From Dehalococcoidia bacterium (GTDB taxonomy: Bacteria; Chloroflexota; Dehalococcoidia; Plut-88900), in assembly GCA_965197645.1 (NCBI GenBank), contig OZ240219.1:2464001-2528000 (forward strand): DNA of 64,000 bases. Reading direction: 5' to 3'. The translations under genes were made by a program, and so were the position numbers. The notes below the pieces were generated by a model that was not told the origin of the DNA, made no database searches, and saw only the letters and a list, made by a program, of their open reading frames with translations. This document shows, piece after piece, positions 1-64,000 of the stretch. Each line of letters opens with the position of its first letter. Position 1 is the stretch's first letter.

Positions 1-1
1 G

Positions 2-874
2 AGCGCGGATGCCCGAGGGTATCTGGGCCAGATATCGGAGTCCATGTCCGACGGCATGCGCCACCGGTACCTACCCCAGCTGTGCCAGGCCGGCACGAAG
101 GAGATTATCGGATTCGCTCAAGCTCTCGGGTTGACGGAACCGCCTGAGGAGGCGGTGAGGATGGCGGCCTACGTGGCGGAGCTGATACCCGATGGCGCCA
201 CGCTGCAGATCGGCGCTGGAACCCCTACCGGATACCTGCCCCGGCTTGGCGCCTTCGATGACAAGAAGGACCTGGGCTGGCATTCCGAGATGTGGGCGCG
301 GGGCGCTGTCAAGCTGGTCGAGAGGGGCGTTATCAACGGTTCCCGCAAGACCCTCAACCCGGGCATAACCGTGTCCACCTCGCTTTCGGGGTCATCGGCC
401 GAGGAGATCGAGTATGCCGCCGACAATCCCCTGTTCGAGCTGCGGGAGGTGGACTACGTCGCCAACATCTCCACCGCTTCGGCCCACGACATGTACCACT
501 CGATGAACAACGCCCTCGCGGTGGACTTCAGCGGTCAGATCACCTGCGAGACCGTGGGCGCCCGTCTTTACAACGGGACAGGCGGGCAGGTTGAGTTGCA
601 CATGGGCGGTGTTCTCTCCAGGGGCGGCAGAGCGATGACCCTGATGTGGTCGACGGCGGCCAACGGCACGGTGTCGCGGATAACGCCTCATCTGCCCGAG
701 GGTGCGGCGGTCACGATACCCCGCACCTTCGCCGATACGGTAATCACCGAGTACGGCGTAGCCCAGCTGCTGGGGAAATCCATTCGAGAACGGGCACGGG
801 AGCTGATAGCCATAGCCCACCCCGATTTTCGTAAGGACCTCCAGAAGGCAGCCGACGCGCTCTACTACCCCTGA
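2..874 (+). CDS. Acetyl-CoA hydrolase/CoA-transferase family protein (5' truncated by window)
   Basis: Motifs DGATLQIGAG, DLGWHSEM, NNALAVDFSGQ, GTGGQVE, VITEYGVA, LIAIAHPDFR; frame open back to position 2. Confidence 0.88.
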   Translation, partial: SADARGYLGQISESMSDGMRHRYLPQLCQAGTKEIIGFAQALGLTEPPEEAVRMAAYVAELIPDGATLQIGAGTPTGYLPRLGAFDDKKDLGWHSEMWARGAVKLVERGVINGSRKTLNPGITVSTSLSGSSAEEIEYAADNPLFELREVDYVANISTASAHDMYHSMNNALAVDFSGQITCETVGARLYNGTGGQVELHMGGVLSRGGRAMTLMWSTAANGTVSRITPHLPEGAAVTIPRTFADTVITEYGVAQLLGKSIRERARELIAIAHPDFRKDLQKAADALYYP

Positions 875-982
875 TCTTACCCGGCAAGGGCCGTCGTCAA
901 TTCGACTACAGGTATATGATAGGATAACCCCGACGAGGCTGCAGGGTCTTATCACCGCAGCAGCCAGGTCAAAGGAGGCGCC

Positions 983-1858
983 ATGAAACGCATGACCAGA
1001 GACCGGATATGCCGCAGCTTCAGCGCCGATAAGGAGCCGGCCATCGTCGTCCAGCTGGACGAGACCTTCGTAATGGAGACCACCGACCGGTTCCGCGGTG
1101 TAACGGAGTCGGAGTTCCCCAGTGGCGATGACTCGTTGGTCGATACGATGAATGGTCCCGCCTGCATAGAGGGCGCCAAGGCCGGTGACACTATAAAGAT
1201 CGAAATACTAGACATAACGGCGGCAGCGAAAGAGGCCTACGTCTTCGCCATCCCGGGGCTGGGGCCGTTGACCCAGGACATCTCGGAGTACCACATCGAA
1301 ACGGTCAACGTGGAAGGCGACTCAGCCGTATTCCCCAACGGGATATCCGTCCCCTTCCGGCCCATGCTGGGTCGAATAGGAATAGCGCCCAAGGAGGGGA
1401 GCGCCCCGGTAGACGCCATGGGGCCATTCGGAGGCCAGCTCAGCAATGCCGACGTAACCGTCGGCTCCTCCCTGTACCTGCCCGTGTTCCACGACGGCGC
1501 TTTCCTATCGATAGGGGACTCCCACATGGCCATGGGCGATGGGGAGGCGACCAGCTCGGCCGTGGAGGGGGCGGTAGACGCCACCATGAGGGTCTCTCTT
1601 TCCAAGGAGATACAGGTCGCAGACCCTTTGGTGATGAACGCCAACGACGTTATCACCTGCGGAATGGGCGAGACCATGGAGGAGGCATCGGATATCGCTG
1701 TTAAGGCCATGGCCGACCTCCTGACGGAACGTCTGAAGATCGATCGTATCCAGGCGGCCATGCTCATCGGGTGTGCCGGCGACGTCCGCGCCTGCCTCAC
1801 CCTCCACCCGCCCTACAGGATGAAGGTTGTGATGCCTCGCTCCGTGGCGGGAATCTAG
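983..1858 (+). CDS. Acetamidase/formamidase (FmdA/AmdA) family protein
   Basis: GPACIEGAKAGDTIKIEILDI, PFRPMLG, LYLPVFHDGAFLSIGDSHMAMGDGE; SD AAGGAGG upstream. Confidence 0.85.
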   Translation: MKRMTRDRICRSFSADKEPAIVVQLDETFVMETTDRFRGVTESEFPSGDDSLVDTMNGPACIEGAKAGDTIKIEILDITAAAKEAYVFAIPGLGPLTQDISEYHIETVNVEGDSAVFPNGISVPFRPMLGRIGIAPKEGSAPVDAMGPFGGQLSNADVTVGSSLYLPVFHDGAFLSIGDSHMAMGDGEATSSAVEGAVDATMRVSLSKEIQVADPLVMNANDVITCGMGETMEEASDIAVKAMADLLTERLKIDRIQAAMLIGCAGDVRACLTLHPPYRMKVVMPRSVAGI

Positions 1859-1871
1859 CCGGGAGGACACA

Positions 1872-2486
1872 ATGCCCATCGCAGAGACAGGCGACATCCA
1901 TACCTACTACGACGAAACCGGGGCAGGCACACCGATAATACTCATCCACGGCGGATGGGAGGACGTCACCGAGTGGGACCCTCAGCAAGCGGCTCTCTCT
2001 GAGGGACACAGGTTGATCCGGTACGACCGCCGCGGCTGCGGCCGCTCAGAGCCCAAGGAGGTCGTCCAGACACCGGACCTGTGGGTCGAAGACCTGCGTA
2101 ACCTGATGGACGCCCTCAACATCCACGACGCCATCGTTGGCGGTACCTCCTTTGGCGGCATGCTGACCATCGAGTTCATGCTGAGCTACCCGGAACGGGT
2201 GAAGGCGGCGATAATCGTCAGCGCCACCGCCGGCGGCTACGAAGGCGAGGCCGAGTACGCAGTTCCCTTCCCCGACCGGCTGGCAGCGCTGCGGGATGTT
2301 CGCATCCCTTCCCTGGTGGTCCACGGCACCGACGACGACGTATTTCCCGTCTCCGACGCGGAGGCCATCGCCGGCGCAATCCCCAACTCCAAGCTCGCCG
2401 TCCTCAAGGGCAGCCACTCCGTCAACGCCGACAGTCCCGACGAGTTCAACAAGACCGTCTTGGACTGGCTCGGCACATTACCCTAG
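1872..2486 (+). CDS. Short alpha/beta hydrolase (little or no cap domain)
   Basis: IILIHG, YDRRGCGRS, nucleophile elbow GTSFGG, HGTDD, GSH; SD GGAGG. Confidence 0.85.
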   Translation: MPIAETGDIHTYYDETGAGTPIILIHGGWEDVTEWDPQQAALSEGHRLIRYDRRGCGRSEPKEVVQTPDLWVEDLRNLMDALNIHDAIVGGTSFGGMLTIEFMLSYPERVKAAIIVSATAGGYEGEAEYAVPFPDRLAALRDVRIPSLVVHGTDDDVFPVSDAEAIAGAIPNSKLAVLKGSHSVNADSPDEFNKTVLDWLGTLP

Positions 2487-2681
2487 CTGCCGTATCGGAG
2501 CACCCTGGTTGGAAGGACACGAATGGTGAGGGGCAGCCCACGAATGCAATACAGGGTGGGAGGGCAGACCAACCTGGGGATGGGGCCCATCCTAATGGCG
2601 AGCCCGTAAAAGGCAGCGCCTCTGCACCTGAGTGACGGTGGCCAAATGGCACTTCCGCATGCGAAGAGACGCCCACTGGGC

Positions 2682-2687
2682 TATAAT
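2682..2687 (+). promoter_or_regulatory. -10 box (TATAAT) upstream of the urease-like operon
   Basis: Consensus TATAAT about 45 nt before the ureA start; SD AGGAGG at 2720-2725. Confidence 0.55.
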
Positions 2688-2731
2688 TGACCCCGCCTTA
2701 CACCTTTACCCCCTTCCACAGGAGGACGTAA

Positions 2732-3034
2732 ATGCGCCTTACCCCTAAAGAGATGGACCGCCTGACCATCTTCTCCGCCGCCGAGCTGGCACGCCGCCGC
2801 CGGGACAAGGGCCTCAAGCTCAACTATCCCGAAGCGGTAGCCCTCATCTGCGACGAGCTGCTGGAGGACGGTCGAGAGGGCAAGAACTACGAGGAAGTCA
2901 TGGACCACGCCGTCAGCATCCTCACTACCGATGACGTGCTCAATGGAGTCCCCGAGCTGGTCACCCCGATCCGCCTCGAAGTCACCTTCGATGACGGCAA
3001 CAAGCTTATCTACGTCGAAGACCCTATAAGATAG
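2732..3034 (+). CDS. ureA: Urease gamma subunit (divergent)
   Basis: MRLTPKE...GLKLNYPEAVALI...GVPEL...EVTFDDGNKLI; 100 aa. Confidence 0.93.
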   Translation: MRLTPKEMDRLTIFSAAELARRRRDKGLKLNYPEAVALICDELLEDGREGKNYEEVMDHAVSILTTDDVLNGVPELVTPIRLEVTFDDGNKLIYVEDPIR

Positions 3035-3045
3035 GAGACCACCCC

Positions 3046-3417
3046 GTGAAACCAGGCGAAATCATACCTGCCCAGGGCAGCATCCGCATAAACGAGGGCC
3101 GCGAGTCCATTACAGTATCCGTGGAAAATACCTCCGATCACGCCGTGCAGATCACCTCCCACTACCACTTCTTCGAGGCCAACAAGCGACTCCGCTTCGA
3201 TAGAGCGGCAGCATACGGCCGCCGGTTGGACGTGCCCGCCGGCGCCGGCGTCCGATGGGAAGCCGGCGAGACGAAAGATGTCCAGCTCATCGAAATTGGC
3301 GGCAAGCGGAGGGTATTCGGGTTTCAGGGCTTCGTTAACGGCCATCTTAGCGATGAACAACAGGGCGAAGCCCTGGCAAGAGCCCACGACCGTGGGTTCA
3401 TGGACGTGGAGGAATAA
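3046..3417 (+). CDS. ureB: Urease beta subunit (divergent)
   Basis: MKPGEII, QITSHYHFFEAN, LRFDR, RLDVPAG, VFGF. Confidence 0.93.
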   Translation: MKPGEIIPAQGSIRINEGRESITVSVENTSDHAVQITSHYHFFEANKRLRFDRAAAYGRRLDVPAGAGVRWEAGETKDVQLIEIGGKRRVFGFQGFVNGHLSDEQQGEALARAHDRGFMDVEE

Positions 3418-3419
3418 CC

Positions 3420-5096
3420 ATGGCCGGTGAATTGGACCGCTCTGAATACAACGCTCTCTATGGGCCCACCACCGGAGACCGGATACGGCTGGGCGATACC
3501 GACCTGATCATGGAGGTCGAGGCCGACCACACCTCGTACGGCAACGAGGTCCTGTCCGGCTGGGGCAAGACCGCTCGTACCGGCATGATGCACGCCTATC
3601 GACGACCCAGGGACAGCGAGCTCGACGCCCTCATTGCCAACGTCATAATCATGGACCCGGTCCTGGGCATCTTCAAAGGCGATATCGGGATCAAGGACGG
3701 CCTCATCGCCGGGGTCGGCCGCGCCGGCAATCCGGACATCATGGACGGGGTGGATCTGGTCATCGGCCCCAACACGGACGTGTTTCCCGTCGGCGGCCTG
3801 ATAGCTACACCGGGCGGCGTCGACAGCCACGTCCACATCTACCACAACCCCAAGCTGATGCAGACCGCCATAAGCGCCGGGCTGACCACTTTCATCGGCG
3901 CCGGGCTGAACCACAACGACTACTTTACCATCCACAAGTACTTCGAGGCCTTCGAGGAGATTCCGATAAACCTGGGCGTCCAGGGCAGGGGCGCCGCCAG
4001 TCATCCCGCCCCCATCGAGCGAAACATCGAGGCCGGGGCCTGCGGCATGAAGATCCACGAGGACGAGGGCGCATATCCCTACGTCATCGACCTCTGCCTG
4101 CAGGTCGCCGAGCAGTACGACGTGTCCGTTGCGCTTCACACCGACGGTCTTCAGGAATCGATGCAGGTCACCGATACCATAGAAGCTGTCGGTGGCCGGG
4201 CCCTTCACGCCTACCACGTTGAGGGTGTTGGCGGCGGCCATGCGCCCGATCTGCTCAAGCTGGCCGGCGTCGAAAACATCATGACCTCCTCCACCACCCC
4301 AACCGTCCCCTACACCGCCGGCACTTACCAGGAGCACTTCCCGATGACGGCCCAGATCCACGGGCTCTCCTACGAGCTGCCGTCCGACGTGGCCGCCCTC
4401 GAGGCCCGGGTGCGCCGCGAGACCATGGCCGCCGAGGACGTGCTTCACGATATGGGCGCCGTCCCCATCATCAACTCCGACTCCCAGGGAATGGGTCGCA
4501 TAGGAGAGGTGATCACCCGGGCCTGGCAGCTTGCGCACAAGATGAAGCTGGAGCGGGGCGCTTCCAACCCGGACAACGACAACGATCGCATCCTCCAGTA
4601 TCTCGCCAAGGTAACCATCAACCCCGCTATTACCCACGGCATATCCGACTACGTTGGCTCCCTAGAGAAGGGCAAAATGGCCGACATAGTGCTCTGGCAG
4701 CCTCGCTTCTTCGGTGTGAAACCCGAAACGGTCATCAAGGGCGGGTTCACCACGTGGGGAGCAAACGGCGAGGGCAACGCCTCGATAGGCCACTCCGAGC
4801 CGGTGATCTACGGCCCATCCTTCGGCGCCATGGGACACGCCGCCGGAAAGCTGAGCGCCTTCTTTGTGTCACAAGCATCCGTGGACAAGGGATTGGAGAA
4901 GCAGCTGGGCAGCCGGCGCCAGGTCCTGCCTGTCAGGAACGTCCGGTCCGCTTCCAAGCGGAAGATGAACCGCAACAGCCTCAACCCGGACATCAACATC
5001 GATCCTCAGACCTCCCGGGTGTTGGTCAACGGACAGGAAGCCACCTCCGAGGCCGTCACCGAGGTGGCCCTAAACAGGCTCTACGTGATCACCTAG
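3420..5096 (+). CDS. ureC: Urease alpha subunit-like dinuclear amidohydrolase with atypical active-site loops
   Basis: YGPTTGDRIRLGDT, DSHVH, KIHED, LHTD, HVEGVGGGHAPD, SDSQGMGR, TINPAITHGI; flap MVCHHL replaced by AQIHGL. Confidence 0.9.
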   Translation: MAGELDRSEYNALYGPTTGDRIRLGDTDLIMEVEADHTSYGNEVLSGWGKTARTGMMHAYRRPRDSELDALIANVIIMDPVLGIFKGDIGIKDGLIAGVGRAGNPDIMDGVDLVIGPNTDVFPVGGLIATPGGVDSHVHIYHNPKLMQTAISAGLTTFIGAGLNHNDYFTIHKYFEAFEEIPINLGVQGRGAASHPAPIERNIEAGACGMKIHEDEGAYPYVIDLCLQVAEQYDVSVALHTDGLQESMQVTDTIEAVGGRALHAYHVEGVGGGHAPDLLKLAGVENIMTSSTTPTVPYTAGTYQEHFPMTAQIHGLSYELPSDVAALEARVRRETMAAEDVLHDMGAVPIINSDSQGMGRIGEVITRAWQLAHKMKLERGASNPDNDNDRILQYLAKVTINPAITHGISDYVGSLEKGKMADIVLWQPRFFGVKPETVIKGGFTTWGANGEGNASIGHSEPVIYGPSFGAMGHAAGKLSAFFVSQASVDKGLEKQLGSRRQVLPVRNVRSASKRKMNRNSLNPDINIDPQTSRVLVNGQEATSEAVTEVALNRLYVIT

Positions 5097-5166
5097 CATC
5101 CTGGGCCAGGGATTAGCCGCCTTGTTTGGGAGACCCCCCGATAGGCTCAGTGTGAAGGGGTCTCGC

Positions 5167-5580
5167 CTAGTCGTCGAGCCCGAGCTCACGAAGCAGTTCG
5201 ACGGTCTCCTCGTACTCTTCAGGCTTTGGAAGATCATCGAACTTTTTGAACTGTCCCGAGGCGGCTCTTAAGGCCGTCTGCAGACGCCCCTCCAGCTCGG
5301 CGCCGCGGGAGACCAGTGTAGGTATGATCTCCCTCCGTCCGTACATGATGGCGTAGTCAAGGGGCGTCGCGTTACGGTCCTGATCTTGAAGCTCGAGACT
5401 GGCTCCGCGATCAAGAAGAAGCTCGATCATTTGCAGGCGGTCTTGGAAAATCGCCCAATGGATGGGAGGGGGCGTCTCCTCCACCGAATCGACGAGTTCA
5501 GGTTGAGCTGCAAGCAAGGACTTCGCCTGGCTCAAGTCGTCCGCGTCGATTGCGTCATACAACTGGTCCAGGCTGCCCAT
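5167..5580 (-). CDS. Small ankyrin-repeat protein
   Basis: PPIHWAI...IELLLDRGA and TPLDYAI...LVSRGA ankyrin motifs. Confidence 0.8.
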   Translation of the reverse strand: MGSLDQLYDAIDADDLSQAKSLLAAQPELVDSVEETPPPIHWAIFQDRLQMIELLLDRGASLELQDQDRNATPLDYAIMYGRREIIPTLVSRGAELEGRLQTALRAASGQFKKFDDLPKPEEYEETVELLRELGLDD

Positions 5581-5594
5581 GGCCTACGCCCTTT

Positions 5595-6398
5595 TTACCT
5601 TCTCCTCGCCCTTCCTCTCAGAGCCAACAATGCCAGCGAGAGGCTGACCATCCCTACAACTGTAATCGCCCCCAACCCACGAGCGAGGTCACCTACGTTC
5701 CAACCTTCTGTAATCAGCGAGCGCAGCGCTTCCAGCAGGTAGGTCACCGGGTTGAACTGGACTATCGTGCCCAACCAGCCCGTCATCACCTCCCGAGGCA
5801 CGAATACGGTGGTCAGAAACACGAAGGGCATGAACAGGATAAAGCTGGTGTTCACCGCCGCTGGGTTGCCAGTCTTGAGGGCTATGGCGTAGGGAAAACC
5901 GGTGAACACCAGCGACCACGCCGACGCCATGAAGACGAACACCAACACCCCAATGGGCCCCGTTTCGAACCGAACGCCCCATATGAACCCGATGGTCAAT
6001 ATTGGCACCGTCAACAGTATCACCAGTGCTACATCGGCCACCATCAGCCCCAGCAGCAGCGCCAGCCGGCGCACCGGCGTGATCACCAACCTATCGAAGT
6101 AGCCGCTCTGGATATCCGTAACCAGCGTGATAGCCCGTGAGATGCCGGTCACGGTAAAGAGTATCGCCACCGGAAGTTGGAATGCCTTGTAGTCGATGCC
6201 CGGAATCGTCTCGGCGAAGTCCTGCAGCGCTCCGATGTTAATCGTATAGAAAAATGCGCCCATCACGATCACCGGCACCACCGCTTCAGGGTCCCGGCGT
6301 GTCAGCCTGAGGGCCCTGCTCGCCACAGATATCAGGTCCTTGACGAACCCTGCTCGCCGCGCCCTGATCTCCGTTCCCGTCTGTGTGAGAGTAGTCAT
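5595..6398 (-). CDS. ABC-2 type exporter permease
   Basis: Six hydrophobic segments, DIQSGYFDRLVITPV, NPVTYLLEALRSL; overlaps the ATPase stop. Confidence 0.9.
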   Translation of the reverse strand: MTTLTQTGTEIRARRAGFVKDLISVASRALRLTRRDPEAVVPVIVMGAFFYTINIGALQDFAETIPGIDYKAFQLPVAILFTVTGISRAITLVTDIQSGYFDRLVITPVRRLALLLGLMVADVALVILLTVPILTIGFIWGVRFETGPIGVLVFVFMASAWSLVFTGFPYAIALKTGNPAAVNTSFILFMPFVFLTTVFVPREVMTGWLGTIVQFNPVTYLLEALRSLITEGWNVGDLARGLGAITVVGMVSLSLALLALRGRARRR

Positions 6399-7369
6399 GA
6401 CCTCGTCTCCTGCGGACCCGCATCATTCAGTAAGCGGCCGCCGGTGAAGTGCAGGAACACGTCGTCCAGCGTCGGTGTCCTGAGAGTAAGCTCCTGAACC
6501 TCGATCTTGGCCTCGTTCATAGCTACGGCTATACTGCCGATGAGGGCAGTGCCCGAATCCACTCTGATAGTCAACGTCTCTCCATGCACCCCGATGGCTT
6601 CGACACCAGGTATCTTCTCCACCACCTCAGAAGCCGTTGCTGCGTCTGCGTCTCCGGGCAACCTAGCAATAACGACGTCCGAGCCAATGGAGTGCTTCAA
6701 CTCCATTGGCGTCCCTTCAGCGGCCAGCTTTCCGTTGCTGATTATTCCTACCCGGTCGGCCAGGGCGTCGGCTTCGTCCAGGTAGTGAGTTGTGAGGAAA
6801 ATGGTCATACCAAGCTGCTGGTTGATGAGCTTCACCTCTTCCCAGACCCGAACCCGGCTTATCGGGTCCAGGCCGGTAGTCGGCTCGTCCAGAAACAGCA
6901 CCTGTGGGTTGTGTATCAGGGAGGCCGCCACGTCTAGCCGGCGTTTCATGCCTCCGGAATAGGTCCCTATCCGCCGATCGATAGCGCCGCCTATGTCCAC
7001 CATGGACATCAACTCATCGGTGCGACGAACTGCTTCCCGGCCCGTCAGCCCGTACAGCCTACCCTGGAGGTGCAGCAGCTCCCGGCCCGTCTGTTTATCG
7101 TCCAGGGCAGCTTCTTGCATCGCCGCTCCGATAGCCAATCTGACCGCTCCGGGATCGGCGACTACGTCGTGGCCTGCTATCACGGCCCTGCCTTTCGTAG
7201 GCAGTAGAAGAGTGATCAGGATGCGTACCAGCGTGGTCTTGCCCGCGCCATTGGGGCCAAGGAATCCGTACACTTCTCCCGGGGATACGGCCAGGTCCAC
7301 CCCATCGACCGCCCTCACGTCGCCGAACGTACGCACCAGTCCCTCTGTGTAGATCGCGAAGTCGTTCAT
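6395..7369 (-). CDS. ABC exporter ATP-binding protein (DrrA-like)
   Basis: Walker A GPNGAGKTT, signature YSGGM, Walker B LFLDEPT, TTH. Confidence 0.93.
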   Translation of the reverse strand: MNDFAIYTEGLVRTFGDVRAVDGVDLAVSPGEVYGFLGPNGAGKTTLVRILITLLLPTKGRAVIAGHDVVADPGAVRLAIGAAMQEAALDDKQTGRELLHLQGRLYGLTGREAVRRTDELMSMVDIGGAIDRRIGTYSGGMKRRLDVAASLIHNPQVLFLDEPTTGLDPISRVRVWEEVKLINQQLGMTIFLTTHYLDEADALADRVGIISNGKLAAEGTPMELKHSIGSDVVIARLPGDADAATASEVVEKIPGVEAIGVHGETLTIRVDSGTALIGSIAVAMNEAKIEVQELTLRTPTLDDVFLHFTGGRLLNDAGPQETRS

Positions 7370-7379
7370 AGATTACGAA

Positions 7380-7409
7380 AGGCGGTTCCCGGAATACCGG
7401 GAACCGCCT
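7380..7409 (-). terminator. Perfect 13-bp hairpin between thiolase and ABC ATPase
   Basis: aggcggttcccgg-aata-ccgggaaccgcct; short U-run on the minus strand; 10 nt before the ABC start codon. Confidence 0.6.
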
Positions 7410-7479
7410 CCTAACGTTGTCTCCCTTTTTTTGATCCGAGGGGAGCCCTCAGCGGTCAGGATGCCTTTCGGGACCTATG

Positions 7480-8625
7480 CTAGTCGGCCCCCAGCACGAT
7501 GGTGCCGCACGAAGAAAGCGTACCGCCCGTGCCGTTCACCAGGGATAGCTTGCAGTCAGGCACCTGCCGGTCTCCACACTCACCCCTGAGCTGTCGAGCA
7601 GCCTCCAGCAGCAGGAACATTCCGTACATGCCGGTGTGGCAATAGGACAGTCCGCCGCCGTTAGTGTTCATGGGAAACTCACCGCCGGGGGCCGTCCGCT
7701 GGTTGGCCACCAGATCGGCGCCTTCGCCCGGCTTGCAGAATCCCAGGCTCTCCAAAGTTATCAGCACCGTGTAGGTGAACGAGTCGTAGATCATGGCCAG
7801 ATCGATGTCATCGTGGGTGACGCCCGCCATCTCCAGCGCTCGAGGCCCGGTCTCCCGGGCAATGGTGGAGGTGACGTCGGGCATCTGTCCCAGCCCGCCG
7901 CCGTGGTCGTGTCCTTCGGCGGTGCCCAGGACCCAGACTGGGCTCTTCTTGCAGTTTCGCGCCACGTCGGCCGACGTAATGACAACCGCGCCACCGCCAT
8001 CGGTGACCAGGCAGCAATCGAACAGATGGAAGGGCCAGGAAATCCACCTGGAATCGTGATAGTCCTGGACGCTCATATCGTCATGCATCAACGCCTTGGG
8101 ATTGAGCTGGGCCCATTTGCGGGTGGCCACGGCAATCTCCGCCATGGCGTTGCGGGCCTTCTCCTCTCCGTACCGGTGCATGTACTGGGAACAGGCCATG
8201 GCGTAAGAGTGGGGAGCAATCACAAACCCGTAAGGGTCTTCGTACTGGGCGGAAGGTATGTTGGGATTTCCGCCGCCGTAAGCCCGGCTGCTGCGCCCCG
8301 CCTCGCCATGGATGATTACGGCCGTTTCTATCAGGCCTGCACTGATGGCCGCCAGAGCGTGCTGCACGTAGATGACGAACGAGGAGCCGCCCACCTGGGT
8401 GCAGTCCGTATACTTGGGGACCATCCCCAGGTATTCCGCCATATCGTAGGTGCTGGGGCCGGCCATGAATATGGCATCCATGTCTTTCAGGGTCAGCCCT
8501 GCGTCGTCGAGAGCGTTGAACGTAGCTTCGGCGCCCAGTTGCATCATAGACTTGCCGGGAACGACTCCTATCTCATCAGATTCATCGACGCCTACTATGG
8601 CGGCTTTACGGGACAGTTCACCCAT
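7480..8625 (-). CDS. SCP2/Ltp2-type thiolase-fold protein
   Basis: AAIVGV, FDCCLVTDGGGA, MIYDSFT, NTNGGGLSYCHTGMYG; GGSS in place of the nucleophilic Cys motif. Confidence 0.85.
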   Translation of the reverse strand: MGELSRKAAIVGVDESDEIGVVPGKSMMQLGAEATFNALDDAGLTLKDMDAIFMAGPSTYDMAEYLGMVPKYTDCTQVGGSSFVIYVQHALAAISAGLIETAVIIHGEAGRSSRAYGGGNPNIPSAQYEDPYGFVIAPHSYAMACSQYMHRYGEEKARNAMAEIAVATRKWAQLNPKALMHDDMSVQDYHDSRWISWPFHLFDCCLVTDGGGAVVITSADVARNCKKSPVWVLGTAEGHDHGGGLGQMPDVTSTIARETGPRALEMAGVTHDDIDLAMIYDSFTYTVLITLESLGFCKPGEGADLVANQRTAPGGEFPMNTNGGGLSYCHTGMYGMFLLLEAARQLRGECGDRQVPDCKLSLVNGTGGTLSSCGTIVLGAD

Positions 8626-8665
8626 GATCTACCTCCTAATCGAACTGGAGAATGCAGGTACGGGA

Positions 8666-8694
8666 ATGATATTGGCTCAGACGGTCACGGTCAA
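8666..8694 (-). promoter_or_regulatory. sigma70-type promoter for thiolase gene
   Basis: TTGACC-N17-TATCAT on the minus strand; SD AGGAGGT before ATG. Confidence 0.6.
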
Positions 8695-8827
8695 GACGTA
8701 GTGGAAGATGCCCGACTCGTGGTCTTGGACCTCATCGAGCGCCTCCGCCTCTCCTACGATTGAATTTGGATATACTACAGTGCAATCGACAGTGCCCGAG
8801 ACCGTTGAAAGAGAGAGGAGCAGGTAA

Positions 8828-9772
8828 ATGACCTTTGGATGCATCCTTCCCAACAGGGGCGAGCTGGCGACGAACGATAACCTGCGGATGCTGACCGTAC
8901 TGGCCGAAAGTCTCGGCTTCGACTCGGTGTGGGTAAGCGATCACCTCCTGGTCCCGGTGGACTATGACTCCAAGTATCCGTACACCGACGACGGGGTAGC
9001 CCCCTTCTCCGGCGATCTTCCCTACTGCGAGCCCCTTACCACCCTCTCCTACCTGGCCGGAGCCACCCAGCGGATCAAGCTGGGCACCCACGTCCTGGTG
9101 CTTCCCTATCGCAACCCGGTCCACACAGCTAAGATCGTGTCCACTCTGGACTACCTCTCCAACGGTCGAGTGATACTGGGCGTTGGGGTGGGGTGGTTGG
9201 AGGAGGAGTTCCGGGCCCTCGGCGAGACCAGGTTCGCCGAACGAGGCCCTCTATCCGACGAGTACATCCGGCTCTTCCGGGAGCTCTGGACCAAGGAAGA
9301 CCCCGTCTTCGAGGGGCGTTACTATCAGATATCCGGCATGAAGTTCCAGCCCAAGCCGGTCCAGAAACCTCATGTGCCCATCTGGGTAGGGGGCCAGGTC
9401 AACGGGGCGATACGCCGCGCCGCCCGGCTCGGAGACGCATGGCTTCCCATCGGCCTGCGAGGGCCAACAGGTCTCGAACCCGATGAACTGAGAAGAAAGA
9501 TAGATTTGCTGAACAGGACCGCCGAGGACTCGGGCCGCGACCCAGGGTCGGTAGGCGTGTCCTTCAGCACCAACCTGGATTTCGAAGACGGTGGCGGGAC
9601 TCGTAAGCTGTTCACCGGCTCCCCGGACCAGATAGCCGGCGACATACGAGCCTATCAGCAGGTGGGAGTGAGCTACTTCCTGTTCGGCTTCAGAAGCGGC
9701 AGCCTTGGCGAGAACATGGAAGCGATGGAGCGGTTCGCCAGGGAGGTCATGCCCCAAGCCTCTGAATCTTAG
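8828..9772 (+). CDS. LLM-class (probably F420-dependent) oxidoreductase
   Basis: GFDSVWVSDH, EPLTTLSYLAGATQRIKLGT, DYLSNGRVILGVGVGWLEEEF, PKPVQKPHVPIWVGG. Confidence 0.9.
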   Translation: MTFGCILPNRGELATNDNLRMLTVLAESLGFDSVWVSDHLLVPVDYDSKYPYTDDGVAPFSGDLPYCEPLTTLSYLAGATQRIKLGTHVLVLPYRNPVHTAKIVSTLDYLSNGRVILGVGVGWLEEEFRALGETRFAERGPLSDEYIRLFRELWTKEDPVFEGRYYQISGMKFQPKPVQKPHVPIWVGGQVNGAIRRAARLGDAWLPIGLRGPTGLEPDELRRKIDLLNRTAEDSGRDPGSVGVSFSTNLDFEDGGGTRKLFTGSPDQIAGDIRAYQQVGVSYFLFGFRSGSLGENMEAMERFAREVMPQASES

Positions 9773-9801
9773 GCTCCGGACGCTTTCAGGTTGAGAAAAC
9801 G

Positions 9802-9835
9802 AAAGGGCCCCGCCGCTGTAGCGGCGGGGCCCTTT
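9802..9835. terminator. Bidirectional intrinsic terminator between LLM gene and dnaK
   Basis: aaagggccccgccgct-gt-agcggcggggcccttt with A/T tails on both sides between convergent genes. Confidence 0.85.
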
Positions 9836-9860
9836 TCTACTTGCTGACTGTATGCCGGGG

Positions 9861-11795
9861 TCAGTTTACCTCCCGGAACTCGCCCTCCACCGTGTCCTCA
9901 TCCTTGCGTTTCGGCTGATCGGGTCCGCCTTCATCCGAAGCATCGGGGCCTTCGCCATCGGCCGGGCCTTCGGCGCCGGGAGGCGGGGCGGCCTGCTGAT
10001 AGACGGCGGCGCCGATCTTCTGTACCGTCTCCTGAAGGTCATCCGTAGCGGAGCGGATCTGGGCCACTTCGGTCCCCTGAAGGGCAGTACGTACGGCAGC
10101 CACCTTGGTAGCAACCTCGGATTTCAGCTCCTCGGATATCTTGTCGCCGTGCTCCCTCACCGTCTTCTCCGCGTTATAGGCCAGGGCCTCGGCGTTGTTC
10201 CTTACCTCGATCTCGTCCTTCTTCTGCTTATCTTCCTCGGCATGAAGCTCGGCGTCCCTCACCATGTTCTCGACTTCATCGTTGGACAGACCAGAGCTGG
10301 CCGTAATGGTGATTTTCTGTTCCTTGCCCGTACCCTGGTCCTTGGCGGACACGTTCAGGATCCCGTTGGCATCGATGTCGAACGTAACTTCTATCTGGGG
10401 CATTCCTCTGGGAGCGGGCAGTATCCCGTCCAGTAGGAACCGGCCGATGGTCTTGTTCTCGGGGGCCATCGCCCGCTCTCCTTGCAGTACGTGTACGTCG
10501 ACGCTGGGCTGATTATCCGATGCCGTCGAGAATACCTGGGACTTGGACGTGGGTATGGTGGTGTTCCGGGTGATGAGAGCCGTTGCCACACCCCCCAGCG
10601 TCTCGATGCCCAGGGTCAGCGGGGTCACGTCCAGCAGCAGTACGTCGTGCACCTCGCCCGTCAGGACTCCCGCCTGAATTGCCGCACCGACTGCAACCAC
10701 CTCGTCCGGGTTCACCCCCTTGTGAGGCTCTCTACCGAAGATCTGCTGCACCTTCTCGATCACCGCCGGCATACGGGTCTGGCCGCCGACCAGCACCACC
10801 TCATCAATCTCCGAAGCGGATAGCTCCGCGTCCTTTATCGCTTGAAGGCACGGCTGCTCGGTCTTCTCGACCAGGTCGCCCACCAGCTGCTCCAGCTTGG
10901 ACCGGCTGAGGCTGATGTTCAGGTGCTTGGGACCGCTGGCATCGGCGGTAATGAAGGGGAGGTTGATCTCCGACTGCCCGACGGTAGAAAGCTCTATCTT
11001 GGCCTTCTCTGCTCCCTCTTTGAGACGTTGCAGGGCCATGCGGTCCTGCTTCAGATCGATCCCCTGATCCTTCTTGAACTCAGCCACCAGCCAATCGATG
11101 ATCCTCTGATCGAAGTCGTCGCCGCCCAGGTGAGTGTCCCCGTTGGTGGACTTCACCTCGTAGACGCCCTCGCCGATCTGAAGGACGGAGACGTCAAAGG
11201 TCCCACCGCCCAGATCGTAGACCGCTATGGTCTGGTCACCCTGTTTCTCCAGCCCGTAAGCCAGAGAAGCGGCGGTGGGTTCGTTGATGATGCGGAGGAC
11301 GTTCAACCCCGCTATCTTGCCGGCGTCCTTTGTTGCCTGGCGCTGGCTGTCGTTGAAATAGGCGGGAGTGGTGATGACCGCCTCGGTGATGCTCTCTCCC
11401 AGCTTGGTCTCGGCGTCCTCCTTCAGCTTGCGGAGGATCATCGCCGATATCTCAGGCGGGGCGTGGGCCTTGCCGGCGACCTCCACGTGGGCATCATCGT
11501 TGGACGCCTTGACGATCTTGTAGGGCAACAGCTTGACGTCCTTTTGGACCTCGGGGTCGCCGAACTTCCGACCCATCAGCCGCTTGATGGAGTACACCGT
11601 ATTGTCCGGGTTGGTAACGGCCTGCCGCTTGGCGGTGGTGCCCGTGTACCTCTCGCTGGACTTGGGATTGATCGCCATCATGGAAGGCGTAGTTCGCCCA
11701 CCCTCTGCATTTTCGACGACCGTGGGCTCGGTGGCCTCCATGACCGCCATGCAGGAGTTCGTCGTACCCAGGTCTATTCCCAACACCTTTGCCAT
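9861..11795 (-). CDS. dnaK: Chaperone DnaK
   Basis: [47 protein letters not shown]. Confidence 0.99.
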
Positions 11796-11888
11796 TGCTT
11801 GTTACCTCCCTAGATCGCCCAACCCGCGTCCCTCGAAATCGTGGTCGCAGTTGTCGTGTTTGTCTGGTCTGTACTTAACGTTTACCGT

Positions 11889-12356
11889 CTACTTGGCTAC
11901 CGATACCTGCGCCGGCCGAAGGAGCTTACCGTTGAATCGATACCCAGCCTGGTGCACCGTCAGGACTCTGCCCTGTGAGACGCCTTCCACTTCTTCCACT
12001 GCTATGGCCTCGTGTTCCAGCGGATCGAACTGCATGTCCTCGGCCGGCACGCGGCTGAGCCCCTCTTTTCCCAGGGTGGAGATCAGCTTGTCCTGGAGCA
12101 GCGCCATTCCCTTCACCCACTCCGAGCCGGACAGCTTCTCGGGCACCACTTCCAGGGCTCTTCCCAGGTCGTCTATTATAGGGAGCAGCTTCACCACCAG
12201 CGTCGATCCGGCCAACCGGGCCTGCTCCTGGCGTTCCGATTCGATGCGGCGTTTGTAGTTCGCGAAATCCGCCTGGACTCTCTGGAGGAGCACCCTGTAG
12301 TCCTGGGGATCCTCCTCAGGGTTCTGTTCCGACTCTCGAGGTGCATCGTCGTTCAT
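11889..12356 (-). CDS. grpE: Nucleotide exchange factor GrpE
   Basis: RVQADFANYKRR, LLPIIDDLGRAL, FDPLEHEA, GYRFNGKLLRPAQV. Confidence 0.97.
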   Translation of the reverse strand: MNDDAPRESEQNPEEDPQDYRVLLQRVQADFANYKRRIESERQEQARLAGSTLVVKLLPIIDDLGRALEVVPEKLSGSEWVKGMALLQDKLISTLGKEGLSRVPAEDMQFDPLEHEAIAVEEVEGVSQGRVLTVHQAGYRFNGKLLRPAQVSVAK

Positions 12357-12713
12357 TTACGGCTCCAACATCTCCCGCATCTCGGATATAGCGCTGCCCA
12401 GCCTCTGCTTGGAGGCGCTTTCGGAAGGCAACTCGGCCAGATCCTGCTCCATCTTCATCAGCTTCGAACGAATGTTGAGAGCCACCTCCACTCCCGCCAG
12501 ATTGAGTCCCACCTCGTCAACCAGATACTTTATCATCTTTAGTAGGGATATGTCTTCGTCGGAATACATCCGTAGCATGCGGCTGCGGGCAGGAGTAACC
12601 AGACCAACCCTTTCGTACTTGCGCAAGGTCTGGGGATGCATGCCCGATAGCATCGCCGCTACGCGAATCACGTACACTCCTTCACGTCGCATGTTTGCCG
12701 GACCCTTCTCCAC
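12357..12713 (-). CDS. hspR: HspR-type MerR-family heat-shock repressor
   Basis: VYVIRVAAMLSGMHPQTLRKYERVGLVTP, RMYSDEDI, GLNLAGV; stop abuts grpE start; alternative start ATG at 12692. Confidence 0.88.
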   Translation of the reverse strand: MEKGPANMRREGVYVIRVAAMLSGMHPQTLRKYERVGLVTPARSRMLRMYSDEDISLLKMIKYLVDEVGLNLAGVEVALNIRSKLMKMEQDLAELPSESASKQRLGSAISEMREMLEP

Positions 12714-12739
12714 TTCCTTTGTAGGGTGTTGCGGAGCAT

Positions 12740-12769
12740 ATTATGTCACTTGATGCGCAGTGTGTCAAG
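12740..12769 (-). promoter_or_regulatory. hspR-grpE-dnaK promoter overlapped by a HAIR-like operator
   Basis: TTGACA-N17-CATAAT on minus strand; inverted repeat CTTGA-N11-TCAAG (12749-12769) has the length and outer arms of the HAIR consensus CTTGAGT-N7-ACTCAAG. Confidence 0.65.
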
Positions 12770-12813
12770 ACTATTGAGACGCTGTTAACCATCTCAACTG
12801 ATCGGAGCCTATA

Positions 12814-13728
12814 TTGAAGATACGGATGCCCAGCAGACTTCAAGCCGCGGTAACGCCTATTTGGGACAGCTTCATTGTCGTGCTGATGCGCCGCACCGTT
12901 CAGGAGATGTCCGACGACGATGCCACGCATATGGCCGCCGGTGTGGCCTACTACACCCTCTTCTCCCTGTTCCCGCTAATGCTGGGACTCATAGCGGTCC
13001 TGGGGTTCGTCATGGACCCCGACGATATCCGCGATAAGTTCACCGAATGGGCTGTAGATTACTTTCCCGGCACCGGCGAGCTGGTCGTCGATAACATCGA
13101 TACGGCCCTCAGCCAGAGGGGGCCCCTCACGGCCGTCGCCGTGGTGGGTCTTATCTGGTCGGGAAGTGCGATATTCGGGGTGATAGGTCGTTCTATCAAC
13201 CGGGCCTGGGACGTTCACAAAGACCGTCCTTTCTACATCGACAAGCTACGCCAGCTGGGAATGGCACTGGGAGTGAGTGTCCTGTTCCTGCTTTCTGTCT
13301 CGATGGCCACCTTTGCCCAAATAGTGGACCGCCTCAGCGAGACCTTCGATGCGGCCGGTCTGCAAACAACGACGGGGGTTCTTGTCGCCATCGGCCTTCG
13401 AGCGGTCTCTCTGCTCCTGGTTTTCGCCATATTTCTGCTGCTCTACAAGACGATACCCAACACCAGGACCTTCTGGCGATACGTATGGCCGGGGGCCGTG
13501 GTCGCCGCCATTCTCTTCGAGGCGGCCAAGAACCTGTTTATTGTCTACATAGACCAGTTCGCCAGCTACCAGAAAGTGTACGGGTCCATCGGCACGGTGA
13601 TCGCCTTCCTGCTGTGGGCCTACATTAGCTCGATGATCCTGATCATGGGCGCCGAGCTCAGCTCCGAGTACGGCAGGATGCGGCGCGGCGCCGACCGGGG
13701 TGTTCCGATACAGGCGTCCGAAGACTAA
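12814..13728 (+). CDS. YihY/BrkB family membrane protein
   Basis: AAGVAYYTLFSLFP, INRAWDV, VWPGAVVA, YGSIGTVIAFLLWAY, MGAEL; exact start uncertain. Confidence 0.9.
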   Translation: MKIRMPSRLQAAVTPIWDSFIVVLMRRTVQEMSDDDATHMAAGVAYYTLFSLFPLMLGLIAVLGFVMDPDDIRDKFTEWAVDYFPGTGELVVDNIDTALSQRGPLTAVAVVGLIWSGSAIFGVIGRSINRAWDVHKDRPFYIDKLRQLGMALGVSVLFLLSVSMATFAQIVDRLSETFDAAGLQTTTGVLVAIGLRAVSLLLVFAIFLLLYKTIPNTRTFWRYVWPGAVVAAILFEAAKNLFIVYIDQFASYQKVYGSIGTVIAFLLWAYISSMILIMGAELSSEYGRMRRGADRGVPIQASED

Positions 13729-13824
13729 AAAGTCAAACGTCGGCGGGTGCTGCTGTACCGCCCGTAGCGCACCAGGCGAAACTTGGGTTATCCTAGCCGG
13801 GCCCGATCACAAGAGAGGTGGACA

Positions 13825-15426
13825 ATGACCACCATAACACCGGAAAAACAGGCCACCTGGGAATGGATCGATCGTAACTATCAGCGCTTCTCCGATTTTC
13901 ACCAGGAGATTTGGAACTACGCGGAACCGGCATGGCGCGAGTATCGATCGATGAGAGCCTTTTGCGACCTCCTTCGGTCCGAGGGGTTCGAGGTAGAGGA
14001 AGGCTCCGGCGAGATGCCCACAGCCTTCATGGCCACCTGGGGCAAGGGAGGACCGGTCCTCGGCGCCTACGCCGAATACGACGCCGTTCCCGGAAACTCC
14101 CAACAGCCGGTGCCCTACCGAGCACCTCGCGAGGGCCTCCACCCCTGGGCCGCTGGGCATACCGATCCCCACTCATCGCTGGGAGTGGCCGCCCTCATGG
14201 GAATGCTGGGCACCAAAACCGTCATGGAAGAGAGGGGCCTTCCGGGTACCCTGCGCTTGTTCGGCGAGCCGGCGGAGAAGGTATGCGGCTCCAAGCCGGT
14301 CCACGCGGCCAAGGGTTACCTGGACGGCGCCGACGCCTACATCGCCTATCATCCCCATCACACCAACACCACCATCTGGGATACTCATTGCGGCTCCTAC
14401 TGGAGCATCGTCTTCACCTTCGAGTGTCTCGACCCGGAGAACTGGATCGATGCCGACCTGCTGGTAGCGCCGGGCCAATCCCATGCCACGGCCCGGTGTC
14501 CCGGCGCCATCGATGCATTGGCCCTGATGTACACTAACACCAAGTACACCAAGGAGGCGATGTATCCCCACACCGGCACCTGGACCCTCAACGAGTTTGT
14601 GATGGCTGCGGGTCAGGCCACCGCGGACAACCTGCCGCCCAGGTTCAGCCAGATACAATACTCCTGGCGCGGGCCCACCCTCGCCATACAGGAGCAGATC
14701 TACCGCGTGCTGGAGAACAACGCAAAGCACGCCGCCGCCGTCACTAGGTGCGCCGTCTCGGCTCGATGGGTCACCAAGACCAGGCCGGGCCTCGCTAACC
14801 ACGCCATGGCCCAGCTTGCGGCCGACAATCTGAGGCAGGTCGGCCCTCCCAAGATGAGCGCCGAGGCCCGACGGTTCGGCCGGAAGATCCAGGAGAACCT
14901 GGGCATCGAGCCCATGTCCGACCCCTTTACCGCCGAAGGCCAGCAGTACATTTCTCCCCAGGACTTCGAGGCTTCCGTGCGGGCTCAGCTCCCCGGATGG
15001 CAGGTAAACTACACCTCCGACGACTACTCCGACTACACCTGGCACGCTCCGACGGTGCGCCTGCTCACCTCCAGGCCGGTGCTGAAGCCGCCCGACTCCA
15101 GCTTCCAGTACCCCGCCTGGGCGGGAAATGCGCTGGGAGGCGTCAAGGAGTGCATAGAGCCCGGGATGTTCGTCGGCGGCAAGACCATCTCCGCCACCCT
15201 GATCGACCTGCTCACAAGGCCGGAGGAGCTGGAAAAGGCCAAGGCCGAGTTCGAAGAGAGGACCGGCGGAGGAATCGGCGGCTCCAAGTGGGTCGCCCCG
15301 CTGCTGCCCAGGGACTTCGCTCCGCCGGTGGACCTGCGCTGGCCGGAGTACGTCCAGACCCCGCGCGGCGAGGAGTGGTGGGCCCCGACCCTCGGCCCAG
15401 CCGGCTTCGGCGAGCGGCTGGCCTGA
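13825..15426 (+). CDS. M20/AbgB-like amidohydrolase with altered metal motifs
   Basis: IWNYAEPAWREYRS, MPTAF, AEYDAVPG, GHTDPHS, PAEK; ATG 13825 follows SD GAGGTG. Confidence 0.75.
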   Translation: MTTITPEKQATWEWIDRNYQRFSDFHQEIWNYAEPAWREYRSMRAFCDLLRSEGFEVEEGSGEMPTAFMATWGKGGPVLGAYAEYDAVPGNSQQPVPYRAPREGLHPWAAGHTDPHSSLGVAALMGMLGTKTVMEERGLPGTLRLFGEPAEKVCGSKPVHAAKGYLDGADAYIAYHPHHTNTTIWDTHCGSYWSIVFTFECLDPENWIDADLLVAPGQSHATARCPGAIDALALMYTNTKYTKEAMYPHTGTWTLNEFVMAAGQATADNLPPRFSQIQYSWRGPTLAIQEQIYRVLENNAKHAAAVTRCAVSARWVTKTRPGLANHAMAQLAADNLRQVGPPKMSAEARRFGRKIQENLGIEPMSDPFTAEGQQYISPQDFEASVRAQLPGWQVNYTSDDYSDYTWHAPTVRLLTSRPVLKPPDSSFQYPAWAGNALGGVKECIEPGMFVGGKTISATLIDLLTRPEELEKAKAEFEERTGGGIGGSKWVAPLLPRDFAPPVDLRWPEYVQTPRGEEWWAPTLGPAGFGERLA

Positions 15427-15440
15427 CCTGACTTGCTGCC

Positions 15441-16121
15441 ATGTCTTCCCTGCAAGAGCTGAATCGGGAGATCATCTCCTGCACCCGTTGCCCTCGGCTG
15501 GTGGAGTACCGCGAGAAGGTCGCCAGGGAGAAGCGCCGGATGTACCAGGACTGGGACTACTGGGGCAAGCCGGTGCCCGGAATCGGCGATCCCTCTGCCC
15601 GGGTCTTCATCCTCGGTCTGGCCCCAGCCGCTCATGGCGCCAACAGAACGGGGCGCATGTTCACCGGCGACGGCAGCGGAGATTGGATGTGGAGGGCTTT
15701 ACATAAGTCTGGTTTCTCCAACCGTTCTTGCTCCCGAGACCCGAATGACGACCTTACCCTGACCGACGTGTACATCAGCGCCGCCCTGAGGTGTGCTCCC
15801 CCCGCAAACAAGCCCCTCAAAGAAGAGCTGTCCCAATGCCGGAGCTACCTGCTGTCCGAGCTCGAGATGATGGACCGGGTACAGGTGGTGCTGGCCTTGG
15901 GAAAGATCGCCTTCGATAGCTACTTCGCGGCCGCCAGAGAGCTCGGTTATACGCCGCCAACCCCCAAACCGCCCTTCGGTCATTGCGCCGTCTACCAGCT
16001 CGATTGGGGCATCACGTTGGTCGGTTCCTACCATCCCAGCCGACAGAACACCCAGACCGGCAAGCTGACCGAGGAGATGTTCGACCGGGCGTTCACCACC
16101 GTACGAGGACTGCTGAGGTGA
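15441..16121 (+). CDS. udgB: Family 5 uracil-DNA glycosylase (Fe-S)
   Basis: CTRCPRL, GLAPAAHGANRTGRMFTGD, RCAPPANKP, SYHPSRQNT. Confidence 0.9.
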   Translation: MSSLQELNREIISCTRCPRLVEYREKVAREKRRMYQDWDYWGKPVPGIGDPSARVFILGLAPAAHGANRTGRMFTGDGSGDWMWRALHKSGFSNRSCSRDPNDDLTLTDVYISAALRCAPPANKPLKEELSQCRSYLLSELEMMDRVQVVLALGKIAFDSYFAAARELGYTPPTPKPPFGHCAVYQLDWGITLVGSYHPSRQNTQTGKLTEEMFDRAFTTVRGLLR

Positions 16122-16185
16122 GGGAATGGAGATGCCAATCGATTCCAACCGGTGGAAGTCACCGTCAACGACGGCCGTCGATAAC

Positions 16186-16242
16186 GGGGTGTGCAGAGGG
16201 GCGGAGCCCCTTTGCCGGGAGCCTGAGGGTGTCCCTCAGATC
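16186..16242 (+). repeat. Dispersed two-hairpin repeat, copy A1
   Basis: ggggtgtgcagaggggcggagcccctttgccgggagcctgagggtgtccctcagatc; near-identical to the reverse complement of 58482-58538. Confidence 0.85.
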
Positions 16243-16311
16243 ACTATTCTTGCGGCCTGTTCGGAGCCGACCTTATAATGATGCGGCTTTCAACTCATTT
16301 CGAGGAGCAAT

Positions 16312-17628
16312 ATGGTTACTACGGGCAGACTCCCCATATTTCCAGTGACCTCAGGCATAAACGATGCCAACCACCTCACCATCGGCGGCTGTGACTTGAC
16401 CGCCCTCGCCGAGGAATACGGCACCCCTCTCTACGTCTTCGATGAGGAGTCTCTGAGAGGTAAGTGTCGAGAGTTCACCAGGGAGTTCTCCGACCGGTAT
16501 CCGGACGTCCTGGTGCTGTACGCCTGCAAGGCCTACGTCAATCCCGCCCTGGCCCGCATATTCAACGAAGAGGGCATGGGGCTCGACGTCGTTTCCGGCG
16601 GCGAGCTGGCGGTGGCGCAAGCCGTCGACTACCCCGCAGCGAAGGTCTACTTCCACGGCAACAACAAAGGCCCCGAAGAGCTGGAAAGCTCGGTGGGGTG
16701 GGGCATTGGGCGTGTGGTAGTGGACAACTTCCACGAGCTGGATCTGCTCAACGATATCGCAGGCAAGGCCGGTGTGCGGCAGGACATCCTGGTCCGGGTA
16801 TCGCCCGGCGTGGACCCTCACACCCACAGTCACACCACTACCGGCATCCTGGACAGCAAGTTCGGCATCCCCATCGAAGGGGGACAGGCCGAGGAGCTGG
16901 TCAGGCAGGCCATGGCTGCAGAAAACATCAATCTCGTTGGCCTGCATTTCCACCTCGGCTCCCCCATCTTCGATCTGGAACCCTATCGCACCGCGATCGA
17001 CATAACGATGGCTTTCGCCGCCGAGATGAAGGAGCGGCATGGGATGGAGCTGAGGGAGTTCAGCCCGGGTGGTGGATTCGCCGTGCAGTACACCGAGGAC
17101 GAACCGCCTCCCCAGGTAGCCGAGTACGCCTCCGTCATCGCCTCGGCCATACTGGAGAACTGCAAAGGGCCCGACATGCCGCCCCCGCAATTGCTCATCG
17201 AGCCGGGCCGGGCCATCGTAGGGCAGGCCGGTGTGGCGGTCTACACGGTAGGATCGACCAAGGACATCCCTGGCATCCGGCGCTACGTTTCGGTGGACGG
17301 CGGCATGGGGGACAACATCCGGCCCGCCATCTACGGGTCCCGCTACGAAGCCATAGTCGTCAACAAGGCCGGGGACCGGCCAGAGGGAAAAGTCACCATC
17401 GCCGGCAAGTTCTGCGAGTCCGGCGACGTCCTCATTCACGACATAGAGCTTCCAGGAATCGAAACAGGCGACCTGATCGCCATCCCGACCTCGGGAGCCT
17501 ACTGCCTCCCCATGGCCAGCAACTACAACTCCAACCCTCGCCCACCTATCGCGCTGGTGAAAGACGGGCAGTCCAAGCTCATCCGCCGCCGGGAGACGTA
17601 TCAGGACCTGATGCTGTGCGACCTGTGA
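16312..17628 (+). CDS. lysA: Diaminopimelate decarboxylase
   Basis: YGTPLYV, YACKA (PLP Lys), DVVSGGEL, HFHLGS, EPGR, CESGD, GAYC. Confidence 0.96.
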   Translation: MVTTGRLPIFPVTSGINDANHLTIGGCDLTALAEEYGTPLYVFDEESLRGKCREFTREFSDRYPDVLVLYACKAYVNPALARIFNEEGMGLDVVSGGELAVAQAVDYPAAKVYFHGNNKGPEELESSVGWGIGRVVVDNFHELDLLNDIAGKAGVRQDILVRVSPGVDPHTHSHTTTGILDSKFGIPIEGGQAEELVRQAMAAENINLVGLHFHLGSPIFDLEPYRTAIDITMAFAAEMKERHGMELREFSPGGGFAVQYTEDEPPPQVAEYASVIASAILENCKGPDMPPPQLLIEPGRAIVGQAGVAVYTVGSTKDIPGIRRYVSVDGGMGDNIRPAIYGSRYEAIVVNKAGDRPEGKVTIAGKFCESGDVLIHDIELPGIETGDLIAIPTSGAYCLPMASNYNSNPRPPIALVKDGQSKLIRRRETYQDLMLCDL

Positions 17629-18680
17629 CCGACCAAGGAACAGTCTTCCAACCCGCCTCGATCATCGGGCACTCCGGCGCCGGCTCACTGCTCCTCAGAA
17701 GCCTGACGACGGACCACCTGTCCCACGCCTACCTGTTCGTCGGGCCCGAGCACGTGGGTAAGATGACGCTGGCCCTCTACCTGTCCCTGGCCGTCAACTG
17801 CGAGGGCCGAGACCGCAGGCCATGCGGCCAGTGTCCCCAGTGTCTTCGCATCTCCGCCGGCCAGCATGCCGATGTTCAGGTGCTGGGACTCTCGGAAGAG
17901 ACGGAGGGGCAGGGTGCGACGACCCGCATAGGCATCGAACGGGTCCGAGAGCTTCAGAAGCAGGCCAGTCTTCACCCATACGAAGGCAGATGCAGGGTCT
18001 TTATCATCGATGGCGCTCAGCTTCTCACCAACGAGGCCGCCAACAGCCTGTTGAAGACCCTGGAGGAGCCGCCTCCCAACGTGCTTCTGCTGCTCCTGAC
18101 CACCGACGAAAGCTCCCTGCTGCCGACTATTCTGTCTCGGTGCCAGCGACTAGAGCTGCGCCCCGTACCCATCGCCCTGCTGGCAGAAACCCTCGTCCGG
18201 ACCCACTCGCTGGAGGAGTCGAAAGCACAGCTCCTGGCCCGGCTTTCCGCCGGCTGCCCCGGTTGGGCCATAGCCGCCGCAAAGGATGAAGAGATACTGC
18301 AGGCCCGCATCGACACACTGGACCGCCTGGTCAGCCTCGGGCGGGAAGAGTTGGAGGATCGGTTCAAGTACGCCTCGGAGTTGGCGTCCCTCTTCTTCAA
18401 AGACCGAGGCGCCGTCCATCAGATTATGGACGTCTGGTTGACCTGGTGGAGAGACCTGTTGCTCCTAAACGGAGGCGCCGCCGAGCTGATCACCAACCGT
18501 CACCGCATCTCGGAGCTGCAGGAGCAGGCCGGTTGGTGCTCCCTGGCAGATATCCGGCGGTTCATCCACAGGCTGGAAGAGAGCCGCTCCAACCTCGAAC
18601 GCAACATCATCCCCCGGCTGGTGTTGGAGCTGTTGATGATGGACCTTCCAACCAGAACTCCCGTTGGGGCTGCACGGTAG
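17625..18680 (+). CDS. holB: DNA polymerase III subunit delta'
   Basis: HAYLFVGPEHVGK, CxxC zinc motif PCGQCPQC, ANSLLKTLEEPP, LPTILSRCQ; GTG overlaps the lysA stop. Confidence 0.93.
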   Translation: MTDQGTVFQPASIIGHSGAGSLLLRSLTTDHLSHAYLFVGPEHVGKMTLALYLSLAVNCEGRDRRPCGQCPQCLRISAGQHADVQVLGLSEETEGQGATTRIGIERVRELQKQASLHPYEGRCRVFIIDGAQLLTNEAANSLLKTLEEPPPNVLLLLLTTDESSLLPTILSRCQRLELRPVPIALLAETLVRTHSLEESKAQLLARLSAGCPGWAIAAAKDEEILQARIDTLDRLVSLGREELEDRFKYASELASLFFKDRGAVHQIMDVWLTWWRDLLLLNGGAAELITNRHRISELQEQAGWCSLADIRRFIHRLEESRSNLERNIIPRLVLELLMMDLPTRTPVGAAR

Positions 18681-18928
18681 TGAGGGCCATAGCGGGAGTC
18701 CGGTTCGAGCGAGCCGGTAGAGTGCACTACTTTGTCTCCGGCGGGCTGGACATCCGGCTCAACGACTATGTGGTGGCCAAAGAGAGGTCCGAGGAAAGGA
18801 TCGGCAGGGTCGTCTTCTCACCCGGTCAGCTGATTGTCGATCAGTTGGGAGCCCCGGTCACAGAGATTCTCAGGAAGGCCACGCCCGAAGACCTGGAGTC
18901 TGCCGAGACGAGCTGGACCAGGCCCTAA
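18680..18928 (+). CDS. Short protein resembling only the N-terminal domain of YaaT/RicT (PSP1)
   Basis: IAGVRFERAGRVHYF...YVV...IGRVV...ILRKATPEDL; 82 aa; directly follows holB. Confidence 0.65.
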   Translation: MRAIAGVRFERAGRVHYFVSGGLDIRLNDYVVAKERSEERIGRVVFSPGQLIVDQLGAPVTEILRKATPEDLESAETSWTRP

Positions 18929-19449
18929 GCCCCCGCCGGCACGAACTTCCGCCACTCCTCCCGCGTTTCCAGGTACGGTTGTAGATTACCGTATCTCCTC
19001 AGCGGTGGAGCCTTTGGCCGGTGGGGCAGCTTCATTCCCGCCTGCTCCGGAGTTCGCCCTGCCTTTCGCAGGTTGCAGCTGGGGCAGGCGCTGATAACGT
19101 TCTCCCACTCGTGGGCGCCGCCCAGCCTCCTGGGCATTACGTGGTCCAGCGTCAGCTCCCGGGTTTCCTTCCCGCAATACTGGCATACGTAGTGGTCTCG
19201 TATGAACACCTCGCGGCGAGACAGCTTTCGAGCCAGGAGCGGGCGTTTGATCATGTAGTCCAGCCGGATGACCGAGGGCAGGGGGATCAGGGAGCTGGGG
19301 GTACGGATCTCGCCTCGGCCATTCTCCAGGATCTCGGCCTTGCCCTTGAGGCACAGGACCACGGCGCGACGGGACGTGCAGACATTGAGCGGCTCGTAGT
19401 TTTGATTCAAAACTAGGACCGCTTCGTATGTCGAGACGCTATGCCCCAT
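18925..19449 (-). CDS. HNH endonuclease (McrA-like, zinc-finger)
   Basis: VLVLNQNYEPL, PSVIRL, RDHYVCQYCG, LTLDHVMP, WENVISACPSCNLRK; ATG 19449 preferred. Confidence 0.88.
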   Translation of the reverse strand: MGHSVSTYEAVLVLNQNYEPLNVCTSRRAVVLCLKGKAEILENGRGEIRTPSSLIPLPSVIRLDYMIKRPLLARKLSRREVFIRDHYVCQYCGKETRELTLDHVMPRRLGGAHEWENVISACPSCNLRKAGRTPEQAGMKLPHRPKAPPLRRYGNLQPYLETREEWRKFVPAGA

Positions 19450-19548
19450 GTCGGACTGGTAACAGGTAGTGCAATCTCCAACCCGCCGTCGCCTGTCCCT
19501 TGGCGGAATTCTATCACAAAGCCCCAGACGGAGAAAAGACATAATGTG

Positions 19549-20238
19549 CTAGGCGGCCCTCGGCAGCAGTCTCCTCAACGAGTACCTGCTGTCGCGCCAG
19601 AGCATCGTCCCCACCACGTAGAGTCCTCCGACGACGTATCCTCCCAGGACGTCACTGAGCCAGTGGACACCCAAATACATTCGAGAGAACCCCATGGCCA
19701 GGATCATGGCGATGAACAGCACCTGGACGATTCGCAGGGCCCAGCGGGGTTTCACGTTTACAAACAGGCTGAACGCCAGCATCAACCCGTAGAAGGTCGT
19801 GGCGTAGACCACGTGGCCGCTGGGAAAGCTCTTCGAGGTCAGCTCCTCCATTATCTCCACGAGATCGGCCGTTGGCCTGGGTCGGTAGACCAGCAGCTTG
19901 ATTAGATCGTTGATGAGCGCACTAGCGATGGTGACTATCGCCACGTAGCTGGCTTCGCTCCAACGGCGGAACAGAGACAAAGCCAGCACGACGCCGGCGG
20001 TGACGACCGTGCCCCAGGTCCAGTCGCCCAGCTTGGAAAGTATCTCCATACCACGGAGAACAGCCGGACTGTCGATGGACTGAACCCTTAAGGACGCCGA
20101 ACGGTCTCCCGGGAAGGTATCGTACGCACCGGCCGAGACCGCCAGGCCAACGGCGACCACCAGCAACGCCAACCACACAAGGGCCAGCTTGCGCCGGGGG
20201 GTGTCTTTTCCCCGTGTTGAGGGCAGGTCTCCGGACAT
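19549..20238 (-). CDS. PAP2-family membrane phosphatase
   Basis: KLLVYRPRP, SFPSGH, SRMYLGVHWLSDV. Confidence 0.92.
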   Translation of the reverse strand: MSGDLPSTRGKDTPRRKLALVWLALLVVAVGLAVSAGAYDTFPGDRSASLRVQSIDSPAVLRGMEILSKLGDWTWGTVVTAGVVLALSLFRRWSEASYVAIVTIASALINDLIKLLVYRPRPTADLVEIMEELTSKSFPSGHVVYATTFYGLMLAFSLFVNVKPRWALRIVQVLFIAMILAMGFSRMYLGVHWLSDVLGGYVVGGLYVVGTMLWRDSRYSLRRLLPRAA

Positions 20239-20281
20239 ATCGCGGGATTATGACACACGGTCGGCCCCAGCCCAACGTTTC

Positions 20282-20310
20282 TTGACCCCTGGAATGCACG
20301 ACCCTACAAT
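20282..20310 (+). promoter_or_regulatory. ffh promoter
   Basis: TTGACC-N17-TACAAT, then SD AGGAG. Confidence 0.7.
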
Positions 20311-20327
20311 GGAATCAGGAGCTGTTC

Positions 20328-21668
20328 ATGCTTGAGATTCTGTCCGAGAAGATAACGAACGTCCTGAAGAAGCTCGAGGGACGCGGCCGGCTCACCGAGG
20401 AGGCGGTCGACGCCGCCCTTCGAGAGGTGAGACTGGCCCTCCTCGAAGCCGACGTCAATTTCAAGGTGGTCAAGCAGTTCGTTGCCAGGGTCCGTGATAG
20501 GTGCCTGGACGTCGAGGTGATGGAGCACCTGACCGCGGGCCAGCAGGTGGTGAAGATAGTCAACGAGGAGCTGACCGACATACTGGGCGGCGGCGCCCAC
20601 GAGCTGGAACCGGCGGACAGACAACCCGCCGTAATCATGCTGGCGGGGCTCCAAGGGTCTGGCAAGACGACAACCGCCGCCAAGCTGGCACTGCACCTTC
20701 GGCGGGAAAAACAGTCGGCAATGATGATAGCCGCCGACCTTCAGCGCCCCGCAGCGGTCGATCAGCTCCTGACCCTCGGCAGGCAGCTCACCATACCCGT
20801 CTACAACGAAGGGGTCGACGCCAAACCGGTGGATGTCTGCTCTCGAGGGCTGAAGGAGGCAAGGGAACAGGGCGTCGACTGGGTCATAGCCGACACCGCG
20901 GGACGCCTTCACATCGACAACGACCTTATGAAGGAGCTCTCCGCCATCAAGAAAGTCCTGTCTCCCGAAGAGGTCCTGCTGGTCGTCGACTCCATGACGG
21001 GCCAGGATGCGGTCACGGCCGCCGAGAACTTCAACCGGGAGATCGATCTAACCGGGTTGATCCTCACCAAGCTGGACGGCGATGCCAGGGGCGGAGCGGC
21101 CCTGTCCATCACCTCCGTCACCGGCGTCCCGATAAAGTTCATCGGAATCGGCGAAAAGGCCGATGCCCTGGAGCAGTTCCACCCCAACCGTCTGGCCTCT
21201 CGAATCCTGGGCATGGGTGACGTTCTCACACTTGTCGAGAAAGCCCAACACGGGGTTGACGAAGACAAGGCCAGGGAGTTGGAGCGGAAGATCAGAAACG
21301 CAACCTTCTCCTTGGAGGACTTCCTGGACCAGCTCTACCAGGTGAAACAGATGGGGCCCCTCGGCCAGCTCCTGGATATGATCCCGGGCGCCAACGCTCT
21401 CAAGGGCAAGCTCTCTGCGGATGATCTGGACGAAGGCGCTCTAATCAAATCCGAAGCCATAATCCAATCGATGACCCCGGAAGAGAGGTTGAACCCGGCC
21501 ATCATCGGCGGCAGCCGCAAGAAACGGATCTGCCGGGGCAGCGGCACCTTGCCCCAAGATGTAAACCAGCTGTTGAACCAGTTTCGTCAGATGCAGAAGA
21601 TGATGAAGATGATGGCCGGCGGCAAGATGAAAATGTCCAGCGGCCAGATGGCCAACCTGCTGCGCTGA
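20328..21668 (+). CDS. ffh: Signal recognition particle protein
   Basis: ALLEADV, GLQGSGKTTT, DTAGR, TKLDGDARGG, RILGMGD, Met-rich M domain. Confidence 0.98.
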   Translation: MLEILSEKITNVLKKLEGRGRLTEEAVDAALREVRLALLEADVNFKVVKQFVARVRDRCLDVEVMEHLTAGQQVVKIVNEELTDILGGGAHELEPADRQPAVIMLAGLQGSGKTTTAAKLALHLRREKQSAMMIAADLQRPAAVDQLLTLGRQLTIPVYNEGVDAKPVDVCSRGLKEAREQGVDWVIADTAGRLHIDNDLMKELSAIKKVLSPEEVLLVVDSMTGQDAVTAAENFNREIDLTGLILTKLDGDARGGAALSITSVTGVPIKFIGIGEKADALEQFHPNRLASRILGMGDVLTLVEKAQHGVDEDKARELERKIRNATFSLEDFLDQLYQVKQMGPLGQLLDMIPGANALKGKLSADDLDEGALIKSEAIIQSMTPEERLNPAIIGGSRKKRICRGSGTLPQDVNQLLNQFRQMQKMMKMMAGGKMKMSSGQMANLLR

Positions 21669-22604
21669 TCACCCGTCCTTTGGCACCAGTTCCATCCCCT
21701 GCCTGATGGCAGCGTAGACGTAGACGATGACAGGCACCCGGTAATCGCCCCATCTCTCGGCAATGGAGTCGGCTTCCTGTGGAGTTACCGGCTGACCATC
21801 CATGTAGACCTGGGACAGCATGCGAAGTAGGGCCAGATCACCTGCCGGAAACACGTCGAACCTGCCCAGGCTGTTGCATAGCACCCACTGGGCCGTCCAC
21901 GTTCCGATACCCCTCAGCTTGACCAGCTCCTCAATGACCCTTTCGTTGCCAAGCTCCCTCAGCTCTTCCAGGCGCAGAGCGCCGGTGGCTACCAACTCCG
22001 ATAGGCCATGTATGTACTCGGCCTTCCTCCGGCTGAGCTTGTGCTGCCCCAGCTCCTTGGGGCCTGCTGCCGCCAGCCTCTCCGGCGCGGGAAACCGGTA
22101 GTAGGTGTGCCCATCTTGTACTAGCTGCTCACCATAGCTTTCGGTCAGCTCCCGCTCTATCACCACGGCCACCTTGCCCGAGATCTGCTGTCCGATGATC
22201 GCCGTAATCAACGTCTCGAAGATGTTGGGTTCGGTGGTGGGCTTGAGCCCGCGAAAAACAGTCGTCAGCCGGGACAACATCCCGTCGTCCTCCGCCATAG
22301 CGTAGAACCCGGAGAGATCGTAGTCCAGTCCCAGGACTTCGTTCGCTTCCTGCTCCGCCGCGTCCAGGTCCATCTCCGATACCGAAGCTACTGTGAGTTC
22401 CAGCCGGAGTTTGGGCTCGTCCATCGACCCGAAGTCGCTGACGGACATCAAGGCTGTACGGCCATCGAGGGAGATAACGCGGCGGTACACGCCGTCCCGG
22501 AACGACTCGCTGCCGAATCCGTCTTGGAAGCGGGTGCGATATGCGGCCGTCAGCTTGAAGTCAAAGGGAGGCGCGGCCTTGAGTTGCCTGTTGAGCGACC
22601 TCAT
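21669..22604 (-). CDS. alkA: DNA-3-methyladenine glycosylase II (AlkA family)
   Basis: FETLITAIIGQQIS, FPAPERLA, HhH LRGIGTWTA, FPAGDLAL. Confidence 0.88.
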   Translation of the reverse strand: MRSLNRQLKAAPPFDFKLTAAYRTRFQDGFGSESFRDGVYRRVISLDGRTALMSVSDFGSMDEPKLRLELTVASVSEMDLDAAEQEANEVLGLDYDLSGFYAMAEDDGMLSRLTTVFRGLKPTTEPNIFETLITAIIGQQISGKVAVVIERELTESYGEQLVQDGHTYYRFPAPERLAAAGPKELGQHKLSRRKAEYIHGLSELVATGALRLEELRELGNERVIEELVKLRGIGTWTAQWVLCNSLGRFDVFPAGDLALLRMLSQVYMDGQPVTPQEADSIAERWGDYRVPVIVYVYAAIRQGMELVPKDG

Positions 22605-22673
22605 GGTCCTATTAATCAACGAGGGCCGGAAGACCTCTCTCCCGACCCTCTTTTCTTGACGGATTACCCGGTC

Positions 22674-24200
<1,527 letters not shown>

Positions 24201-24201
24201 C

Positions 24202-26043
24202 TCAGCCGCCTATTATATCCGATTCCGTCGGAGTAAGTGAGCCTCTGTGAATACTTCTCAGCTGGGTGTTGATATCCAGCCCTTTTCTCTGGATAGCCGC
24301 CGCCTCCTCGCGCTGCACCTCCTCCTGGTCTAGGAAGTACTCTTCCTGATTCTTGAGTTGCTTGAGCCTCTGTTCCCGCAGGCGCTTTTTGCACTGGCTC
24401 AAAGCGGCGCGGAGTTCCGGTATCCCGGATGGCGGCAGCTCCCGGGCCATCAGCTCGTCCAGATGGTCCAGCAGCGATTCGGGGACCGCGTTTCTCATCT
24501 CATCCGGGTTGGCGCTGGTGCAGTAAACCTGAAACAGCTGCCGGTGCTCCGTCCTGCCGAAATCGTCGGGGCTCAGGCCTTGGATGTCCGGTCTCAAATC
24601 GGGATAATGAAGGAGAAGGGCCAACGTGTACTGCTCCAGTACCGAGCCTTCATCAGCGACGGGGACCGGCTCAGGACCGCTTCCAGCCTTACTTCGGTAG
24701 GTGGCGGCCTTCCGTGTACGAGGTTGCCGCGGCCTCAACCCAATCTTTATCGTTCCTCCTTCAACCCCCAACACCTGGGACAGCTTCTGCACGTATCTAT
24801 CCTGGTCAAGGAAGTCCATGGTGACCAGCAGAGGCGAGACCCGTTCGAGGACTCCCGATCGGGCGCCCGGTGCGTCCAGGTCAACCCTAGAGGCCAGTGT
24901 CTGAATGATGTAGTCCATCAGGGGGACTGTGTTTTCCATCAGCGATATCCAGGCTTCCCGGCTCTCTCGTATAACGTCGTCCGGGTCTTGGCCTGTGGGC
25001 ATCGTTATCACGTCCACAGTATGCTGGGGCGGCCCCTCTAGAAACCGCGGTCCTCTTCGGCCGGTCTGGTGCACCCGCCGGCTGAACGCGTTCCACGAGG
25101 ACTCCAGGCTGCGAAGCGTCGCTTCCTGGCCCGCCGTGTCCGAGTCCATGGCCAGAGATATCCTCTTCGCCAGCCGTTTCAGCGTATTCACCTGATTTTC
25201 CGTCAGTGCCGTGCCCATGGACGCCACCGCGTTGCGAAAGCCGTGCTGATGGGCTGTCAGCACGTCGGTATACCCCTCCATCACAATGGCCCGGCCCTCT
25301 TGGCGAATGCCCTCCCTGGCCCGGTCCACACCGTATAGTATCGAGCTCTTATCGAACAGGTCGGTTTGAGGCGTGTTGAGATATTTGGGCATGACGTCCG
25401 TCAGCGACCGACCACCGAACCCGATGTGCCGGCCCCTATCGTTCCGGATGGGGAACATCAGACGGCCTCTAAAGAGGTCCCTGGTCGAACGATCCTCTGT
25501 TGTCGTTACTAGGCCTGCCGCCACCAACTCCTCGGATTTGATGCCTTGTCCCTTCAAGTGAATCGACAGGGTGTTCCCGCCTGCAGGGCTGAATCCCAGC
25601 TGGAACCCCTCTATGCTCTCCGAGCTCACCCCTCTTTCCTGTAGGTAGTTCCTGGCCCCTTTGGCCTCGGGGGACTCGGCAAGCTGTATGTGAAAGTAGT
25701 CCGCGGCGGCCTCGTTTATCTGGTGAAGGCTCTTCCGAGCTTCGTCCTTTCCCTTGCTCCTTTGTGTCAGCTGCACCCCGGCCCTATCGGCCAGCTCCTT
25801 AAGGGCCTCGGCGAACTCCCACCCCTCCTTTTTCATGACGAAGGAGATCACATCTCCGCCGGTACTGCAGGCCCCGAAGCAGTGCCACGACTGCCGCTCC
25901 GGCGATACGTGGAAGGAGGGAGTCTTCTCTGAATGGAACGGACACGTCGCCTTGAAGTTGCGCCCCGCCTTCTGCAACGACACGTACTGGGAGACCACGT
26001 CCACTATGTCCAGCCGGTCTTTGACCGTGTCTACATCACTCAT
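24202..26043 (-). CDS. dnaG: DNA primase
   Basis: [11 protein letters not shown]...[36 protein letters not shown]. Confidence 0.97.
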
Positions 26044-26053
26044 AGGACTTGCT

Positions 26054-27109
26054 CTAGTCCACCAGGATCAGGTCCAGCTCCTCCGCCGTTCGCAGAGCGA
26101 ACCGGTCCGTCATGCCGGATATGTAATCCACCGCTCTTCGCTCCACCGACTCACCCTTGCGATGGTACTCCCGAGGGATCTCTTCGGGATGCTCGGTAAA
26201 GTGCCGGTACAACGCCCTGACCGCCTCCCGAGCCTTGCTCGCCTCCTCGCTGGCGCCGCTGGCATGGTACACCTTTTCAAACAGAAAATTTCGCAGTAGG
26301 TTAGCCGCGTTTCGTACCGGCTCGCCCATGGTGATGACCGGCTCCTGCCCAGGTTCAAGAGATTCTTCCCCGCTGGCGGCCCACGAGTGTTCCACCACGT
26401 CGGTTACAACGGTGTTTATCCGCTCCGAGTTGGTCTGTCCCAGCACTCCGGTCACCTCCGAAGGCAGGTCTTCCTCGGTGACCAGGCCGGAGCGAAGGGC
26501 GTCGCCGGTATCGTGGTTGATGTAGGCCAGCGCATCGGCCAGCTTGCACACCTGGGCTTCCAGCGTCGGCGGCTTCTTCCAATCCGCCTCCAGAATCCCC
26601 AGGCTCGACTTGGAATGGGTAACGATACCCTGCCTCACCTCCCAGGTGAGGTTCAGCCCCTTACCGCCCTTCTCCAGGTGGTCCACCAACCGCAGACTCT
26701 GCAGGCTGTGACGGAAGCCGGGCGAGTACAGCTCGGTCAGGACGTCCTCGCCAATGTGCCCGAAGGGAGCGTGCCCCAGATCGTGGCCCAGCGCGGTCGC
26801 CTCCACCAGGTCCTCGTTCAGATTCAGGGCCCGTGCTATCGTACGGCCTATCTGGGCGACTTCGAGGGTATGAGTCAGGCGGGTGACGTAGTGGTCACCC
26901 AACGGCGCGATGAAGACCTGGGTCTTGTGCTTCAGCCGCCGGAAGGCCTTGGTGTGGACTATCCGATCCCGGTCCCGCTGGTACTCGGTGCGCAGCGGAC
27001 TCGGCTCTTCTGGGACCTGCCGGCCCCTGGAGAGACGGCTCCTGGCCGCGAAGGGAGAAAGGGCTTCCTCCCTTTCTTCTAACCGCTGCTGAACGTTGAT
27101 ACAGCTCAC
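26054..27109 (-). CDS. dgt: dGTP triphosphohydrolase (HD domain)
   Basis: YQRDRDRIVHTKAFRRLKHKTQVF, RLTHTLEV, GHDLGHAPFGH, DYISGMTD. Confidence 0.94.
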   Translation of the reverse strand: MSCINVQQRLEEREEALSPFAARSRLSRGRQVPEEPSPLRTEYQRDRDRIVHTKAFRRLKHKTQVFIAPLGDHYVTRLTHTLEVAQIGRTIARALNLNEDLVEATALGHDLGHAPFGHIGEDVLTELYSPGFRHSLQSLRLVDHLEKGGKGLNLTWEVRQGIVTHSKSSLGILEADWKKPPTLEAQVCKLADALAYINHDTGDALRSGLVTEEDLPSEVTGVLGQTNSERINTVVTDVVEHSWAASGEESLEPGQEPVITMGEPVRNAANLLRNFLFEKVYHASGASEEASKAREAVRALYRHFTEHPEEIPREYHRKGESVERRAVDYISGMTDRFALRTAEELDLILVD

Positions 27110-27202
27110 TCGGAGTAGTGGGACCGGCGGAACAAGGGCCTAAGAACGAGCGTAACAGGTGTCGAAAATCGAAGGAGAACGGGGTCGAGTAACCACCCAT
27201 CA

Positions 27203-27231
27203 ATCATAGCACCGCCGGATAGGAGGGTCAA
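27203..27231 (-). promoter_or_regulatory. dgt-dnaG-rpoD promoter
   Basis: TTGACC-N17-TATGAT with TG extension on the minus strand. Confidence 0.65.
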
Positions 27232-27272
27232 CGAAATCGGTTAAATTTGTTTTGAAATCGATATAAAGATTG

Positions 27273-27302
27273 TTGACCCGTCACCTGGTCTACCGGTATA
27301 AT
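27273..27302 (+). promoter_or_regulatory. purF promoter
   Basis: TTGACC-N18-TATAAT preceded by an AT-rich tract (27241-27270). Confidence 0.65.
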
Positions 27303-27375
27303 GCCCACGTTTCCCCGGTTTCCACTCAAGGGTTGGCACTAGCGGGAGAAAGGAACCATCTCGCACCAGACGCAG

Positions 27376-28770
27376 ATGGTCGATAAGCCCAGGGAGGCCT
27401 GCGGGCTCTTCGGTATCTTCGCACCCGGAGAGGACGTAGCCAGGCTTACCTTTTTCGGGCTCTTTGCCCTTCAACATCGCGGCCAGGAGAGCGCCGGCAT
27501 CGCCACGGCGAACGGCGAGCACCTCCGCACCCACACCTCGATGGGCCTCGTCTCCCAGGCATTCGATGAAGAGTCCCTCCAGGGTCTGACCGGTCACATA
27601 GCCATTGGCCACACCCGATACTCCACCACCGGGTCCAGCAAACTGGCCAACGCCCAGCCCGTCAGGGTCAAGAATGGCGCCACCGAGATCGCCGTGGGCC
27701 ACAACGGCAACCTCGTCAACTCGGAACAGCTCCAAGGAGAGCTGATCGACCAAGGAGTAGAGTTCGAAGGCAGCACCGACACCGAAGCAATCGCCCAGTG
27801 GCTGGTCCACGCGCCCGGTAAGACGTGGCCCGATAAGATCCGCTACTGTATGAACCGGTTCCAGGGCGCCTATTCCCTGGTCGTGCTGACACCCGACTCG
27901 CTCATCGGCATCCGGGACCCGCTGGGCGTTAGGCCTCTTGCCCTGGGCAAGCTGAACAACGGATGGGTCCTGGCATCCGAAAGCAGTGCGCTGGACCACA
28001 TCGCCGCCGACATGATACGGGAGGTGGAACCCGGCGAGGCGATTATCATAGATCAATCCGGAATGCATAGCTTCAAGCTCCAGGACCTGGAACGGCAGGC
28101 CCTCTGCATCTTCGAGCATATCTACTTCGCCAGGCCTGATAGCATCGTAGGCGGCAAACTGCTCCACCTGGCGAGGCAGCGCATGGGTGCCCAACTGGCC
28201 ACTGATCACCCGGTTGACGCCGACTTGGTGATCGGCATACCCGATTCGGCGATAGCGGCGGCCATCGGTTACGCCCGTGAGTCGGGCATACCTCTCGGCG
28301 AGGGAGTGCTCAAGAACCGGTACGTCGGCCGTACCTTCATCCAGCCCGACCAGCGCATCCGGGAACTGGGAGTGCGCCTCAAATTCAACGCCATGTCCGA
28401 GGTCCTCGAGGGCCAGAGGGTGATCGTGGTCGACGATAGTATCGTCAGAGGTACGACGACCCCCCACGTGGTCGGCCTGCTTAGAAAGGCGGGCGCCACC
28501 GAGGTACACATGCGGGTCTGCGCTCCGCCCATTCGCTATCCGTGCTTCTTCGGCGTGGACTTCGCGACCCGCAGGGAGTTGATAGCCTCTCAAAACACTG
28601 TCGATGAGATACGCAAGTTCATCGATGCCGACTCCCTGGGTTATCTCAGCGTCGAAGGTCTGATCAAGGCGGTGGGTCTGCCCGATAACAAGGTCTGCAC
28701 GGCCTGCTTTACCGGCGCCTACCCAATCCCGGTTCAGTTGGAGATGGACAAGCTTGCCCTGGAGGCCTAG
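27376..28770 (+). CDS. purF: Amidophosphoribosyltransferase (Fe-S type with propeptide)
   Basis: EACGLFG, QHRGQESAGI, HTRYST, VVDDSIVRGTT, PCFFG, CTACF. Confidence 0.97.
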   Translation: MVDKPREACGLFGIFAPGEDVARLTFFGLFALQHRGQESAGIATANGEHLRTHTSMGLVSQAFDEESLQGLTGHIAIGHTRYSTTGSSKLANAQPVRVKNGATEIAVGHNGNLVNSEQLQGELIDQGVEFEGSTDTEAIAQWLVHAPGKTWPDKIRYCMNRFQGAYSLVVLTPDSLIGIRDPLGVRPLALGKLNNGWVLASESSALDHIAADMIREVEPGEAIIIDQSGMHSFKLQDLERQALCIFEHIYFARPDSIVGGKLLHLARQRMGAQLATDHPVDADLVIGIPDSAIAAAIGYARESGIPLGEGVLKNRYVGRTFIQPDQRIRELGVRLKFNAMSEVLEGQRVIVVDDSIVRGTTTPHVVGLLRKAGATEVHMRVCAPPIRYPCFFGVDFATRRELIASQNTVDEIRKFIDADSLGYLSVEGLIKAVGLPDNKVCTACFTGAYPIPVQLEMDKLALEA

Positions 28771-28818
28771 CGGCATCCCGCTGCCCTCTCGGATGTTACT
28801 AACTGCCGGGACGCCGAT

Positions 28819-29838
28819 TTGAGCACCACGGAGCACAGCTACCGCGCTGCCGGTGTGGATATAGAGTCTGCAGACCGCGCCGTCGACCTGATCAAGAGCC
28901 ATGCCCGGACCACTTTCAACGACCGCTCCCTGTCCGACATAGGCGCCTTCAGCGGCCTATATCAGCTGGGCAAGTACCGAGATCCCGTCCTGGTCTCCAG
29001 CACCGATGGCGTGGGCACCAAGGTGCGCATAGCGTCCCTCATGGACCGCTACGACACCGTGGGCATCGATCTGGTCAACCACTGCATCAACGATGCTCTC
29101 GTCTGCGGCGCACGGCCCCTCTTCTTCCTTGACTACCTTGCGATGGGCAAAGTGGAGCCTTCCAGGGCCGGTGATCTGGCCAAGGGGTTGGCCTCCGCCT
29201 GCCGCGATGCGGACTGCGTACTGATAGGCGGAGAAACGGCCGAGATGCCCGGCATCTACAGCGGCGACGACTTCGATCTGGCCGGGTTCATCGTCAGCGT
29301 TGTGGAGAGAGACGAGCTGATAGACGGCTCCTCCATCCGCTCCGGCGATACGATTGTCGGCCTCCCTTCCAACGGACTTCACACCAACGGTTTCTCCCTG
29401 GTGCGCAGGGTCTTCGGAATCGACGGTAACCCAGCGGTCCTTGATACCCACTTCCCAGATCTGGGCCGAACCCTGGGCGACGAGCTGCTGAGGCCTCACC
29501 TATCCTACCTGCCTCATCTGGAAGGTTGGTTGGGACCAGTGAAGGGGTTGGCCCACATCACCGGAGGCGGCCTGCCGGGCAACGTCCCCCGCATTCTGCC
29601 CGACGGCCTCGCCGCCCGTTTCGATGTGTCTGCCTGGGAGACTCCGGCCGTCTTCGAGCTGGTCCATGACAAGGGCGGCATCCCCATGGACGAGATGTAC
29701 AGGGTGTTCAACATGGGCATCGGGATGGTCATCGTCTGCTCTTCCACAGACGCCGATGATCTGGTGAAAGGGATTTCCGGCGCCTTGGTAATAGGTGAGA
29801 TCGTAGAGCAGCAAGAGGAGCGGCGGGTACTGCTATAG
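28819..29838 (+). CDS. purM: AIR synthetase
   Basis: YRAAGVDI, STDGVGTK, GGETAEMPG, HTNG, HITGGG, FNMGIG. Confidence 0.97.
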   Translation: MSTTEHSYRAAGVDIESADRAVDLIKSHARTTFNDRSLSDIGAFSGLYQLGKYRDPVLVSSTDGVGTKVRIASLMDRYDTVGIDLVNHCINDALVCGARPLFFLDYLAMGKVEPSRAGDLAKGLASACRDADCVLIGGETAEMPGIYSGDDFDLAGFIVSVVERDELIDGSSIRSGDTIVGLPSNGLHTNGFSLVRRVFGIDGNPAVLDTHFPDLGRTLGDELLRPHLSYLPHLEGWLGPVKGLAHITGGGLPGNVPRILPDGLAARFDVSAWETPAVFELVHDKGGIPMDEMYRVFNMGIGMVIVCSSTDADDLVKGISGALVIGEIVEQQEERRVLL

Positions 29839-29845
29839 AGGTCCG

Positions 29846-31366
29846 ATGCGAGCGGTAATCAGCGTCTACGACAAGACGGGCCTCGTCCCCTTCGCCCAAT
29901 CCCTCCGCCGGCAGGGAGTCGAGATTTTCAGCACCGGCGGCACCCAGAGAGAGATGCAGGACGCCGGCGTCGAGGTCAAAAGCGTGTCCGCGCTCACCGG
30001 CTTCCCGGAGATCCTGGACGGGCGGGTTAAGACCCTACACCCCGTCCTGTATGGCGGCATACTGGCCCGCCGCGACCTGCCCGACCACATGGCCCAGCTC
30101 TACGAGCACAACATCGGGCCTATAGACATAGTGGTGTGCAACCTCTATCCCTTCGTCGAGACCGTGAGCAAGGCCGGAGTGACCCTCGAGGAGGCATTGG
30201 AGAATATCGACATAGGCGGCCCGACCATGGTCCGCGCCTCGGCCAAGAACTTTCCTCACGTAATCGTGATCGTCGACCCCGACGATTACAGCCTGGTAGC
30301 CGACAAGCTGTCCTCCGGCGGCCTGGACCTGAACGAGCGGAAACGACTTGCCCGGAAGGCCTTCCAACACGTGGCCCTGTACGACACCGCCATCTCCGGC
30401 TATCTGACCGGGGACGATGAATCCCTAGGCACCGAGTTGACCTTCGGCGGGGCCAAGCTACAGGACCTGCGCTACGGCGAGAACCCCCATCAAAGAGCGG
30501 CCTTCTACACTGACGTCCTGGGCGGCGGGACCGGTATCGCCGGCACCCGCCAGCTGTGGGGCAAGGAGCTCTCCTTCAATAACATCGTGGACGCTGACGC
30601 AGCCTGGAACGTTGCGTCCGACTTCGGTGCTCCCACCGTCGCCGTCATCAAGCACACCAACCCCTGCGGCCTCGCTTCTCACGACGACCTCACCGAGGCT
30701 TACAAACACGCCCTGGCAGGCGACCCGGTCTCCGCCTTCGGCGGCATCGTGGCCTTCAACCGGCCGTTGACTAAGGCTACCGCCGAGGAGGTATCAAAGG
30801 TCTTCTACGAGATCGTCATCGCCCCCGAGATCGAAGAGGCGGCCCTCGACATCCTGAAGAAGAGGAAAAACCTGCGTGTCCTCACCATCGGTGCACCGTC
30901 GAAAAGCCCCGCACTTGAGTATCGACGGGTCGGCGGCGGACTTCTGGTCCAGTCACGGGACACCTCGGAGGAAGACCTTTCAGGATGGGAGATTGTGACC
31001 AGACAACAGCCGACGGCTGAGCAGCTCTCCGACCTGGCCTTCGCCTGGAAGGCGGCCAAGCACGTCAAGTCCAACGCCATCGTGCTGGCCCGAGACGAGG
31101 CGCTGCTGGGCATGGGCGCAGGTCAGCCCAACCGGGTCACCAGCGTCCACCTGGCCCTGAGGGCAGCCGGAGATAAGGCCAGAGGCTCGGTGCTGGCCTC
31201 CGACGCCTTCTTTCCCTTCCCCGACAACATTGAGCTGGCTGCCGAGGGCGGGGTCGTTGCCATCATCCAGCCGGGCGGCTCCATCCGGGACCAGGAGGTA
31301 ATCGATACTGCCGACCAGGCCGGCATCGCCATGGTCTTCACCGGCGCCCGGCACTTCAAGCATTAA
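29846..31366 (+). CDS. purH: AICAR transformylase/IMP cyclohydrolase
   Basis: ISVYDKTG, GRVKTLHP, IDIGGP, LRYGENPHQ, KHTNPCG, ASDAFFPF, RHFKH. Confidence 0.98.
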   Translation: MRAVISVYDKTGLVPFAQSLRRQGVEIFSTGGTQREMQDAGVEVKSVSALTGFPEILDGRVKTLHPVLYGGILARRDLPDHMAQLYEHNIGPIDIVVCNLYPFVETVSKAGVTLEEALENIDIGGPTMVRASAKNFPHVIVIVDPDDYSLVADKLSSGGLDLNERKRLARKAFQHVALYDTAISGYLTGDDESLGTELTFGGAKLQDLRYGENPHQRAAFYTDVLGGGTGIAGTRQLWGKELSFNNIVDADAAWNVASDFGAPTVAVIKHTNPCGLASHDDLTEAYKHALAGDPVSAFGGIVAFNRPLTKATAEEVSKVFYEIVIAPEIEEAALDILKKRKNLRVLTIGAPSKSPALEYRRVGGGLLVQSRDTSEEDLSGWEIVTRQQPTAEQLSDLAFAWKAAKHVKSNAIVLARDEALLGMGAGQPNRVTSVHLALRAAGDKARGSVLASDAFFPFPDNIELAAEGGVVAIIQPGGSIRDQEVIDTADQAGIAMVFTGARHFKH

Positions 31367-31385
31367 GTCCAAGTAATCTGACTTC

Positions 31386-32132
31386 TTGAGCCAACGATTG
31401 ACCTCCGTAGACATAATACTGCCGGTCTACAACGAGGAGACTGGACTGCCCAACAGTGTTCGGGCTCTCCACTCCTTCCTCATCGAGCGCATGTCTTCGT
31501 ACGAGTGGCGCATCGTTGTCGCCGATAACGGCTCCGTGGACGGCACCCTGGACGTGGCCCGAAGCCTCTCGAAGCAGTACGCGGGCGTCGGCTATGCCCA
31601 CCTAGATCAAAAAGGGCGAGGCAGGGCGCTTCACAAGACATGGACCCAGAGCGATGCCGACGTCATCTGCTACATGGACGTCGATCTTTCCACCCGCCTC
31701 GATGGTTTCCCACCCTTGGTGAAGGCCATCGAGGACGGCTACGATGTCGCCGTTGGGTCCCGGCTGATGAGAGGCGCCAAGGTGGAGAAGCGCACCTTCA
31801 AGCGGGAGACCATCTCCCGCTGCTACAACCTTCTCATCAAAATGATGTTCCAGACCCGGTTCTCCGACGCCCAGTGCGGCTTCAAAGCGGTGAGCCAGAG
31901 GGTCTCCCGGGAGGTGATACCTCTAATCAAAGACCGTGGCTGGTTCTTCGATTCCGAGCTCCTCATCATCGCCGAGAAGAACGGGTATCGAATCAAGGAC
32001 GTCCCCGTCCACTGGGTAGACGACCCGGATACGCGGGTCAAAGTCGTTGGCACCGCTTGGGGCGACCTCAAAGGTCTGCTGAGGCTCAGGTTCGGCGGCA
32101 TACCCAGACCTGTCCGCCCAACTGGCCCATAG
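31386..32132 (+). CDS. GT2 glycosyltransferase (polyprenol-phosphate glycosyltransferase-like)
   Basis: IILPVYNEE, ADNGSVDGT, YMDVDLS, DAQCGFK, WFFDSE. Confidence 0.88.
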   Translation: MSQRLTSVDIILPVYNEETGLPNSVRALHSFLIERMSSYEWRIVVADNGSVDGTLDVARSLSKQYAGVGYAHLDQKGRGRALHKTWTQSDADVICYMDVDLSTRLDGFPPLVKAIEDGYDVAVGSRLMRGAKVEKRTFKRETISRCYNLLIKMMFQTRFSDAQCGFKAVSQRVSREVIPLIKDRGWFFDSELLIIAEKNGYRIKDVPVHWVDDPDTRVKVVGTAWGDLKGLLRLRFGGIPRPVRPTGP

Positions 32133-32196
32133 GCAAACTGCGACTCGACATAACGGAAGGGCTCCGAAGGGGTAGAGAGCCTGCGGATGACATCCA

Positions 32197-32300
32197 GGGA
32201 GTCCAGAGGGCTTCCCTCTGGCAGGGGGCCTGGGGGATGTGCCCCCAGATGTTAAACGTCCCAGGGTGGGTGGGAGGGAAAACCTACTTTGGGGGTGGGG
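32197..32300 (+). repeat. Dispersed two-hairpin repeat, copy B1 (with G-rich tail)
   Basis: Hairpins ccagaggg-ctt-ccctctgg and ctggggg-atgtg-cccccag; 32215-32266 closely matches 57190-57241; tail resembles 2552-2590. Confidence 0.8.
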
Positions 32301-32387
32301 TCACCGCTGACCGACCCCCACCCCATACCCTCCTTGAACTTTCACTGGCCGGAGAGTTATTATAGTTTTACTAGAGGGAGACCCAAC

Positions 32388-32915
32388 ATGCCAAACGTAG
32401 TGCTGGTTGTGGACATGGTCCGAGGTTTCTGCGAAGAAGGCAACAATCTCTACACCGGCCAGTCCGCCCGCAGAATCATCCCCAACGTACGCCGGCTGCT
32501 GGAGCGGGAGTCCAAAGCCGGCTCCAAGCTCATTTTCATCTGCGATAACCACGAACCCGACGACCTAGAGTTCCAGATGTTCCCCGTCCACTGTGTTAAA
32601 GGTACCAACGAGACGGAGATCATTCCCGAGCTCGCCGGGATCCAGGGTGACGTCGTCACCAAGCAGCGATACAGCGGCTTCTTCAACACCAACCTGGAGC
32701 AGCGCCTCGCCGAGTTGGCCCCCGACAAGATCACCGTCGCCGGCGTCTGCACCGACATATGCGTCATGCACACCGTCGCCGATGCGCGAAATCGAGACTA
32801 TGCCGTGGAGGTCCCCGCCGATTGCGTAGCCACCCACACGGAAGAGACCCAGCGCTTCGCCCTTGAGCACATTGAGCGGATTCTCGGCGCAAAGATTGTT
32901 CAGCCGGTCGGCTAG
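32388..32915 (+). CDS. pncA: Nicotinamidase / isochorismatase-family cysteine hydrolase
   Basis: VVDM..GF, DNH, HC, KQRYSGF, GVCTDICV triad; adjacent to pncB. Confidence 0.75.
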   Translation: MPNVVLVVDMVRGFCEEGNNLYTGQSARRIIPNVRRLLERESKAGSKLIFICDNHEPDDLEFQMFPVHCVKGTNETEIIPELAGIQGDVVTKQRYSGFFNTNLEQRLAELAPDKITVAGVCTDICVMHTVADARNRDYAVEVPADCVATHTEETQRFALEHIERILGAKIVQPVG

Positions 32916-32931
32916 AAAAAGGGGTGAGACC

Positions 32932-33966
32932 ATCACCGCCGAAAGCTCCCCATCCCCGCCTCCCGGGGCCCTCAAAGTCAAGTTCGACATACCCGATCCC
33001 ATCCTGACCGGGGACACCACGGACATCTACTTCAGTCGAGCGAAGGAGATCCTGGACAAAGAGGGCCTAACCCCCAATGCGACCATGGAGTTCTTTCCCC
33101 GCTCGGCGGGCATCCTGTGCGGCATCCAGGAGGCCCTCCAGCTCCTCGATCGGGTATTGCCCCCAGGCTCCAGCGAAGTGTATGCCCTCGAAGAGGGAGA
33201 CCCCATCGAGCGGAAAGAGGTGGTCATGCGGGTCAAAGGCCCATATGCCATCTACGGCCTCTACGAGACGCCCCTCCTCGGCATGCTGTCCCACTGCACG
33301 GGCTGGGCGACCGCCGCCAAGGAGTGCATCGATGCGGCCGGCGACGTTCCAGTCGTTAGCTTCGGGGCACGACACGTCCATCCCCTGGTATCCGGCAGGA
33401 TGGACTATGCCGCCATCGTTGGCGGTTGCGTGGGCTGTGCCTCGATAGACGGCGCTCGAATGGCCGGGCTGCCGCCCTCCGGGACCGTACCCCACGCCCT
33501 GATCCTCATACTGGGCGATACGATCAGAGCTGCCGGTGCTTTCGACGAGCACATAGACCCGGACGTGCCCAGGATAGTTCTGGCCGACACCTTTAGGGAC
33601 GAAGCCGAGGAGAGCGTTCGGGTAGCCCGGGCCCTAGGCGACAAGCTGGAAGGGGTGCGTCTGGACACTCCCAGAGAGCGGGGCGGAGTCACCGCCGACC
33701 TGGTGCACGAGGTCAGGGCCCGGCTGGACCTGGAGGGGTTCCACAGGGTCCAGATAGTGGTGAGCGGTGGGCTGACCCCGGAGCGGATACGCTACTTCAA
33801 AGAGAATGACGCCCCCATCGATACCTTCGGAGTCGGCGCTTACATCAGCGGCGCATCCCCCATCGACTTCACCGGCGACATCCACGAGATAGAGAGCAAG
33901 CCCGTTGCCAAACGGGGCCGGCTCCCAGGCCTCACCCCCAACCCCCGCCTCAAACGGGTGATGTAG
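32932..33966 (+). CDS. pncB: Nicotinate phosphoribosyltransferase
   Basis: TDIYF, YETPLLG, FGAR, GTVPH, DT, VRLDT, VSGGL, FGVG; ATC start inferred after SD AAGGGGTGA. Confidence 0.85.
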   Translation: MTAESSPSPPPGALKVKFDIPDPILTGDTTDIYFSRAKEILDKEGLTPNATMEFFPRSAGILCGIQEALQLLDRVLPPGSSEVYALEEGDPIERKEVVMRVKGPYAIYGLYETPLLGMLSHCTGWATAAKECIDAAGDVPVVSFGARHVHPLVSGRMDYAAIVGGCVGCASIDGARMAGLPPSGTVPHALILILGDTIRAAGAFDEHIDPDVPRIVLADTFRDEAEESVRVARALGDKLEGVRLDTPRERGGVTADLVHEVRARLDLEGFHRVQIVVSGGLTPERIRYFKENDAPIDTFGVGAYISGASPIDFTGDIHEIESKPVAKRGRLPGLTPNPRLKRVM

Positions 33967-34012
33967 CCATCGAGTCGTCATAGACTTGTCCCTGCCGTCT
34001 GAACGGTAATAC

Positions 34013-35446
34013 TTAGACCCGCCTGGCCCTCAGCCGCACCACCCGCCGGGTGGAGTCCGTCACCTTGGCCCCTTCATCTATCCGGTGCCCGACCACCCAA
34101 ACGATCCCGGCCTTCGAGCAGACCAGGGGCACTTGGTCCCTCTTGGCCTCCGGCACCTTGGCATCGACGAAGTAGTCCTGGAGCTTCTTGGCGCCTTTTA
34201 GACCCAACGGACGAAACCCGTCGCCGGGCCGTCGAGCGCGGACCGTCAATTTCTCTCCTACTGCGTCGGCGTCCAGGGTGGCCTCGTAGACACCATTGCC
34301 CGCTGGGATATCATGTCCATCAACAAGCCGGGACTCGATCTCCCACCCACCCACCAGAGCGGCACCCGGCACCGGCAGCTCCTGCTCTCCTACGATTGAG
34401 TACAGGCCCTTCATCCCCGGTTGCCCGCACGTGATCAGGCACTGCCCATACTCCATTATCGCCGTAACACCTCGGGGCAGATCGATCCTCTTGCCCACCG
34501 GCTTCGACATCAGCTCCACCAACGACTGTACGTGGGAGTACTCGATATCCACCAGGTCGCCCAGCACGGCCTCGAGGACCTTGCGAATCAGGTGGTGCTG
34601 CAGGGAGGCCGGCAGAGCGGACACGATCTCTGTCTTCAGCCTAAAACCGGCGCCGCTCCGCGTCACGACGGCGTCCCAGCTCTCGGCTACTTTGTCCCCT
34701 ATGAACTCCATGTCCTGATGGGCCGAAGAGGAAAGCCGTAGAAGCGCTTCCACGATGTTGGGGTTGTACTCCCGGAGATAGGGAATCAGCTCCAGCCGCA
34801 CCCGGTTGCGCACTATGTCCGTCGACAGGTTGGTCCGGTCGACCCGGGGCTCCAACCCGAGGGCTTTACAGTAGCCTTCGGTCTCCTGGCGAGACACCGC
34901 CAGCAACGGTCGCACCAGGGTGAACTCCGTACCGGTCGTTGACTTTTGAGATAGGACCTCCCTCATGCCCCGCAGCCCGGATAGCCCGCTGCCTCGCAGG
35001 ATGTGGAGCAGGACCGTCTCGGCCTGGTCCTGGGCGGTGTGCCCAGTGGCGATTGCCGCCGCGCCGGTCTCCCCGGCTACTTTCGAAAGGAACTCGTATC
35101 TCGCCTCCCTGGCCTTCTCCTCCAGCGAGCTGCTGTGTGCCCCCTGTCTGCCTTTTACGTCCTCTCTGTGAATCGTGCAGCCGAGGCCCAGCCTCTTTGC
35201 CTGACCCGCCACGAACTCGGCGTCCCCGTCCGACTCTGGCCCACGGAGGCAATGGTTGAGGTGCGCCAAGTGGAGGTTGATGCCAAGCGGTTCCCTCAGC
35301 CTGTTCACGGCATGTAGCAAGCACAGGGAATCTGGGCCGCCGGAGACGGCCACGATCAGCGGCTGGGGCCGGTGGGCTAGTCCGTGACGCCTGATGAAGT
35401 CCTCGACCCGGCCCTCGATACGTCTCAGCAAGCTCTCCGACACCAT
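34013..35446 (-). CDS. tilS: tRNA(Ile)-lysidine synthase
   Basis: AVSGGPDS, HLNHCLR, AREARY, GHTAQDQAET, RPLL, RNRVR, KKLQDYFVDAKVP; ATG 35446. Confidence 0.95.
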   Translation of the reverse strand: MVSESLLRRIEGRVEDFIRRHGLAHRPQPLIVAVSGGPDSLCLLHAVNRLREPLGINLHLAHLNHCLRGPESDGDAEFVAGQAKRLGLGCTIHREDVKGRQGAHSSSLEEKAREARYEFLSKVAGETGAAAIATGHTAQDQAETVLLHILRGSGLSGLRGMREVLSQKSTTGTEFTLVRPLLAVSRQETEGYCKALGLEPRVDRTNLSTDIVRNRVRLELIPYLREYNPNIVEALLRLSSSAHQDMEFIGDKVAESWDAVVTRSGAGFRLKTEIVSALPASLQHHLIRKVLEAVLGDLVDIEYSHVQSLVELMSKPVGKRIDLPRGVTAIMEYGQCLITCGQPGMKGLYSIVGEQELPVPGAALVGGWEIESRLVDGHDIPAGNGVYEATLDADAVGEKLTVRARRPGDGFRPLGLKGAKKLQDYFVDAKVPEAKRDQVPLVCSKAGIVWVVGHRIDEGAKVTDSTRRVVRLRARRV

Positions 35447-35457
35447 GATGCTACCGC

Positions 35458-36075
35458 TTATCCGTCGGCGTCCTCGGTCCAGTGGCACCGATCGTTCATG
35501 GTAATCAAGACCGGCCCCCGCTCGTTCACTTCGAGTACGCTGATAGCAGCCAGGTCCTGCCGCACCTTTCGGAAGCTGGTCACCTCCAGGCCCAACACCT
35601 TCAGCAATATGCTCTGGATGAGGAAGTTGTGACTGACGGCTATCACCTTTTGCTCCGGGTGTTTCTCCGCCAGCCGCTCCACCGTCGCCCATGCCCGCTC
35701 TTGCAGGGCCGCGATCGATTCTCCTCCCGGCATCTCGAGGGGCGCCACGTCCGTCATCCACTGCTTCATAAAGTCCGGGTATTTGTCCATGAGCTCGGCT
35801 CCGGCGAGGCCGTCCAGGTCTCCCACGTCCAGCTCTCGAAGGTCCTCTATGGGCGCCACCTGCTGACAGGTGCGTTGCGCTATAGCCGTAGCCGTCTCGA
35901 AAGCGCGAGACAGGGGGCTGGAGTATATGCCGGCGGGCCCGAAGCTTCGCAACCGGTCTCCGAGGGCCGCCGCCTGGTCTCGTCCCCTTTGGTTCAACGG
36001 TGCGTCGCTGATCCCCTGGACCCGACCCTCCCGGTTCATATCGGTCTCGCCGTGCCTGACCAATATCAGCCTCAT
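35458..36075 (-). CDS. Histidine phosphatase family protein
   Basis: LVRHGET, YSSPLSRA, GGES, VSH. Confidence 0.92.
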   Translation of the reverse strand: MRLILVRHGETDMNREGRVQGISDAPLNQRGRDQAAALGDRLRSFGPAGIYSSPLSRAFETATAIAQRTCQQVAPIEDLRELDVGDLDGLAGAELMDKYPDFMKQWMTDVAPLEMPGGESIAALQERAWATVERLAEKHPEQKVIAVSHNFLIQSILLKVLGLEVTSFRKVRQDLAAISVLEVNERGPVLITMNDRCHWTEDADG

Positions 36076-37370
36076 GCGGGACCCTCGGGCTCGATGGATG
36101 CCGGCTCCCGCCGTTGCTTGGTCATCAGGATCTTCTCGATCTTTACCCCGGACATTTCGGAAACTGTCAGGGTCAACGATCCATGGCGCACCGCCTCACC
36201 CTCCATGGGAATGTGGCCCAGCTGGTCCAGCAAGAAGCCGGCTATCGTTTCGTACTCCCCGTCTGGAATCGAAAGGTTGAGCCTCTCGTTGGCCTCCTCT
36301 ATCTGCATTCCGGCGTCCACCTGGAACGTTCCCTGGCCCAGGCTCTCGACCTCTTCCGAGGGGGCCTGCTCGTCCTCCCCCGTCCAACCGGTAATGGCGC
36401 CCACCAGCTGCTGCATCGTCACCAGCCCCGCTATTCCACCGTGCTCGTCCACCGTCAACACCATATGGATACCGGTGGTCTGCATCTCCTCGAACAGGCC
36501 ATCCAGCTGCTTGGTCTCCGGCACGAACCTGGCGGGTCTGACCAGATGTATAAGGTTGCTCCCGGCTTCGATATCGCCCTTGTGCATAGCTCTTATCGCA
36601 TCGCTGGTGTGAAGAATGCCGACCACGTTGTCCATGTTCTCCTTGTACATGGGGAACCTGGACCTGGGCGCCTGGTCGTAGATGTCCAGAAACTCCGAAA
36701 GGGTGGTATCCTCCTCCACCCAGGCGATCTCCGTGCGCGGCGTCATCACCTCCTTGACCAGCCGGTCTCCGAAGTTGAGAACCTTGTTCAGCATTATCGC
36801 CTCGTCGCTCTCCACCGCCCCCTCGCTCTGACCTATCGATATCACGGACCGGAGCAGCTCCTCACTCACCTGGTAGCTGCCCCTGCTACGGCCGCCAGTC
36901 AGGTTGACCACCGCCGTCCCGATCCACCGTATCAGTATGGCGAAGGGGAACAGCAGCAGTTCGAACACCGCGAAGGGCCGTATGTAGCGAAACGCCAGCC
37001 ACTCCGAGTGTCTGCTGGCGAAGGTCTTCGGCACCACTTCGCCCAGTATCAGCAACAGTATGGTCACTCCCGCGGTGGAGACGACAACCGCTACACCCCG
37101 GTCCAGCCAGGCGACGGCCAGCATTGTTCCAACCGCAGCCATCGCCGTGTTGACTAGATTATTCCCCAGCAGGACCGTTGATAGGGTCTTCTCCGGCTGG
37201 TCTATCCGAGAGTACAGCCGTTTAGCACCCGTTTGACCTATGTTGACGAGGTGCAGTATGCGAATCCGCTGGAGGGATATAAAGGCCGTCTCCGAACTGG
37301 AGAAGAAGGCGGAAAGTACCAGGAACACCCCCATCAAGACCAGGCTTATGATGGTGGCTTCAATGCTCAT
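36072..37370 (-). CDS. CNNM/CorC (hemolysin-family) metal transporter, DUF21-CBS-CorC
   Basis: SAFFSSSETA, GNNLVN, GEVVPK, VMTPR, SRFP, VDEHGG, YETIAG. Confidence 0.92.
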   Translation of the reverse strand: MSIEATIISLVLMGVFLVLSAFFSSSETAFISLQRIRILHLVNIGQTGAKRLYSRIDQPEKTLSTVLLGNNLVNTAMAAVGTMLAVAWLDRGVAVVVSTAGVTILLLILGEVVPKTFASRHSEWLAFRYIRPFAVFELLLFPFAILIRWIGTAVVNLTGGRSRGSYQVSEELLRSVISIGQSEGAVESDEAIMLNKVLNFGDRLVKEVMTPRTEIAWVEEDTTLSEFLDIYDQAPRSRFPMYKENMDNVVGILHTSDAIRAMHKGDIEAGSNLIHLVRPARFVPETKQLDGLFEEMQTTGIHMVLTVDEHGGIAGLVTMQQLVGAITGWTGEDEQAPSEEVESLGQGTFQVDAGMQIEEANERLNLSIPDGEYETIAGFLLDQLGHIPMEGEAVRHGSLTLTVSEMSGVKIEKILMTKQRREPASIEPEGPA

Positions 37371-37424
37371 CGGTTGTCTCCTTTAACAACACTGAGGCGA
37401 CCGTATCGTGGATCGGGTGGGGCC

Positions 37425-37451
37425 AAAAGAAAAGACCCCGTTTCACGGGGT
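37425..37451 (-). terminator. Intrinsic terminator inside the CNNM 5' leader
   Basis: Minus strand accccgt-gaa-acggggt followed by cttttctttt, 55 nt before the CNNM start and downstream of its promoter. Confidence 0.75.
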
Positions 37452-37554
37452 TAATGGCTCTGCCGATAGGTGGCTCTCTTGTCTTCTACGCTAGATCTTG
37501 GTATCAAGACAGAGGTCCATCAGGCTCGAAGGGATATCTATTCCATTTCATCCC

Positions 37555-37584
37555 AGCATATCATTCCCGTCTGAACGGTGTCAA
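37555..37584 (-). promoter_or_regulatory. Promoter of CNNM operon
   Basis: TTGACA-N18-TATGCT with TG extension on the minus strand. Confidence 0.65.
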
Positions 37585-37662
37585 AAGCCGACGGGCGCCC
37601 ACCGATGTAGGGTACAATATGATCTGGGCTAGCGATCACTAGCCCTTTTTGGCGTAGTATAC

Positions 37663-40600
37663 ATGGACCTTTCAGGCATAGTCGATCTGCTTTCGGAGCA
37701 TCCGGACCTCCAGCGATTCCTGGACTCGGCTGGCGTTTCGGAAGGTGCTTGGCGTGGCGCGGTGCTGGACCCCGCCAAACCCGCGGCCATCGCCGCTCTT
37801 CACCGCTCCCTTGGCAGGCCGGTGATGGTGCTGACCACCCGTCCCGAGACCGCCAGAGACCTGGCCGAGCAGCTCAACGAGTGGAGCTCCGATGCCGAAA
37901 ATAGCGTCCATCTCTTCCCCGAGCCCGACGCACTTCCCTACGAACGGCGCTCGTGGGAGCAGTCCGTGGTGCTGGACCGGCTCCGGGTGCTGCACCTGCT
38001 GAGCCACCGACGAGAACCCGCCCCGATCATCGTTGCCAGCCTGCTGTCGGTCGTCATCAAGACTCTCGATGCGGGATACTTTTCCGGCATCGCCCAAACG
38101 CTCCGCCCCGGCATGCGCATCGATCCTACGGAGCTCCTAGAGGGATGGGCCAGGCTCGGCTACGAAGCCGATCGGGCGGTAGAAGTGCCGGGCACCTTCA
38201 GCCGCCGGGGCGGGATCATCGACGTCTACTCCCCCGTCGAGGAACGTCCCATCCGTCTCGATCTCTTCGGCCCAGAGATAGAGAGCATCCGCACTTTCAG
38301 TCCCCAGGACCAGCAGTCCACGGGCAGCCTCGACTCGGCCACGGTCGTACCCACAACCGAGGCTCTGGTGGAGGACGAAGAAGAGGCCCGGAGGACCATC
38401 GACCGGCTCGACCTCACCGGCTTCACTCCCGACGCTCGGGCCCGGTTCGAAGAGGTGATGCGCCAGTATATCCAGGGCGCCAGCTTCGAGGGCCGTGAGA
38501 GCTACGCCCACCTGTTCCAGCGCGGCGCCTTCTTCGACTACCTTCCCAAGGAAACGGTTCTGGTTCTGGACGATCCGACTGCCCTGGAAAACGGCTATGC
38601 CGAGCTACGTGACGAGGCCGAGGAGCTGCGGCAACAGCAGATTGAAAAGGGAGAGCTTTCCCCCTCCTTCCCCCAACCCCACCTTGAGTGGAAGGAGTTG
38701 GAGGAGCGGGTAAACGTCTTCCCCAACGTGGTCCGTATGGAGCGATGGGAGCGGTCCGGCTCCGCTCCCTCCGAGCTGGCCGGATTCAAGGCCATCCGCA
38801 ACTACGGCGGCCATCTCCGCATATTCCTACGAGACCTTCGCACCCTGCTCCGGGAGGACCATCGGGTGGCTATCGTCTCCCATCAGGCCGGCCGGTTGTC
38901 GGAGCTGCTGCAGGAAGCGGACATCATCGCCGCCGTATCCAAGGACGTTTCCAAGCCTCCTCTGCCCGGCTCCATAACCCTGGCCCAGGGAGTGCTCTCC
39001 GCTGGTTGGAGCCTACAGGACGGTGGGCCTCCCCTGGACCTGTTCACCGATAAAGAGATCTTCGGATTCACCAAGCAGCGACGCGCCGTACGACGCCGTC
39101 CCGTCCGCCGCGAGGCCTTCGCATCCGAGCTCGCGGTCGGAGACCACGTCGTTCACGTCGATCACGGGATTGGCCGGTTTAGCGGCATGGCCAAGATGAA
39201 CCGGACGGAGGGGGAGAGGGAATACCTGACCCTGGAATACGCCGATGGCGCCAGGCTCTACGTCCCTAACGATCAGATCGATCGAGTCAGCCCCTACATC
39301 GGTTCGGGGGATAGCGCCCCGGCACTGAATCGCTTGGGATCCCAGGAGTGGACACGCGCCAAGCGAAGGGTCAAGGAGTCCACCGAAGCCATAGCCCGGG
39401 AACTGCTGGCCCTCTATGCCCGGCGCGAAGTACAGAGGGGCTACGCATTCGGGGAGGACACCCCCTGGCAGCAGGAGCTGGAGGCCTCTTTCCCCTACGT
39501 CGAGACCCTGGACCAGTTGGAGACGATACGGGCAGTGAAGGCCGATATGGAGAAGGCGCGGCCCATGGACCGGCTCGTCTGCGGCGACGTCGGTTACGGC
39601 AAGACCGAGGTTGCCGTCCGAGCCGGATTCAAAGCGGTCATGTCCGGCAAGCAAGTGGCGGTGCTGGTACCCACTACCGTCCTGGCTCAGCAGCACCTGC
39701 ACACCTTCCGTGAACGGCTCGAAGCCTTCCCCATCGAGATCGACATGCTCAGCCGGTTCCGGTCCCACAGGGAGCAAAAGCAGGTGATCGAAGCGCTGAA
39801 GACCGGCTCTGTCGATGTCTGCATCGGGACTCACCGCCTGCTTCAGAAGGACATAGAGTTCAAGGACCTCGGGCTCGTCGTCATCGACGAGGAGCAACGG
39901 TTCGGTGTCGCCCACAAGGAGCGATTGAAACGGATGCGCGAGGAGATAGACGTTCTCACCCTGAGCGCGACACCCATCCCTAGGACCATGCACATGTCCC
40001 TGGTCGGCGTCCGGGACATGAGCACCATGGAAACGCCGCCCGAGGAGCGGCTGCCCATCAAGACCTACGTTCAGGAGTACGATGAAGAGTTGGTCCGCGA
40101 GGCGATTCTGCGGGAGATGGACAGGGGCGGCCAGGTCTTCTTCGTCCACAACCGGGTGCAAAACATTAACGGCATGGCCGAACGACTGCGACGTGAGGTG
40201 CCCCGCGCCGAGATAGCCGTGGCCCACGGCCAGATGCCCGAGCAACAGCTCGAATCGGTCATGCTGGACTTCTTCGACGGACGCTACGACGTGTTGGTCT
40301 GCAGCACCATCATCGAATCGGGCCTGGACATGCCCAACGTCAACACCATAATCATCAACGATGCCGATAAGATGGGCCTCTCCCAGCTCTACCAACTCCG
40401 GGGCCGGGTGGGCCGGGGCACAGATAGGGCCTACGCCTACTTTCTCTTCGGCCGCTACCGGGCCCTGACCGAGGTCGCCGAGAAACGCCTCACCTCGATT
40501 CTCGCTGCGTCTGAATTGGGCGCCGGGTTCCGCATAGCGATGAAGGACCTGGAGATCAGGGGGGCGGGCAACCTGTTGGGCGTGGAGCAGAGCGGCCACA

Positions 40601-41181
40601 TCTCCGCTGTCGGCTTCGACCTCTACACCGTCATGCTGGCCCGCGCCGTCGAGGAGCTCCGGTCCCAGGGTTTCGAGGTGCTGACCCCAATTGACGGGAA
40701 GGCGCCGGTCCTTCGTAGTTTGCCCTCCACCTCCATCGATCTCCCCGTCCCCGCCTACATACCCCAAGAGTATGTCCAGGAGTTGGCCCTCCGTCTCTCT
40801 CTCTACCAGCAGCTTGCCTCCGTCAGCACGGAAGAGCGGGTGGAGGAGATCGCCGCCGAGATGCGAGACCGCTTCGGCCCCCCACCCCCGGAGGTCGATA
40901 ACCTGCTCTACCTGGTACACCTGAAATTCATGGCGTCTGAAGCCGGTATCAGCCGTATCAGCCGGGACGCCGCCCAGGTAGTGATCACCGTCCACGACGG
41001 CATGGTGCTGGATAGGGAGGCGCTATCGAGGATTGGGCACGGAGTTGCAGTCGGCGTCAAACGGGTCCGGCTGGACCTCAATCAGCTGGGCGGGCGCTGG
41101 CAAAGCGTCCTGGAGACTGCCATACGGGCCATCGGGAGCGGGGTTGAAGCGAAGCAGAGTAAGGAAGAAGCGGTCCGCTAG
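37663..41181 (+). CDS. mfd: Transcription-repair coupling factor
   Basis: [66 protein letters not shown]. Confidence 0.98.
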
Positions 41182-41186
41182 CCCTT

Positions 41187-41882
41187 CTACAGGAACGCCA
41201 AGACCTCCTCCAACTTCCGAATCTTGGGCTGGAAGTCCACGTGCCCTTGTAGATCGTCCCTGTCGATTAGTATCGCCTTCATACCCGCCTCCTGCGCCCC
41301 CATGACATCGGCACTGTAATCGTCGCCGACGTGCATCGATTCCTCAGGCGCTACTCCGGCTTTCTTCATCGCCAGTTTGAAAATTCCGGGGTGAGGCTTT
41401 GCTGCGCCCGCCTCCTCCGACGTCACCGCCAGGTCCAGGTGAGGCGCGAGTCTCAGCTTCTCGCACAGCTCCCAAACGTCTTGGCTGAGGTTGGTAATCA
41501 GCCCTGTCTTCACGCCTCGCTCCCTGATTGCATTCAAGACCAGCGCCGAGTCGTCGAACGCCGCCAGATCGTAGGGAATCTTCCTGAGCGACCGGAAGAT
41601 CTCGCCGGCCCGATCCGCTGATATCTCGACACCGGCCCCTGCGAGTATCAACCGCTCGTAGTCTCCAAAAAAATCTCGCCTCTCGTCCTCGTTGCGCTGG
41701 GACAGGGGAGACCGGGCGTTCTCCCTCGCCATGTAATCGTCGGCCACCACATACCCTTCCAGAATCCCCCTCTTGGTCACATCGATCCCGAACTCTCGGC
41801 ACGCCCTCTGCTGAACCTCCTCCCGCCGCGGCTCAAACCCCACCAACGTGTTGTACAGGTCGAAAAAGACGGCCTTGATCAA
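41187..41882 (-). CDS. HAD-superfamily hydrolase
   Basis: FFDLYNTL, ITN, KP, HVGDDYSADV. Confidence 0.9.
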   Translation of the reverse strand: MIKAVFFDLYNTLVGFEPRREEVQQRACREFGIDVTKRGILEGYVVADDYMARENARSPLSQRNEDERRDFFGDYERLILAGAGVEISADRAGEIFRSLRKIPYDLAAFDDSALVLNAIRERGVKTGLITNLSQDVWELCEKLRLAPHLDLAVTSEEAGAAKPHPGIFKLAMKKAGVAPEESMHVGDDYSADVMGAQEAGMKAILIDRDDLQGHVDFQPKIRKLEEVLAFL

Positions 41883-41974
41883 TTTTCTTCCCGTCTAGAT
41901 GAAGGGTCGCATTCCCTTTAGGTGAAGGGGAATATAATGTCGGGTGAGACCGGCCCGAAGTGTAGCACACGCCC

Positions 41975-42685
41975 ATGTTGAAACTGAACCAGCGTATAGC
42001 CCAGGCAAAGGACAGCCTGCTTGACCTCCTGTTCCCCCTCTACTGCGTCGGCTGCGGTCGAGAGGGAAGCCTTATCTGTTCCCACTGTCGATCCGACCTG
42101 CCAGCAATAGAGCCTCCCTGGTGCTTCATATGCGGCCTACCTCGGGGAGGTTTCTGCGTCTGTGGCACCGACCGAAGCCGGATCTGGTCCCTTGACGGCA
42201 TCCGCTCCCCTTTCCGGTTCGAAGGCGCCATCAGGGAGGCCGTCCATGGCTTGAAGTACCGCAACATTCGCGGTCTTGCCGGCGTTCTGGCCCGGTTTCT
42301 CGCCCCCTACCTGCACAGCGATGAGATTCCCGCCGACGTTCTGGTCCCCGTGCCTCTACATCGAAAGCGTCTGCGAGAGCGGGGCTACAACCAGTCGGAT
42401 CTGCTGGCCCGCTGCCTTTCCGGGTTGACCGGCGTCCCCTGTAGAACGGACCTCCTATCCCGGGAGCGGCACGCCCTACCCCAGGCGCGGGCTGAGGACA
42501 TACGGCAGCGCAGGTCCAACGTGGTCGATGCCTTCCGAGCCGCAGCTGGCCTCATTCAGGGCGAACGGATTCTTCTCCTGGACGACGTTACGACCACCAG
42601 CTCTACCCTAGAGGCCTGCGCCTCCGAGCTCAAGGCCGCAGGAGCCGGTTCCGTCTGGGCCATCACTGTAGCTCGGGAGCTATGA
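41975..42685 (+). CDS. comF: ComF family protein (zinc ribbon + PRTase)
   Basis: CVGC..CSHC..CFICG, LKY, PVPLH..RLRERGYNQ, LLLDDVTTT. Confidence 0.88.
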   Translation: MLKLNQRIAQAKDSLLDLLFPLYCVGCGREGSLICSHCRSDLPAIEPPWCFICGLPRGGFCVCGTDRSRIWSLDGIRSPFRFEGAIREAVHGLKYRNIRGLAGVLARFLAPYLHSDEIPADVLVPVPLHRKRLRERGYNQSDLLARCLSGLTGVPCRTDLLSRERHALPQARAEDIRQRRSNVVDAFRAAAGLIQGERILLLDDVTTTSSTLEACASELKAAGAGSVWAITVAREL

Positions 42686-43782
42686 AACCCTCCTTCGTGA
42701 CCTTCGTCGGCGGCTGGGGCGATACCCCCGTCGAGCGGATGATGTCCGATGCCCACAGGGCCATGGTCCGGGATACGCTAGAGCAGGCCGCAGCCACCGG
42801 TGCGTTCCAGCAGCTGGTCGTTGTCGCCGACCTCCCCGATCTCGCCGGGAGGGTTTCCGTCGAGCCTCCACTTTCCCCTTTCCACTTCGGTCGCGAGCTC
42901 CGGAGGATCACCCACAAGTACCGCATGGAGAAAGTGTTCTACGTCGGTGGTGGCGCCTTGCCTCTTCTATCAGCCGACCGCATGGCCGAGATTGCAGATC
43001 AGCTGGCCCAATCCGACGACACCGTCATCTCCAACAACCCCTACTCCGGCGATCTGATCGCCTTCACGCCGGCCGCTGCCCTCGATGACATCGAGCTCCC
43101 CGCCATCGATAATCCCCTCCCCCGGCTGTTGGAAGCGGAGGCAGGGCTGACCGGCAACAGCCTGCCCAAGGACGTTACCACCTTGCTGGACGTGGATACG
43201 CCCACCGATCTTGCTATTCTCAGCCTCTATCCATCCACAGGACCGAACCTACGAGAACACCTGGGCGCCGTTGATCTCGACACGCGGAGAATAGAGCAGA
43301 TAGCCAGGCTGATGACCGTCCGAGAGTCGGAGCTGCTGGTGGCCGGTCGCATCGGCAGCTACGCATGGTCCAAGCTGGAGCAGGAGACGGCCTGCCGTAC
43401 CCGGATCATATCCGAGGAGCGAGGCATGCGGACCGACGGCAGAGAGGCCCGGGGATCTGCAAGGTCGGTCCTGGGCCTCCACATCGAGCGGGTCGGCCCC
43501 GGCCGGTTCTTCGAGCATATGGCCCAGCTCGGAGAGGGGGTGATCCTGGACACCCGTGTCCTGTTCAGCCACCTCGGACTCAACCTGGAACCCTCGGACC
43601 GCTACCTATCGGACATGATGCAGCCGGACGGCATCGAAAACGAGTGGCTGCGTGAGTTCACCCAGGCCGCCATAGAAGCGCCCGTGCCGGTGGTGCTCGG
43701 CGGTCATTCCCTCGTCTCGGGAGGGCTCCTGGCCATGATAGACATCGCCTGGTCCGGCGGCGATTCATTTGACAAGGTCTAG
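42682..43782 (+). CDS. Hypothetical protein with CofC/GT-A-like nucleotidyltransferase N-terminal part
   Basis: 366-aa ORF coupled to comF (ATGA overlap); LDVDTPTDL resembles the CofC-type DVDTP.DL motif. Confidence 0.6.
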   Translation: MKPSFVTFVGGWGDTPVERMMSDAHRAMVRDTLEQAAATGAFQQLVVVADLPDLAGRVSVEPPLSPFHFGRELRRITHKYRMEKVFYVGGGALPLLSADRMAEIADQLAQSDDTVISNNPYSGDLIAFTPAAALDDIELPAIDNPLPRLLEAEAGLTGNSLPKDVTTLLDVDTPTDLAILSLYPSTGPNLREHLGAVDLDTRRIEQIARLMTVRESELLVAGRIGSYAWSKLEQETACRTRIISEERGMRTDGREARGSARSVLGLHIERVGPGRFFEHMAQLGEGVILDTRVLFSHLGLNLEPSDRYLSDMMQPDGIENEWLREFTQAAIEAPVPVVLGGHSLVSGGLLAMIDIAWSGGDSFDKV

Positions 43783-43797
43783 GGCCTACTATAGACT
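43769..43797 (+). promoter_or_regulatory. glyA promoter
   Basis: TTGACA-N17-TAGACT. Confidence 0.7.
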
Positions 43798-43897
43798 AGG
43801 TTGCGCTTTGAAATGCCGCGTGAAAAGCATCGCAGCACAGGCGAAGAGGCACACTGAAAAATAGCGTGCCTCTTTATAGTTAAGGACCCTTGAGGAC

Positions 43898-45142
43898 ATG
43901 ACCGTTCTAGCCCAACAAGACCCGGATGTCGCCAGGTTCGTAGAGTCGGAAGCAGCCCGGCAGAAGCGAAAGATCGTCCTGATCGCATCGGAGAACTACG
44001 CCAGCCGGGCCGTGCTGGAAGCCGCCGGGTCCGTCCTCACCAACAAGTACGCCGAAGGGTACCCGGGTCGTCGGTACTACGGCGGCTGCGAGTACGTGGA
44101 TGAGGTCGAGACCCTGGCCATCGAGCGGGCCAAGCAGATCTTCGGGGCCGAGCACGCCAACGTCCAGCCCCACGCCGGCGCCCAGGCCAACATGGGAGTC
44201 TACTTCGCACTGCTGAAGCCCGGCGACACCGTTCTCGGCCTCCGGCTGGACCAGGGCGGTCACCTGACCCACGGCAGCCCCGTCAACTTCTCCGGCAGGT
44301 ACTACAACTTCGTGTCCTACGGCGTCGACAGGGAGACCGAGCACATCGACTACGAAGAGGTTGAGGCCCTCGCCAAGGAGCACCGGCCCAAGGTCATCGT
44401 CGCCGGCGCCACAGCCTATCCTCGCTTCATAGACTTCGCCCGGTTCCGGCAGATCGCCGACGAGGTCGACGCCGTACTAATGGTGGACATGGCCCACATC
44501 GCCGGCCTCATCGCCGCCGGAGTGCACCCTTCCTGCCTGCCCCATGCCCAGGTCGTAACCTCGACTACCCACAAGACCCTGAGAGGCCCCCGGGGTGCGT
44601 TCATCCTCAGCACCGAGGAGTTGGGGTCGTCGATAGACAAGGGCGTCTTCCCCAGGATGCAGGGCGGCCCGTTCATGCACCTGATTGCCGCCAAGGCCGT
44701 GGGATTCGGAGAGGCGATGCAGCCCGAGTTCGTTGAGTACCAGAAATCTGTGGTTGAAAACGCTAAAATCCTCTCCGACGAGCTCCAGGACCAGGGCTTG
44801 CGCATAGTCTCCGGCGGCACGGACAACCATCTGATGCTGGTGGACGTTTCCGTCCTGGGCATCACTGGCGCCGAGGCCGAAGAAGCCCTGGATTCCGTCA
44901 ACATCACCGCTAACAAGAACACCATCCCCTACGATACCAAACCCCCGAGAGTGACCAGCGGCCTGCGGTTGGGGACGCCGGCAGTCACCAGCCGGGGCTT
45001 CGGGCCGGAGGAAATGTCCAAAATCGCCCGGCTCATGTACCAGACCATCACCAACCTGAACGATAGTACGGTCTCCAGCCAGGTCAAGGAAGAGGTGGAG
45101 GCCATCACCAGCAAGTTTCCCGTCCCCGGCATCGACTATTAA
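43898..45142 (+). CDS. glyA: Serine hydroxymethyltransferase
   Basis: [48 protein letters not shown]. Confidence 0.98.
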
Positions 45143-45215
45143 GTTTCCATAATGATTGTCTGGCTATGCTATAATTCCAGCGAGAAACGGCGGTTACAAA
45201 GGTCGGAGATACCAG

Positions 45216-45914
45216 TTGAGAACCTATGAACTAGTCACTATTTTTACCCCTGAAACCCTCGACGATGCAGTACCGGACAGTACCGAGCGAGTCCACAAGC
45301 TGATCTCGAACAAGGGAGGCGCCATAGGCCGGATACAGCACTGGGGCAAACGCCGGCTCTCCTATCCCATCAACCACCACACCGAGGGCCACTACGTCCT
45401 CACCAACTTCGAGATGGAACCCACCGAGATGTCTACCCTCGATTCGGAGCTTCAGGTCTCCGAAGAGATTCTGAGACATATGATCGTTCGGGTCGATGAG
45501 GAGGTGCTGAAAGCAGAGATCGCAGCCGGCCAAGCGGCCGCTGCAAGGCAGGCGGAGCAAGCCGCAGCTCGGGCCGCGGCCCAGGCTGAAAGTGAGAAGG
45601 CTCGCGAAGCCGAAGCAACCGTAGCGGCCGAGTCGGCAACGGCTACCGCCGAGGATGCGACGCCAACGGCCACCGCAGAGGACACCCAGGCCGAGGCTAC
45701 CGCCGAAGAAGCTCCCGCAGCGACGGAAGAGGAGCCCGCAACGGCGGAGGCCAAAGTGGAGACCGTAGCTGCTGATGCCGCCCCAGTCGAGACCGACGAT
45801 GGCAAAGGCGGCCCACCCACTGAGAGTGAGACCCCGACTGCCAGCGACGAACCGGAAACCGAAGAGCCGGCCAAAGAGGATGGCGACGAAAGCGAGTCGA
45901 AAGGAGCGTCTTAG
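45216..45914 (+). CDS. rpsF: 30S ribosomal protein S6 with long Ala/Glu/Thr-rich C-terminal extension
   Basis: RTYE, WGKRRLSYPI, EGHY, ILRHMIV; TTG start after GGAG; extended -10 TGCTATAAT at 45167-45175. Confidence 0.93.
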   Translation: MRTYELVTIFTPETLDDAVPDSTERVHKLISNKGGAIGRIQHWGKRRLSYPINHHTEGHYVLTNFEMEPTEMSTLDSELQVSEEILRHMIVRVDEEVLKAEIAAGQAAAARQAEQAAARAAAQAESEKAREAEATVAAESATATAEDATPTATAEDTQAEATAEEAPAATEEEPATAEAKVETVAADAAPVETDDGKGGPPTESETPTASDEPETEEPAKEDGDESESKGAS

Positions 45915-45916
45915 CC

Positions 45917-46330
45917 ATGGTGGGGCTGAACAAGATGCTGGTAATCGGCAACGTGGGAACGGATCCCGAGATGCGGTACACTCCCAATGGCAACCCGGTG
46001 ACCTCCTTCCGGCTGGCTACCAGCAGATCCTATACCGATAGGGAAGGCGAGAAGAAGCAGGACACGGAGTGGTTCACCATCGTAGCCTGGAACCAGCTGG
46101 GTGAGCAGTGCAACCAGTATCTTACCAAGGGCCGCCGGGCCTACGTCGAGGGGAGACTCAAGAGTAATTCCTGGGAAGGACCCGACGGGCGGACCCGGTT
46201 CACAAACGAGATAATCGCCCAAAGAGTCCTTTTCCTCGATAGACAGCCTACCGCCCAGCTGGGCGAAGAGTACTCGCCGGCGCCCACCGCTGACGACCCG
46301 GTGATGCAGCCCGATGACCTACCATTCTAA
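45917..46330 (+). CDS. ssb: Single-stranded DNA-binding protein
   Basis: LNKMLVIGN, TEWF, YVEGRL, C-terminal DDLPF. Confidence 0.97.
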   Translation: MVGLNKMLVIGNVGTDPEMRYTPNGNPVTSFRLATSRSYTDREGEKKQDTEWFTIVAWNQLGEQCNQYLTKGRRAYVEGRLKSNSWEGPDGRTRFTNEIIAQRVLFLDRQPTAQLGEEYSPAPTADDPVMQPDDLPF

Positions 46331-46360
46331 GAATCTACATCGTCAGGAGAGAACAGTAAG

Positions 46361-46660
46361 TTGACTACAAGGCCAAGAGGCCCCAGAGAGCGAAGACCGG
46401 GACGGCCCCGATTCTTTCATCGCCGCAGGGTATGCTCCTTCTGCGTTGATAAGCGAGACCACATAGACTATAAGGACCCCGTAGCGTTGCGCCGCTACGT
46501 TTCCGACCGGGGCAAGATAGAGCCCAAGCGGAAGACGGGGACCTGTGCCAAGCACCAACGGGTCCTCACTACGGCCCTCAAGCGCGCCCGGCACATAGCC
46601 CTCCTTCCCATGGCCCCCACCCATCTGTCAGAGACAGGCCAGATCAACGTAATCCAGTAA
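46361..46660 (+). CDS. rpsR: 30S ribosomal protein S18 (zinc-binding form)
   Basis: [30 protein letters not shown]. Confidence 0.97.
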
Positions 46661-46773
46661 CATCATTCCACCGCTGATAACATCGGTATCCGACACCAAC
46701 CTTCAGGCCTCGCCCCAACACCGGCCAGCGTGTCCGGCCGTTCCCGATGTAATCTTCCCCTGCTTCCAAAGAT

Positions 46774-48075
46774 ATGATGAAGGCTGCTGAAGAGATACGC
46801 ATAGGAATGCTGGGACTCGGGGTGGTGGGTGGCGGCGTAGCCCGGGTCCTGACCGAAAAATCGGGCGACCTGTGCCTCCAGGCCGGCGCCTCCCTCGTGC
46901 TTCATAACGTCCTGGTACGTGATCCAGGAAAGTCTCGCTCCTTTGGCGTCCCCCAAACGCTGCTGACCACCTCTCCCCAAGACGTCCTCTGCGACCCGGA
47001 TGTGGATATCATCGTAGAGGTGATGGGTGGCGAGTCTCCCGCCTGTGACTTCATTCAAGAGGCCCTGGCCGGCGGCAAGCACGTTGTAACCGCCAACAAG
47101 GAGGTAATCGGTAAGCATGGCCCCGAGCTGGCCAAGCTGGCCAGACGGAAGCAGGCGGCCCTCCTCTACGAAGCCAGTGCCGGCGGGGGCATACCCCTAA
47201 TCGGCACCCTGACCGATGACCTCTCCGCCGACAACATCACTTCCGTCCGGGCGATTATCAACGGCACCACCAACTACATCCTGACGCGGATGGCCCAGGA
47301 GGAGATGGATTTCGCCGATGCCCTGAACGAGGCCCGGAACCTGGGCTATGCCGAGCCCGACCCGACCGATGACATCGAGGGGATAGACGCGGGCCACAAG
47401 CTGGCCATCATGGCCTCCCTGGCCTTTCACACCGATGTACGCTCCGGAGACGTCTACCGGGAGGGGATCTCCAACCTGGCGGCCCGGGACTTTCAGTACG
47501 CCAAGGAACTGGGTTACACCATCAAGCTGCTGGCCATCGGCAAAGACCGCAACGGATCGGTGGAGGTACGGGTGCACCCGACCTTCCTGCCCGAAGAGCT
47601 GCTCCTGGCCAAGGTGGACGGCGTCTTCAACGCCGTTCAGATAGACGCCGACGTGGTAGGCTCCCTGCTCCTCTACGGCAGAGGCGCCGGTCCCCTGCCG
47701 ACGGCCAGCGCCATCATCTCGGACGTGGTCAAGATCGCTCGCAACGGCGCTTCGGGAGTGGCTCACCGCTTCGAATCGCCCCGCGGCGCCGGCAAGACGA
47801 TCCAGCCCATAGACGACATCGAGACCCAGTACTATATGCGTATGACTGTAGAGGACACCTTCGGGGTACTGGCCCAGATCACCCGTACCCTGGGCGACAA
47901 TCGTATAAGCCTGGCCTCAGTAATCCAGAAGGAGGCCAACGAGTCCAACCAGACCGCCGAGATCGTGCTCATGACCCATCCCGCCCTGGAGCGGTCCGTC
48001 AAGACCGCCATCACAGAGATGGAGAGCCTGCCGGTGGTGAAGGAGATAGGAAACCTGGTACGGGTGGAGGCCTAA
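46774..48075 (+). CDS. hom: Homoserine dehydrogenase with ACT domain
   Basis: GLGVVG, VVTANK, EASAGGGIP, NGTTNYIL, GYAEPDP, GRGAG. Confidence 0.96.
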   Translation: MMKAAEEIRIGMLGLGVVGGGVARVLTEKSGDLCLQAGASLVLHNVLVRDPGKSRSFGVPQTLLTTSPQDVLCDPDVDIIVEVMGGESPACDFIQEALAGGKHVVTANKEVIGKHGPELAKLARRKQAALLYEASAGGGIPLIGTLTDDLSADNITSVRAIINGTTNYILTRMAQEEMDFADALNEARNLGYAEPDPTDDIEGIDAGHKLAIMASLAFHTDVRSGDVYREGISNLAARDFQYAKELGYTIKLLAIGKDRNGSVEVRVHPTFLPEELLLAKVDGVFNAVQIDADVVGSLLLYGRGAGPLPTASAIISDVVKIARNGASGVAHRFESPRGAGKTIQPIDDIETQYYMRMTVEDTFGVLAQITRTLGDNRISLASVIQKEANESNQTAEIVLMTHPALERSVKTAITEMESLPVVKEIGNLVRVEA

Positions 48076-48096
48076 ACACCCGGTTATCGATGTGAG

Positions 48097-49155
48097 ATGA
48101 GCAAGGGACTCCTGGACCGCTACGCCGACCACCTCCCCCTCACCAACTCCACCCCTATCCTCACGATGGGGGAGGGCGATACCCCCCTGGTCCGCTCCCA
48201 GCAGCTGGGCCAAGAGCTGGGCGTGGGAGAGCTCTACTTCAAGCTGGAGGGCTGCAACCCCACCGGCTCCTTCAAAGACCGGGGCATGGTGCTGGCCGTC
48301 GCCAAGGCGGTTGAATCGGGCAGCGAGGCGGTTATGTGCGCCTCCACCGGCAACACCAGCGCCTCGGCCTCGGCGTACGGGGCCCGGTTCGGCCTGACCA
48401 CCTATGTCCTGGTGCCCAAGGGCAAGATCGCCAGGGGCAAGCTCGCCCAGGCCATCGCCCACAACGCCCAGGTCATCCAGATAGATGGAGGATTCGATCA
48501 GACCCTTCAGCTGGTGAAACAGCTCACCGAGACCCATCCCATCTCCCTGGTGAACTCCATCAACCCCTTTCGGCTGGAAGGCCAGAAAACCGCCGCATTC
48601 GAGATAATCGAGGAGCTGGGGAGAGCACCGGACTATCTGTGTATACCCGTGGGCAACGCCGGCAACATCACCGCTTATTGGATGGGATTTAAGGAGTATG
48701 CCGATAAGGGCCTGGCGGATGCTCGGCCCAGGATGCTGGGGTTCCAGGCAGAAGGCGCGGCGCCCATCGTCTACGGTAGACCGGTGCCCTACCCGGAGAC
48801 CGTGGCCTCGGCCATCCGCATAGGCAACCCGGCCAGTTGGAAGGGCGCTTTGACCGCCAGAAACGAGTCGGGCGGCCTGATAGATAAGGTGAGCGACGAC
48901 GAGATAATGGACGCCTACGGCATGTTGGCCAGCCGTGAGGGCATCTTCGGCGAACCCGCCTCGGCCGCTTCCCTGGCCGGTCTGAAAAAGCTGGCCGATC
49001 AGGGGAAGGACTTTCGGGATAGTACCGTCGTCTGTGTCATCACGGGCACCGGCCTCAAGGACCCCGACGCCGTGTCCTCGGTGAAAACGCCCATGTCCGA
49101 GTCGTCCCCCGACATCGCCGACGTCGAGAGGGTAATCAAAGTTGGAGTCCTCTAG
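48097..49155 (+). CDS. thrC: Threonine synthase
   Basis: GEGDTPL, NPTGSFKDRG, CASTGNTSAS, PVGNAGN, TGTGLKDP. Confidence 0.96.
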   Translation: MSKGLLDRYADHLPLTNSTPILTMGEGDTPLVRSQQLGQELGVGELYFKLEGCNPTGSFKDRGMVLAVAKAVESGSEAVMCASTGNTSASASAYGARFGLTTYVLVPKGKIARGKLAQAIAHNAQVIQIDGGFDQTLQLVKQLTETHPISLVNSINPFRLEGQKTAAFEIIEELGRAPDYLCIPVGNAGNITAYWMGFKEYADKGLADARPRMLGFQAEGAAPIVYGRPVPYPETVASAIRIGNPASWKGALTARNESGGLIDKVSDDEIMDAYGMLASREGIFGEPASAASLAGLKKLADQGKDFRDSTVVCVITGTGLKDPDAVSSVKTPMSESSPDIADVERVIKVGVL

Positions 49156-49176
49156 ACATAACTCACGGAGAGCACC

Positions 49177-49737
49177 CTGATAGACCAAGCCGCCATAGAG
49201 AAGGCCGTTGCCGACATCATAGTAGCTATCGGGGAGGACCCTGATCGAGAGGGACTTCGCGACACCCCGAAGCGGGTCGCCCGGGCCTACGCCGAGATCT
49301 TCTCCGGTCTGGGCAAAGACCCTGTCGAGGAGTTGAGGGTCGGCTTCGAAGAGGGTCATCGGGAGATGGTCATCATCAAAGACCTGCCCTTCTACTCGAT
49401 GTGCGAGCACCACCTGCTGCCCTTCATGGGCACCACCCAGCTGGGCTACATACCGGATGGCAAGGTCATAGGCGTGAGCAAGCTTGCCCGGCTCGTCGAA
49501 GTCCTCTCCCGGCGCCCCCAGCTTCAGGAGCGGCTCACCACCGAGATCGCCGACACCATCACCCGGGCCGTCAACGCCGATGGTGTGGCCGTCCTCACCT
49601 CGGCGGAGCACCTGTGCATGACCATGCGAGGCATAAAGAAGCCGGGCAGCAAGGTGGTAACCTCGGCTATGAGAGGCTATTTCAGAAAGAGCGCCAAGAC
49701 CCGCTCCGAGTTTCTCGCCCTCGTGGGACAGAGCTAG
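49177..49737 (+). CDS. folE: GTP cyclohydrolase I (CTG start inferred)
   Basis: [46 protein letters not shown]; in-frame TAA at 49159. Confidence 0.93.
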
Positions 49738-49757
49738 CTCAGCCATATAGCAGACTT

Positions 49758-50738
49758 ATGACCAGCCTATCCACCAGCCAGGAAACCTTCGACTCCCTTG
49801 AGGAAAGGTGGCTGGACGTCCTGGACCACTCCATCAACAACAACGTCTTCTATACGCCCACCTGGCAGCGAATGTGGTGGCAGGAGTTCGGGGCCGATAG
49901 CCAGCTCCACCTGTTCGGGTTCAGCCGAAACGGTGTCCTGGAGGGCGTTGCCCCGCTGATGATCTCCGATGGACAGCTCACCTTCGTGGGCAGCAATGAC
50001 GTTTGCGACTACATGGACGTTGTGGTCAGAGAGGGGTCCGAGGATGAGGTCTACCCCCGTTTCGTCGACCTTATGATGGAGCTGGACTGGCGGACCCTAT
50101 TCCTCTCAGGCATAACCGAGCGATCGGCCACCTACGAACGGCTTCCCGACCTGCTGAAACAGCAGGGCCTCACGGTGGAGGTCAGGGCGGAAGAGGTGTG
50201 CCCCAAGATCAATCTCCCCGGCACCTGGGACGAGTACCTTGCCAGCCTCCGAAAGAAAGACCGGCACGAGCTGAGACGAAAAATGAGAAGGCTTGAAAAT
50301 GCCGGTGACGCCAGCTATCATACTGTCCACAATTCTGACGCGTTCCACGACGACTTGGAGGAGTTCCTTTCTCTCCTGATAAACAGCCGGGCCGATAAAG
50401 CCCAGTTCATGACCGCAGAGCGGCAAGGGTTCTTCTACTCGGCCCTCAGTAACATGGCCGAGAAGGGCTATGTGAAGCTGATATTCCTAGAGCTGGACGG
50501 CATCCGAGTCTCCTCCGCGGTCTGCTTTGACTACAATAACTCCTTCTTCTTGTACAACAGCGGCTACAACCCGGACTACTCGTCGCTGAGTGTCGGGTTG
50601 ATTCTCAAGGCCTACTGCCTCAAAGAGGCGATAGAGGAAGGAAAAGACCAGTTCGATTTTCTGAGGGGAGCGGAACCTTACAAGTACCATCTGGGCGCCC
50701 AGGACGAGCCGATATACCGGATCTCAGCGACGAGATAG
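49758..50738 (+). CDS. CelD/BcsL (Acetyltransf_6, FemAB-like) GNAT protein
   Basis: FYTPTW..W, DYMD, WDEYLASLRKKDRHELRRK, YNSGY, FDFLRGAEPYK. Confidence 0.8.
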   Translation: MTSLSTSQETFDSLEERWLDVLDHSINNNVFYTPTWQRMWWQEFGADSQLHLFGFSRNGVLEGVAPLMISDGQLTFVGSNDVCDYMDVVVREGSEDEVYPRFVDLMMELDWRTLFLSGITERSATYERLPDLLKQQGLTVEVRAEEVCPKINLPGTWDEYLASLRKKDRHELRRKMRRLENAGDASYHTVHNSDAFHDDLEEFLSLLINSRADKAQFMTAERQGFFYSALSNMAEKGYVKLIFLELDGIRVSSAVCFDYNNSFFLYNSGYNPDYSSLSVGLILKAYCLKEAIEEGKDQFDFLRGAEPYKYHLGAQDEPIYRISATR

Positions 50739-50779
50739 GGACTGACGACTCTCCCAGTACCCGCAACGAGCTGCCACCC

Positions 50780-52003
50780 ATGGATTGTGACACCTTAAAG
50801 ATAGCTGTGATCAGCGTTCACGGTTGCCCCTTGGCCCGGCTGGGAGAGCGGGATACCGGCGGCATGAACGTCTACCTTCTTCAGCTCGCCAAGGAGCTGG
50901 GAGCGAGGGGAGTTCTCGTCGATGTCTTTACCCGCTATCACGACCCGGCCGACCCCCAGGTGGTAGACCTGGGCCCCAATGCACGGGTGGTCCACATCAA
51001 GGCGGGAGATTGGGACGAGACCAAGAGCAACATCTACCGCCTCCTGCCCGAGTTTGTCGACAATCTAATCGCCTTTCAGAGCGCCAACAACCTGAGCTAT
51101 GATCTATTCCACAGCCACTACTGGCTCTCCGGAACGGCGGTATCGCTGCTGAACCAGTACTTCAACCTGCCTCACATCGCCAGCTTCCATACCCTGGGCG
51201 AGGCCAAGATTAGAGCGCTCTCCAGCGAGTCGGAGAGCGACATCCGGATACAGTCTGAGCGGTCCATCCTCGATACTGCGGACCGTATCATCGCGGTCAG
51301 CACCCAGGACCGCAGCCACATGATCGACTACTACGAGGCGCCTTCAGAAAAGATACGGGTCATTCCCTGCGGCGTGGATATGGAGGTCTTCAGGCCCCGC
51401 GACAAAGCCCAGGCACGAAGAGAGTTGGGTATCTCGGACTCCAAAGTCCTACTCTACGTCGGGAGGGTACAGGCCCTCAAGGGCCCCGATCTCTTGTTGA
51501 AGGCCATCGGTTGCCTGGACGATGACGAAAAACAGGGCCTCAGGCTGCTGGTAGTCGGCGGAGACAAGGACGGGGACGAAGACATCATCCGCCTCAGGGA
51601 ACTCGCTCGCGAGCTGGGCATCGCCGATATGGTCAGCTTCCTGGGCATCGTGGGCCAGAGCCAGGTATCGAGGTACTACAACGCCGCCGACGTGGTCATA
51701 GTGCCCTCTCACTACGAAAGCTTCGGCCTGGTAGCCGCCGAGGCGTTGGCGTGCGGCACCCCTGTTGTCGCCTCAAGGGTCGGAGGGTTGACCGAGACCG
51801 TCAAGGACGGGGTGAACGGCTACCTGGTCTCGTGGCGCTGCCCGGAGTCCTTCGCCGAGCGGATAGAGCTTCTCCTGAACAACGAGTATCTGAGAAATGC
51901 CCTGGGCGCTCAGGCCCGGAAGTCGGTGGCCAGGCTCAACTGGCCCGTGGTGGCGGACCAGGTCCAAGAGCTGTACCGCACCGTCGCTGAGAGCCGTAAC
52001 TAG
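50780..52003 (+). CDS. mshA: GT4 glycosyltransferase, MshA-like (D-inositol-3-phosphate glycosyltransferase)
   Basis: ISVHGCPL...DTGGMNVY, DVFTR, HSHYWLSG, FHT, VGRVQALKG, PSHYESFGLVAAEALACGTPV. Confidence 0.75.
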   Translation: MDCDTLKIAVISVHGCPLARLGERDTGGMNVYLLQLAKELGARGVLVDVFTRYHDPADPQVVDLGPNARVVHIKAGDWDETKSNIYRLLPEFVDNLIAFQSANNLSYDLFHSHYWLSGTAVSLLNQYFNLPHIASFHTLGEAKIRALSSESESDIRIQSERSILDTADRIIAVSTQDRSHMIDYYEAPSEKIRVIPCGVDMEVFRPRDKAQARRELGISDSKVLLYVGRVQALKGPDLLLKAIGCLDDDEKQGLRLLVVGGDKDGDEDIIRLRELARELGIADMVSFLGIVGQSQVSRYYNAADVVIVPSHYESFGLVAAEALACGTPVVASRVGGLTETVKDGVNGYLVSWRCPESFAERIELLLNNEYLRNALGAQARKSVARLNWPVVADQVQELYRTVAESRN

Positions 52004-52010
52004 GCGGGCT

Positions 52011-52919
52011 TCACAGCCTGCGTTCGTACCAGAGGGTAACCGCCCTTCTCTTGAACCCCCCGCCAGTGTAGATCTTGTGGGCGCTGGGGTTCCCACTGTC
52101 CACCGTCAGGTGTACCTCGTCCGCCCCCGCGCCTCTCAGGTAATCTACGCCTGCCCTCATCACCGCCACCCCTAGACCGAGGCCTCGATACTCAGGATGG
52201 CTGCCCATCATCCCTATGAACCCCGTCTTCGTTCCCCCCACCTCTTCGATGCGGGTCCAGTTGAACCCTATGGGCTTCTCTCCCTCGACGATGAACAGGA
52301 TTCCTTCGGGGCGGTAGATGCTCATGTGCGCCCGGTACCGGACGTCTTCGATGGTGTTTGGGCAGAATCCCCAGTGGCGGCTGAAGGATAGGTTCAGGAT
52401 ACTCATCAGGTTTTCCTCGTCCCCCTCGGCCCACGAGCGCAAACGGAACCCCGAAGGTATCATCGGCGGCGGCACCTGGGATGGATCGCTCTGGCCCATC
52501 TCCCAGTACTTGCGAACCTGCTTGAACCCCATCTCCTTTGCCAGGCGACGGGTACGCAGCGCTCCGTACGGCGTGGGGATGTGAGCGATCTTTATCCCCG
52601 TCTTCTCCGCCAGCTCCACCGATCTTCCCACCAACCCGGCTCCGGCGCCCCGACCCAGATATTCCGGGTCCACGCCGCCCTCCATCACTATCCTCTTCAA
52701 CGGGTACTCCAGCGAGTTCTGCAGATAACCTATGGGCCTGTCGCCTTCATAGGCTAGGAAAAGGTCCTCTTCGGGATTGAGGTTCGGCTGACCAAGCCGC
52801 TCCCTTATACGATCGCTGTTGATCGCCGTCCACCAGGTGTCTGGGCCGTGCACCCGTACCGACAGGTCGAAGAAGGCCTCCAGGTCGCTCCAGCGGAAGT
52901 TCTTGACGTGGATAGCTAT
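52011..52919 (-). CDS. Tandem-GNAT acetyltransferase, MshD-like (ATA start inferred)
   Basis: Two GNAT repeats (VDPEYLGRGAG; GFNWTR..GSHPEYRGLGLG..LTVDSGN..YTGGGF); extended -10 TGCTACAAT at 52983-52991. Confidence 0.65.
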   Translation of the reverse strand: MAIHVKNFRWSDLEAFFDLSVRVHGPDTWWTAINSDRIRERLGQPNLNPEEDLFLAYEGDRPIGYLQNSLEYPLKRIVMEGGVDPEYLGRGAGAGLVGRSVELAEKTGIKIAHIPTPYGALRTRRLAKEMGFKQVRKYWEMGQSDPSQVPPPMIPSGFRLRSWAEGDEENLMSILNLSFSRHWGFCPNTIEDVRYRAHMSIYRPEGILFIVEGEKPIGFNWTRIEEVGGTKTGFIGMMGSHPEYRGLGLGVAVMRAGVDYLRGAGADEVHLTVDSGNPSAHKIYTGGGFKRRAVTLWYERRL

Positions 52920-53061
52920 GGAGTTCTCCCGGAAAGTGAAGGTTGAGTGTCGAGATTGTTTAGGGTTGACACTTCGGCCACGATTGTAGCAAAGTAATTC
53001 GTCGCCAGCAATTGAACACACCCCAGGATACCCCCCCGATCCTAGACTCACCAGGAGACCA

Positions 53062-53766
53062 TTGATGGATTCAACCCCCCAACGAGTGGCAGTAGTCACA
53101 CCTCACCCCGACGACTTCGAGATCGGGTGCGCCGGAACGGTAGCGAAGTGGATCAAAGAGGGGGCCGAGGCGGTACTGATAGTATCCACCAACGGAGACA
53201 AGGGCACTGAAGACCCCGAGATGACGTCCGAGAAGCTGGCCGCCATCAGACGGCAGGAACAGCTGAATGCCGCTGAGGTGATCGGTCTCAAGGAGGTGGT
53301 CTTCCTCGATTACCCGGACGGCAGCCTAGAGGACAGCGTGGAGTTCCGCGGCCAGCTCGTCCGGCTGTTCCGCCTCCACAGGCCGGAGGTGGTCTTCACT
53401 ACGGACCCTTTCCGGCGCAGCCATTACATCCATCGGGACCATCGCATGGCCGGCCACGTATCATTGGACGCGGCTTTCCCCTACGCCCGGGACAGGCTCC
53501 ACTTTCCCGATCATGCCAAAGAAGGGTTGATGCCCCACAAGGTCCAGCAGCTCTACTTCTGGGGCAGCGAAGACCCGGACACTTTCGAGGATATCTCCAT
53601 CTCCATAGACCTGAAAATCGAGGCTCTCAAGTGTCACCTCAGCCAGATCTCCGCCGACGACGGATGGAACGTGGACGAGGGCATCAGGGAATGGGCCAGC
53701 AGCCATGGCAAAGACCACAGTATGGAGTATGCCGAGGCCTTCCGGGTCTTTAACTTCCGCGATTAA
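53062..53766 (+). CDS. PIG-L family deacetylase (MshB/BshB-like)
   Basis: PHPDD, TNGDKG, R..E, LDYPDG, HRDH, KIEALKCHLSQ. Confidence 0.88.
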   Translation: MMDSTPQRVAVVTPHPDDFEIGCAGTVAKWIKEGAEAVLIVSTNGDKGTEDPEMTSEKLAAIRRQEQLNAAEVIGLKEVVFLDYPDGSLEDSVEFRGQLVRLFRLHRPEVVFTTDPFRRSHYIHRDHRMAGHVSLDAAFPYARDRLHFPDHAKEGLMPHKVQQLYFWGSEDPDTFEDISISIDLKIEALKCHLSQISADDGWNVDEGIREWASSHGKDHSMEYAEAFRVFNFRD

Positions 53767-53778
53767 CGAAGGTGTCTG

Positions 53779-54528
53779 TTGTTTGATCTACATTCCCACA
53801 TCCTTCCCGGCCTCGACGATGGCGCAAAATCGATGCGTGAGGCGGTCGAGATGGTCCGGGTTGCCGCCGAGGACGGCACCCGGGCAATTCTAGCGACACC
53901 CCACAGCAAGGACGTGCAGGAAGCATCGGCCCACCGGCAGGTGCTCGACGCCATCGACACCCTTCGAAGCCAGGCCAAGGCCGCCGGAATCGACATCGAT
54001 ATCCTGCTGGGAATGGAAAACCACGTGACACCGAACCTGCCACTCCTGGTCGAAAAGGGCGTGGGCTATCCGATAAACGGCCATGGCTACATCCTAGTCG
54101 AGCTACCTTTCCACAGCTACCCCGACTACGTTGACGATGTGCTATCGGAGCTTCTGCATGAAGGCTACACACCCATCGTGGCCCATCCTGAGCGGCAGGA
54201 ATCGATACAACGGGACCTCTCCATCATGGAGCGGCTGGTGGAACTAGGGATCATGGGACAGGTGACGTCCACCAGCATCACCGGCAGGTTTGGACCCGAC
54301 GTCTTACAGTTTGCGCGGACCCTGATGGAGAGAGACCTGGTCCATCTCATAGCATCCGATTGTCATCGGCCCACCGGGCCCCGGTCTCCGGCCATGGCGG
54401 AGGCGGTGAAGGAGGCGGCCAGGCTTGTGGGCGCCGATAGGGCTAACGCGATGGCCGTATCCATCCCCCAAGCCATCCTGGAGGGCCGGCCGGTGGAGAT
54501 GGGCTTGCCAGCCAAGAAAAACAGTTGA
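53779..54528 (+). CDS. CpsB/CapC-type PHP protein-tyrosine phosphatase
   Basis: DLHSHILPGLDDGA, ATPH, LVELP, AHPER, ASDCH. Confidence 0.88.
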   Translation: MFDLHSHILPGLDDGAKSMREAVEMVRVAAEDGTRAILATPHSKDVQEASAHRQVLDAIDTLRSQAKAAGIDIDILLGMENHVTPNLPLLVEKGVGYPINGHGYILVELPFHSYPDYVDDVLSELLHEGYTPIVAHPERQESIQRDLSIMERLVELGIMGQVTSTSITGRFGPDVLQFARTLMERDLVHLIASDCHRPTGPRSPAMAEAVKEAARLVGADRANAMAVSIPQAILEGRPVEMGLPAKKNS

Positions 54529-54540
54529 AAGCGGTGAAAC

Positions 54541-55437
54541 ATGGGCTATAGCGAGCTACAAGACCGCCTGGCGAACGATGAGATAGTAGTCCTGGATGGC
54601 GGTATGGGGACGGAGGTAAAGCGACGGACCGGCAAGCCTGGGACCAGCGTCCTAGCCGTGAACGAAATGGTCGAGTCTCCCGACCTGATCAAGAGCATTC
54701 ACACCTCTTACATCGATGCCGGCGCCGACGTGATCACCGCCAACACCTACGACTTGAACGGCCCGGCCCTGGCTAAACCCGGCCTCGACGCCGATGATGC
54801 CTGGCCCTTGACATCGCAGGCCGTTCGTATCGCCCGGGAAGCCAGGGAAGAGGCAACAAACGGCCGGGATGTCCTCATAGCCGGCTCCCTCGGCCCCCTG
54901 GGCTCCGACTACGATCCCGACGACGTCCCCGACTACGATACCTGCCTCGCCGCCTACCGGGAACAGGTCGAGGTTATGGCAGATGAAGGGGTGGACATGG
55001 TCCTGGTAGAAACGACGGCCCGGGTGCGGTCTGCCAGAGCCGGGGTTGCTGCGGCGGCGGAAGTTGGCCTGCCCGCCTGGGCCGCACTCCTGGCCGATGA
55101 TCACGGCCGGGTGAAAAGCGCTGAGCCGCTGGACGCTGCCGTTGATACCCTCGTCTCCGAGGGCGCTTCAGCCGTCCTCATCAACTGCACTCAACCGCCC
55201 CAGGTATCAAGGGCCATGGAGAGTTTGTCCCAGTATCAGCGGGTCCCCTTCGGGGCCTACGCTCAGGCGGCAGTCTACACAGGCAAGGGTTGGGAGTTCG
55301 GACCATCCAGGACTCCTCAGGAGTATCTCGACTGCGCCCGAGACTGGGTCTCGAAGGGCGCCCGAATCGTCGGCGGCTGCTGCGGCACCAACCCGGACCA
55401 CATCAAAGCTCTCCGGTCCCATTTCTCCCAGCCGTAA
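54541..55437 (+). CDS. Homocysteine S-methyltransferase family protein
   Basis: LDGGMGTE, YIDAGAD, AGSLGP, INC, GGCCGT zinc ligands. Confidence 0.88.
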   Translation: MGYSELQDRLANDEIVVLDGGMGTEVKRRTGKPGTSVLAVNEMVESPDLIKSIHTSYIDAGADVITANTYDLNGPALAKPGLDADDAWPLTSQAVRIAREAREEATNGRDVLIAGSLGPLGSDYDPDDVPDYDTCLAAYREQVEVMADEGVDMVLVETTARVRSARAGVAAAAEVGLPAWAALLADDHGRVKSAEPLDAAVDTLVSEGASAVLINCTQPPQVSRAMESLSQYQRVPFGAYAQAAVYTGKGWEFGPSRTPQEYLDCARDWVSKGARIVGGCCGTNPDHIKALRSHFSQP

Positions 55438-55459
55438 CGGGGCATTCCCCTACCCCTCG

Positions 55460-55489
55460 TTGACAACGCCGTCGGCTCGAACCTAAGAT
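55460..55489 (+). promoter_or_regulatory. Promoter of phosphotriesterase-family gene
   Basis: TTGACA-N18-TAAGAT; SD AGGAGG. Confidence 0.6.
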
Positions 55490-55517
55490 TACTCCAGTCC
55501 CAAGCTAGGAGGAGCTC

Positions 55518-56570
55518 ATGGCCGCTTCCAATCTCGCAGGAAAAGTCCAGACCGTTCTCGGGACCATCGAACCCGACGACCTAGGGGTAACTGTCACCCA
55601 CGAACACCTGTTGATGAACTTCAAACCCCTTTTCGTCGAGCCGACCACCGCCGGGGACAGGGGCATCTCCCAGAGACCGATCACGCTGGACGATCTGGCC
55701 TGGATCCGGTTCAACTGGGCCAGCCACTGGAGCCATCTGGGGCTGGAAAACGAGACCGAAGCCATTGAAGAGGTCGCCCTGTACTATCGGGCCGGCGGCC
55801 AGAGCCTCGTCGAGGCCAGCAGCATCGGGCTGGGACGGGACCCGATGGGCCTGGCGAGGATCTCCCGGGCCACGGGCCTCAACGTGATCATGGGTTCGGG
55901 CTACTACCTGGACAACTTCCAGACCGACGCATGGCGAAACGCCAGCGAAGACCAATTGGTCGAAACGATAATCGGCGACCTCACCGAAGGCGTAGACGAC
56001 ACGGGCATCAAATCGGGCATCATCGGCGAAATCGGATGTTCCTGGCCGTGGACCGATAACGAGCGAAAGTCGGTCCGAGCCGCCGCTCGCGCCCAGCGAG
56101 AGACGGGCGCTCCCCTCATCATCCACCCCGGCCGTCATCACTCGGCGCCGAAGGAGATCACCCAGGTCATCGCCGAGTCCGGCGGAGACCTGAGTCGCAC
56201 GATCATGAGCCACATCGATCGCACCATCTCGGACATCGACATCGTTCTGGACCTGGCCAAGACCGGCTGCTGCCTGGAGTACGATCTGTTCGGCCTCGAG
56301 AGCGCCATCTATCCCTTGGCGCCCGTAGACATGCCCAACGATGGCGCGAGAGTAGACCACATCATCCGCCTGGCACAGGAGGGGCATCTGGAGCAGGTGG
56401 TCGTCGCCCACGATACCGCCTTCCAGACCCGCTACGTCCGATACGGAGGCCACGGCTACGCCCATCTGTTGAACAACGTAGTGCCACTGATGCGCCGCAA
56501 GGGCATGACCCGGGAGCAGATCGACACGATATTCATCGAGAACCCCAAGCGCGTCCTGACCTTCACTTAG
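55518..56570 (+). CDS. Phosphotriesterase-related protein
   Basis: VQTVLG, THEHL, GLGRD, GIIGEIG, IHP, SH, HD, GGHGY, ENPKR. Confidence 0.9.
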   Translation: MAASNLAGKVQTVLGTIEPDDLGVTVTHEHLLMNFKPLFVEPTTAGDRGISQRPITLDDLAWIRFNWASHWSHLGLENETEAIEEVALYYRAGGQSLVEASSIGLGRDPMGLARISRATGLNVIMGSGYYLDNFQTDAWRNASEDQLVETIIGDLTEGVDDTGIKSGIIGEIGCSWPWTDNERKSVRAAARAQRETGAPLIIHPGRHHSAPKEITQVIAESGGDLSRTIMSHIDRTISDIDIVLDLAKTGCCLEYDLFGLESAIYPLAPVDMPNDGARVDHIIRLAQEGHLEQVVVAHDTAFQTRYVRYGGHGYAHLLNNVVPLMRRKGMTREQIDTIFIENPKRVLTFT

Positions 56571-56646
56571 AGTGGCTTGGCCCGACCACGGCCGCGCAGC
56601 TAACCAGACGGCCCCATTCAGTCCTCGCCCCCGAACCGGGCCTAGA

Positions 56647-57057
56647 CTACAGTCCAGCGATCCTTACTCTGTCCTCACTTCGCTGGTCAGCTGATCTCAC
56701 GCACTTCATCAGCCCCGGGACACGGATCAACCGTCTCCCAACGGGGTCTACCGCCACGTTGAAAAGCTCCAACGTGGTTGCTCCCAACAAGGGCCCCACT
56801 CCGGGCTCTCCCACCACTACGAGTACAGTCCGTTCTCGATCTCCAATCCGGACTCTCGCTTCCCCAACTTCGTACTCCACAGTCCGATCATCGGCTAACT
56901 GAAACGGTACTGATTCCAGGGATTCGATGCCCAAGTCACGCGCTGTCTCTTGGGGAATGACGGTGTGGGTTGCACCCGTATCGACTAGCGCCTCTACGTC
57001 CAGCCAGCGGCCTCCCTCAACGTAGCCGACCTGAACTTGTACGGAGAATGTGCCCAT
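56647..57057 (-). CDS. Retropepsin-like (clan AA) aspartyl protease
   Basis: ALVDTGAT, LADD, LLGATTLE. Confidence 0.8.
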   Translation of the reverse strand: MGTFSVQVQVGYVEGGRWLDVEALVDTGATHTVIPQETARDLGIESLESVPFQLADDRTVEYEVGEARVRIGDRERTVLVVVGEPGVGPLLGATTLELFNVAVDPVGRRLIRVPGLMKCVRSADQRSEDRVRIAGL

Positions 57058-57169
57058 ATCTTTAGCTCGCCGCTATCAATTCTACCATAGCCTCTTCTTT
57101 CCACGATGCTGTCATGCACATCCACCACTCGAACCAGTACCAACCTTCGCTTATCTCCTCTCCTGTTAT

Positions 57170-57248
57170 GGGTGCAGGGCCTCGCCCTGCCTCTGGCAGG
57201 GGGTTGGGAGATGTGCCCCCAGAATTCAAAACGTCCCAGGGCAGGTGG
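57170..57248 (+). repeat. Dispersed two-hairpin repeat, copy B2
   Basis: cctctggcagggggttgggagatgtgcccccagaattcaaaacgtcccaggg closely matches 32215-32266; extra hairpin gcagggc-ctc-gccctgc. Confidence 0.8.
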
Positions 57249-57261
57249 CTCCGACAACCTC

Positions 57262-58395
57262 TCAACTGAAACCGTACAACCGCGCCGCGTTGGAGTAACT
57301 TATCTTCTCCTGCTCATCCTCCGGCACCCCCGCCAGCACCTCCTGCAGCACCTTCCTCGAGTTGGGCCACGTCGATTCCCGGTGCGGATAGTCGGAACCG
57401 AACATAATGTTGTCCACGCCTATGACCTCTCGGAGGGCTATGCCCAGGGGGTCCTCCTGAAAACACACGAACACGTTCCGACGAAAGACATCGCTGGGCG
57501 TCTTGCCGTCCTTGAACTTTATCTCGGTCACGTACCGGTGCTTCTCGTAGGCCATGTCCATTTGCCAGATGAAATAGGGCGCCCAAGAGAGCTCGTACTC
57601 CACCACGCCGACCTTCAGCTTCGGATGGCGCTCGAAGACGCCGCCGAAGATCATGTTGGCCACCGAGCGACGAACCCAATAGTCCTGAGTGGCACGAAAG
57701 GCCGACGTACCCCGAACACCGGCGTTGTTGGCAAAGGCGCCGATGCGCCCGGGCCCCGGCCTAGCTGATCCCGAATGCATGCCGATGGGCAGCCCGATCT
57801 CCTCGGCAGCGGCCCAGAACGGCTCGAACTCCGGCTCGTCATAGTGGCGCTCCTCGGACTGGTACGCCGGAATCACCAACCCACTGAGCCCCATTTTGGC
57901 GCAGCGCCGGGCCTCGGTCACAGCCTCGCCGATGTCATCGAAGCTGATCACCCCGGTGCCCTTCAGCACTCCTGGATAGGCTCGACCAAAATCCGCCGAC
58001 CAATCGTTCAGCGCCCGAAAGCAGGCCGAAAGGAGCTCGCCGCGGACGTCGACGGTATACAGCCTCGTGCCGATGGTGGAGTAGACCAGCTCTCCCACCA
58101 CCCCATCCACCTCCATTGCCTTGAGCCGCTCGTGGGGATCGTAGGCCGCAGCGGGCGACTCTTCGTAGCTGCCCTCGATTTGCAGCTTCTCCAGGTCCGT
58201 GTACCGGCGTCCCGCTTGGGTGGGTCCTCCGATGGAGCCGATCAGTATGTCTTCATCGACTACCCAGTTATCGACGTCCCCCTGCCGTACAACCCGGGGC
58301 GCCCTGTCACGGAACTCCCGTTCCGTGTAGTTCTGCCACAGGTCCGGCGGCTCCACCACGTGAGAGTCGGCCGAGATCAGCCTGTCCAGCGCCAT
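57262..58395 (-). CDS. Amidohydrolase_2 family protein
   Basis: ISADSHVVEP, YDPHER, NDW, PFWAAAEE...MH, GVFERHPKLK, GSDYPH. Confidence 0.9.
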   Translation of the reverse strand: MALDRLISADSHVVEPPDLWQNYTEREFRDRAPRVVRQGDVDNWVVDEDILIGSIGGPTQAGRRYTDLEKLQIEGSYEESPAAAYDPHERLKAMEVDGVVGELVYSTIGTRLYTVDVRGELLSACFRALNDWSADFGRAYPGVLKGTGVISFDDIGEAVTEARRCAKMGLSGLVIPAYQSEERHYDEPEFEPFWAAAEEIGLPIGMHSGSARPGPGRIGAFANNAGVRGTSAFRATQDYWVRRSVANMIFGGVFERHPKLKVGVVEYELSWAPYFIWQMDMAYEKHRYVTEIKFKDGKTPSDVFRRNVFVCFQEDPLGIALREVIGVDNIMFGSDYPHRESTWPNSRKVLQEVLAGVPEDEQEKISYSNAARLYGFS

Positions 58396-58481
58396 AACTG
58401 CCCGTCCTTCAACAGGGTGTGAAAACTCCTTTTAGACCATCCCACCAGTCTTCTTCCTGCTCAGGAAGAGGGTAGAAATTG

Positions 58482-58538
58482 GATCTGAGGGACACCCTCA
58501 GACCCCCGGCAAAGGGGCTTCGCTCCTCTGCACACCTC
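58482..58538 (-). repeat. Dispersed two-hairpin repeat, copy A2
   Basis: Reverse complement gaggtgtgcagaggagcgaagcccctttgccgggggtctgagggtgtccctcagatc versus 16186-16242; adjacent hairpin tcttcctg-ct-caggaaga (58452-58469). Confidence 0.85.
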
Positions 58539-58554
58539 ATCGTTCGTCAGTCGG

Positions 58555-59544
58555 TTACCCTTCCGACCTCTTCTTCGCCAGCGAGCTGATCGCCTCCATC
58601 ACCACCCTGTTGGCAATGACGGACGTGATGTTGCCCGGGGTATCCCAGGCCGGCAGCACCTCGCTCACGTCCATCCCTACTATGTTCACCCTGGACACGA
58701 TGTACCGCACCGCCCGCAGCAGCTCCATGGAGGTCATCCCGCCCGGCTCCAGGCCCCCCGTCCCGGGGGCGTGGCTGGGATCCAGCACGTCGATGTCCAC
58801 CGAAAGGAACATATACTCGGGGCCGTCCAACGCCTCGTTGATGGCGTCCTCCAGCACGGCGTCGAACCCCCGCTCCTCTATCTCCGACATCAGGTGCCAG
58901 CGCATCCCCTGCTCTTTCATCCAGCGGAATATACTGGGCGGAGGCAGGTAACCCCGCAGGCCCACTTCGATGTAGTTCTCGCCCTTCACGATTCCCCGCT
59001 CGAGGAGCCGCCGTACCGGGGTGCCGTGGTTGACGAGAGAACCCCCGTAGCTCTCCGGGAAGGTATCGGCGTGGGCATCGAAGTGAAGCACGCCCACGTT
59101 TCCGTTTCCGTATCGTTCGGCGACCGCCGTGGTATCGGGCAGCACAATGGTATGGTCTCCTCCCAGCACGATAGGGACCGCCCCCACGTCCACCACCTCT
59201 TTCACCTTGCTGCGGATCGCCTCCATGCTCTCGTCGACCATGTTGGGAGGGCAGTTTGCGTCGCCGTAGTCCACGGCCTTGAGTATCTTCAAAGGCTGTA
59301 CGCCCATGCCGAGGTGATGACTGGGCCAGGGCGGGCTGCCCACGTAGTTGGCCGCTCGGATTGCGTTGGGCCCGAACCGCTGTCCGGGCATTATCACCGC
59401 CCCACTATCGAAGGGAGCGCCGACGATGGCGACGTCGGGCTCCATCTCCCTCAGCTCGTCGGCATCCATGGCGTAAGGGAAATGGTTGAAGGTCTGGAGT
59501 CCTACGTAGCTGGGTCCGCCGCCGGGCGGGTTCAGGTCGGGCAT
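58555..59544 (-). CDS. Ureohydrolase (agmatinase/arginase family), second of tandem pair
   Basis: GAPFD, RFGP, GGDH, DAHAD, HGTP, SVDIDVLDP, GTGGLEPGG, EV. Confidence 0.92.
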   Translation of the reverse strand: MPDLNPPGGGPSYVGLQTFNHFPYAMDADELREMEPDVAIVGAPFDSGAVIMPGQRFGPNAIRAANYVGSPPWPSHHLGMGVQPLKILKAVDYGDANCPPNMVDESMEAIRSKVKEVVDVGAVPIVLGGDHTIVLPDTTAVAERYGNGNVGVLHFDAHADTFPESYGGSLVNHGTPVRRLLERGIVKGENYIEVGLRGYLPPPSIFRWMKEQGMRWHLMSEIEERGFDAVLEDAINEALDGPEYMFLSVDIDVLDPSHAPGTGGLEPGGMTSMELLRAVRYIVSRVNIVGMDVSEVLPAWDTPGNITSVIANRVVMEAISSLAKKRSEG

Positions 59545-59573
59545 CCTAATCGCCTCCGCTGATCGGGCCGTCT

Positions 59574-60566
59574 TTATCTGCTCCGCTTGAGGGCCAGTGC
59601 ACTTATCACCTCCAGCACCACCCGGTGCGCCACCTCGGCGGTCACCGCTCCGTGATCATCGAAGGGGGGCGAAACCTCGACCAGGTCCATCGCCACCAGG
59701 TCTACCGCAGCTACTATGCGCCTCATGGAACGCAGCAGCTCGCTGGGGAGGATCCCGCCCGGTTCAGGGGTTCCGGTACCTGGAGCAAACCCTGGGTCCA
59801 GCACGTCTATATCCACTGAGAGGTAGATGTATTCGGGCCCGTCCAAAGCCTCGTTTATAGCCTGTTCGATAACCTCATTGAAGCCCCGGTCCTCGATCTC
59901 CGCCATCAGGTGCCAGCGCATCCCCTGGGCCTCCATCCACTGCCACACCTCCTCCGGCGGCCAGTAGCCTCGAAGCCCGATCTGCACGAAGTTCTTGGCG
60001 GGAACGGCCCCGCTGTCTATGAGCCTACGCATCGGGCTGCCGTGGGCAATTAACGCCCCGCCGAAGCTGTCGGGAGCCGTATCCGCGTGGGAGTCGAAGT
60101 GGATGATGCCCACCTTGCCGTGTCCCCATCTATCGGCCACGGCGGTAGCCGAGGGCAGCGTTATCGAATGGTCGCCGCCTAGCACCACCGGTAGGACCCC
60201 GGCGCCCACCACTTGACCCACCTTGTCCAGAATCGCCTGGTGGGCCAGCTCCAGCGAGTGGGGCGAGCAGTTGGCGTCCCCGAAGTCCACCACCTTCAGC
60301 ACCTGGAACGGCTTCACACCCGTGGGTATGTGGTACATCGGCTCCACCGGGCTTCCGCCCACGTACCCCGCCGCCATCCGTATCGCTCGGGGGCCGAAGC
60401 GCGTGCCCGGCCGGATGGTGGTGCCCATGTCGAAGGGTGCGCCCATGATGGCGATGTCCGGCTTCGTTTCCCGAAGCTCCTCCAGCGTGGACACGTAGGG
60501 CAGCTTGGAGAAGGTCGCCAGGCCGATGTAGGAGGGTTCGCCGTATTGCGAATAGTCGTTGGTCAT
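59574..60566 (-). CDS. Ureohydrolase (agmatinase/arginase family), first of tandem pair
   Basis: GAPFD, RPGTRFGP, GGDH, DSHAD, HGSP, SVDIDVLDP, GTGTPEPGG, EVSP. Confidence 0.92.
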   Translation of the reverse strand: MTNDYSQYGEPSYIGLATFSKLPYVSTLEELRETKPDIAIMGAPFDMGTTIRPGTRFGPRAIRMAAGYVGGSPVEPMYHIPTGVKPFQVLKVVDFGDANCSPHSLELAHQAILDKVGQVVGAGVLPVVLGGDHSITLPSATAVADRWGHGKVGIIHFDSHADTAPDSFGGALIAHGSPMRRLIDSGAVPAKNFVQIGLRGYWPPEEVWQWMEAQGMRWHLMAEIEDRGFNEVIEQAINEALDGPEYIYLSVDIDVLDPGFAPGTGTPEPGGILPSELLRSMRRIVAAVDLVAMDLVEVSPPFDDHGAVTAEVAHRVVLEVISALALKRSR

Positions 60567-60575
60567 AGTTCCGCC

Positions 60576-60727
60576 ATTCTACAGAGTGGACATATGGCGT
60601 TCAAGCCGACCTGCTGGATAGCGGTCTCGCCCTAGGCGTACCCGTCCAGTGCACTGTGTCCCTTTCAGGCGGCATGCCAAGGCGGAGACGGCTGGCATTT
60701 GACCCGTTGCCGCTCCAAACGTATATT
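60576..60727. promoter_or_regulatory. Divergent promoters between ureohydrolase genes
   Basis: Minus: TTGAAC-N17-TAGAAT (60604-60576). Plus: TTGACC-N17-TATATT (60699-60727). Confidence 0.6.
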
Positions 60728-60757
60728 TACCCTCAACCCACTCTCCGGAGGTATACC

Positions 60758-61813
60758 ATGGCGGACACCGGCCAGGAATTCATCAGCTATTACTCGGGCT
60801 TCCCTTCCTTTTTCAAGTCTCCCATCATCACGCCCAATGACATCGAAGAAGGGATGGTCGTCGTTGCCGGCGTGCCCCTGGACGAGGGGATCAACATGGG
60901 AAGGAAGGGCGCCCGGTATGGCCCGCGAGGCATCCGCGAGGGCACCTACAAGTATCGAACGGTGCAGGAGGTGGCCGAGGACCGCACCACGGTGGACATC
61001 GACTCTAACCTCGGGTTCCGGTACAAGGGCGACCACGTCATAGGTGATATCGGCGACTTCGCCATTTCGCCCCAGGACATTCTACAGACCACCGAGAACG
61101 TGGCCAACGGAGTGAGCGACATAGTGCAACGAGGCGGGCTGCCCGTGGTCCTGGGAGGCGACCACTACGTCTGCTATCCCTCCTTTCTCGGATTCGCCCG
61201 GGGGATGATCGAGCGAAAGTCCAACCCCCGCATCGGCTATCTTCACATAGACAGCCACGCCGACTTTTGGGACCAGCTCCAGGGAGCGAGCCGATACAAT
61301 CACGGCACCTCGGTGCGGCGCATCAGCGAAAACTCCTCCATCTCCTACAAGAACATGGCCTGGCTTGGGCTCAACGGCGCCGGCATGGACCCCGAGCAGT
61401 ACCGGATGTATACCAATCACAGCCTGAAGATGCTCACTGCTAAGATGATGATGGACAGGGGCATCGATGAGGCCGTCAAGGAGGTGATGGAGGTGGCCGC
61501 CGAGAGCGTAGACGCCGTCTACGTAAGCATAGACATCGACGTGGTTGATGGCTCGGAAGCTGCCGGCACAACAGCCTGCGTATACCAGGGAATCCGCGCG
61601 AGAGAGTTCCTCTACCTCACCTCGGTGCTCAGCCAGTTCGACATCGTCAAGGGCATCGACATCTGCGAGGTGTCCCCACCCCTGGACCCCACCGGCCGAA
61701 CGGTCCACTTGGCGGCACTGGGCGTCCTGTCCGTGCTGAGCCCCAAGCTCTTCGATACCGTCGACATGACCACGGGAAAGGTACTGGAAGGCCACTCCGG
61801 CTTCAGCTACTAG
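60758..61813 (+). CDS. Divergent ureohydrolase (arginase family)
   Basis: GVPLD, GARYGP, GGDH, DSHAD, NHGT, SIDIDVVD, EVSP; ATG after SD GGAGGT. Confidence 0.88.
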   Translation: MADTGQEFISYYSGFPSFFKSPIITPNDIEEGMVVVAGVPLDEGINMGRKGARYGPRGIREGTYKYRTVQEVAEDRTTVDIDSNLGFRYKGDHVIGDIGDFAISPQDILQTTENVANGVSDIVQRGGLPVVLGGDHYVCYPSFLGFARGMIERKSNPRIGYLHIDSHADFWDQLQGASRYNHGTSVRRISENSSISYKNMAWLGLNGAGMDPEQYRMYTNHSLKMLTAKMMMDRGIDEAVKEVMEVAAESVDAVYVSIDIDVVDGSEAAGTTACVYQGIRAREFLYLTSVLSQFDIVKGIDICEVSPPLDPTGRTVHLAALGVLSVLSPKLFDTVDMTTGKVLEGHSGFSY

Positions 61814-61867
61814 AGCCAGGTTACATTCTTAGCCGGCAACCGATAACCGACACGGGGGAACAGTTCT

Positions 61868-63010
61868 ATGGATACGACGTTTGTCGATGCCGACGGGCAC
61901 ATCCTGGAACCGGGTGACCTCTGGGACAACAACCTGGAGCCCGAGTACCGGGACCGGTCCATGCACTTCGAAAAAGATGCAAACGGCTTGGAGCAGTGGG
62001 TGATTGACGGCAAGGTGAACACATTCCTGTCCAAGGGCACTTCGGCCAACATGGCTACCATGGGCAAGGACCAGCAATGGCGCAGGGAGAACATCTATGA
62101 AAGGCCCTCCGTTAGCTGGGAGGAGGGCCGCGCCATGAACCCGGGCGCCGGGGACCCCCACGAGCGGATCAAGGTGATGGACAGCGAGGGTATAGATAAG
62201 AGCATCCTGTATCCCTCCCTCGGCCTCGACTGGCCTGGTTCCGTCGACGACCCCCAGCTCCTCGCTGCATATTGCCGGGTCTACAACGATTGGATCACCG
62301 ACTTCTGCCGCCCCTACCCGTCGAGGCTCTTCCCCGCACTGCTGCTGCCCTGGACGGACGTATCCGAGATCGTCAAGGAGCTGAAAAGAACGGCAATCAT
62401 AGGACCCAGGGCGGTAATGGTGCCCGGCCTTCCCTTCGGAGACATCGCCTACGGTCGGGAGCACTGGGACCCGGTCTGGGCCGAGCTCCAGGACCAGGAC
62501 CTGCCGCCCGCCCTCCACGTATCCAGCGGCGGCACCAGCATCGGCGGGCTCATGTACCCTGAGCTGGAGACCCCCCAATGGTGGGGCTTCGCCTCCGGTT
62601 CCCACAACATCCAGATCGCCTTCATGACCTTCTTCCAAGGCGCCGTCTTCGACCGGTTCCCGGAGCTGAAACTGGTGGTACTGGAGTCGGGCTGCATGTG
62701 GATGCCCTTCGTCCTGGAGCGCATGGATGAGAAGTTCGAAATTCTCGGTTTCACCACTCCAATGAAGCACAGGCCTAGCGAGTACTTTCAGAAGCAGGGC
62801 TGGATAGCCATGGACCCCGACGACGAGTTCGCCACCACGGTCATAGACCTCATCGGCGCCGACAAGCTGGTCTGGGCCTACGACTACCCTCACTCCGATT
62901 CGCCCCTGGCTCCCGTGGCCAGTCTTATCGAGAACCTGAAAGACCTGCCCGAGGACGACCAGCGGAAGGTGATGGGCCGGAACGCCATCGATCTGTACAA
63001 GCTCAGCTAG
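61868..63010 (+). CDS. Amidohydrolase_2 family protein
   Basis: DADGHILEP, DPHER, YNDW, WDPVWA...LH, AVFDRFPELK, ESG, DYPH. Confidence 0.9.
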   Translation: MDTTFVDADGHILEPGDLWDNNLEPEYRDRSMHFEKDANGLEQWVIDGKVNTFLSKGTSANMATMGKDQQWRRENIYERPSVSWEEGRAMNPGAGDPHERIKVMDSEGIDKSILYPSLGLDWPGSVDDPQLLAAYCRVYNDWITDFCRPYPSRLFPALLLPWTDVSEIVKELKRTAIIGPRAVMVPGLPFGDIAYGREHWDPVWAELQDQDLPPALHVSSGGTSIGGLMYPELETPQWWGFASGSHNIQIAFMTFFQGAVFDRFPELKLVVLESGCMWMPFVLERMDEKFEILGFTTPMKHRPSEYFQKQGWIAMDPDDEFATTVIDLIGADKLVWAYDYPHSDSPLAPVASLIENLKDLPEDDQRKVMGRNAIDLYKLS

Positions 63011-63090
63011 CCCAAGTTCCCCGAAATAGGAGAGGCTCGCTCATCGCCAACGGACCCCGATGCAAATGAAGCCGAGGGCTTGATTCAACG

Positions 63091-63840
63091 TCACAAGTAC
63101 TTGCCAAACCACTCCGTGGCCAGCTCCAGAATCCGGTCCATGTGCTCCGTGTCCCTGAGAGCGTGCCCACCACCCTCGATGATCTCCAGCCGCTTGGGCT
63201 CTCCGGCATGCTCATATAGCTCGTGGGCTTGCTCCACCGGCACCAACTCATCATCGCCGCCGTGGATAATCAGAACCGGCGCCGCAAGCCCTTGAATAGC
63301 TTGACATAAATCATACTGGCTAACATCCTCGAAATACGAGGGTTTCAACCTGCGACCCGAAGGCAACTCGAAGTAGCCTTGCCTCTTGTAATCGGCCATT
63401 TGTGCCTCTGACGGCACCTCCGACCTGGAGGGCGTCGCCAGCAACACCATCGCTTTGACCCGAGGATCATCGGCCGCTATCGGCACCTCGCCACCGAAGC
63501 TCGACCCTATGACGCCGATTCTGCCTTGATCGATACGGGTATCCGCCAGCCGGTCCAGGGCCGCCATGTAGTCTTTGATACGGCCGGTCAGCGTAGTATC
63601 CTCGAACTCCCCCTCGCTCTTTTCGTCACCATATCCGCATCCCCGGTAGGAAAATCGGAATGTGGCGAAGCCATGTCGGTTCAGCCTAGGCGCCAGGAAC
63701 GACCATTTGGTGCCGTCCTTGCTCGCCTCGAAGCCATGGGACATCAGGATGCACGGGGCTTCCAGAGATGGCTCGGCCAGATTGCCGTACAGCTTCTGCC
63801 CCTCGCAGTAGAAGGTAACCGGCGCGTCTTGGAGGTTCAT
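63091..63840 (-). CDS. Alpha/beta hydrolase (serine esterase/peptidase-like)
   Basis: HGF, FSYRGCG..SEG, GSSFGG, IHGGDDELV, GGH; start uncertain (63840-63936). Confidence 0.85.
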   Translation of the reverse strand: MNLQDAPVTFYCEGQKLYGNLAEPSLEAPCILMSHGFEASKDGTKWSFLAPRLNRHGFATFRFSYRGCGYGDEKSEGEFEDTTLTGRIKDYMAALDRLADTRIDQGRIGVIGSSFGGEVPIAADDPRVKAMVLLATPSRSEVPSEAQMADYKRQGYFELPSGRRLKPSYFEDVSQYDLCQAIQGLAAPVLIIHGGDDELVPVEQAHELYEHAGEPKRLEIIEGGGHALRDTEHMDRILELATEWFGKYL

Positions 63841-63925
63841 GTTTGGCCTGCCCACCTCTGAGGAATTTTTCGGATTGTGGGTCATCGCTTTAGTCCTGTC
63901 AACGACCCGTTTCGTCTCGGTCATG

Positions 63926-63955
63926 TTGCACCTCATCCCAGGTTTCGACTAGAAT
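63926..63955 (+). promoter_or_regulatory. Promoter of tRNA gene
   Basis: TTGCAC-N18-TAGAAT about 25 nt before the tRNA 5' end. Confidence 0.5.
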
Positions 63956-63980
63956 TGAGATGGTTCCAAGACCCCCTCGA

Positions 63981-64000
63981 GGGCCCGTAGCTCAGCGGCA
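63981..64000 (+). tRNA. 5' end of a tRNA gene, truncated by window (isotype undeterminable)
   Basis: GGGCCCG-TA-GCTC-AGCGGCA = acceptor stem 5' strand, U8A9 and D-arm start. Confidence 0.7.

Follow-up and report, generated by a model that had tools for sequence, protein, structure and literature searches.

The closest described systems are the canonical Ni-ureases of Klebsiella aerogenes, Sporosarcina pasteurii and Helicobacter pylori (UreAB), which show 43-48% identity to the enzyme considered here. According to the available part of PMC6737895, the activity of canonical urease is almost lost when ureD/E/F/G are mutated, and true ureases that do without accessory proteins are nevertheless known, namely Bacillus subtilis UreABC and the Helicobacter mustelae iron urease UreA2B2 (PDB 3QGA), both with the urease fold. 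Our enzyme has no special kinship with UreA2B2: the 3QGA_C chain ranks with ordinary ureases (E 4.7e-162, 46% identity), and UreA2B2 has a fused gamma-beta subunit, whereas our locus encodes UreA and UreB by two genes. The Bacillaceae-type UreCs (L138, L146 and L154) are also unlike ours, having a 31-residue pocket loop and the HEDWG motif and lying inside the canonical clade.

The locus was found in a window of 64,000 nucleotides (the whole stretch of DNA analysed) from the genome of an uncultured sponge-associated bacterium, which is a single 3.21-Mb contig with an estimated completeness of 94.5%. Three adjacent open reading frames with stop-free translations occupy positions 2732-5096 and encode the three structural subunits that canonical Ni-urease also has (Table 1). 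The ureA and ureB genes are the sole matches in the genome to PF00547 and PF00699, respectively, while UreC matches both Urease_alpha (E 1e-43) and Amidohydro_1 (PF01979, E 2e-49). The C-terminus of UreB is about 20 residues longer than the 104-position equivalog model; NF009682 covers only residues 2-103, and the gamma/beta-fusion model NF009671 covers residues 2-120. The genome has only two ureC-like genes, both with the shortened pocket loop described below (short-loop).

Table 1. Features of the ureABC locus, in positions of the window.
Feature	Position	Strand	Basis
ureA, urease gamma-type subunit, 100 aa	2732..3034	+	Pfam PF00547, full length, E 6.9e-37
ureB, urease beta-type subunit, 123 aa, GTG start	3046..3417	+	Pfam PF00699, E 3.6e-39
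ureC, urease alpha-type catalytic subunit, 558 aa, short-loop clade	3420..5096	+	PF00449 and PF01979
Six metal-ligand codons and catalytic H213, D215, H314, R330	3828..4481	+	Alignment to 1E9Z
Shortened pocket loop, UreC residues 160-180, FIGAGLNHNDYFTIHKYFEAF	3897..3959	+	Alignments
Mobile-flap helix-turn-helix, UreC residues 302-330	4323..4409	+	Model, alignment, column counts
Intergenic region upstream of ureA, 245 bp	2487..2731	+	Rfam and promoter scans

Residue-by-residue alignment to H. pylori 1E9Z identified the metal ligands of UreC as H137, H139, K211, H240, H266 and D354. The initial annotation had rightly reported that all six metal-site residues are present, but had assigned the fifth ligand to the histidine of GGGH (H274). 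In the alignment, H266 of the YHVEG motif pairs with 1E9Z H274 (FHTEG). This pairing and the spacing from H246 to H272 in K. aerogenes, whose ligands are H134, H136, K217, H246, H272 and D360 in the available part of PMC3816311, make H266 the fifth ligand. H266 and the H274 of the window UreC are both conserved. The equivalents of H219, D221, H320 and R336 (K. aerogenes numbering), which we take to be catalytic, are H213, D215, H314 and R330. The numbering of H219, D221 and H320 agrees with the titles of PDB variants. In the flap the catalytic histidine H314 is kept, Ile313 takes the place of the Cys, and Gly315 that of the second His. All six ligands, H213 and H314 are invariant among 80 dereplicated members of the short-loop clade, and the equivalents of D215 and R330 are found in 79 of the 80; the clade is therefore probably under selection as an enzyme.

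The structural comparison used pLDDT, secondary structure and fold matches of an AF2 model of UreC. The model (pLDDT 89.4) matched solved ureases with TM 0.96-0.97 and rmsd 1.6-1.8 Å, the closest solved relative being H. pylori UreB (E 5e-169, 48% identity). In the flap two helices are predicted, 302-313 and 321-330; the loop block 161-170 has a mean pLDDT of 76. The TIM-barrel fold and the HxH, K, H, H, D ligands are those of the binuclear carbamylated-Lys subtype of amidohydrolases. D-hydantoinase, allantoinase and dihydroorotase, which have the same ligand set, were the next structural matches after the ureases, with TM of only 0.43-0.49 and 13-17% identity, and they have neither gamma and beta subunits nor the urease flap. 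These three enzymes self-assemble their metal centre and are not known to need dedicated chaperones.

The pocket side of UreC differs from that of canonical urease. All motifs quoted in the initial annotation (SGWGK, DSHVHIYH, GAGLNHN, KIHEDEG, LHTDGLQE, GGGH, AQIHGL and SDSQGMGR) were recovered in UreC, and the pocket-side differences that it described turned out to be a conserved signature of the clade when the 80 short-loop UreCs were compared with 56 dereplicated longer-loop ones. The pocket loop has 21 residues, as against 31 in 42 of the 56 longer-loop proteins, and this 10-residue deletion takes out most of GGGTGPAxGTxATTxTPG, a conserved segment beside the active site. Besides the deletion, ten positions are fixed in the short-loop clade differently from longer-loop UreC, and clade-fixed changes affect the W of HEDWG, the T of HTDT and the P of GGGTGPA. 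The window UreC lacks the canonical GGGTGPA...TPG loop, HEDWG, HTDT and flap CHH, and it has GWGK for GGGK. The urease positions had been called near-invariant, which is overstated for some of them; the longer-loop counts are 50/56 for the W, 54/56 for the T or S of HTDT, 41/56 for the flap Cys, 45/56 for the second flap His and 43/56 for the Ala of SQAMGR. Two of the proposed urea-specific markers are not supported: Gly replaces this Ala in 13 of the 56 longer-loop UreCs, some of them adjoining ureG, and loss of the flap Cys and second His is likewise seen among longer-loop ureases.

How is this UreC related to validated ureases? Two unrooted trees were compared. FastTree placed 60 rows in a short-loop clade (support 96) and 22 rows in a canonical clade (support 100), and a quick IQ-TREE run gave the same clades supports of 94 and 100. 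The canonical clade holds the Proteus, Sporosarcina, Brucella and Klebsiella-plasmid ureases, and the short-loop clade lies outside it, so that in neither tree does the window UreC nest among validated ureases, which agrees with the initial annotation. Carriers of the short-loop clade include sponge-symbiont Dehalococcoidia, Rokubacteria/Methylomirabilota, Planctomycetota, Nitrospiraceae and other MAGs; among its named members none was found to be cultured, and hence none offers a urease phenotype. Judged by its sequence, the window UreC is a distinct urease-fold enzyme of this large, uncharacterised clade. The equivalog model TIGR01792 (cut-off 680 bits) is passed by the window UreC by only 3.5 bits (683.5). 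Among six other short-loop members one exceeds the cut-off (695.8) and five fall under it (592-669), while all members tested pass the looser subfamily model NF009686. In public annotation short-loop members are named 'urease subunit alpha'. The suggested likeness to an atypical Streptomyces UreC did not hold. This type (L075, from a plasmid of Streptomyces sp., and P0131) is also divergent, without the flap Cys and with a shortened loop, and no ureG was detected in the 6-kb flanks of L075. However, it forms a separate group in both trees, with a 27-residue loop, GCGK, the flap MTVHRGH and SDSMGMGR, and L075 keeps HEDWG and HTDT. Our search of the open full-text literature yielded no account of an accessory-free short-loop UreC clade; in PMC3098086 (SIMBAL) the sole mention of urease concerns a profile for urea transporters.

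The window system also differs from canonical Ni-urease in its accessory genes. In the one-contig genome there are no matches to UreD, UreF or UreG (PF01774, PF01730, TIGR00101). Twelve genomes, the window genome and 11 further ones from two distant lineages, have short-loop ureC and no other ureC, and in none of them did UreG exceed its cut-off. The same model exceeded it in eight of nine genomes of the class with a ureC of about 50% identity, and in seven of those eight UreG lies on the ureC contig within about 1.5 kb. At the level of loci, neither ureG nor ureF was found near ureC in 35 short-loop loci, all of which have ureA and ureB, whereas ureG is near ureC in 77 of 96 longer-loop loci. 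Among the control genomes, B. subtilis is listed for matches to ureA, ureB and ureC and not for UreD, UreF or UreG. The absence of UreD, UreF and UreG is the strongest anomaly of the system and was overlooked in the initial annotation.

It is useful to consider what urea metabolism the genome offers. It has 16 genes of the urea-releasing arginase family (ureohydrolases), and neither a urea carboxylase nor the urea transporter UrtA was found in it over curated cut-offs. Likewise, no ure or urt transporter genes were seen in the short-loop loci annotated. The ureohydrolase genes, together with the lack of any other urea-degrading system found, point to urea as the substrate. The arginase expansion is shared throughout the family, being present in 10 of 10 genomes, which are kin and thus not independent; three of the ten have the expansion without any ureC, so urea need not be degraded. 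We therefore rejected the expansion as proof of urea use and regard it as only suggestive.

The gene neighbourhood varies across the clade. In the window ureABC is preceded by an FmdA/AmdA-like gene and by one for an alpha/beta hydrolase, but the CoA-transferase, FmdA-like, alpha/beta-hydrolase, ankyrin and ABC-2 genes of the window adjoin ureABC in none of the 15 closest loci. In some relatives ureC has hydantoinase-like, isochorismatase (BiuH/RutB-like), DUF1989, amidase and M20 genes as neighbours; a DUF1989 protein gene stands immediately upstream of ureA in four loci, and dihydropyrimidinase-like and BiuH/RutB-like hydrolases also occur in relatives. The Rokubacteria loci contain TauD, XDH-like, M20 and PLP-enzyme genes, and additional amidohydrolases or amidases lie near ureC in L077, L079, L088, L095 and L097. 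No partner gene is common to the whole clade in the loci compared, and therefore the substrate cannot be deduced from the neighbours; this route was abandoned. No riboswitch or leader was detected by Rfam upstream of ureA (positions 1-9000 scanned) or in eight related loci, and the promoter and terminator scan gave no signal above shuffles. The one Rfam hit, 5_ureB_sRNA antisense inside ureC (38.3 bits, gathering threshold 40), was rejected as coding similarity to H. pylori ureB. In sponge RNA libraries (four runs of one study) small exact-match contigs lie on ureA and ureC and leave parts of the stretch uncovered, a weak sign of expression, as such libraries may contain DNA.

We tentatively prefer the explanation, to which we give just short of an even chance, that UreABC is an active metallo-amidohydrolase of the urease family that matures without UreD, UreE, UreF and UreG and acts most likely on urea. 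Carbamylated Lys211 would bridge two metal ions that have H137, H139, H240, H266 and D354 as their other ligands, and H213 would polarise the substrate carbonyl. The bridging hydroxide would then attack, and His314 of the flap would protonate the leaving nitrogen, as in urease. The metal centre might assemble itself, with spontaneously bound Ni or, more likely, Fe, Mn or Zn, and the trimming of the loop and the loss of W and T may reflect life without Ni-delivery machinery or with another metal rather than a new substrate. The most likely physiological job would be to release ammonia from the urea of the many ureohydrolases. The varied neighbourhoods of the relatives fit such an end step shared by many nitrogen-catabolic routes. 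On the other side of the account, counted against urea, stand the loop deletion and the ten differently fixed positions, the position of the clade outside validated ureases, the sub-cut-off scores, the lack of UrtA, the three family genomes with the arginase expansion and no ureC, the amidohydrolase-type neighbours and the lack of cultured members.

The initial annotation had proposed that the same chemistry serves a rebuilt pocket which selects another small C-N substrate. Candidates would be guanidine, a carbamate, a short amide, or a ureido compound or substituted urea, and in that case the clade is misannotated as urease. This is a serious, if minority, possibility. It gains from the clade-fixed changes at W, T and P along with the deletion, from the separation of the clade in both trees, from the sub-cut-off TIGR01792 scores of most short-loop members tested and from the missing urea transporter. 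The DUF1989, dihydropyrimidinase-like, BiuH/RutB-like, TauD, XDH-like, M20 and PLP-enzyme genes of the relatives, the extra amidohydrolases or amidases of five loci and the FmdA/AmdA-like and alpha/beta hydrolase genes upstream in the window itself point the same way. Indeed, given the rebuilt loop and these variable, amidohydrolase-rich neighbourhoods, a substituted urea or an amide is nearly as likely a substrate as urea. Against it, all residues known to bind or activate urea are kept, SQGMGR and the loss of the flap Cys and second His are shared with longer-loop ureases, no neighbour is constant, and the genome has many urea-producing enzymes with no other urea sink found. The motif changes could equally mean that the interface for Ni delivery was lost or that another metal is used.

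It is very unlikely that the urease fold here belongs to a catalytically dead or moonlighting protein. The representative library does contain degenerate urease-alpha homologues without the ligands (e.g., P0140 and P0153), and the second ureC-like copy of this genome is an orphan that has lost the D221 equivalent. However, the ligands and catalytic residues of the window copy are intact, the ligands, H213 and H314 do not vary in the clade, and ureA and ureB are always retained. Least probable of all, and hardly credible, is that this is an ordinary Ni-urease and that its accessory genes escaped detection, because they lie in an assembly gap or have diverged beyond the reach of the models: the genome is not 100% complete and canonical urease scarcely works without these genes, but the same absence from a single contig, from the 11 further genomes and from all 35 loci, where the UreG model succeeds in related genomes of the class, argues against it.

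The ureC gene is used as a marker of urea use in sponges and soils, as the available parts of PMC3669342 and PMC6031400 indicate. If the short-loop clade does not hydrolyse urea, then such counts would overstate urea use by sponge symbionts and in Rokubacteria-rich soils and groundwater. Short-loop UreABC may represent a widespread, self-assembling family independent of Ni chaperones, with either a urea analogue (ureido compound, substituted urea, carbamate or guanidine) or urea with a non-Ni metal, a proposal that we hold possible though somewhat below an even chance. If it is true, a whole branch of what genomes and metagenomes list as 'ureC' would represent undescribed chemistry. If the clade does hydrolyse urea, a broad group of ureases independent of Ni insertion would join B. 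subtilis and UreA2B2, to our knowledge the two known accessory-independent cases, and this would bear on the assembly of the urease metal centre and on nickel demand in nature.

The ureA, ureB and ureC genes are three closely packed open reading frames on the plus strand of the window (2732-5096). Among solved structures, the UreC product has its best identity with H. pylori UreB (48%, E 5e-169). Its AlphaFold2 model, built with 44 homologues (pLDDT 89.4, pTM 0.93), reaches TM 0.96-0.97 when superposed on solved ureases, all solved structures being canonical. The family matches, this identity and the confident model leave no doubt about the urease fold and gene set. At its C terminus UreB is extended by ~20 residues; it is matched by the gamma/beta-fused and H. 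pylori-type UreA models (NF009671, NF010592) and not by the plain beta-subunit model.

Positions of the features discussed (window coordinates unless another sequence is named)
Feature	Position	Strand	Evidence
FmdA/AmdA-family protein, 291 aa	983-1858	+	partial match only to 373-position acetamidase/formamidase model
alpha/beta hydrolase, 204 aa	1872-2486	+	
ureA, urease gamma subunit, 100 aa	2732-3034	+	Pfam and NCBIfam, very low E-values
ureB, urease beta subunit, 123 aa	3046-3417	+	Pfam and NCBIfam, very low E-values
ureC, urease alpha subunit, 558 aa	3420-5096	+	Pfam and NCBIfam, very low E-values
Rfam 5_ureB_sRNA match, antisense in ureC	3581-3867	-	38.3 bits (gathering score 40)
ankyrin-repeat protein	5167-5580	-	
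arginase-family gene	58591-59436	-	
arginase-family gene	59607-60458	-	
arginase-family gene	60857-61732	+	
second, orphan ureC-like gene, outside the window	G000:C1:2221598-2223274 (same genome); fetched loci L002 184-1860, L168 7999-9675	-	
two short-loop ureC copies of a close relative	locus L009 61-1734; 8001-9674		

Every motif quoted in the initial annotation was found in the UreC translation. Ligands were assigned by residue-by-residue alignment with the H. pylori structure 1E9Z and with the K. aerogenes ligands His134, His136, Lys217, His246, His272 and Asp360 (PMC3816311), which gave H137, H139, K211, H240, H266 and D354. All six proposed ligands are present, but the fifth is the histidine of YHVEG, 26 residues past H240, and not that of GGGH. 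K. aerogenes H219, D221, flap H320 and R336 correspond to H213, D215, H314 and R330. Because H314 pairs with H320, the catalytic flap histidine is retained; the adjacent Cys is replaced by Ile313 and the second His by Gly315. At 21 residues, the loop that follows the third strand is shorter than the 31-residue loop of canonical UreC; Glu replaces the W of HEDWG, Gly replaces the T of HTDT, and GGGK has become GWGK.

How conserved are these features? We compared 80 dereplicated sequences of the short-loop group, which holds the window copy, with 56 longer-loop UreC sequences. The six ligands and two catalytic histidines occur in all 80 short-loop sequences, the D221 and R336 equivalents in 79, and the 21-residue loop in 77. 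Ten positions are fixed otherwise than in longer-loop UreC (short-loop/longer-loop residue): W48/G, M57/G, R101/K, N166/P, Y219/T, G243/T, T293/N, M336/I, G357/A and R553/Q. The change from SQAMGR to SQGMGR, listed among the altered urea-specific elements, is not diagnostic, since the G357 position is also Gly in 13 of the 56 longer-loop sequences. The replacement of the flap Cys and second His stands; their supposed near-invariance in ureases is overstated, as they occur in 41 and 45 of the 56, respectively. Both are also absent from L154, a Bacillaceae-type sequence with a long loop.

Searching 5.8 billion proteins brought up many that share the window copy's signature and are 555-559 aa long, carried by Dehalococcoidia, Chloroflexota, Planctomycetota, Methylomirabilota/Rokubacteria, Tectomicrobia and Bathyarchaeia MAGs. 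No carrier among the members seen is cultured, and all named members are labelled 'urease subunit alpha'; a full-text literature search found no description of the clade. In FastTree (90 sequences) the short-loop sequences formed one group (60 rows, support 96) and 22 CHH-flap sequences another (support 100). IQ-TREE (LG+C20, quick search, 43 sequences) gave the identical split (SH-aLRT 94 and 100), the canonical clade taking in Proteus mirabilis, Sporosarcina, Brucella and Klebsiella-plasmid sequences. In both trees, whose root was not inferred, the short-loop group lies outside the canonical clade, in agreement with the proposed separation from validated ureases. The suggested resemblance to the atypical Streptomyces copy fails, because this plasmid-borne copy (L075) and library protein P0131 form a separate group with differing motifs. 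The curated equivalog model TIGR01792 (cut-off 680) almost splits off the clade: the window UreC scores 683.5 and five of six other members fall below, while a looser model still labels all tested members urease. The representative library also holds intermediate UreC groups (P0128/P0130, P0133/P0138, P0109) and full-length homologues with degraded metal ligands and SDSQ motif (P0140, P0153-P0155, P0161-P0172, P0182, P0197, P0198, P0239), probably pseudo-enzymes judging by these residues. In L009 about 6 kb separates the two ureC copies, and both share 83% identity with the window UreC; ureA and ureB were seen only with the second, the first being at the locus edge.

The strongest anomaly of the window ureABC is the absence of maturation genes. 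UreD, UreF and UreG had no match in this genome (one contig, 3.21 Mb, 94.5% complete), which has single ureA and ureB genes and two ureC-like ones. A ureC-like gene occurs in 18 of 201 sampled genomes of the class. UreG was absent from all seven tested class genomes whose only ureC is short-loop; it exceeded the cut-off in eight of nine with a ureC of ~50% identity (none in G175), in seven of the eight on the contig of ureC and within ~1.5 kb. The UreG counts leave out G154 and G065. Five soil genomes of a distant Rokubacteria/Chloroflexota subclade all carry short-loop ureC, none with UreG over cut-off. Among the loci fetched, with as much as 8 kb of flank, ureA and ureB accompany ureC in all 35 of the short-loop type, none of which has ureG or ureF; ureG is present in 77 of 96 longer-loop loci, several of the other 19 being short contigs.

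The invariant residues indicate that catalysis almost certainly follows urease chemistry: a carbamylated lysine would bridge the dimetal centre, H213 would polarise the carbonyl and H314 would act as general acid. The enzyme must mature without UreDFG, as PMC6737895 describes for B. subtilis urease and the iron urease UreA2B2. We tentatively regard UreABC as a true urease independent of accessory proteins, at slightly under an even chance. On this reading, the motif changes would stem from a lost Ni-delivery interface or from use of another metal.

The initial annotation's alternative, another urea-like or amide substrate, is a substantial possibility although we would not bet on it. The genome has 16 arginase-family (urea-releasing ureohydrolase) genes, several in tandem, no urea carboxylase over cut-off and no ureC-like gene beyond the two short-loop copies, which points to urea. 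UrtA is also missing at cut-off, and the arginase expansion is a family-wide trait (at least 10 matches in 10 of 10 sampled same-family genomes vs 0-4 in other Dehalococcoidia families), with three of those ten lacking ureC altogether; this points the other way. The orphan ureC, likewise of short-loop type and sharing 68% identity with the window UreC, has no adjoining ureA or ureB. Its motifs are KIHEYSG, in which Tyr takes the place of the D221 equivalent, GPVHDL in the flap, and SDSQGFGR, and its neighbours are enoyl-CoA hydratase, PNPOx-like protein, luciferase-like monooxygenase, class-III aminotransferase, alpha/beta hydrolase, 2-oxoacid dehydrogenase complex and amidase.

Upstream of the window ureABC lie a CoA-transferase, the short FmdA/AmdA-like protein and, 13 nt past it, the alpha/beta hydrolase; downstream are the ankyrin protein, immediately after ureC, and an ABC-2 exporter. 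None of these adjoins ureABC in the 15 closest loci, nor does the FmdA/AmdA-hydrolase pair in relatives. The labelled sequencing runs containing this stretch are sponge metagenome libraries, and together with the ankyrin protein are consistent with a host-associated lifestyle. Relatives show an amidohydrolase with a DgaE-like PLP lyase, or a DUF1989 protein immediately 5′ of ureA with hydantoinase-like, BiuH/RutB-like, glycine-oxidase-like and solute-binding genes. Rokubacteria have TauD, DoxX, XDH-like and M20 genes and a threonine-synthase-like PLP enzyme upstream and a class-III aminotransferase downstream; other relatives have additional amidohydrolases, an amidase, M20 and assorted binding proteins. 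The eight closest Dehalococcoidia loci (L007-L014) carry very large (~1,640 aa) and medium (~550 aa) cadherin-domain proteins 5′ of ureABC. The shared theme is breakdown of nitrogen-rich compounds, with no partner gene common to all examined loci. Such variety is compatible both with a shared final step (urea to ammonia) and with substrates that differ among family members. No riboswitch informative on substrate was found. The 5_ureB_sRNA match, which recurs in L007 (40.7 bits), looks like coding-sequence conservation shared with H. pylori ureB and not like an sRNA gene.

An inactive protein is improbable beside the active-site conservation, and overlooked accessory genes are more improbable still, with the same absence recurring across the clade; a small share of the probability goes to none of these readings. 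For sponges and soils, ureC counts include this short-loop branch.

Follow-up and report, generated by a model that had tools for sequence, protein, structure and literature searches.

Mycothiol is assembled by MshA, MshA2, MshB, MshC and MshD (according to the available part of PMC2628429), and complete mshA-D sets are reported in Actinobacteria only, at least in the available text of PMC6282198. Bacillithiol synthesis (BshA, BshB, BshC) likewise starts with a GT4 glycosyltransferase and a PIG-L deacetylase, after which glucosamine is acylated. Fem-type transferases that aminoacylate amino sugars include Orf11, Sba18 and Sbb17, and Orf11 uses Gly-tRNA to attach glycine to streptothrisamine, an amino sugar (available sections of PMC12945691). 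In the cyanobacterial sucrose-phosphate synthase (SPS) TeSPS, the phosphate of the acceptor is bound by two arginines (available part of PMC7264703). Here, we compare these systems with a gene set found in 64,000 nt of DNA (hereafter the window) from a Dehalococcoidia-type Chloroflexota bacterium.

Gene content of the locus

An earlier note on this DNA listed four adjacent genes, encoding a FemAB-like GNAT, an MshA-like GT4, an MshD-like tandem GNAT and a PIG-L deacetylase. ORF calls in the window recovered all four where the note had placed them, and the motifs it quoted (DTGGMNVY, HSHYWLSG, FHT, GFNWTR, LTVDSGN and RKKDRHELRRK) are all in the translations (Table 1). The PHP phosphatase gene that follows belongs with the set, as a fifth member. 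Homologues of the tandem GNAT start near residue 60 of the ORF (~52925), and its reading frame has an in-frame GTG at 53021.

Table 1. Genes of the set, with positions counted from the first base of the window
Feature	Position	Strand	Remarks
Fem-fold two-domain GNAT (Acetyltransf_6)	49758-50738	+	326 aa; ATG at 49758
MshA/SPS-type GT4 glycosyltransferase	50780-52003	+	407 aa
CoA-type tandem GNAT, MshD/MAB_4324 architecture	52011-53021 (ORF to 53099)	-	start uncertain
LmbE/PIG-L family GlcNAc de-N-acetylase	53062/53065-53766	+	233 aa from 53065
CpsB/CapC-type PHP metal phosphatase	53779-54528	+	249 aa; outside the earlier note's coordinates

The glycosyltransferase

Both GT4 halves are present in the glycosyltransferase. 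Among NCBIfam families it scored highest with MshA (TIGR03449; 378.6 bits vs a curated cut-off of 462.5), followed by glgA_Coryne (150 bits) and BshA (129 bits vs 273.7), and sucrose-phosphate synthase (TIGR02472) scored 94 bits vs 576. In the PDB, C. glutamicum MshA (CgMshA; 3c48/3c4q) matched at 275 bits, TeSPS (6kih), of the same subgroup, at 257 and BshA (5d00) at 89. A scan of the 110 closest representatives of 50%-identity clusters gave a single one that reached the TIGR03449 cut-off. In a FastTree phylogeny of 212 rows, none of them a labelled actinobacterial MshA, 69 GNAT-linked GT4s (including that of the window) and 130 representatives formed one side, and three sequences that reach or come close to the MshA cut-off formed the other along with 10 others (SH-like support 93-97). 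The earlier description of the protein as MshA-like holds for its best family and best solved relative, but it lies in a clade separate from those three sequences and scores almost as well against TeSPS as against CgMshA.

When read by hand, residues N30, K82, Y114, H137, T138 and R156 align with CgMshA N25, K78, Y110, H133, T134 and R154, which we take to be the phosphate/1L-inositol-1-phosphate site. In keeping these residues the GT4 differs from BshA, which uses malate as acceptor and would not need a phosphate site. The aligned residues do not single out inositol, because sucrose-phosphate synthase shares the phosphate site (available part of PMC7264703).

Deacetylase, phosphatase and tandem GNAT

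The deacetylase matched PF02585 (109.9 bits), with BshB1 as its best NCBIfam family (95 bits vs a cut-off of 182.5) and only 35.6 bits vs 224.35 for MshB (TIGR03445). Its closest PDB relative is an archaeal diacetylchitobiose deacetylase (131 bits; BshB-type entries 61-64), and no MshB chain was matched in the PDB search at E <= 1e-3. The earlier note had called the protein a PIG-L deacetylase; that family membership stands, but the closest solved relative is the archaeal enzyme and not MshB. The phosphatase matched PF19567 (191.9 bits) and is a candidate for acting on a glycoside-phosphate intermediate in an MshA2- or SPP-like step.

The tandem GNAT scored highest with MshD (TIGR03448; 102 bits), under the cut-off of 163.1. 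In Foldseek searches with its AF2 model (pLDDT 92.4), MAB_4324 (TM 0.87) and 3tt2 (0.75) ranked above MshD (1ozp/2c27, 0.73-0.78). The protein has a tandem GNAT fold like that of MshD, but its score falls short of the MshD family proper. The label "mycothiol" used in the earlier note was too specific, because all four proteins stay below the curated cut-offs for MshA, MshB, MshD, BshA and BshB.

The Fem-fold GNAT and the cysteine ligase step

The first gene of the set encodes a protein that passed PF13480 Acetyltransf_6 (97.5 bits at residues 167-309; gathering score 22). Pfam FemAB_like remained under its cut-off (20.1 bits vs 27), and the match to the XrtA/PEP-CTERM-associated FemAB family TIGR03019 was weak (20.7 bits vs 260, E 1.8e-4). 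The best NCBIfam match is BspF (35.7 bits, residues 158-294), a crotonyl transferase by its NCBIfam name that also falls within PF13480, and an acyl-CoA donor is therefore possible. We retrieved 5601 homologues of ~326 aa; those with names are Dehalococcoidia or Chloroflexi, and JGI homologues are named "CelD/BcsL family acetyltransferase".

The AF2 model (pLDDT 95.8) has the two GNAT domains of the Fem fold. Foldseek ranked Weissella FemX first (TM 0.66-0.68, E 6e-14) and also returned S. aureus FemX and FemA (query-normalised TM 0.66), MprF synthase domains and Sba18/Sbb17. All proteins with a query-normalised TM >0.55 are aminoacyl-tRNA-dependent (FemX, FemA, MprF, Sba18/Sbb17), the sole exception being the uncharacterised Bacteroides protein 2hqy (0.58); the tRNA-dependent enzymes span 0.56-0.68, whereas CoA-dependent tandem GNATs reach 0.39-0.53. 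The tandem GNAT of the same locus gave the opposite ranking, with CoA-type tandem GNATs and MshD first. The earlier FemAB-like assignment is borne out by this fold and by its best solved matches, one of which is an amino-sugar aminoacylase.

The protein thus shares a two-domain fold with FemXAB, Orf11, Sba18 and Sbb17 (best Foldseek TM 0.61-0.68), but it differs from solved Fem proteins in its low identity (11-15%), and its family profile gave no sequence match to them. It also differs from Fem types in its Pfam family (Acetyltransf_6, not FemAB) and in its genomic context, which is neither a peptidoglycan nor an antibiotic cluster. Its family consensus includes an invariant basic helix (K/R-K-D/N-R-H-E-L-R-R-K) and an invariant E-x-Y-K close to the C-terminus, which count among the resemblances to the Fem types. 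The classical CoA-loop motif, Q/RxxGxG/A, is not evident in the consensus.

The earlier claim that the window has neither MshC nor BshC agrees with our searches: Pfam or NCBIfam scans of 59 ORFs across the window found no member of the tRNA-synt_1e, MshC or BshC families, and tblastn with E. coli CysRS in six frames of the window and 80 related loci (1,451,320 bases) gave a best E of 0.39. Neither the window nor the 10 kb around the GNAT at any of the 80 loci yielded an MshC-like or CysRS-like gene.

Conserved linkage across related loci

For comparison we used the best 80 among 580 confirmed relatives, a sample of the closer ones. At 74 of these 80 loci, a GT4 match begins no more than 1.5 kb downstream of the GNAT and on its strand, namely in 57/58 from Dehalococcoidia, 12/12 from unclassified Chloroflexota, 2/2 from Chloroflexia, 2/4 from Anaerolineae and the single one from a "Nitrospiria" bin; the GNAT occurs without the GT4 at five loci (three Thermoflexia and two Anaerolineae). 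Because this adjacency recurs so widely, the arrangement is more than chance. Much of the linkage in Dehalococcoidia could be inherited synteny, because upstream thrC and folE are conserved too. That upstream synteny is lost at 17 loci, 12 of which still keep the GNAT-GT4 pair, and PIG-L is also kept at five of those 12. The earlier note had held that its idea would fail if the GNAT were not linked to mshA in relatives; linkage to an MshA-like GT4 was found, including at non-syntenic loci.

The Fem-fold gene, the GT4 and the deacetylase show strong, conserved linkage. PIG-L directly follows the GT4 at many loci, including the distant L051, L052, L053 and L070. Weighing against a single module, PIG-L is found no farther than 10 kb from the GNAT at only 49/80 loci, the tandem GNAT at 25/80 and the PHP phosphatase at 15/80. 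The phosphatase follows PIG-L with a gap of at most 134 bases at nine of those 15 (12 bases in the window), two of the nine having the PIG-L/phosphatase pair elsewhere on the opposite strand, and the two genes remain adjacent even where displaced. At one locus (L024), the phosphatase directly follows the GT4. A DUF502 membrane protein is encoded between GT4 and PIG-L at 29 loci and was matched by tblastn at 34/80, with none in the window. No tRNA gene or aaRS paralogue linked to the GNAT was found at the loci examined.

Comparison with known systems and proposed pathway

Like the mycothiol system, the window combines an MshA-related GT4 with a PIG-L/LmbE deacetylase and a tandem GNAT of MshD architecture, and its linked phosphatase could fill the MshA2 step. 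Unlike that system, it has no MshC, its scores are below the equivalog cut-offs, its GT4 belongs to a separate clade, its PIG-L protein is not MshB-like, its host is a member of Chloroflexota rather than Actinobacteria, and its genes are clustered and include a Fem-fold enzyme. The bacillithiol system is similar in outline and in the BshB1 family of the deacetylase, but the window scores for BshA (129 vs 273.7) and BshB1 (95 vs 182.5) are low and no BshC was found in its scanned ORFs. With TeSPS and its phosphatase, the window shares the GT4 subgroup and, as predicted here, a phosphorylated acceptor held on basic residues and a dedicated phosphatase step; it differs in having a deacetylase and two GNATs, which imply that an N-acetyl-hexosamine is donated and that N-acylation comes later.

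The product of the module is best read as a putative N-(amino)acyl-glucosaminide, acylated by the Fem-type enzyme. Judging from its family and phosphate-site residues, the GT4 is proposed to transfer GlcNAc from UDP-GlcNAc onto a phosphorylated acceptor; gene order suggests that the PHP phosphatase would then remove the phosphate, and PIG-L, by family, would remove the N-acetyl group and expose the 2-amine. The Fem-fold GNAT is proposed as the (amino)acyl transferase on this freed glucosamine amine; given its modelled fold and the precedent of Orf11, the group it adds would most likely be an amino acid drawn from aminoacyl-tRNA. The CoA-type tandem GNAT is proposed as the N-acetyltransferase of the final step, which would acetylate the new alpha-amine in an MshD-like manner.

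Alternative explanations

A pathway of the same shape may instead employ the Fem-fold GNAT with an acyl-CoA donor, making the N-acylated glucosaminide a non-thiol solute or glycolipid head group. BspF as best NCBIfam match, the classification of PF13480 as an acetyltransferase domain, the JGI names and the lack of a linked tRNA or aaRS gene all speak for this, but the fold is closer to tRNA-dependent enzymes than to CoA-dependent tandem GNATs, the CoA loop is not evident, and the cluster already has a CoA-type tandem GNAT, whose presence makes more sense if a new amine is introduced by the first acylation; we regard this explanation as unlikely, though worth keeping in view. Somewhat less probable again is a role of the GNAT and GT4 in cell-envelope glycoconjugate synthesis (an aminoacylated polysaccharide or glycolipid) rather than in making a soluble cofactor, the likenesses here being to FemAB proteins of PEP-CTERM/EPS loci or to CelD/BcsL. 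The weak TIGR03019 match, the DUF502 gene between GT4 and PIG-L, the capsule-type CpsB family of the PHP gene and the existence of a generic GT4-Acetyltransf_6 fusion (P0123) are consistent with such a role. However, the fusion is not MshA-type and the window lacks DUF502; a flippase, polymerase, chain-length regulator or extra glycosyltransferases do not recur at the loci; and the GT4 belongs to the soluble MshA/SPS type, whose phosphate-site residues it conserves, and not to a lipid-linked one.

It is very unlikely, in our view, that ordinary mycothiol or bacillithiol is produced here by means of an MshC or BshC gene located in another part of the genome, with the Fem-like GNAT doing something unrelated. 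Although MshA, MshD and BshB1 are the top families, every score is under the equivalog cut-off, the GT4 clade excludes the sequences that reach or come close to the MshA cut-off, full mshA-D sets are described for Actinobacteria only (in the available text of PMC6282198), and the tight GNAT-GT4 pairing (74/80) would have no explanation. That pairing is also left unexplained if the GT4 and PHP phosphatase work like SPS and its phosphatase to produce a compatible solute of the neutral disaccharide type, with the deacetylase and GNATs as bystanders. The similar bit scores against TeSPS (257) and CgMshA (275), the phosphatase directly after the GT4 at L024 and a fusion of an MshA-like GT4 to a SIS sugar-phosphate domain (P0214) would fit, but the SPS family score is far below its cut-off (94 vs 576 bits), and PIG-L next to the GT4 at many loci, distant ones included, suggests a GlcNAc donor; we give this solute pathway hardly any credence.

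Implications for Chloroflexota

The chances appear evenly balanced that these genes form a conserved Chloroflexota module for a small glucosamine conjugate of mycothiol/bacillithiol type, in which a Fem-fold transferase replaces MshC/BshC, and the idea of the earlier note is, as a whole, partly supported. More specifically, Chloroflexota might make a cysteine-glucosamine thiol whose cysteine is delivered from Cys-tRNA by the Fem-fold transferase, not by an ATP-dependent ligase, a prospect that we consider doubtful. If true, low-molecular-weight thiol synthesis would have its first tRNA-dependent route, and the thiol would be the Chloroflexota counterpart of actinobacterial mycothiol. A novel thiol was detected in Chloroflexus aurantiacus (available part of PMC6336425), and it could be explained by such a pathway.

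Gene Content and Neighborhood of the Module

The four adjacent genes that the earlier note had described as a mycothiol-like cluster were recovered, with all of the motifs quoted there found in the window translations, together with a fifth gene that it had left out, encoding a PHP-family phosphatase. The full ORF of the tandem GNAT would overlap the PIG-L gene; its homologues begin ~60 residues inside this ORF, and an in-frame GTG lies at 53021. Housekeeping genes are found upstream of the module (SHMT, S6, SSB, S18, homoserine dehydrogenase, threonine synthase and folE), and a promoter and terminator scan gave no signal over background. The folE frame is open from 49162 with a plausible N-terminus, and when read from the first ATG/GTG/TTG (TTG at 49333) the GTP cyclohydrolase I profile is matched only from position 50–57, so that translation may begin at a non-canonical codon, CTG or ATT for example.

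Features of the module and other genes in the window
Feature	Position	Strand	Remark
Small ankyrin-repeat protein	5167-5580	-	adjoins ABC-2 exporter pair; urease genes (2732-5096) just before
ORF, 176 aa	12012-12542	+	no Pfam/NCBIfam family at E <= 0.01
ORF, 547 aa	13783-15426		M20 amidohydrolase-like
ORF, 738 aa	16464-18680	+	DNA polymerase III delta' match at residues 408-728 only
ORF	27376-28770		purF-like
ORF, 366 aa	42682-43782	+	no Pfam/NCBIfam family at E <= 0.01
folE	49162-49737	+	without canonical start codon
GNAT, Acetyltransf_6, 326 aa	49758-50738	+	PF13480 97.5 bits
GT4 glycosyltransferase, 407 aa	50780-52003	+	41 bases downstream of GNAT
Tandem GNAT	stop at 52011, ORF up to 53099	-	start uncertain
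PIG-L/LmbE deacetylase	53065-53766	+	
CpsB/PHP-family phosphatase	53779-54528	+	12 bases after PIG-L
Homocysteine S-methyltransferase family (Zn-dependent thiol methylation)	54541-55437	+	12 bases after PHP phosphatase; 172 bits, NF007020 cut-off 215
Phosphotriesterase family	55518-56570	+	next after homocysteine S-methyltransferase family
Amidohydro_2	57262-58395	-	flanks arginase/agmatinase genes
Arginase/agmatinase family	58555-59544	-	first of three paralogues
Arginase/agmatinase family	59574-60566	-	
Arginase/agmatinase family	60656-61813	+	
Amidohydro_2	61868-63010	+	flanks arginase/agmatinase genes

Elsewhere in the window, the cluster at 57262-63010 looks like one for the breakdown of guanidino compounds. 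The first 400 residues of the 738-aa ORF are without a family match and its third-position GC is low (0.60); it has probably been called too long or takes in a second gene.

Linkage Across Related Loci

Homologues of the GNAT are numerous (5601 at E <= 0.001, almost all ~326 aa), and the named members among the best 120 of these are Dehalococcoidia or Chloroflexi MAGs. One homologue, P0001, is 98% identical to the GNAT and is encoded on a contig of 3.15 Mb. Matches in the ESM Atlas were confined to the GNAT's own family, in Chloroflexota. Among contigs from one genome per species, relatives were confirmed in at least 580 stretches and are widespread among Chloroflexota; the best 80 of these loci were studied, comprising 58 Dehalococcoidia, 12 unclassified Chloroflexota, 4 Anaerolineae, 3 Thermoflexia, 2 Chloroflexia and 1 Nitrospiraceae-labelled bin.

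The adjacency of the GNAT and an mshA-like gene, noted in the window, recurs in most of these relatives, with the GT4 on the same strand and starting no more than 1.5 kb after the GNAT in 74 of the 80 loci. Based on tblastn with the window proteins, the GT4 was found in 75 loci, 73 of them with over half of the protein covered; partial matches came from L041, where it is cut by the contig end, and L073, where it is not. The Dehalococcoidia loci share thrC/folE synteny upstream as well, and so are not independent. Nevertheless, the GNAT followed by the GT4 was retained in 12 of the 17 loci lacking this synteny, which come from Dehalococcoidia, Anaerolineae, Chloroflexia and the Nitrospiraceae-labelled bin, with PIG-L next in line in 5 of the 12. 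Neighbors of the five GNAT genes without a GT4 (three Thermoflexia, two Anaerolineae) gave no lead.

The remaining genes were less frequent within 10 kb: 49 of the 80 loci carry PIG-L, 25 the tandem GNAT and 15 the PHP phosphatase. PIG-L and the phosphatase are adjacent (gap of at most 134 bases) in 9 of the 15 phosphatase-bearing loci; in two of these nine the pair lies 8 kb off on the other strand. In L024 the phosphatase gene comes right after the GT4. Unbiased clustering of neighboring ORFs picked out one more recurrent gene, for a DUF502 membrane protein. In 29 loci (L003-L064) it lies after the GT4 and before the tandem GNAT/PIG-L, generally ~+2.0 to +2.5 kb and at most +5.1 kb from the start of the GNAT (as at L006:12254-13003); by tblastn it is present in 34 loci and absent from the window. 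The homocysteine S-methyltransferase- and phosphotriesterase-family genes are specific to the window at their position, the former having matches in 2 of the 80 loci (at other positions, 27–30% identity) and the latter in one.

Family Placement of the Module Proteins

Structure comparison places the GNAT with FemX/FemA/FemB-type (Fem) aminoacyl-tRNA-dependent transferases. Its AlphaFold2 model (mean pLDDT 95.8, 29-sequence alignment) had as its top Foldseek match in the PDB FemX of Weissella viridescens (TM 0.66–0.68, E 6e-14), followed in order by FemX and FemA of S. aureus, MprF aminoacyl-phosphatidylglycerol synthase domains, and Sba18/Sbb17 (query TM 0.61–0.63, target TM 0.68–0.69), whose PDB title reads 'aminoacyl-tRNA-dependent peptide synthase complexed with streptothrisamine'. 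CoA-dependent tandem GNATs (VipF, the clavulanate tandem GNAT and glucosamine N-acetyltransferase) scored lower, at TM 0.39–0.53. Across the family alignment, the basic helix is invariant (R169, H170, E171, R174, K175, R177, R178), as are E306, Y308 and K309 near the C-terminus. In FemX, contact with the tRNA 3' end is made near the C-terminus, by an aromatic residue and the lysine after it.

The sequence scores count against a Fem reading. FemAB_like reached 20.1 against a cut-off (curated NCBIfam equivalog or Pfam gathering score) of 27, all Fem-family scores were under their cut-offs, the best NCBIfam match was BspF, named there a crotonyl transferase, and a family profile recovered no solved Fem protein among PDB sequences, with only a chance-level match to curcumin synthase (E 0.82). 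The description FemAB-like holds for the modeled fold but not for sequence-family membership. Among five longer fused forms of the GNAT, none was of MshA type. P0123 joins a generic GT4 to Acetyltransf_6 (27% identity), and P0125 is an ATP-grasp–Acetyltransf_6 fusion; both proteins come from single clusters and not from the window, as does P0214, in which a SIS_2 sugar-phosphate domain is joined to an MshA-like GT4.

MshA is the best family of the GT4, with 378.6 bits against a cut-off of 462.5 and the next families at or below 150. Among solved structures, it matched C. glutamicum MshA (275 bits), Thermosynechococcus sucrose-phosphate synthase (6kih, 257) and BshA (89). Read by hand from the alignment, its N30, K82, Y114, H137, T138 and R156 correspond to N25, K78, Y110, H133, T134 and R154 of C. 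glutamicum MshA, which we take to be the inositol-phosphate site. These residues argue for a phosphorylated acceptor but not for inositol in particular, since in this sucrose-phosphate synthase the acceptor phosphate is held by two arginines (PMC7264703). A full-library search returned 2190 representatives at E <= 1e-30; the best 150 were listed and the leading 110 of them scanned. Each of the 110 has MshA as its single strong family (scores 262–469), and only one reached the cut-off. In a FastTree phylogeny of 212 sequences (the window GT4, 68 GNAT-linked GT4s and 143 of the best 150 representatives, seven being left out for lengths outside 330–470 aa), all 69 linked GT4s grouped with 130 representatives on one side, and three sequences at or near the MshA cut-off with 10 others on the other (SH-like support 93–97). 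Because the linked GT4s are parted from these sequences, the GT4, while MshA-like as the earlier note had it, is placed by sequence in a large clade of its own.

Among families, the tandem GNAT scores highest with MshD (102 bits, cut-off 163). Its model (pLDDT 92.4) matched MAB_4324 most closely (TM 0.87), with further matches to MshD (0.73–0.78), glucosamine N-acetyltransferase (0.76) and a Sphaerobacter GNAT (3tt2, 0.75). The modeled fold indicates a CoA-type enzyme, unlike the Fem-fold protein. PIG-L best matched BshB1 in NCBIfam (95 bits, cut-off 182.5), and among solved structures an archaeal diacetylchitobiose deacetylase (131 bits) ahead of BshB-type proteins (61–64), with no match to MshB.

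Search for a Ligase Gene

The window lacks MshC and BshC, as the sequence had first suggested: Pfam or NCBIfam scans of 59 window ORFs detected no CysRS-like, MshC or BshC family, and E. coli CysRS (from locus L081) gave a best tblastn match of E = 0.39 across six frames of the window and 80 related loci (1,451,320 bases). The 547-aa ORF, considered as a possible BshC, and the purF-like ORF of CysRS size were discarded on their family assignments, as was thrC as a possible cysteine synthase (threonine synthase, TIGR00260, 308 bits). No tRNA genes were found in the window, and the neighbors that recur across the 80 loci include neither aaRS-like nor tRNA genes, nor any thiol-disulfide enzyme or inositol-phosphate synthase.

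Proposed Pathway and Alternatives

From the observed genes, families, folds and linkage we infer, with moderate confidence, a scheme in which every chemical step is a prediction and the Fem-fold enzyme occupies the ligase position. The GT4 would place GlcNAc on a phosphorylated acceptor, the PHP enzyme would take the phosphate off, PIG-L would free the amine, the Fem-fold enzyme would acylate it, most likely from aminoacyl-tRNA, and the tandem GNAT would acetylate the new amine. This follows the five-step logic of mycothiol synthesis (PMC2628429), but with the ligase replaced by a non-homologous enzyme. It is the simplest scheme using all of the linked genes. Use of a tRNA donor is plausible, if somewhat tentative, and cysteine as the transferred residue is doubtful.

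An acyl-CoA donor for the Fem-fold GNAT would agree with BspF as its best family, but CoA-dependent GNATs rank below Fem proteins in structure comparison; we consider it unlikely. A role in making an envelope glycoconjugate is, in our view, rather unlikely. Ordinary mycothiol or bacillithiol synthesis with a ligase encoded elsewhere in the genome would fit the best-matching families, although it sits poorly with the separate GT4 clade, and is very unlikely. A solute pathway resembling that of sucrose-phosphate synthase, with the other genes as bystanders, has the sequence match of the GT4 to that solved enzyme in its favor and the recurrent linkage of PIG-L against it; we regard it as highly improbable.

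In the main text of a survey of finished genomes, complete mshA-D are described in Actinobacteria only and Chloroflexi are not mentioned, including for any complete glutathione, mycothiol or bacillithiol pathway (PMC6282198), while a commentary refers to a novel thiol detected in Chloroflexus aurantiacus (PMC6336425). These accounts make a thiol product for the proposed pathway attractive but are no test of it. In titles and abstracts on mycothiol, bacillithiol and low-molecular-weight thiols in Chloroflexota, FemX/FemAB and PF13480, we found no description of the module, and no paper pairing mycothiol with Dehalococcoidia.

The module supplies defined genes for testing in a large, environmentally abundant phylum, and the linked PHP phosphatase may be the enzyme that removes the phosphate in such pathways. 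If the Fem-fold enzyme acylates as proposed, it would stand in for MshC or BshC without homology to either, and tRNA-dependent aminoacyl transfer, a chemistry of cell walls, lipids and antibiotics, would reach core small-molecule metabolism as well.
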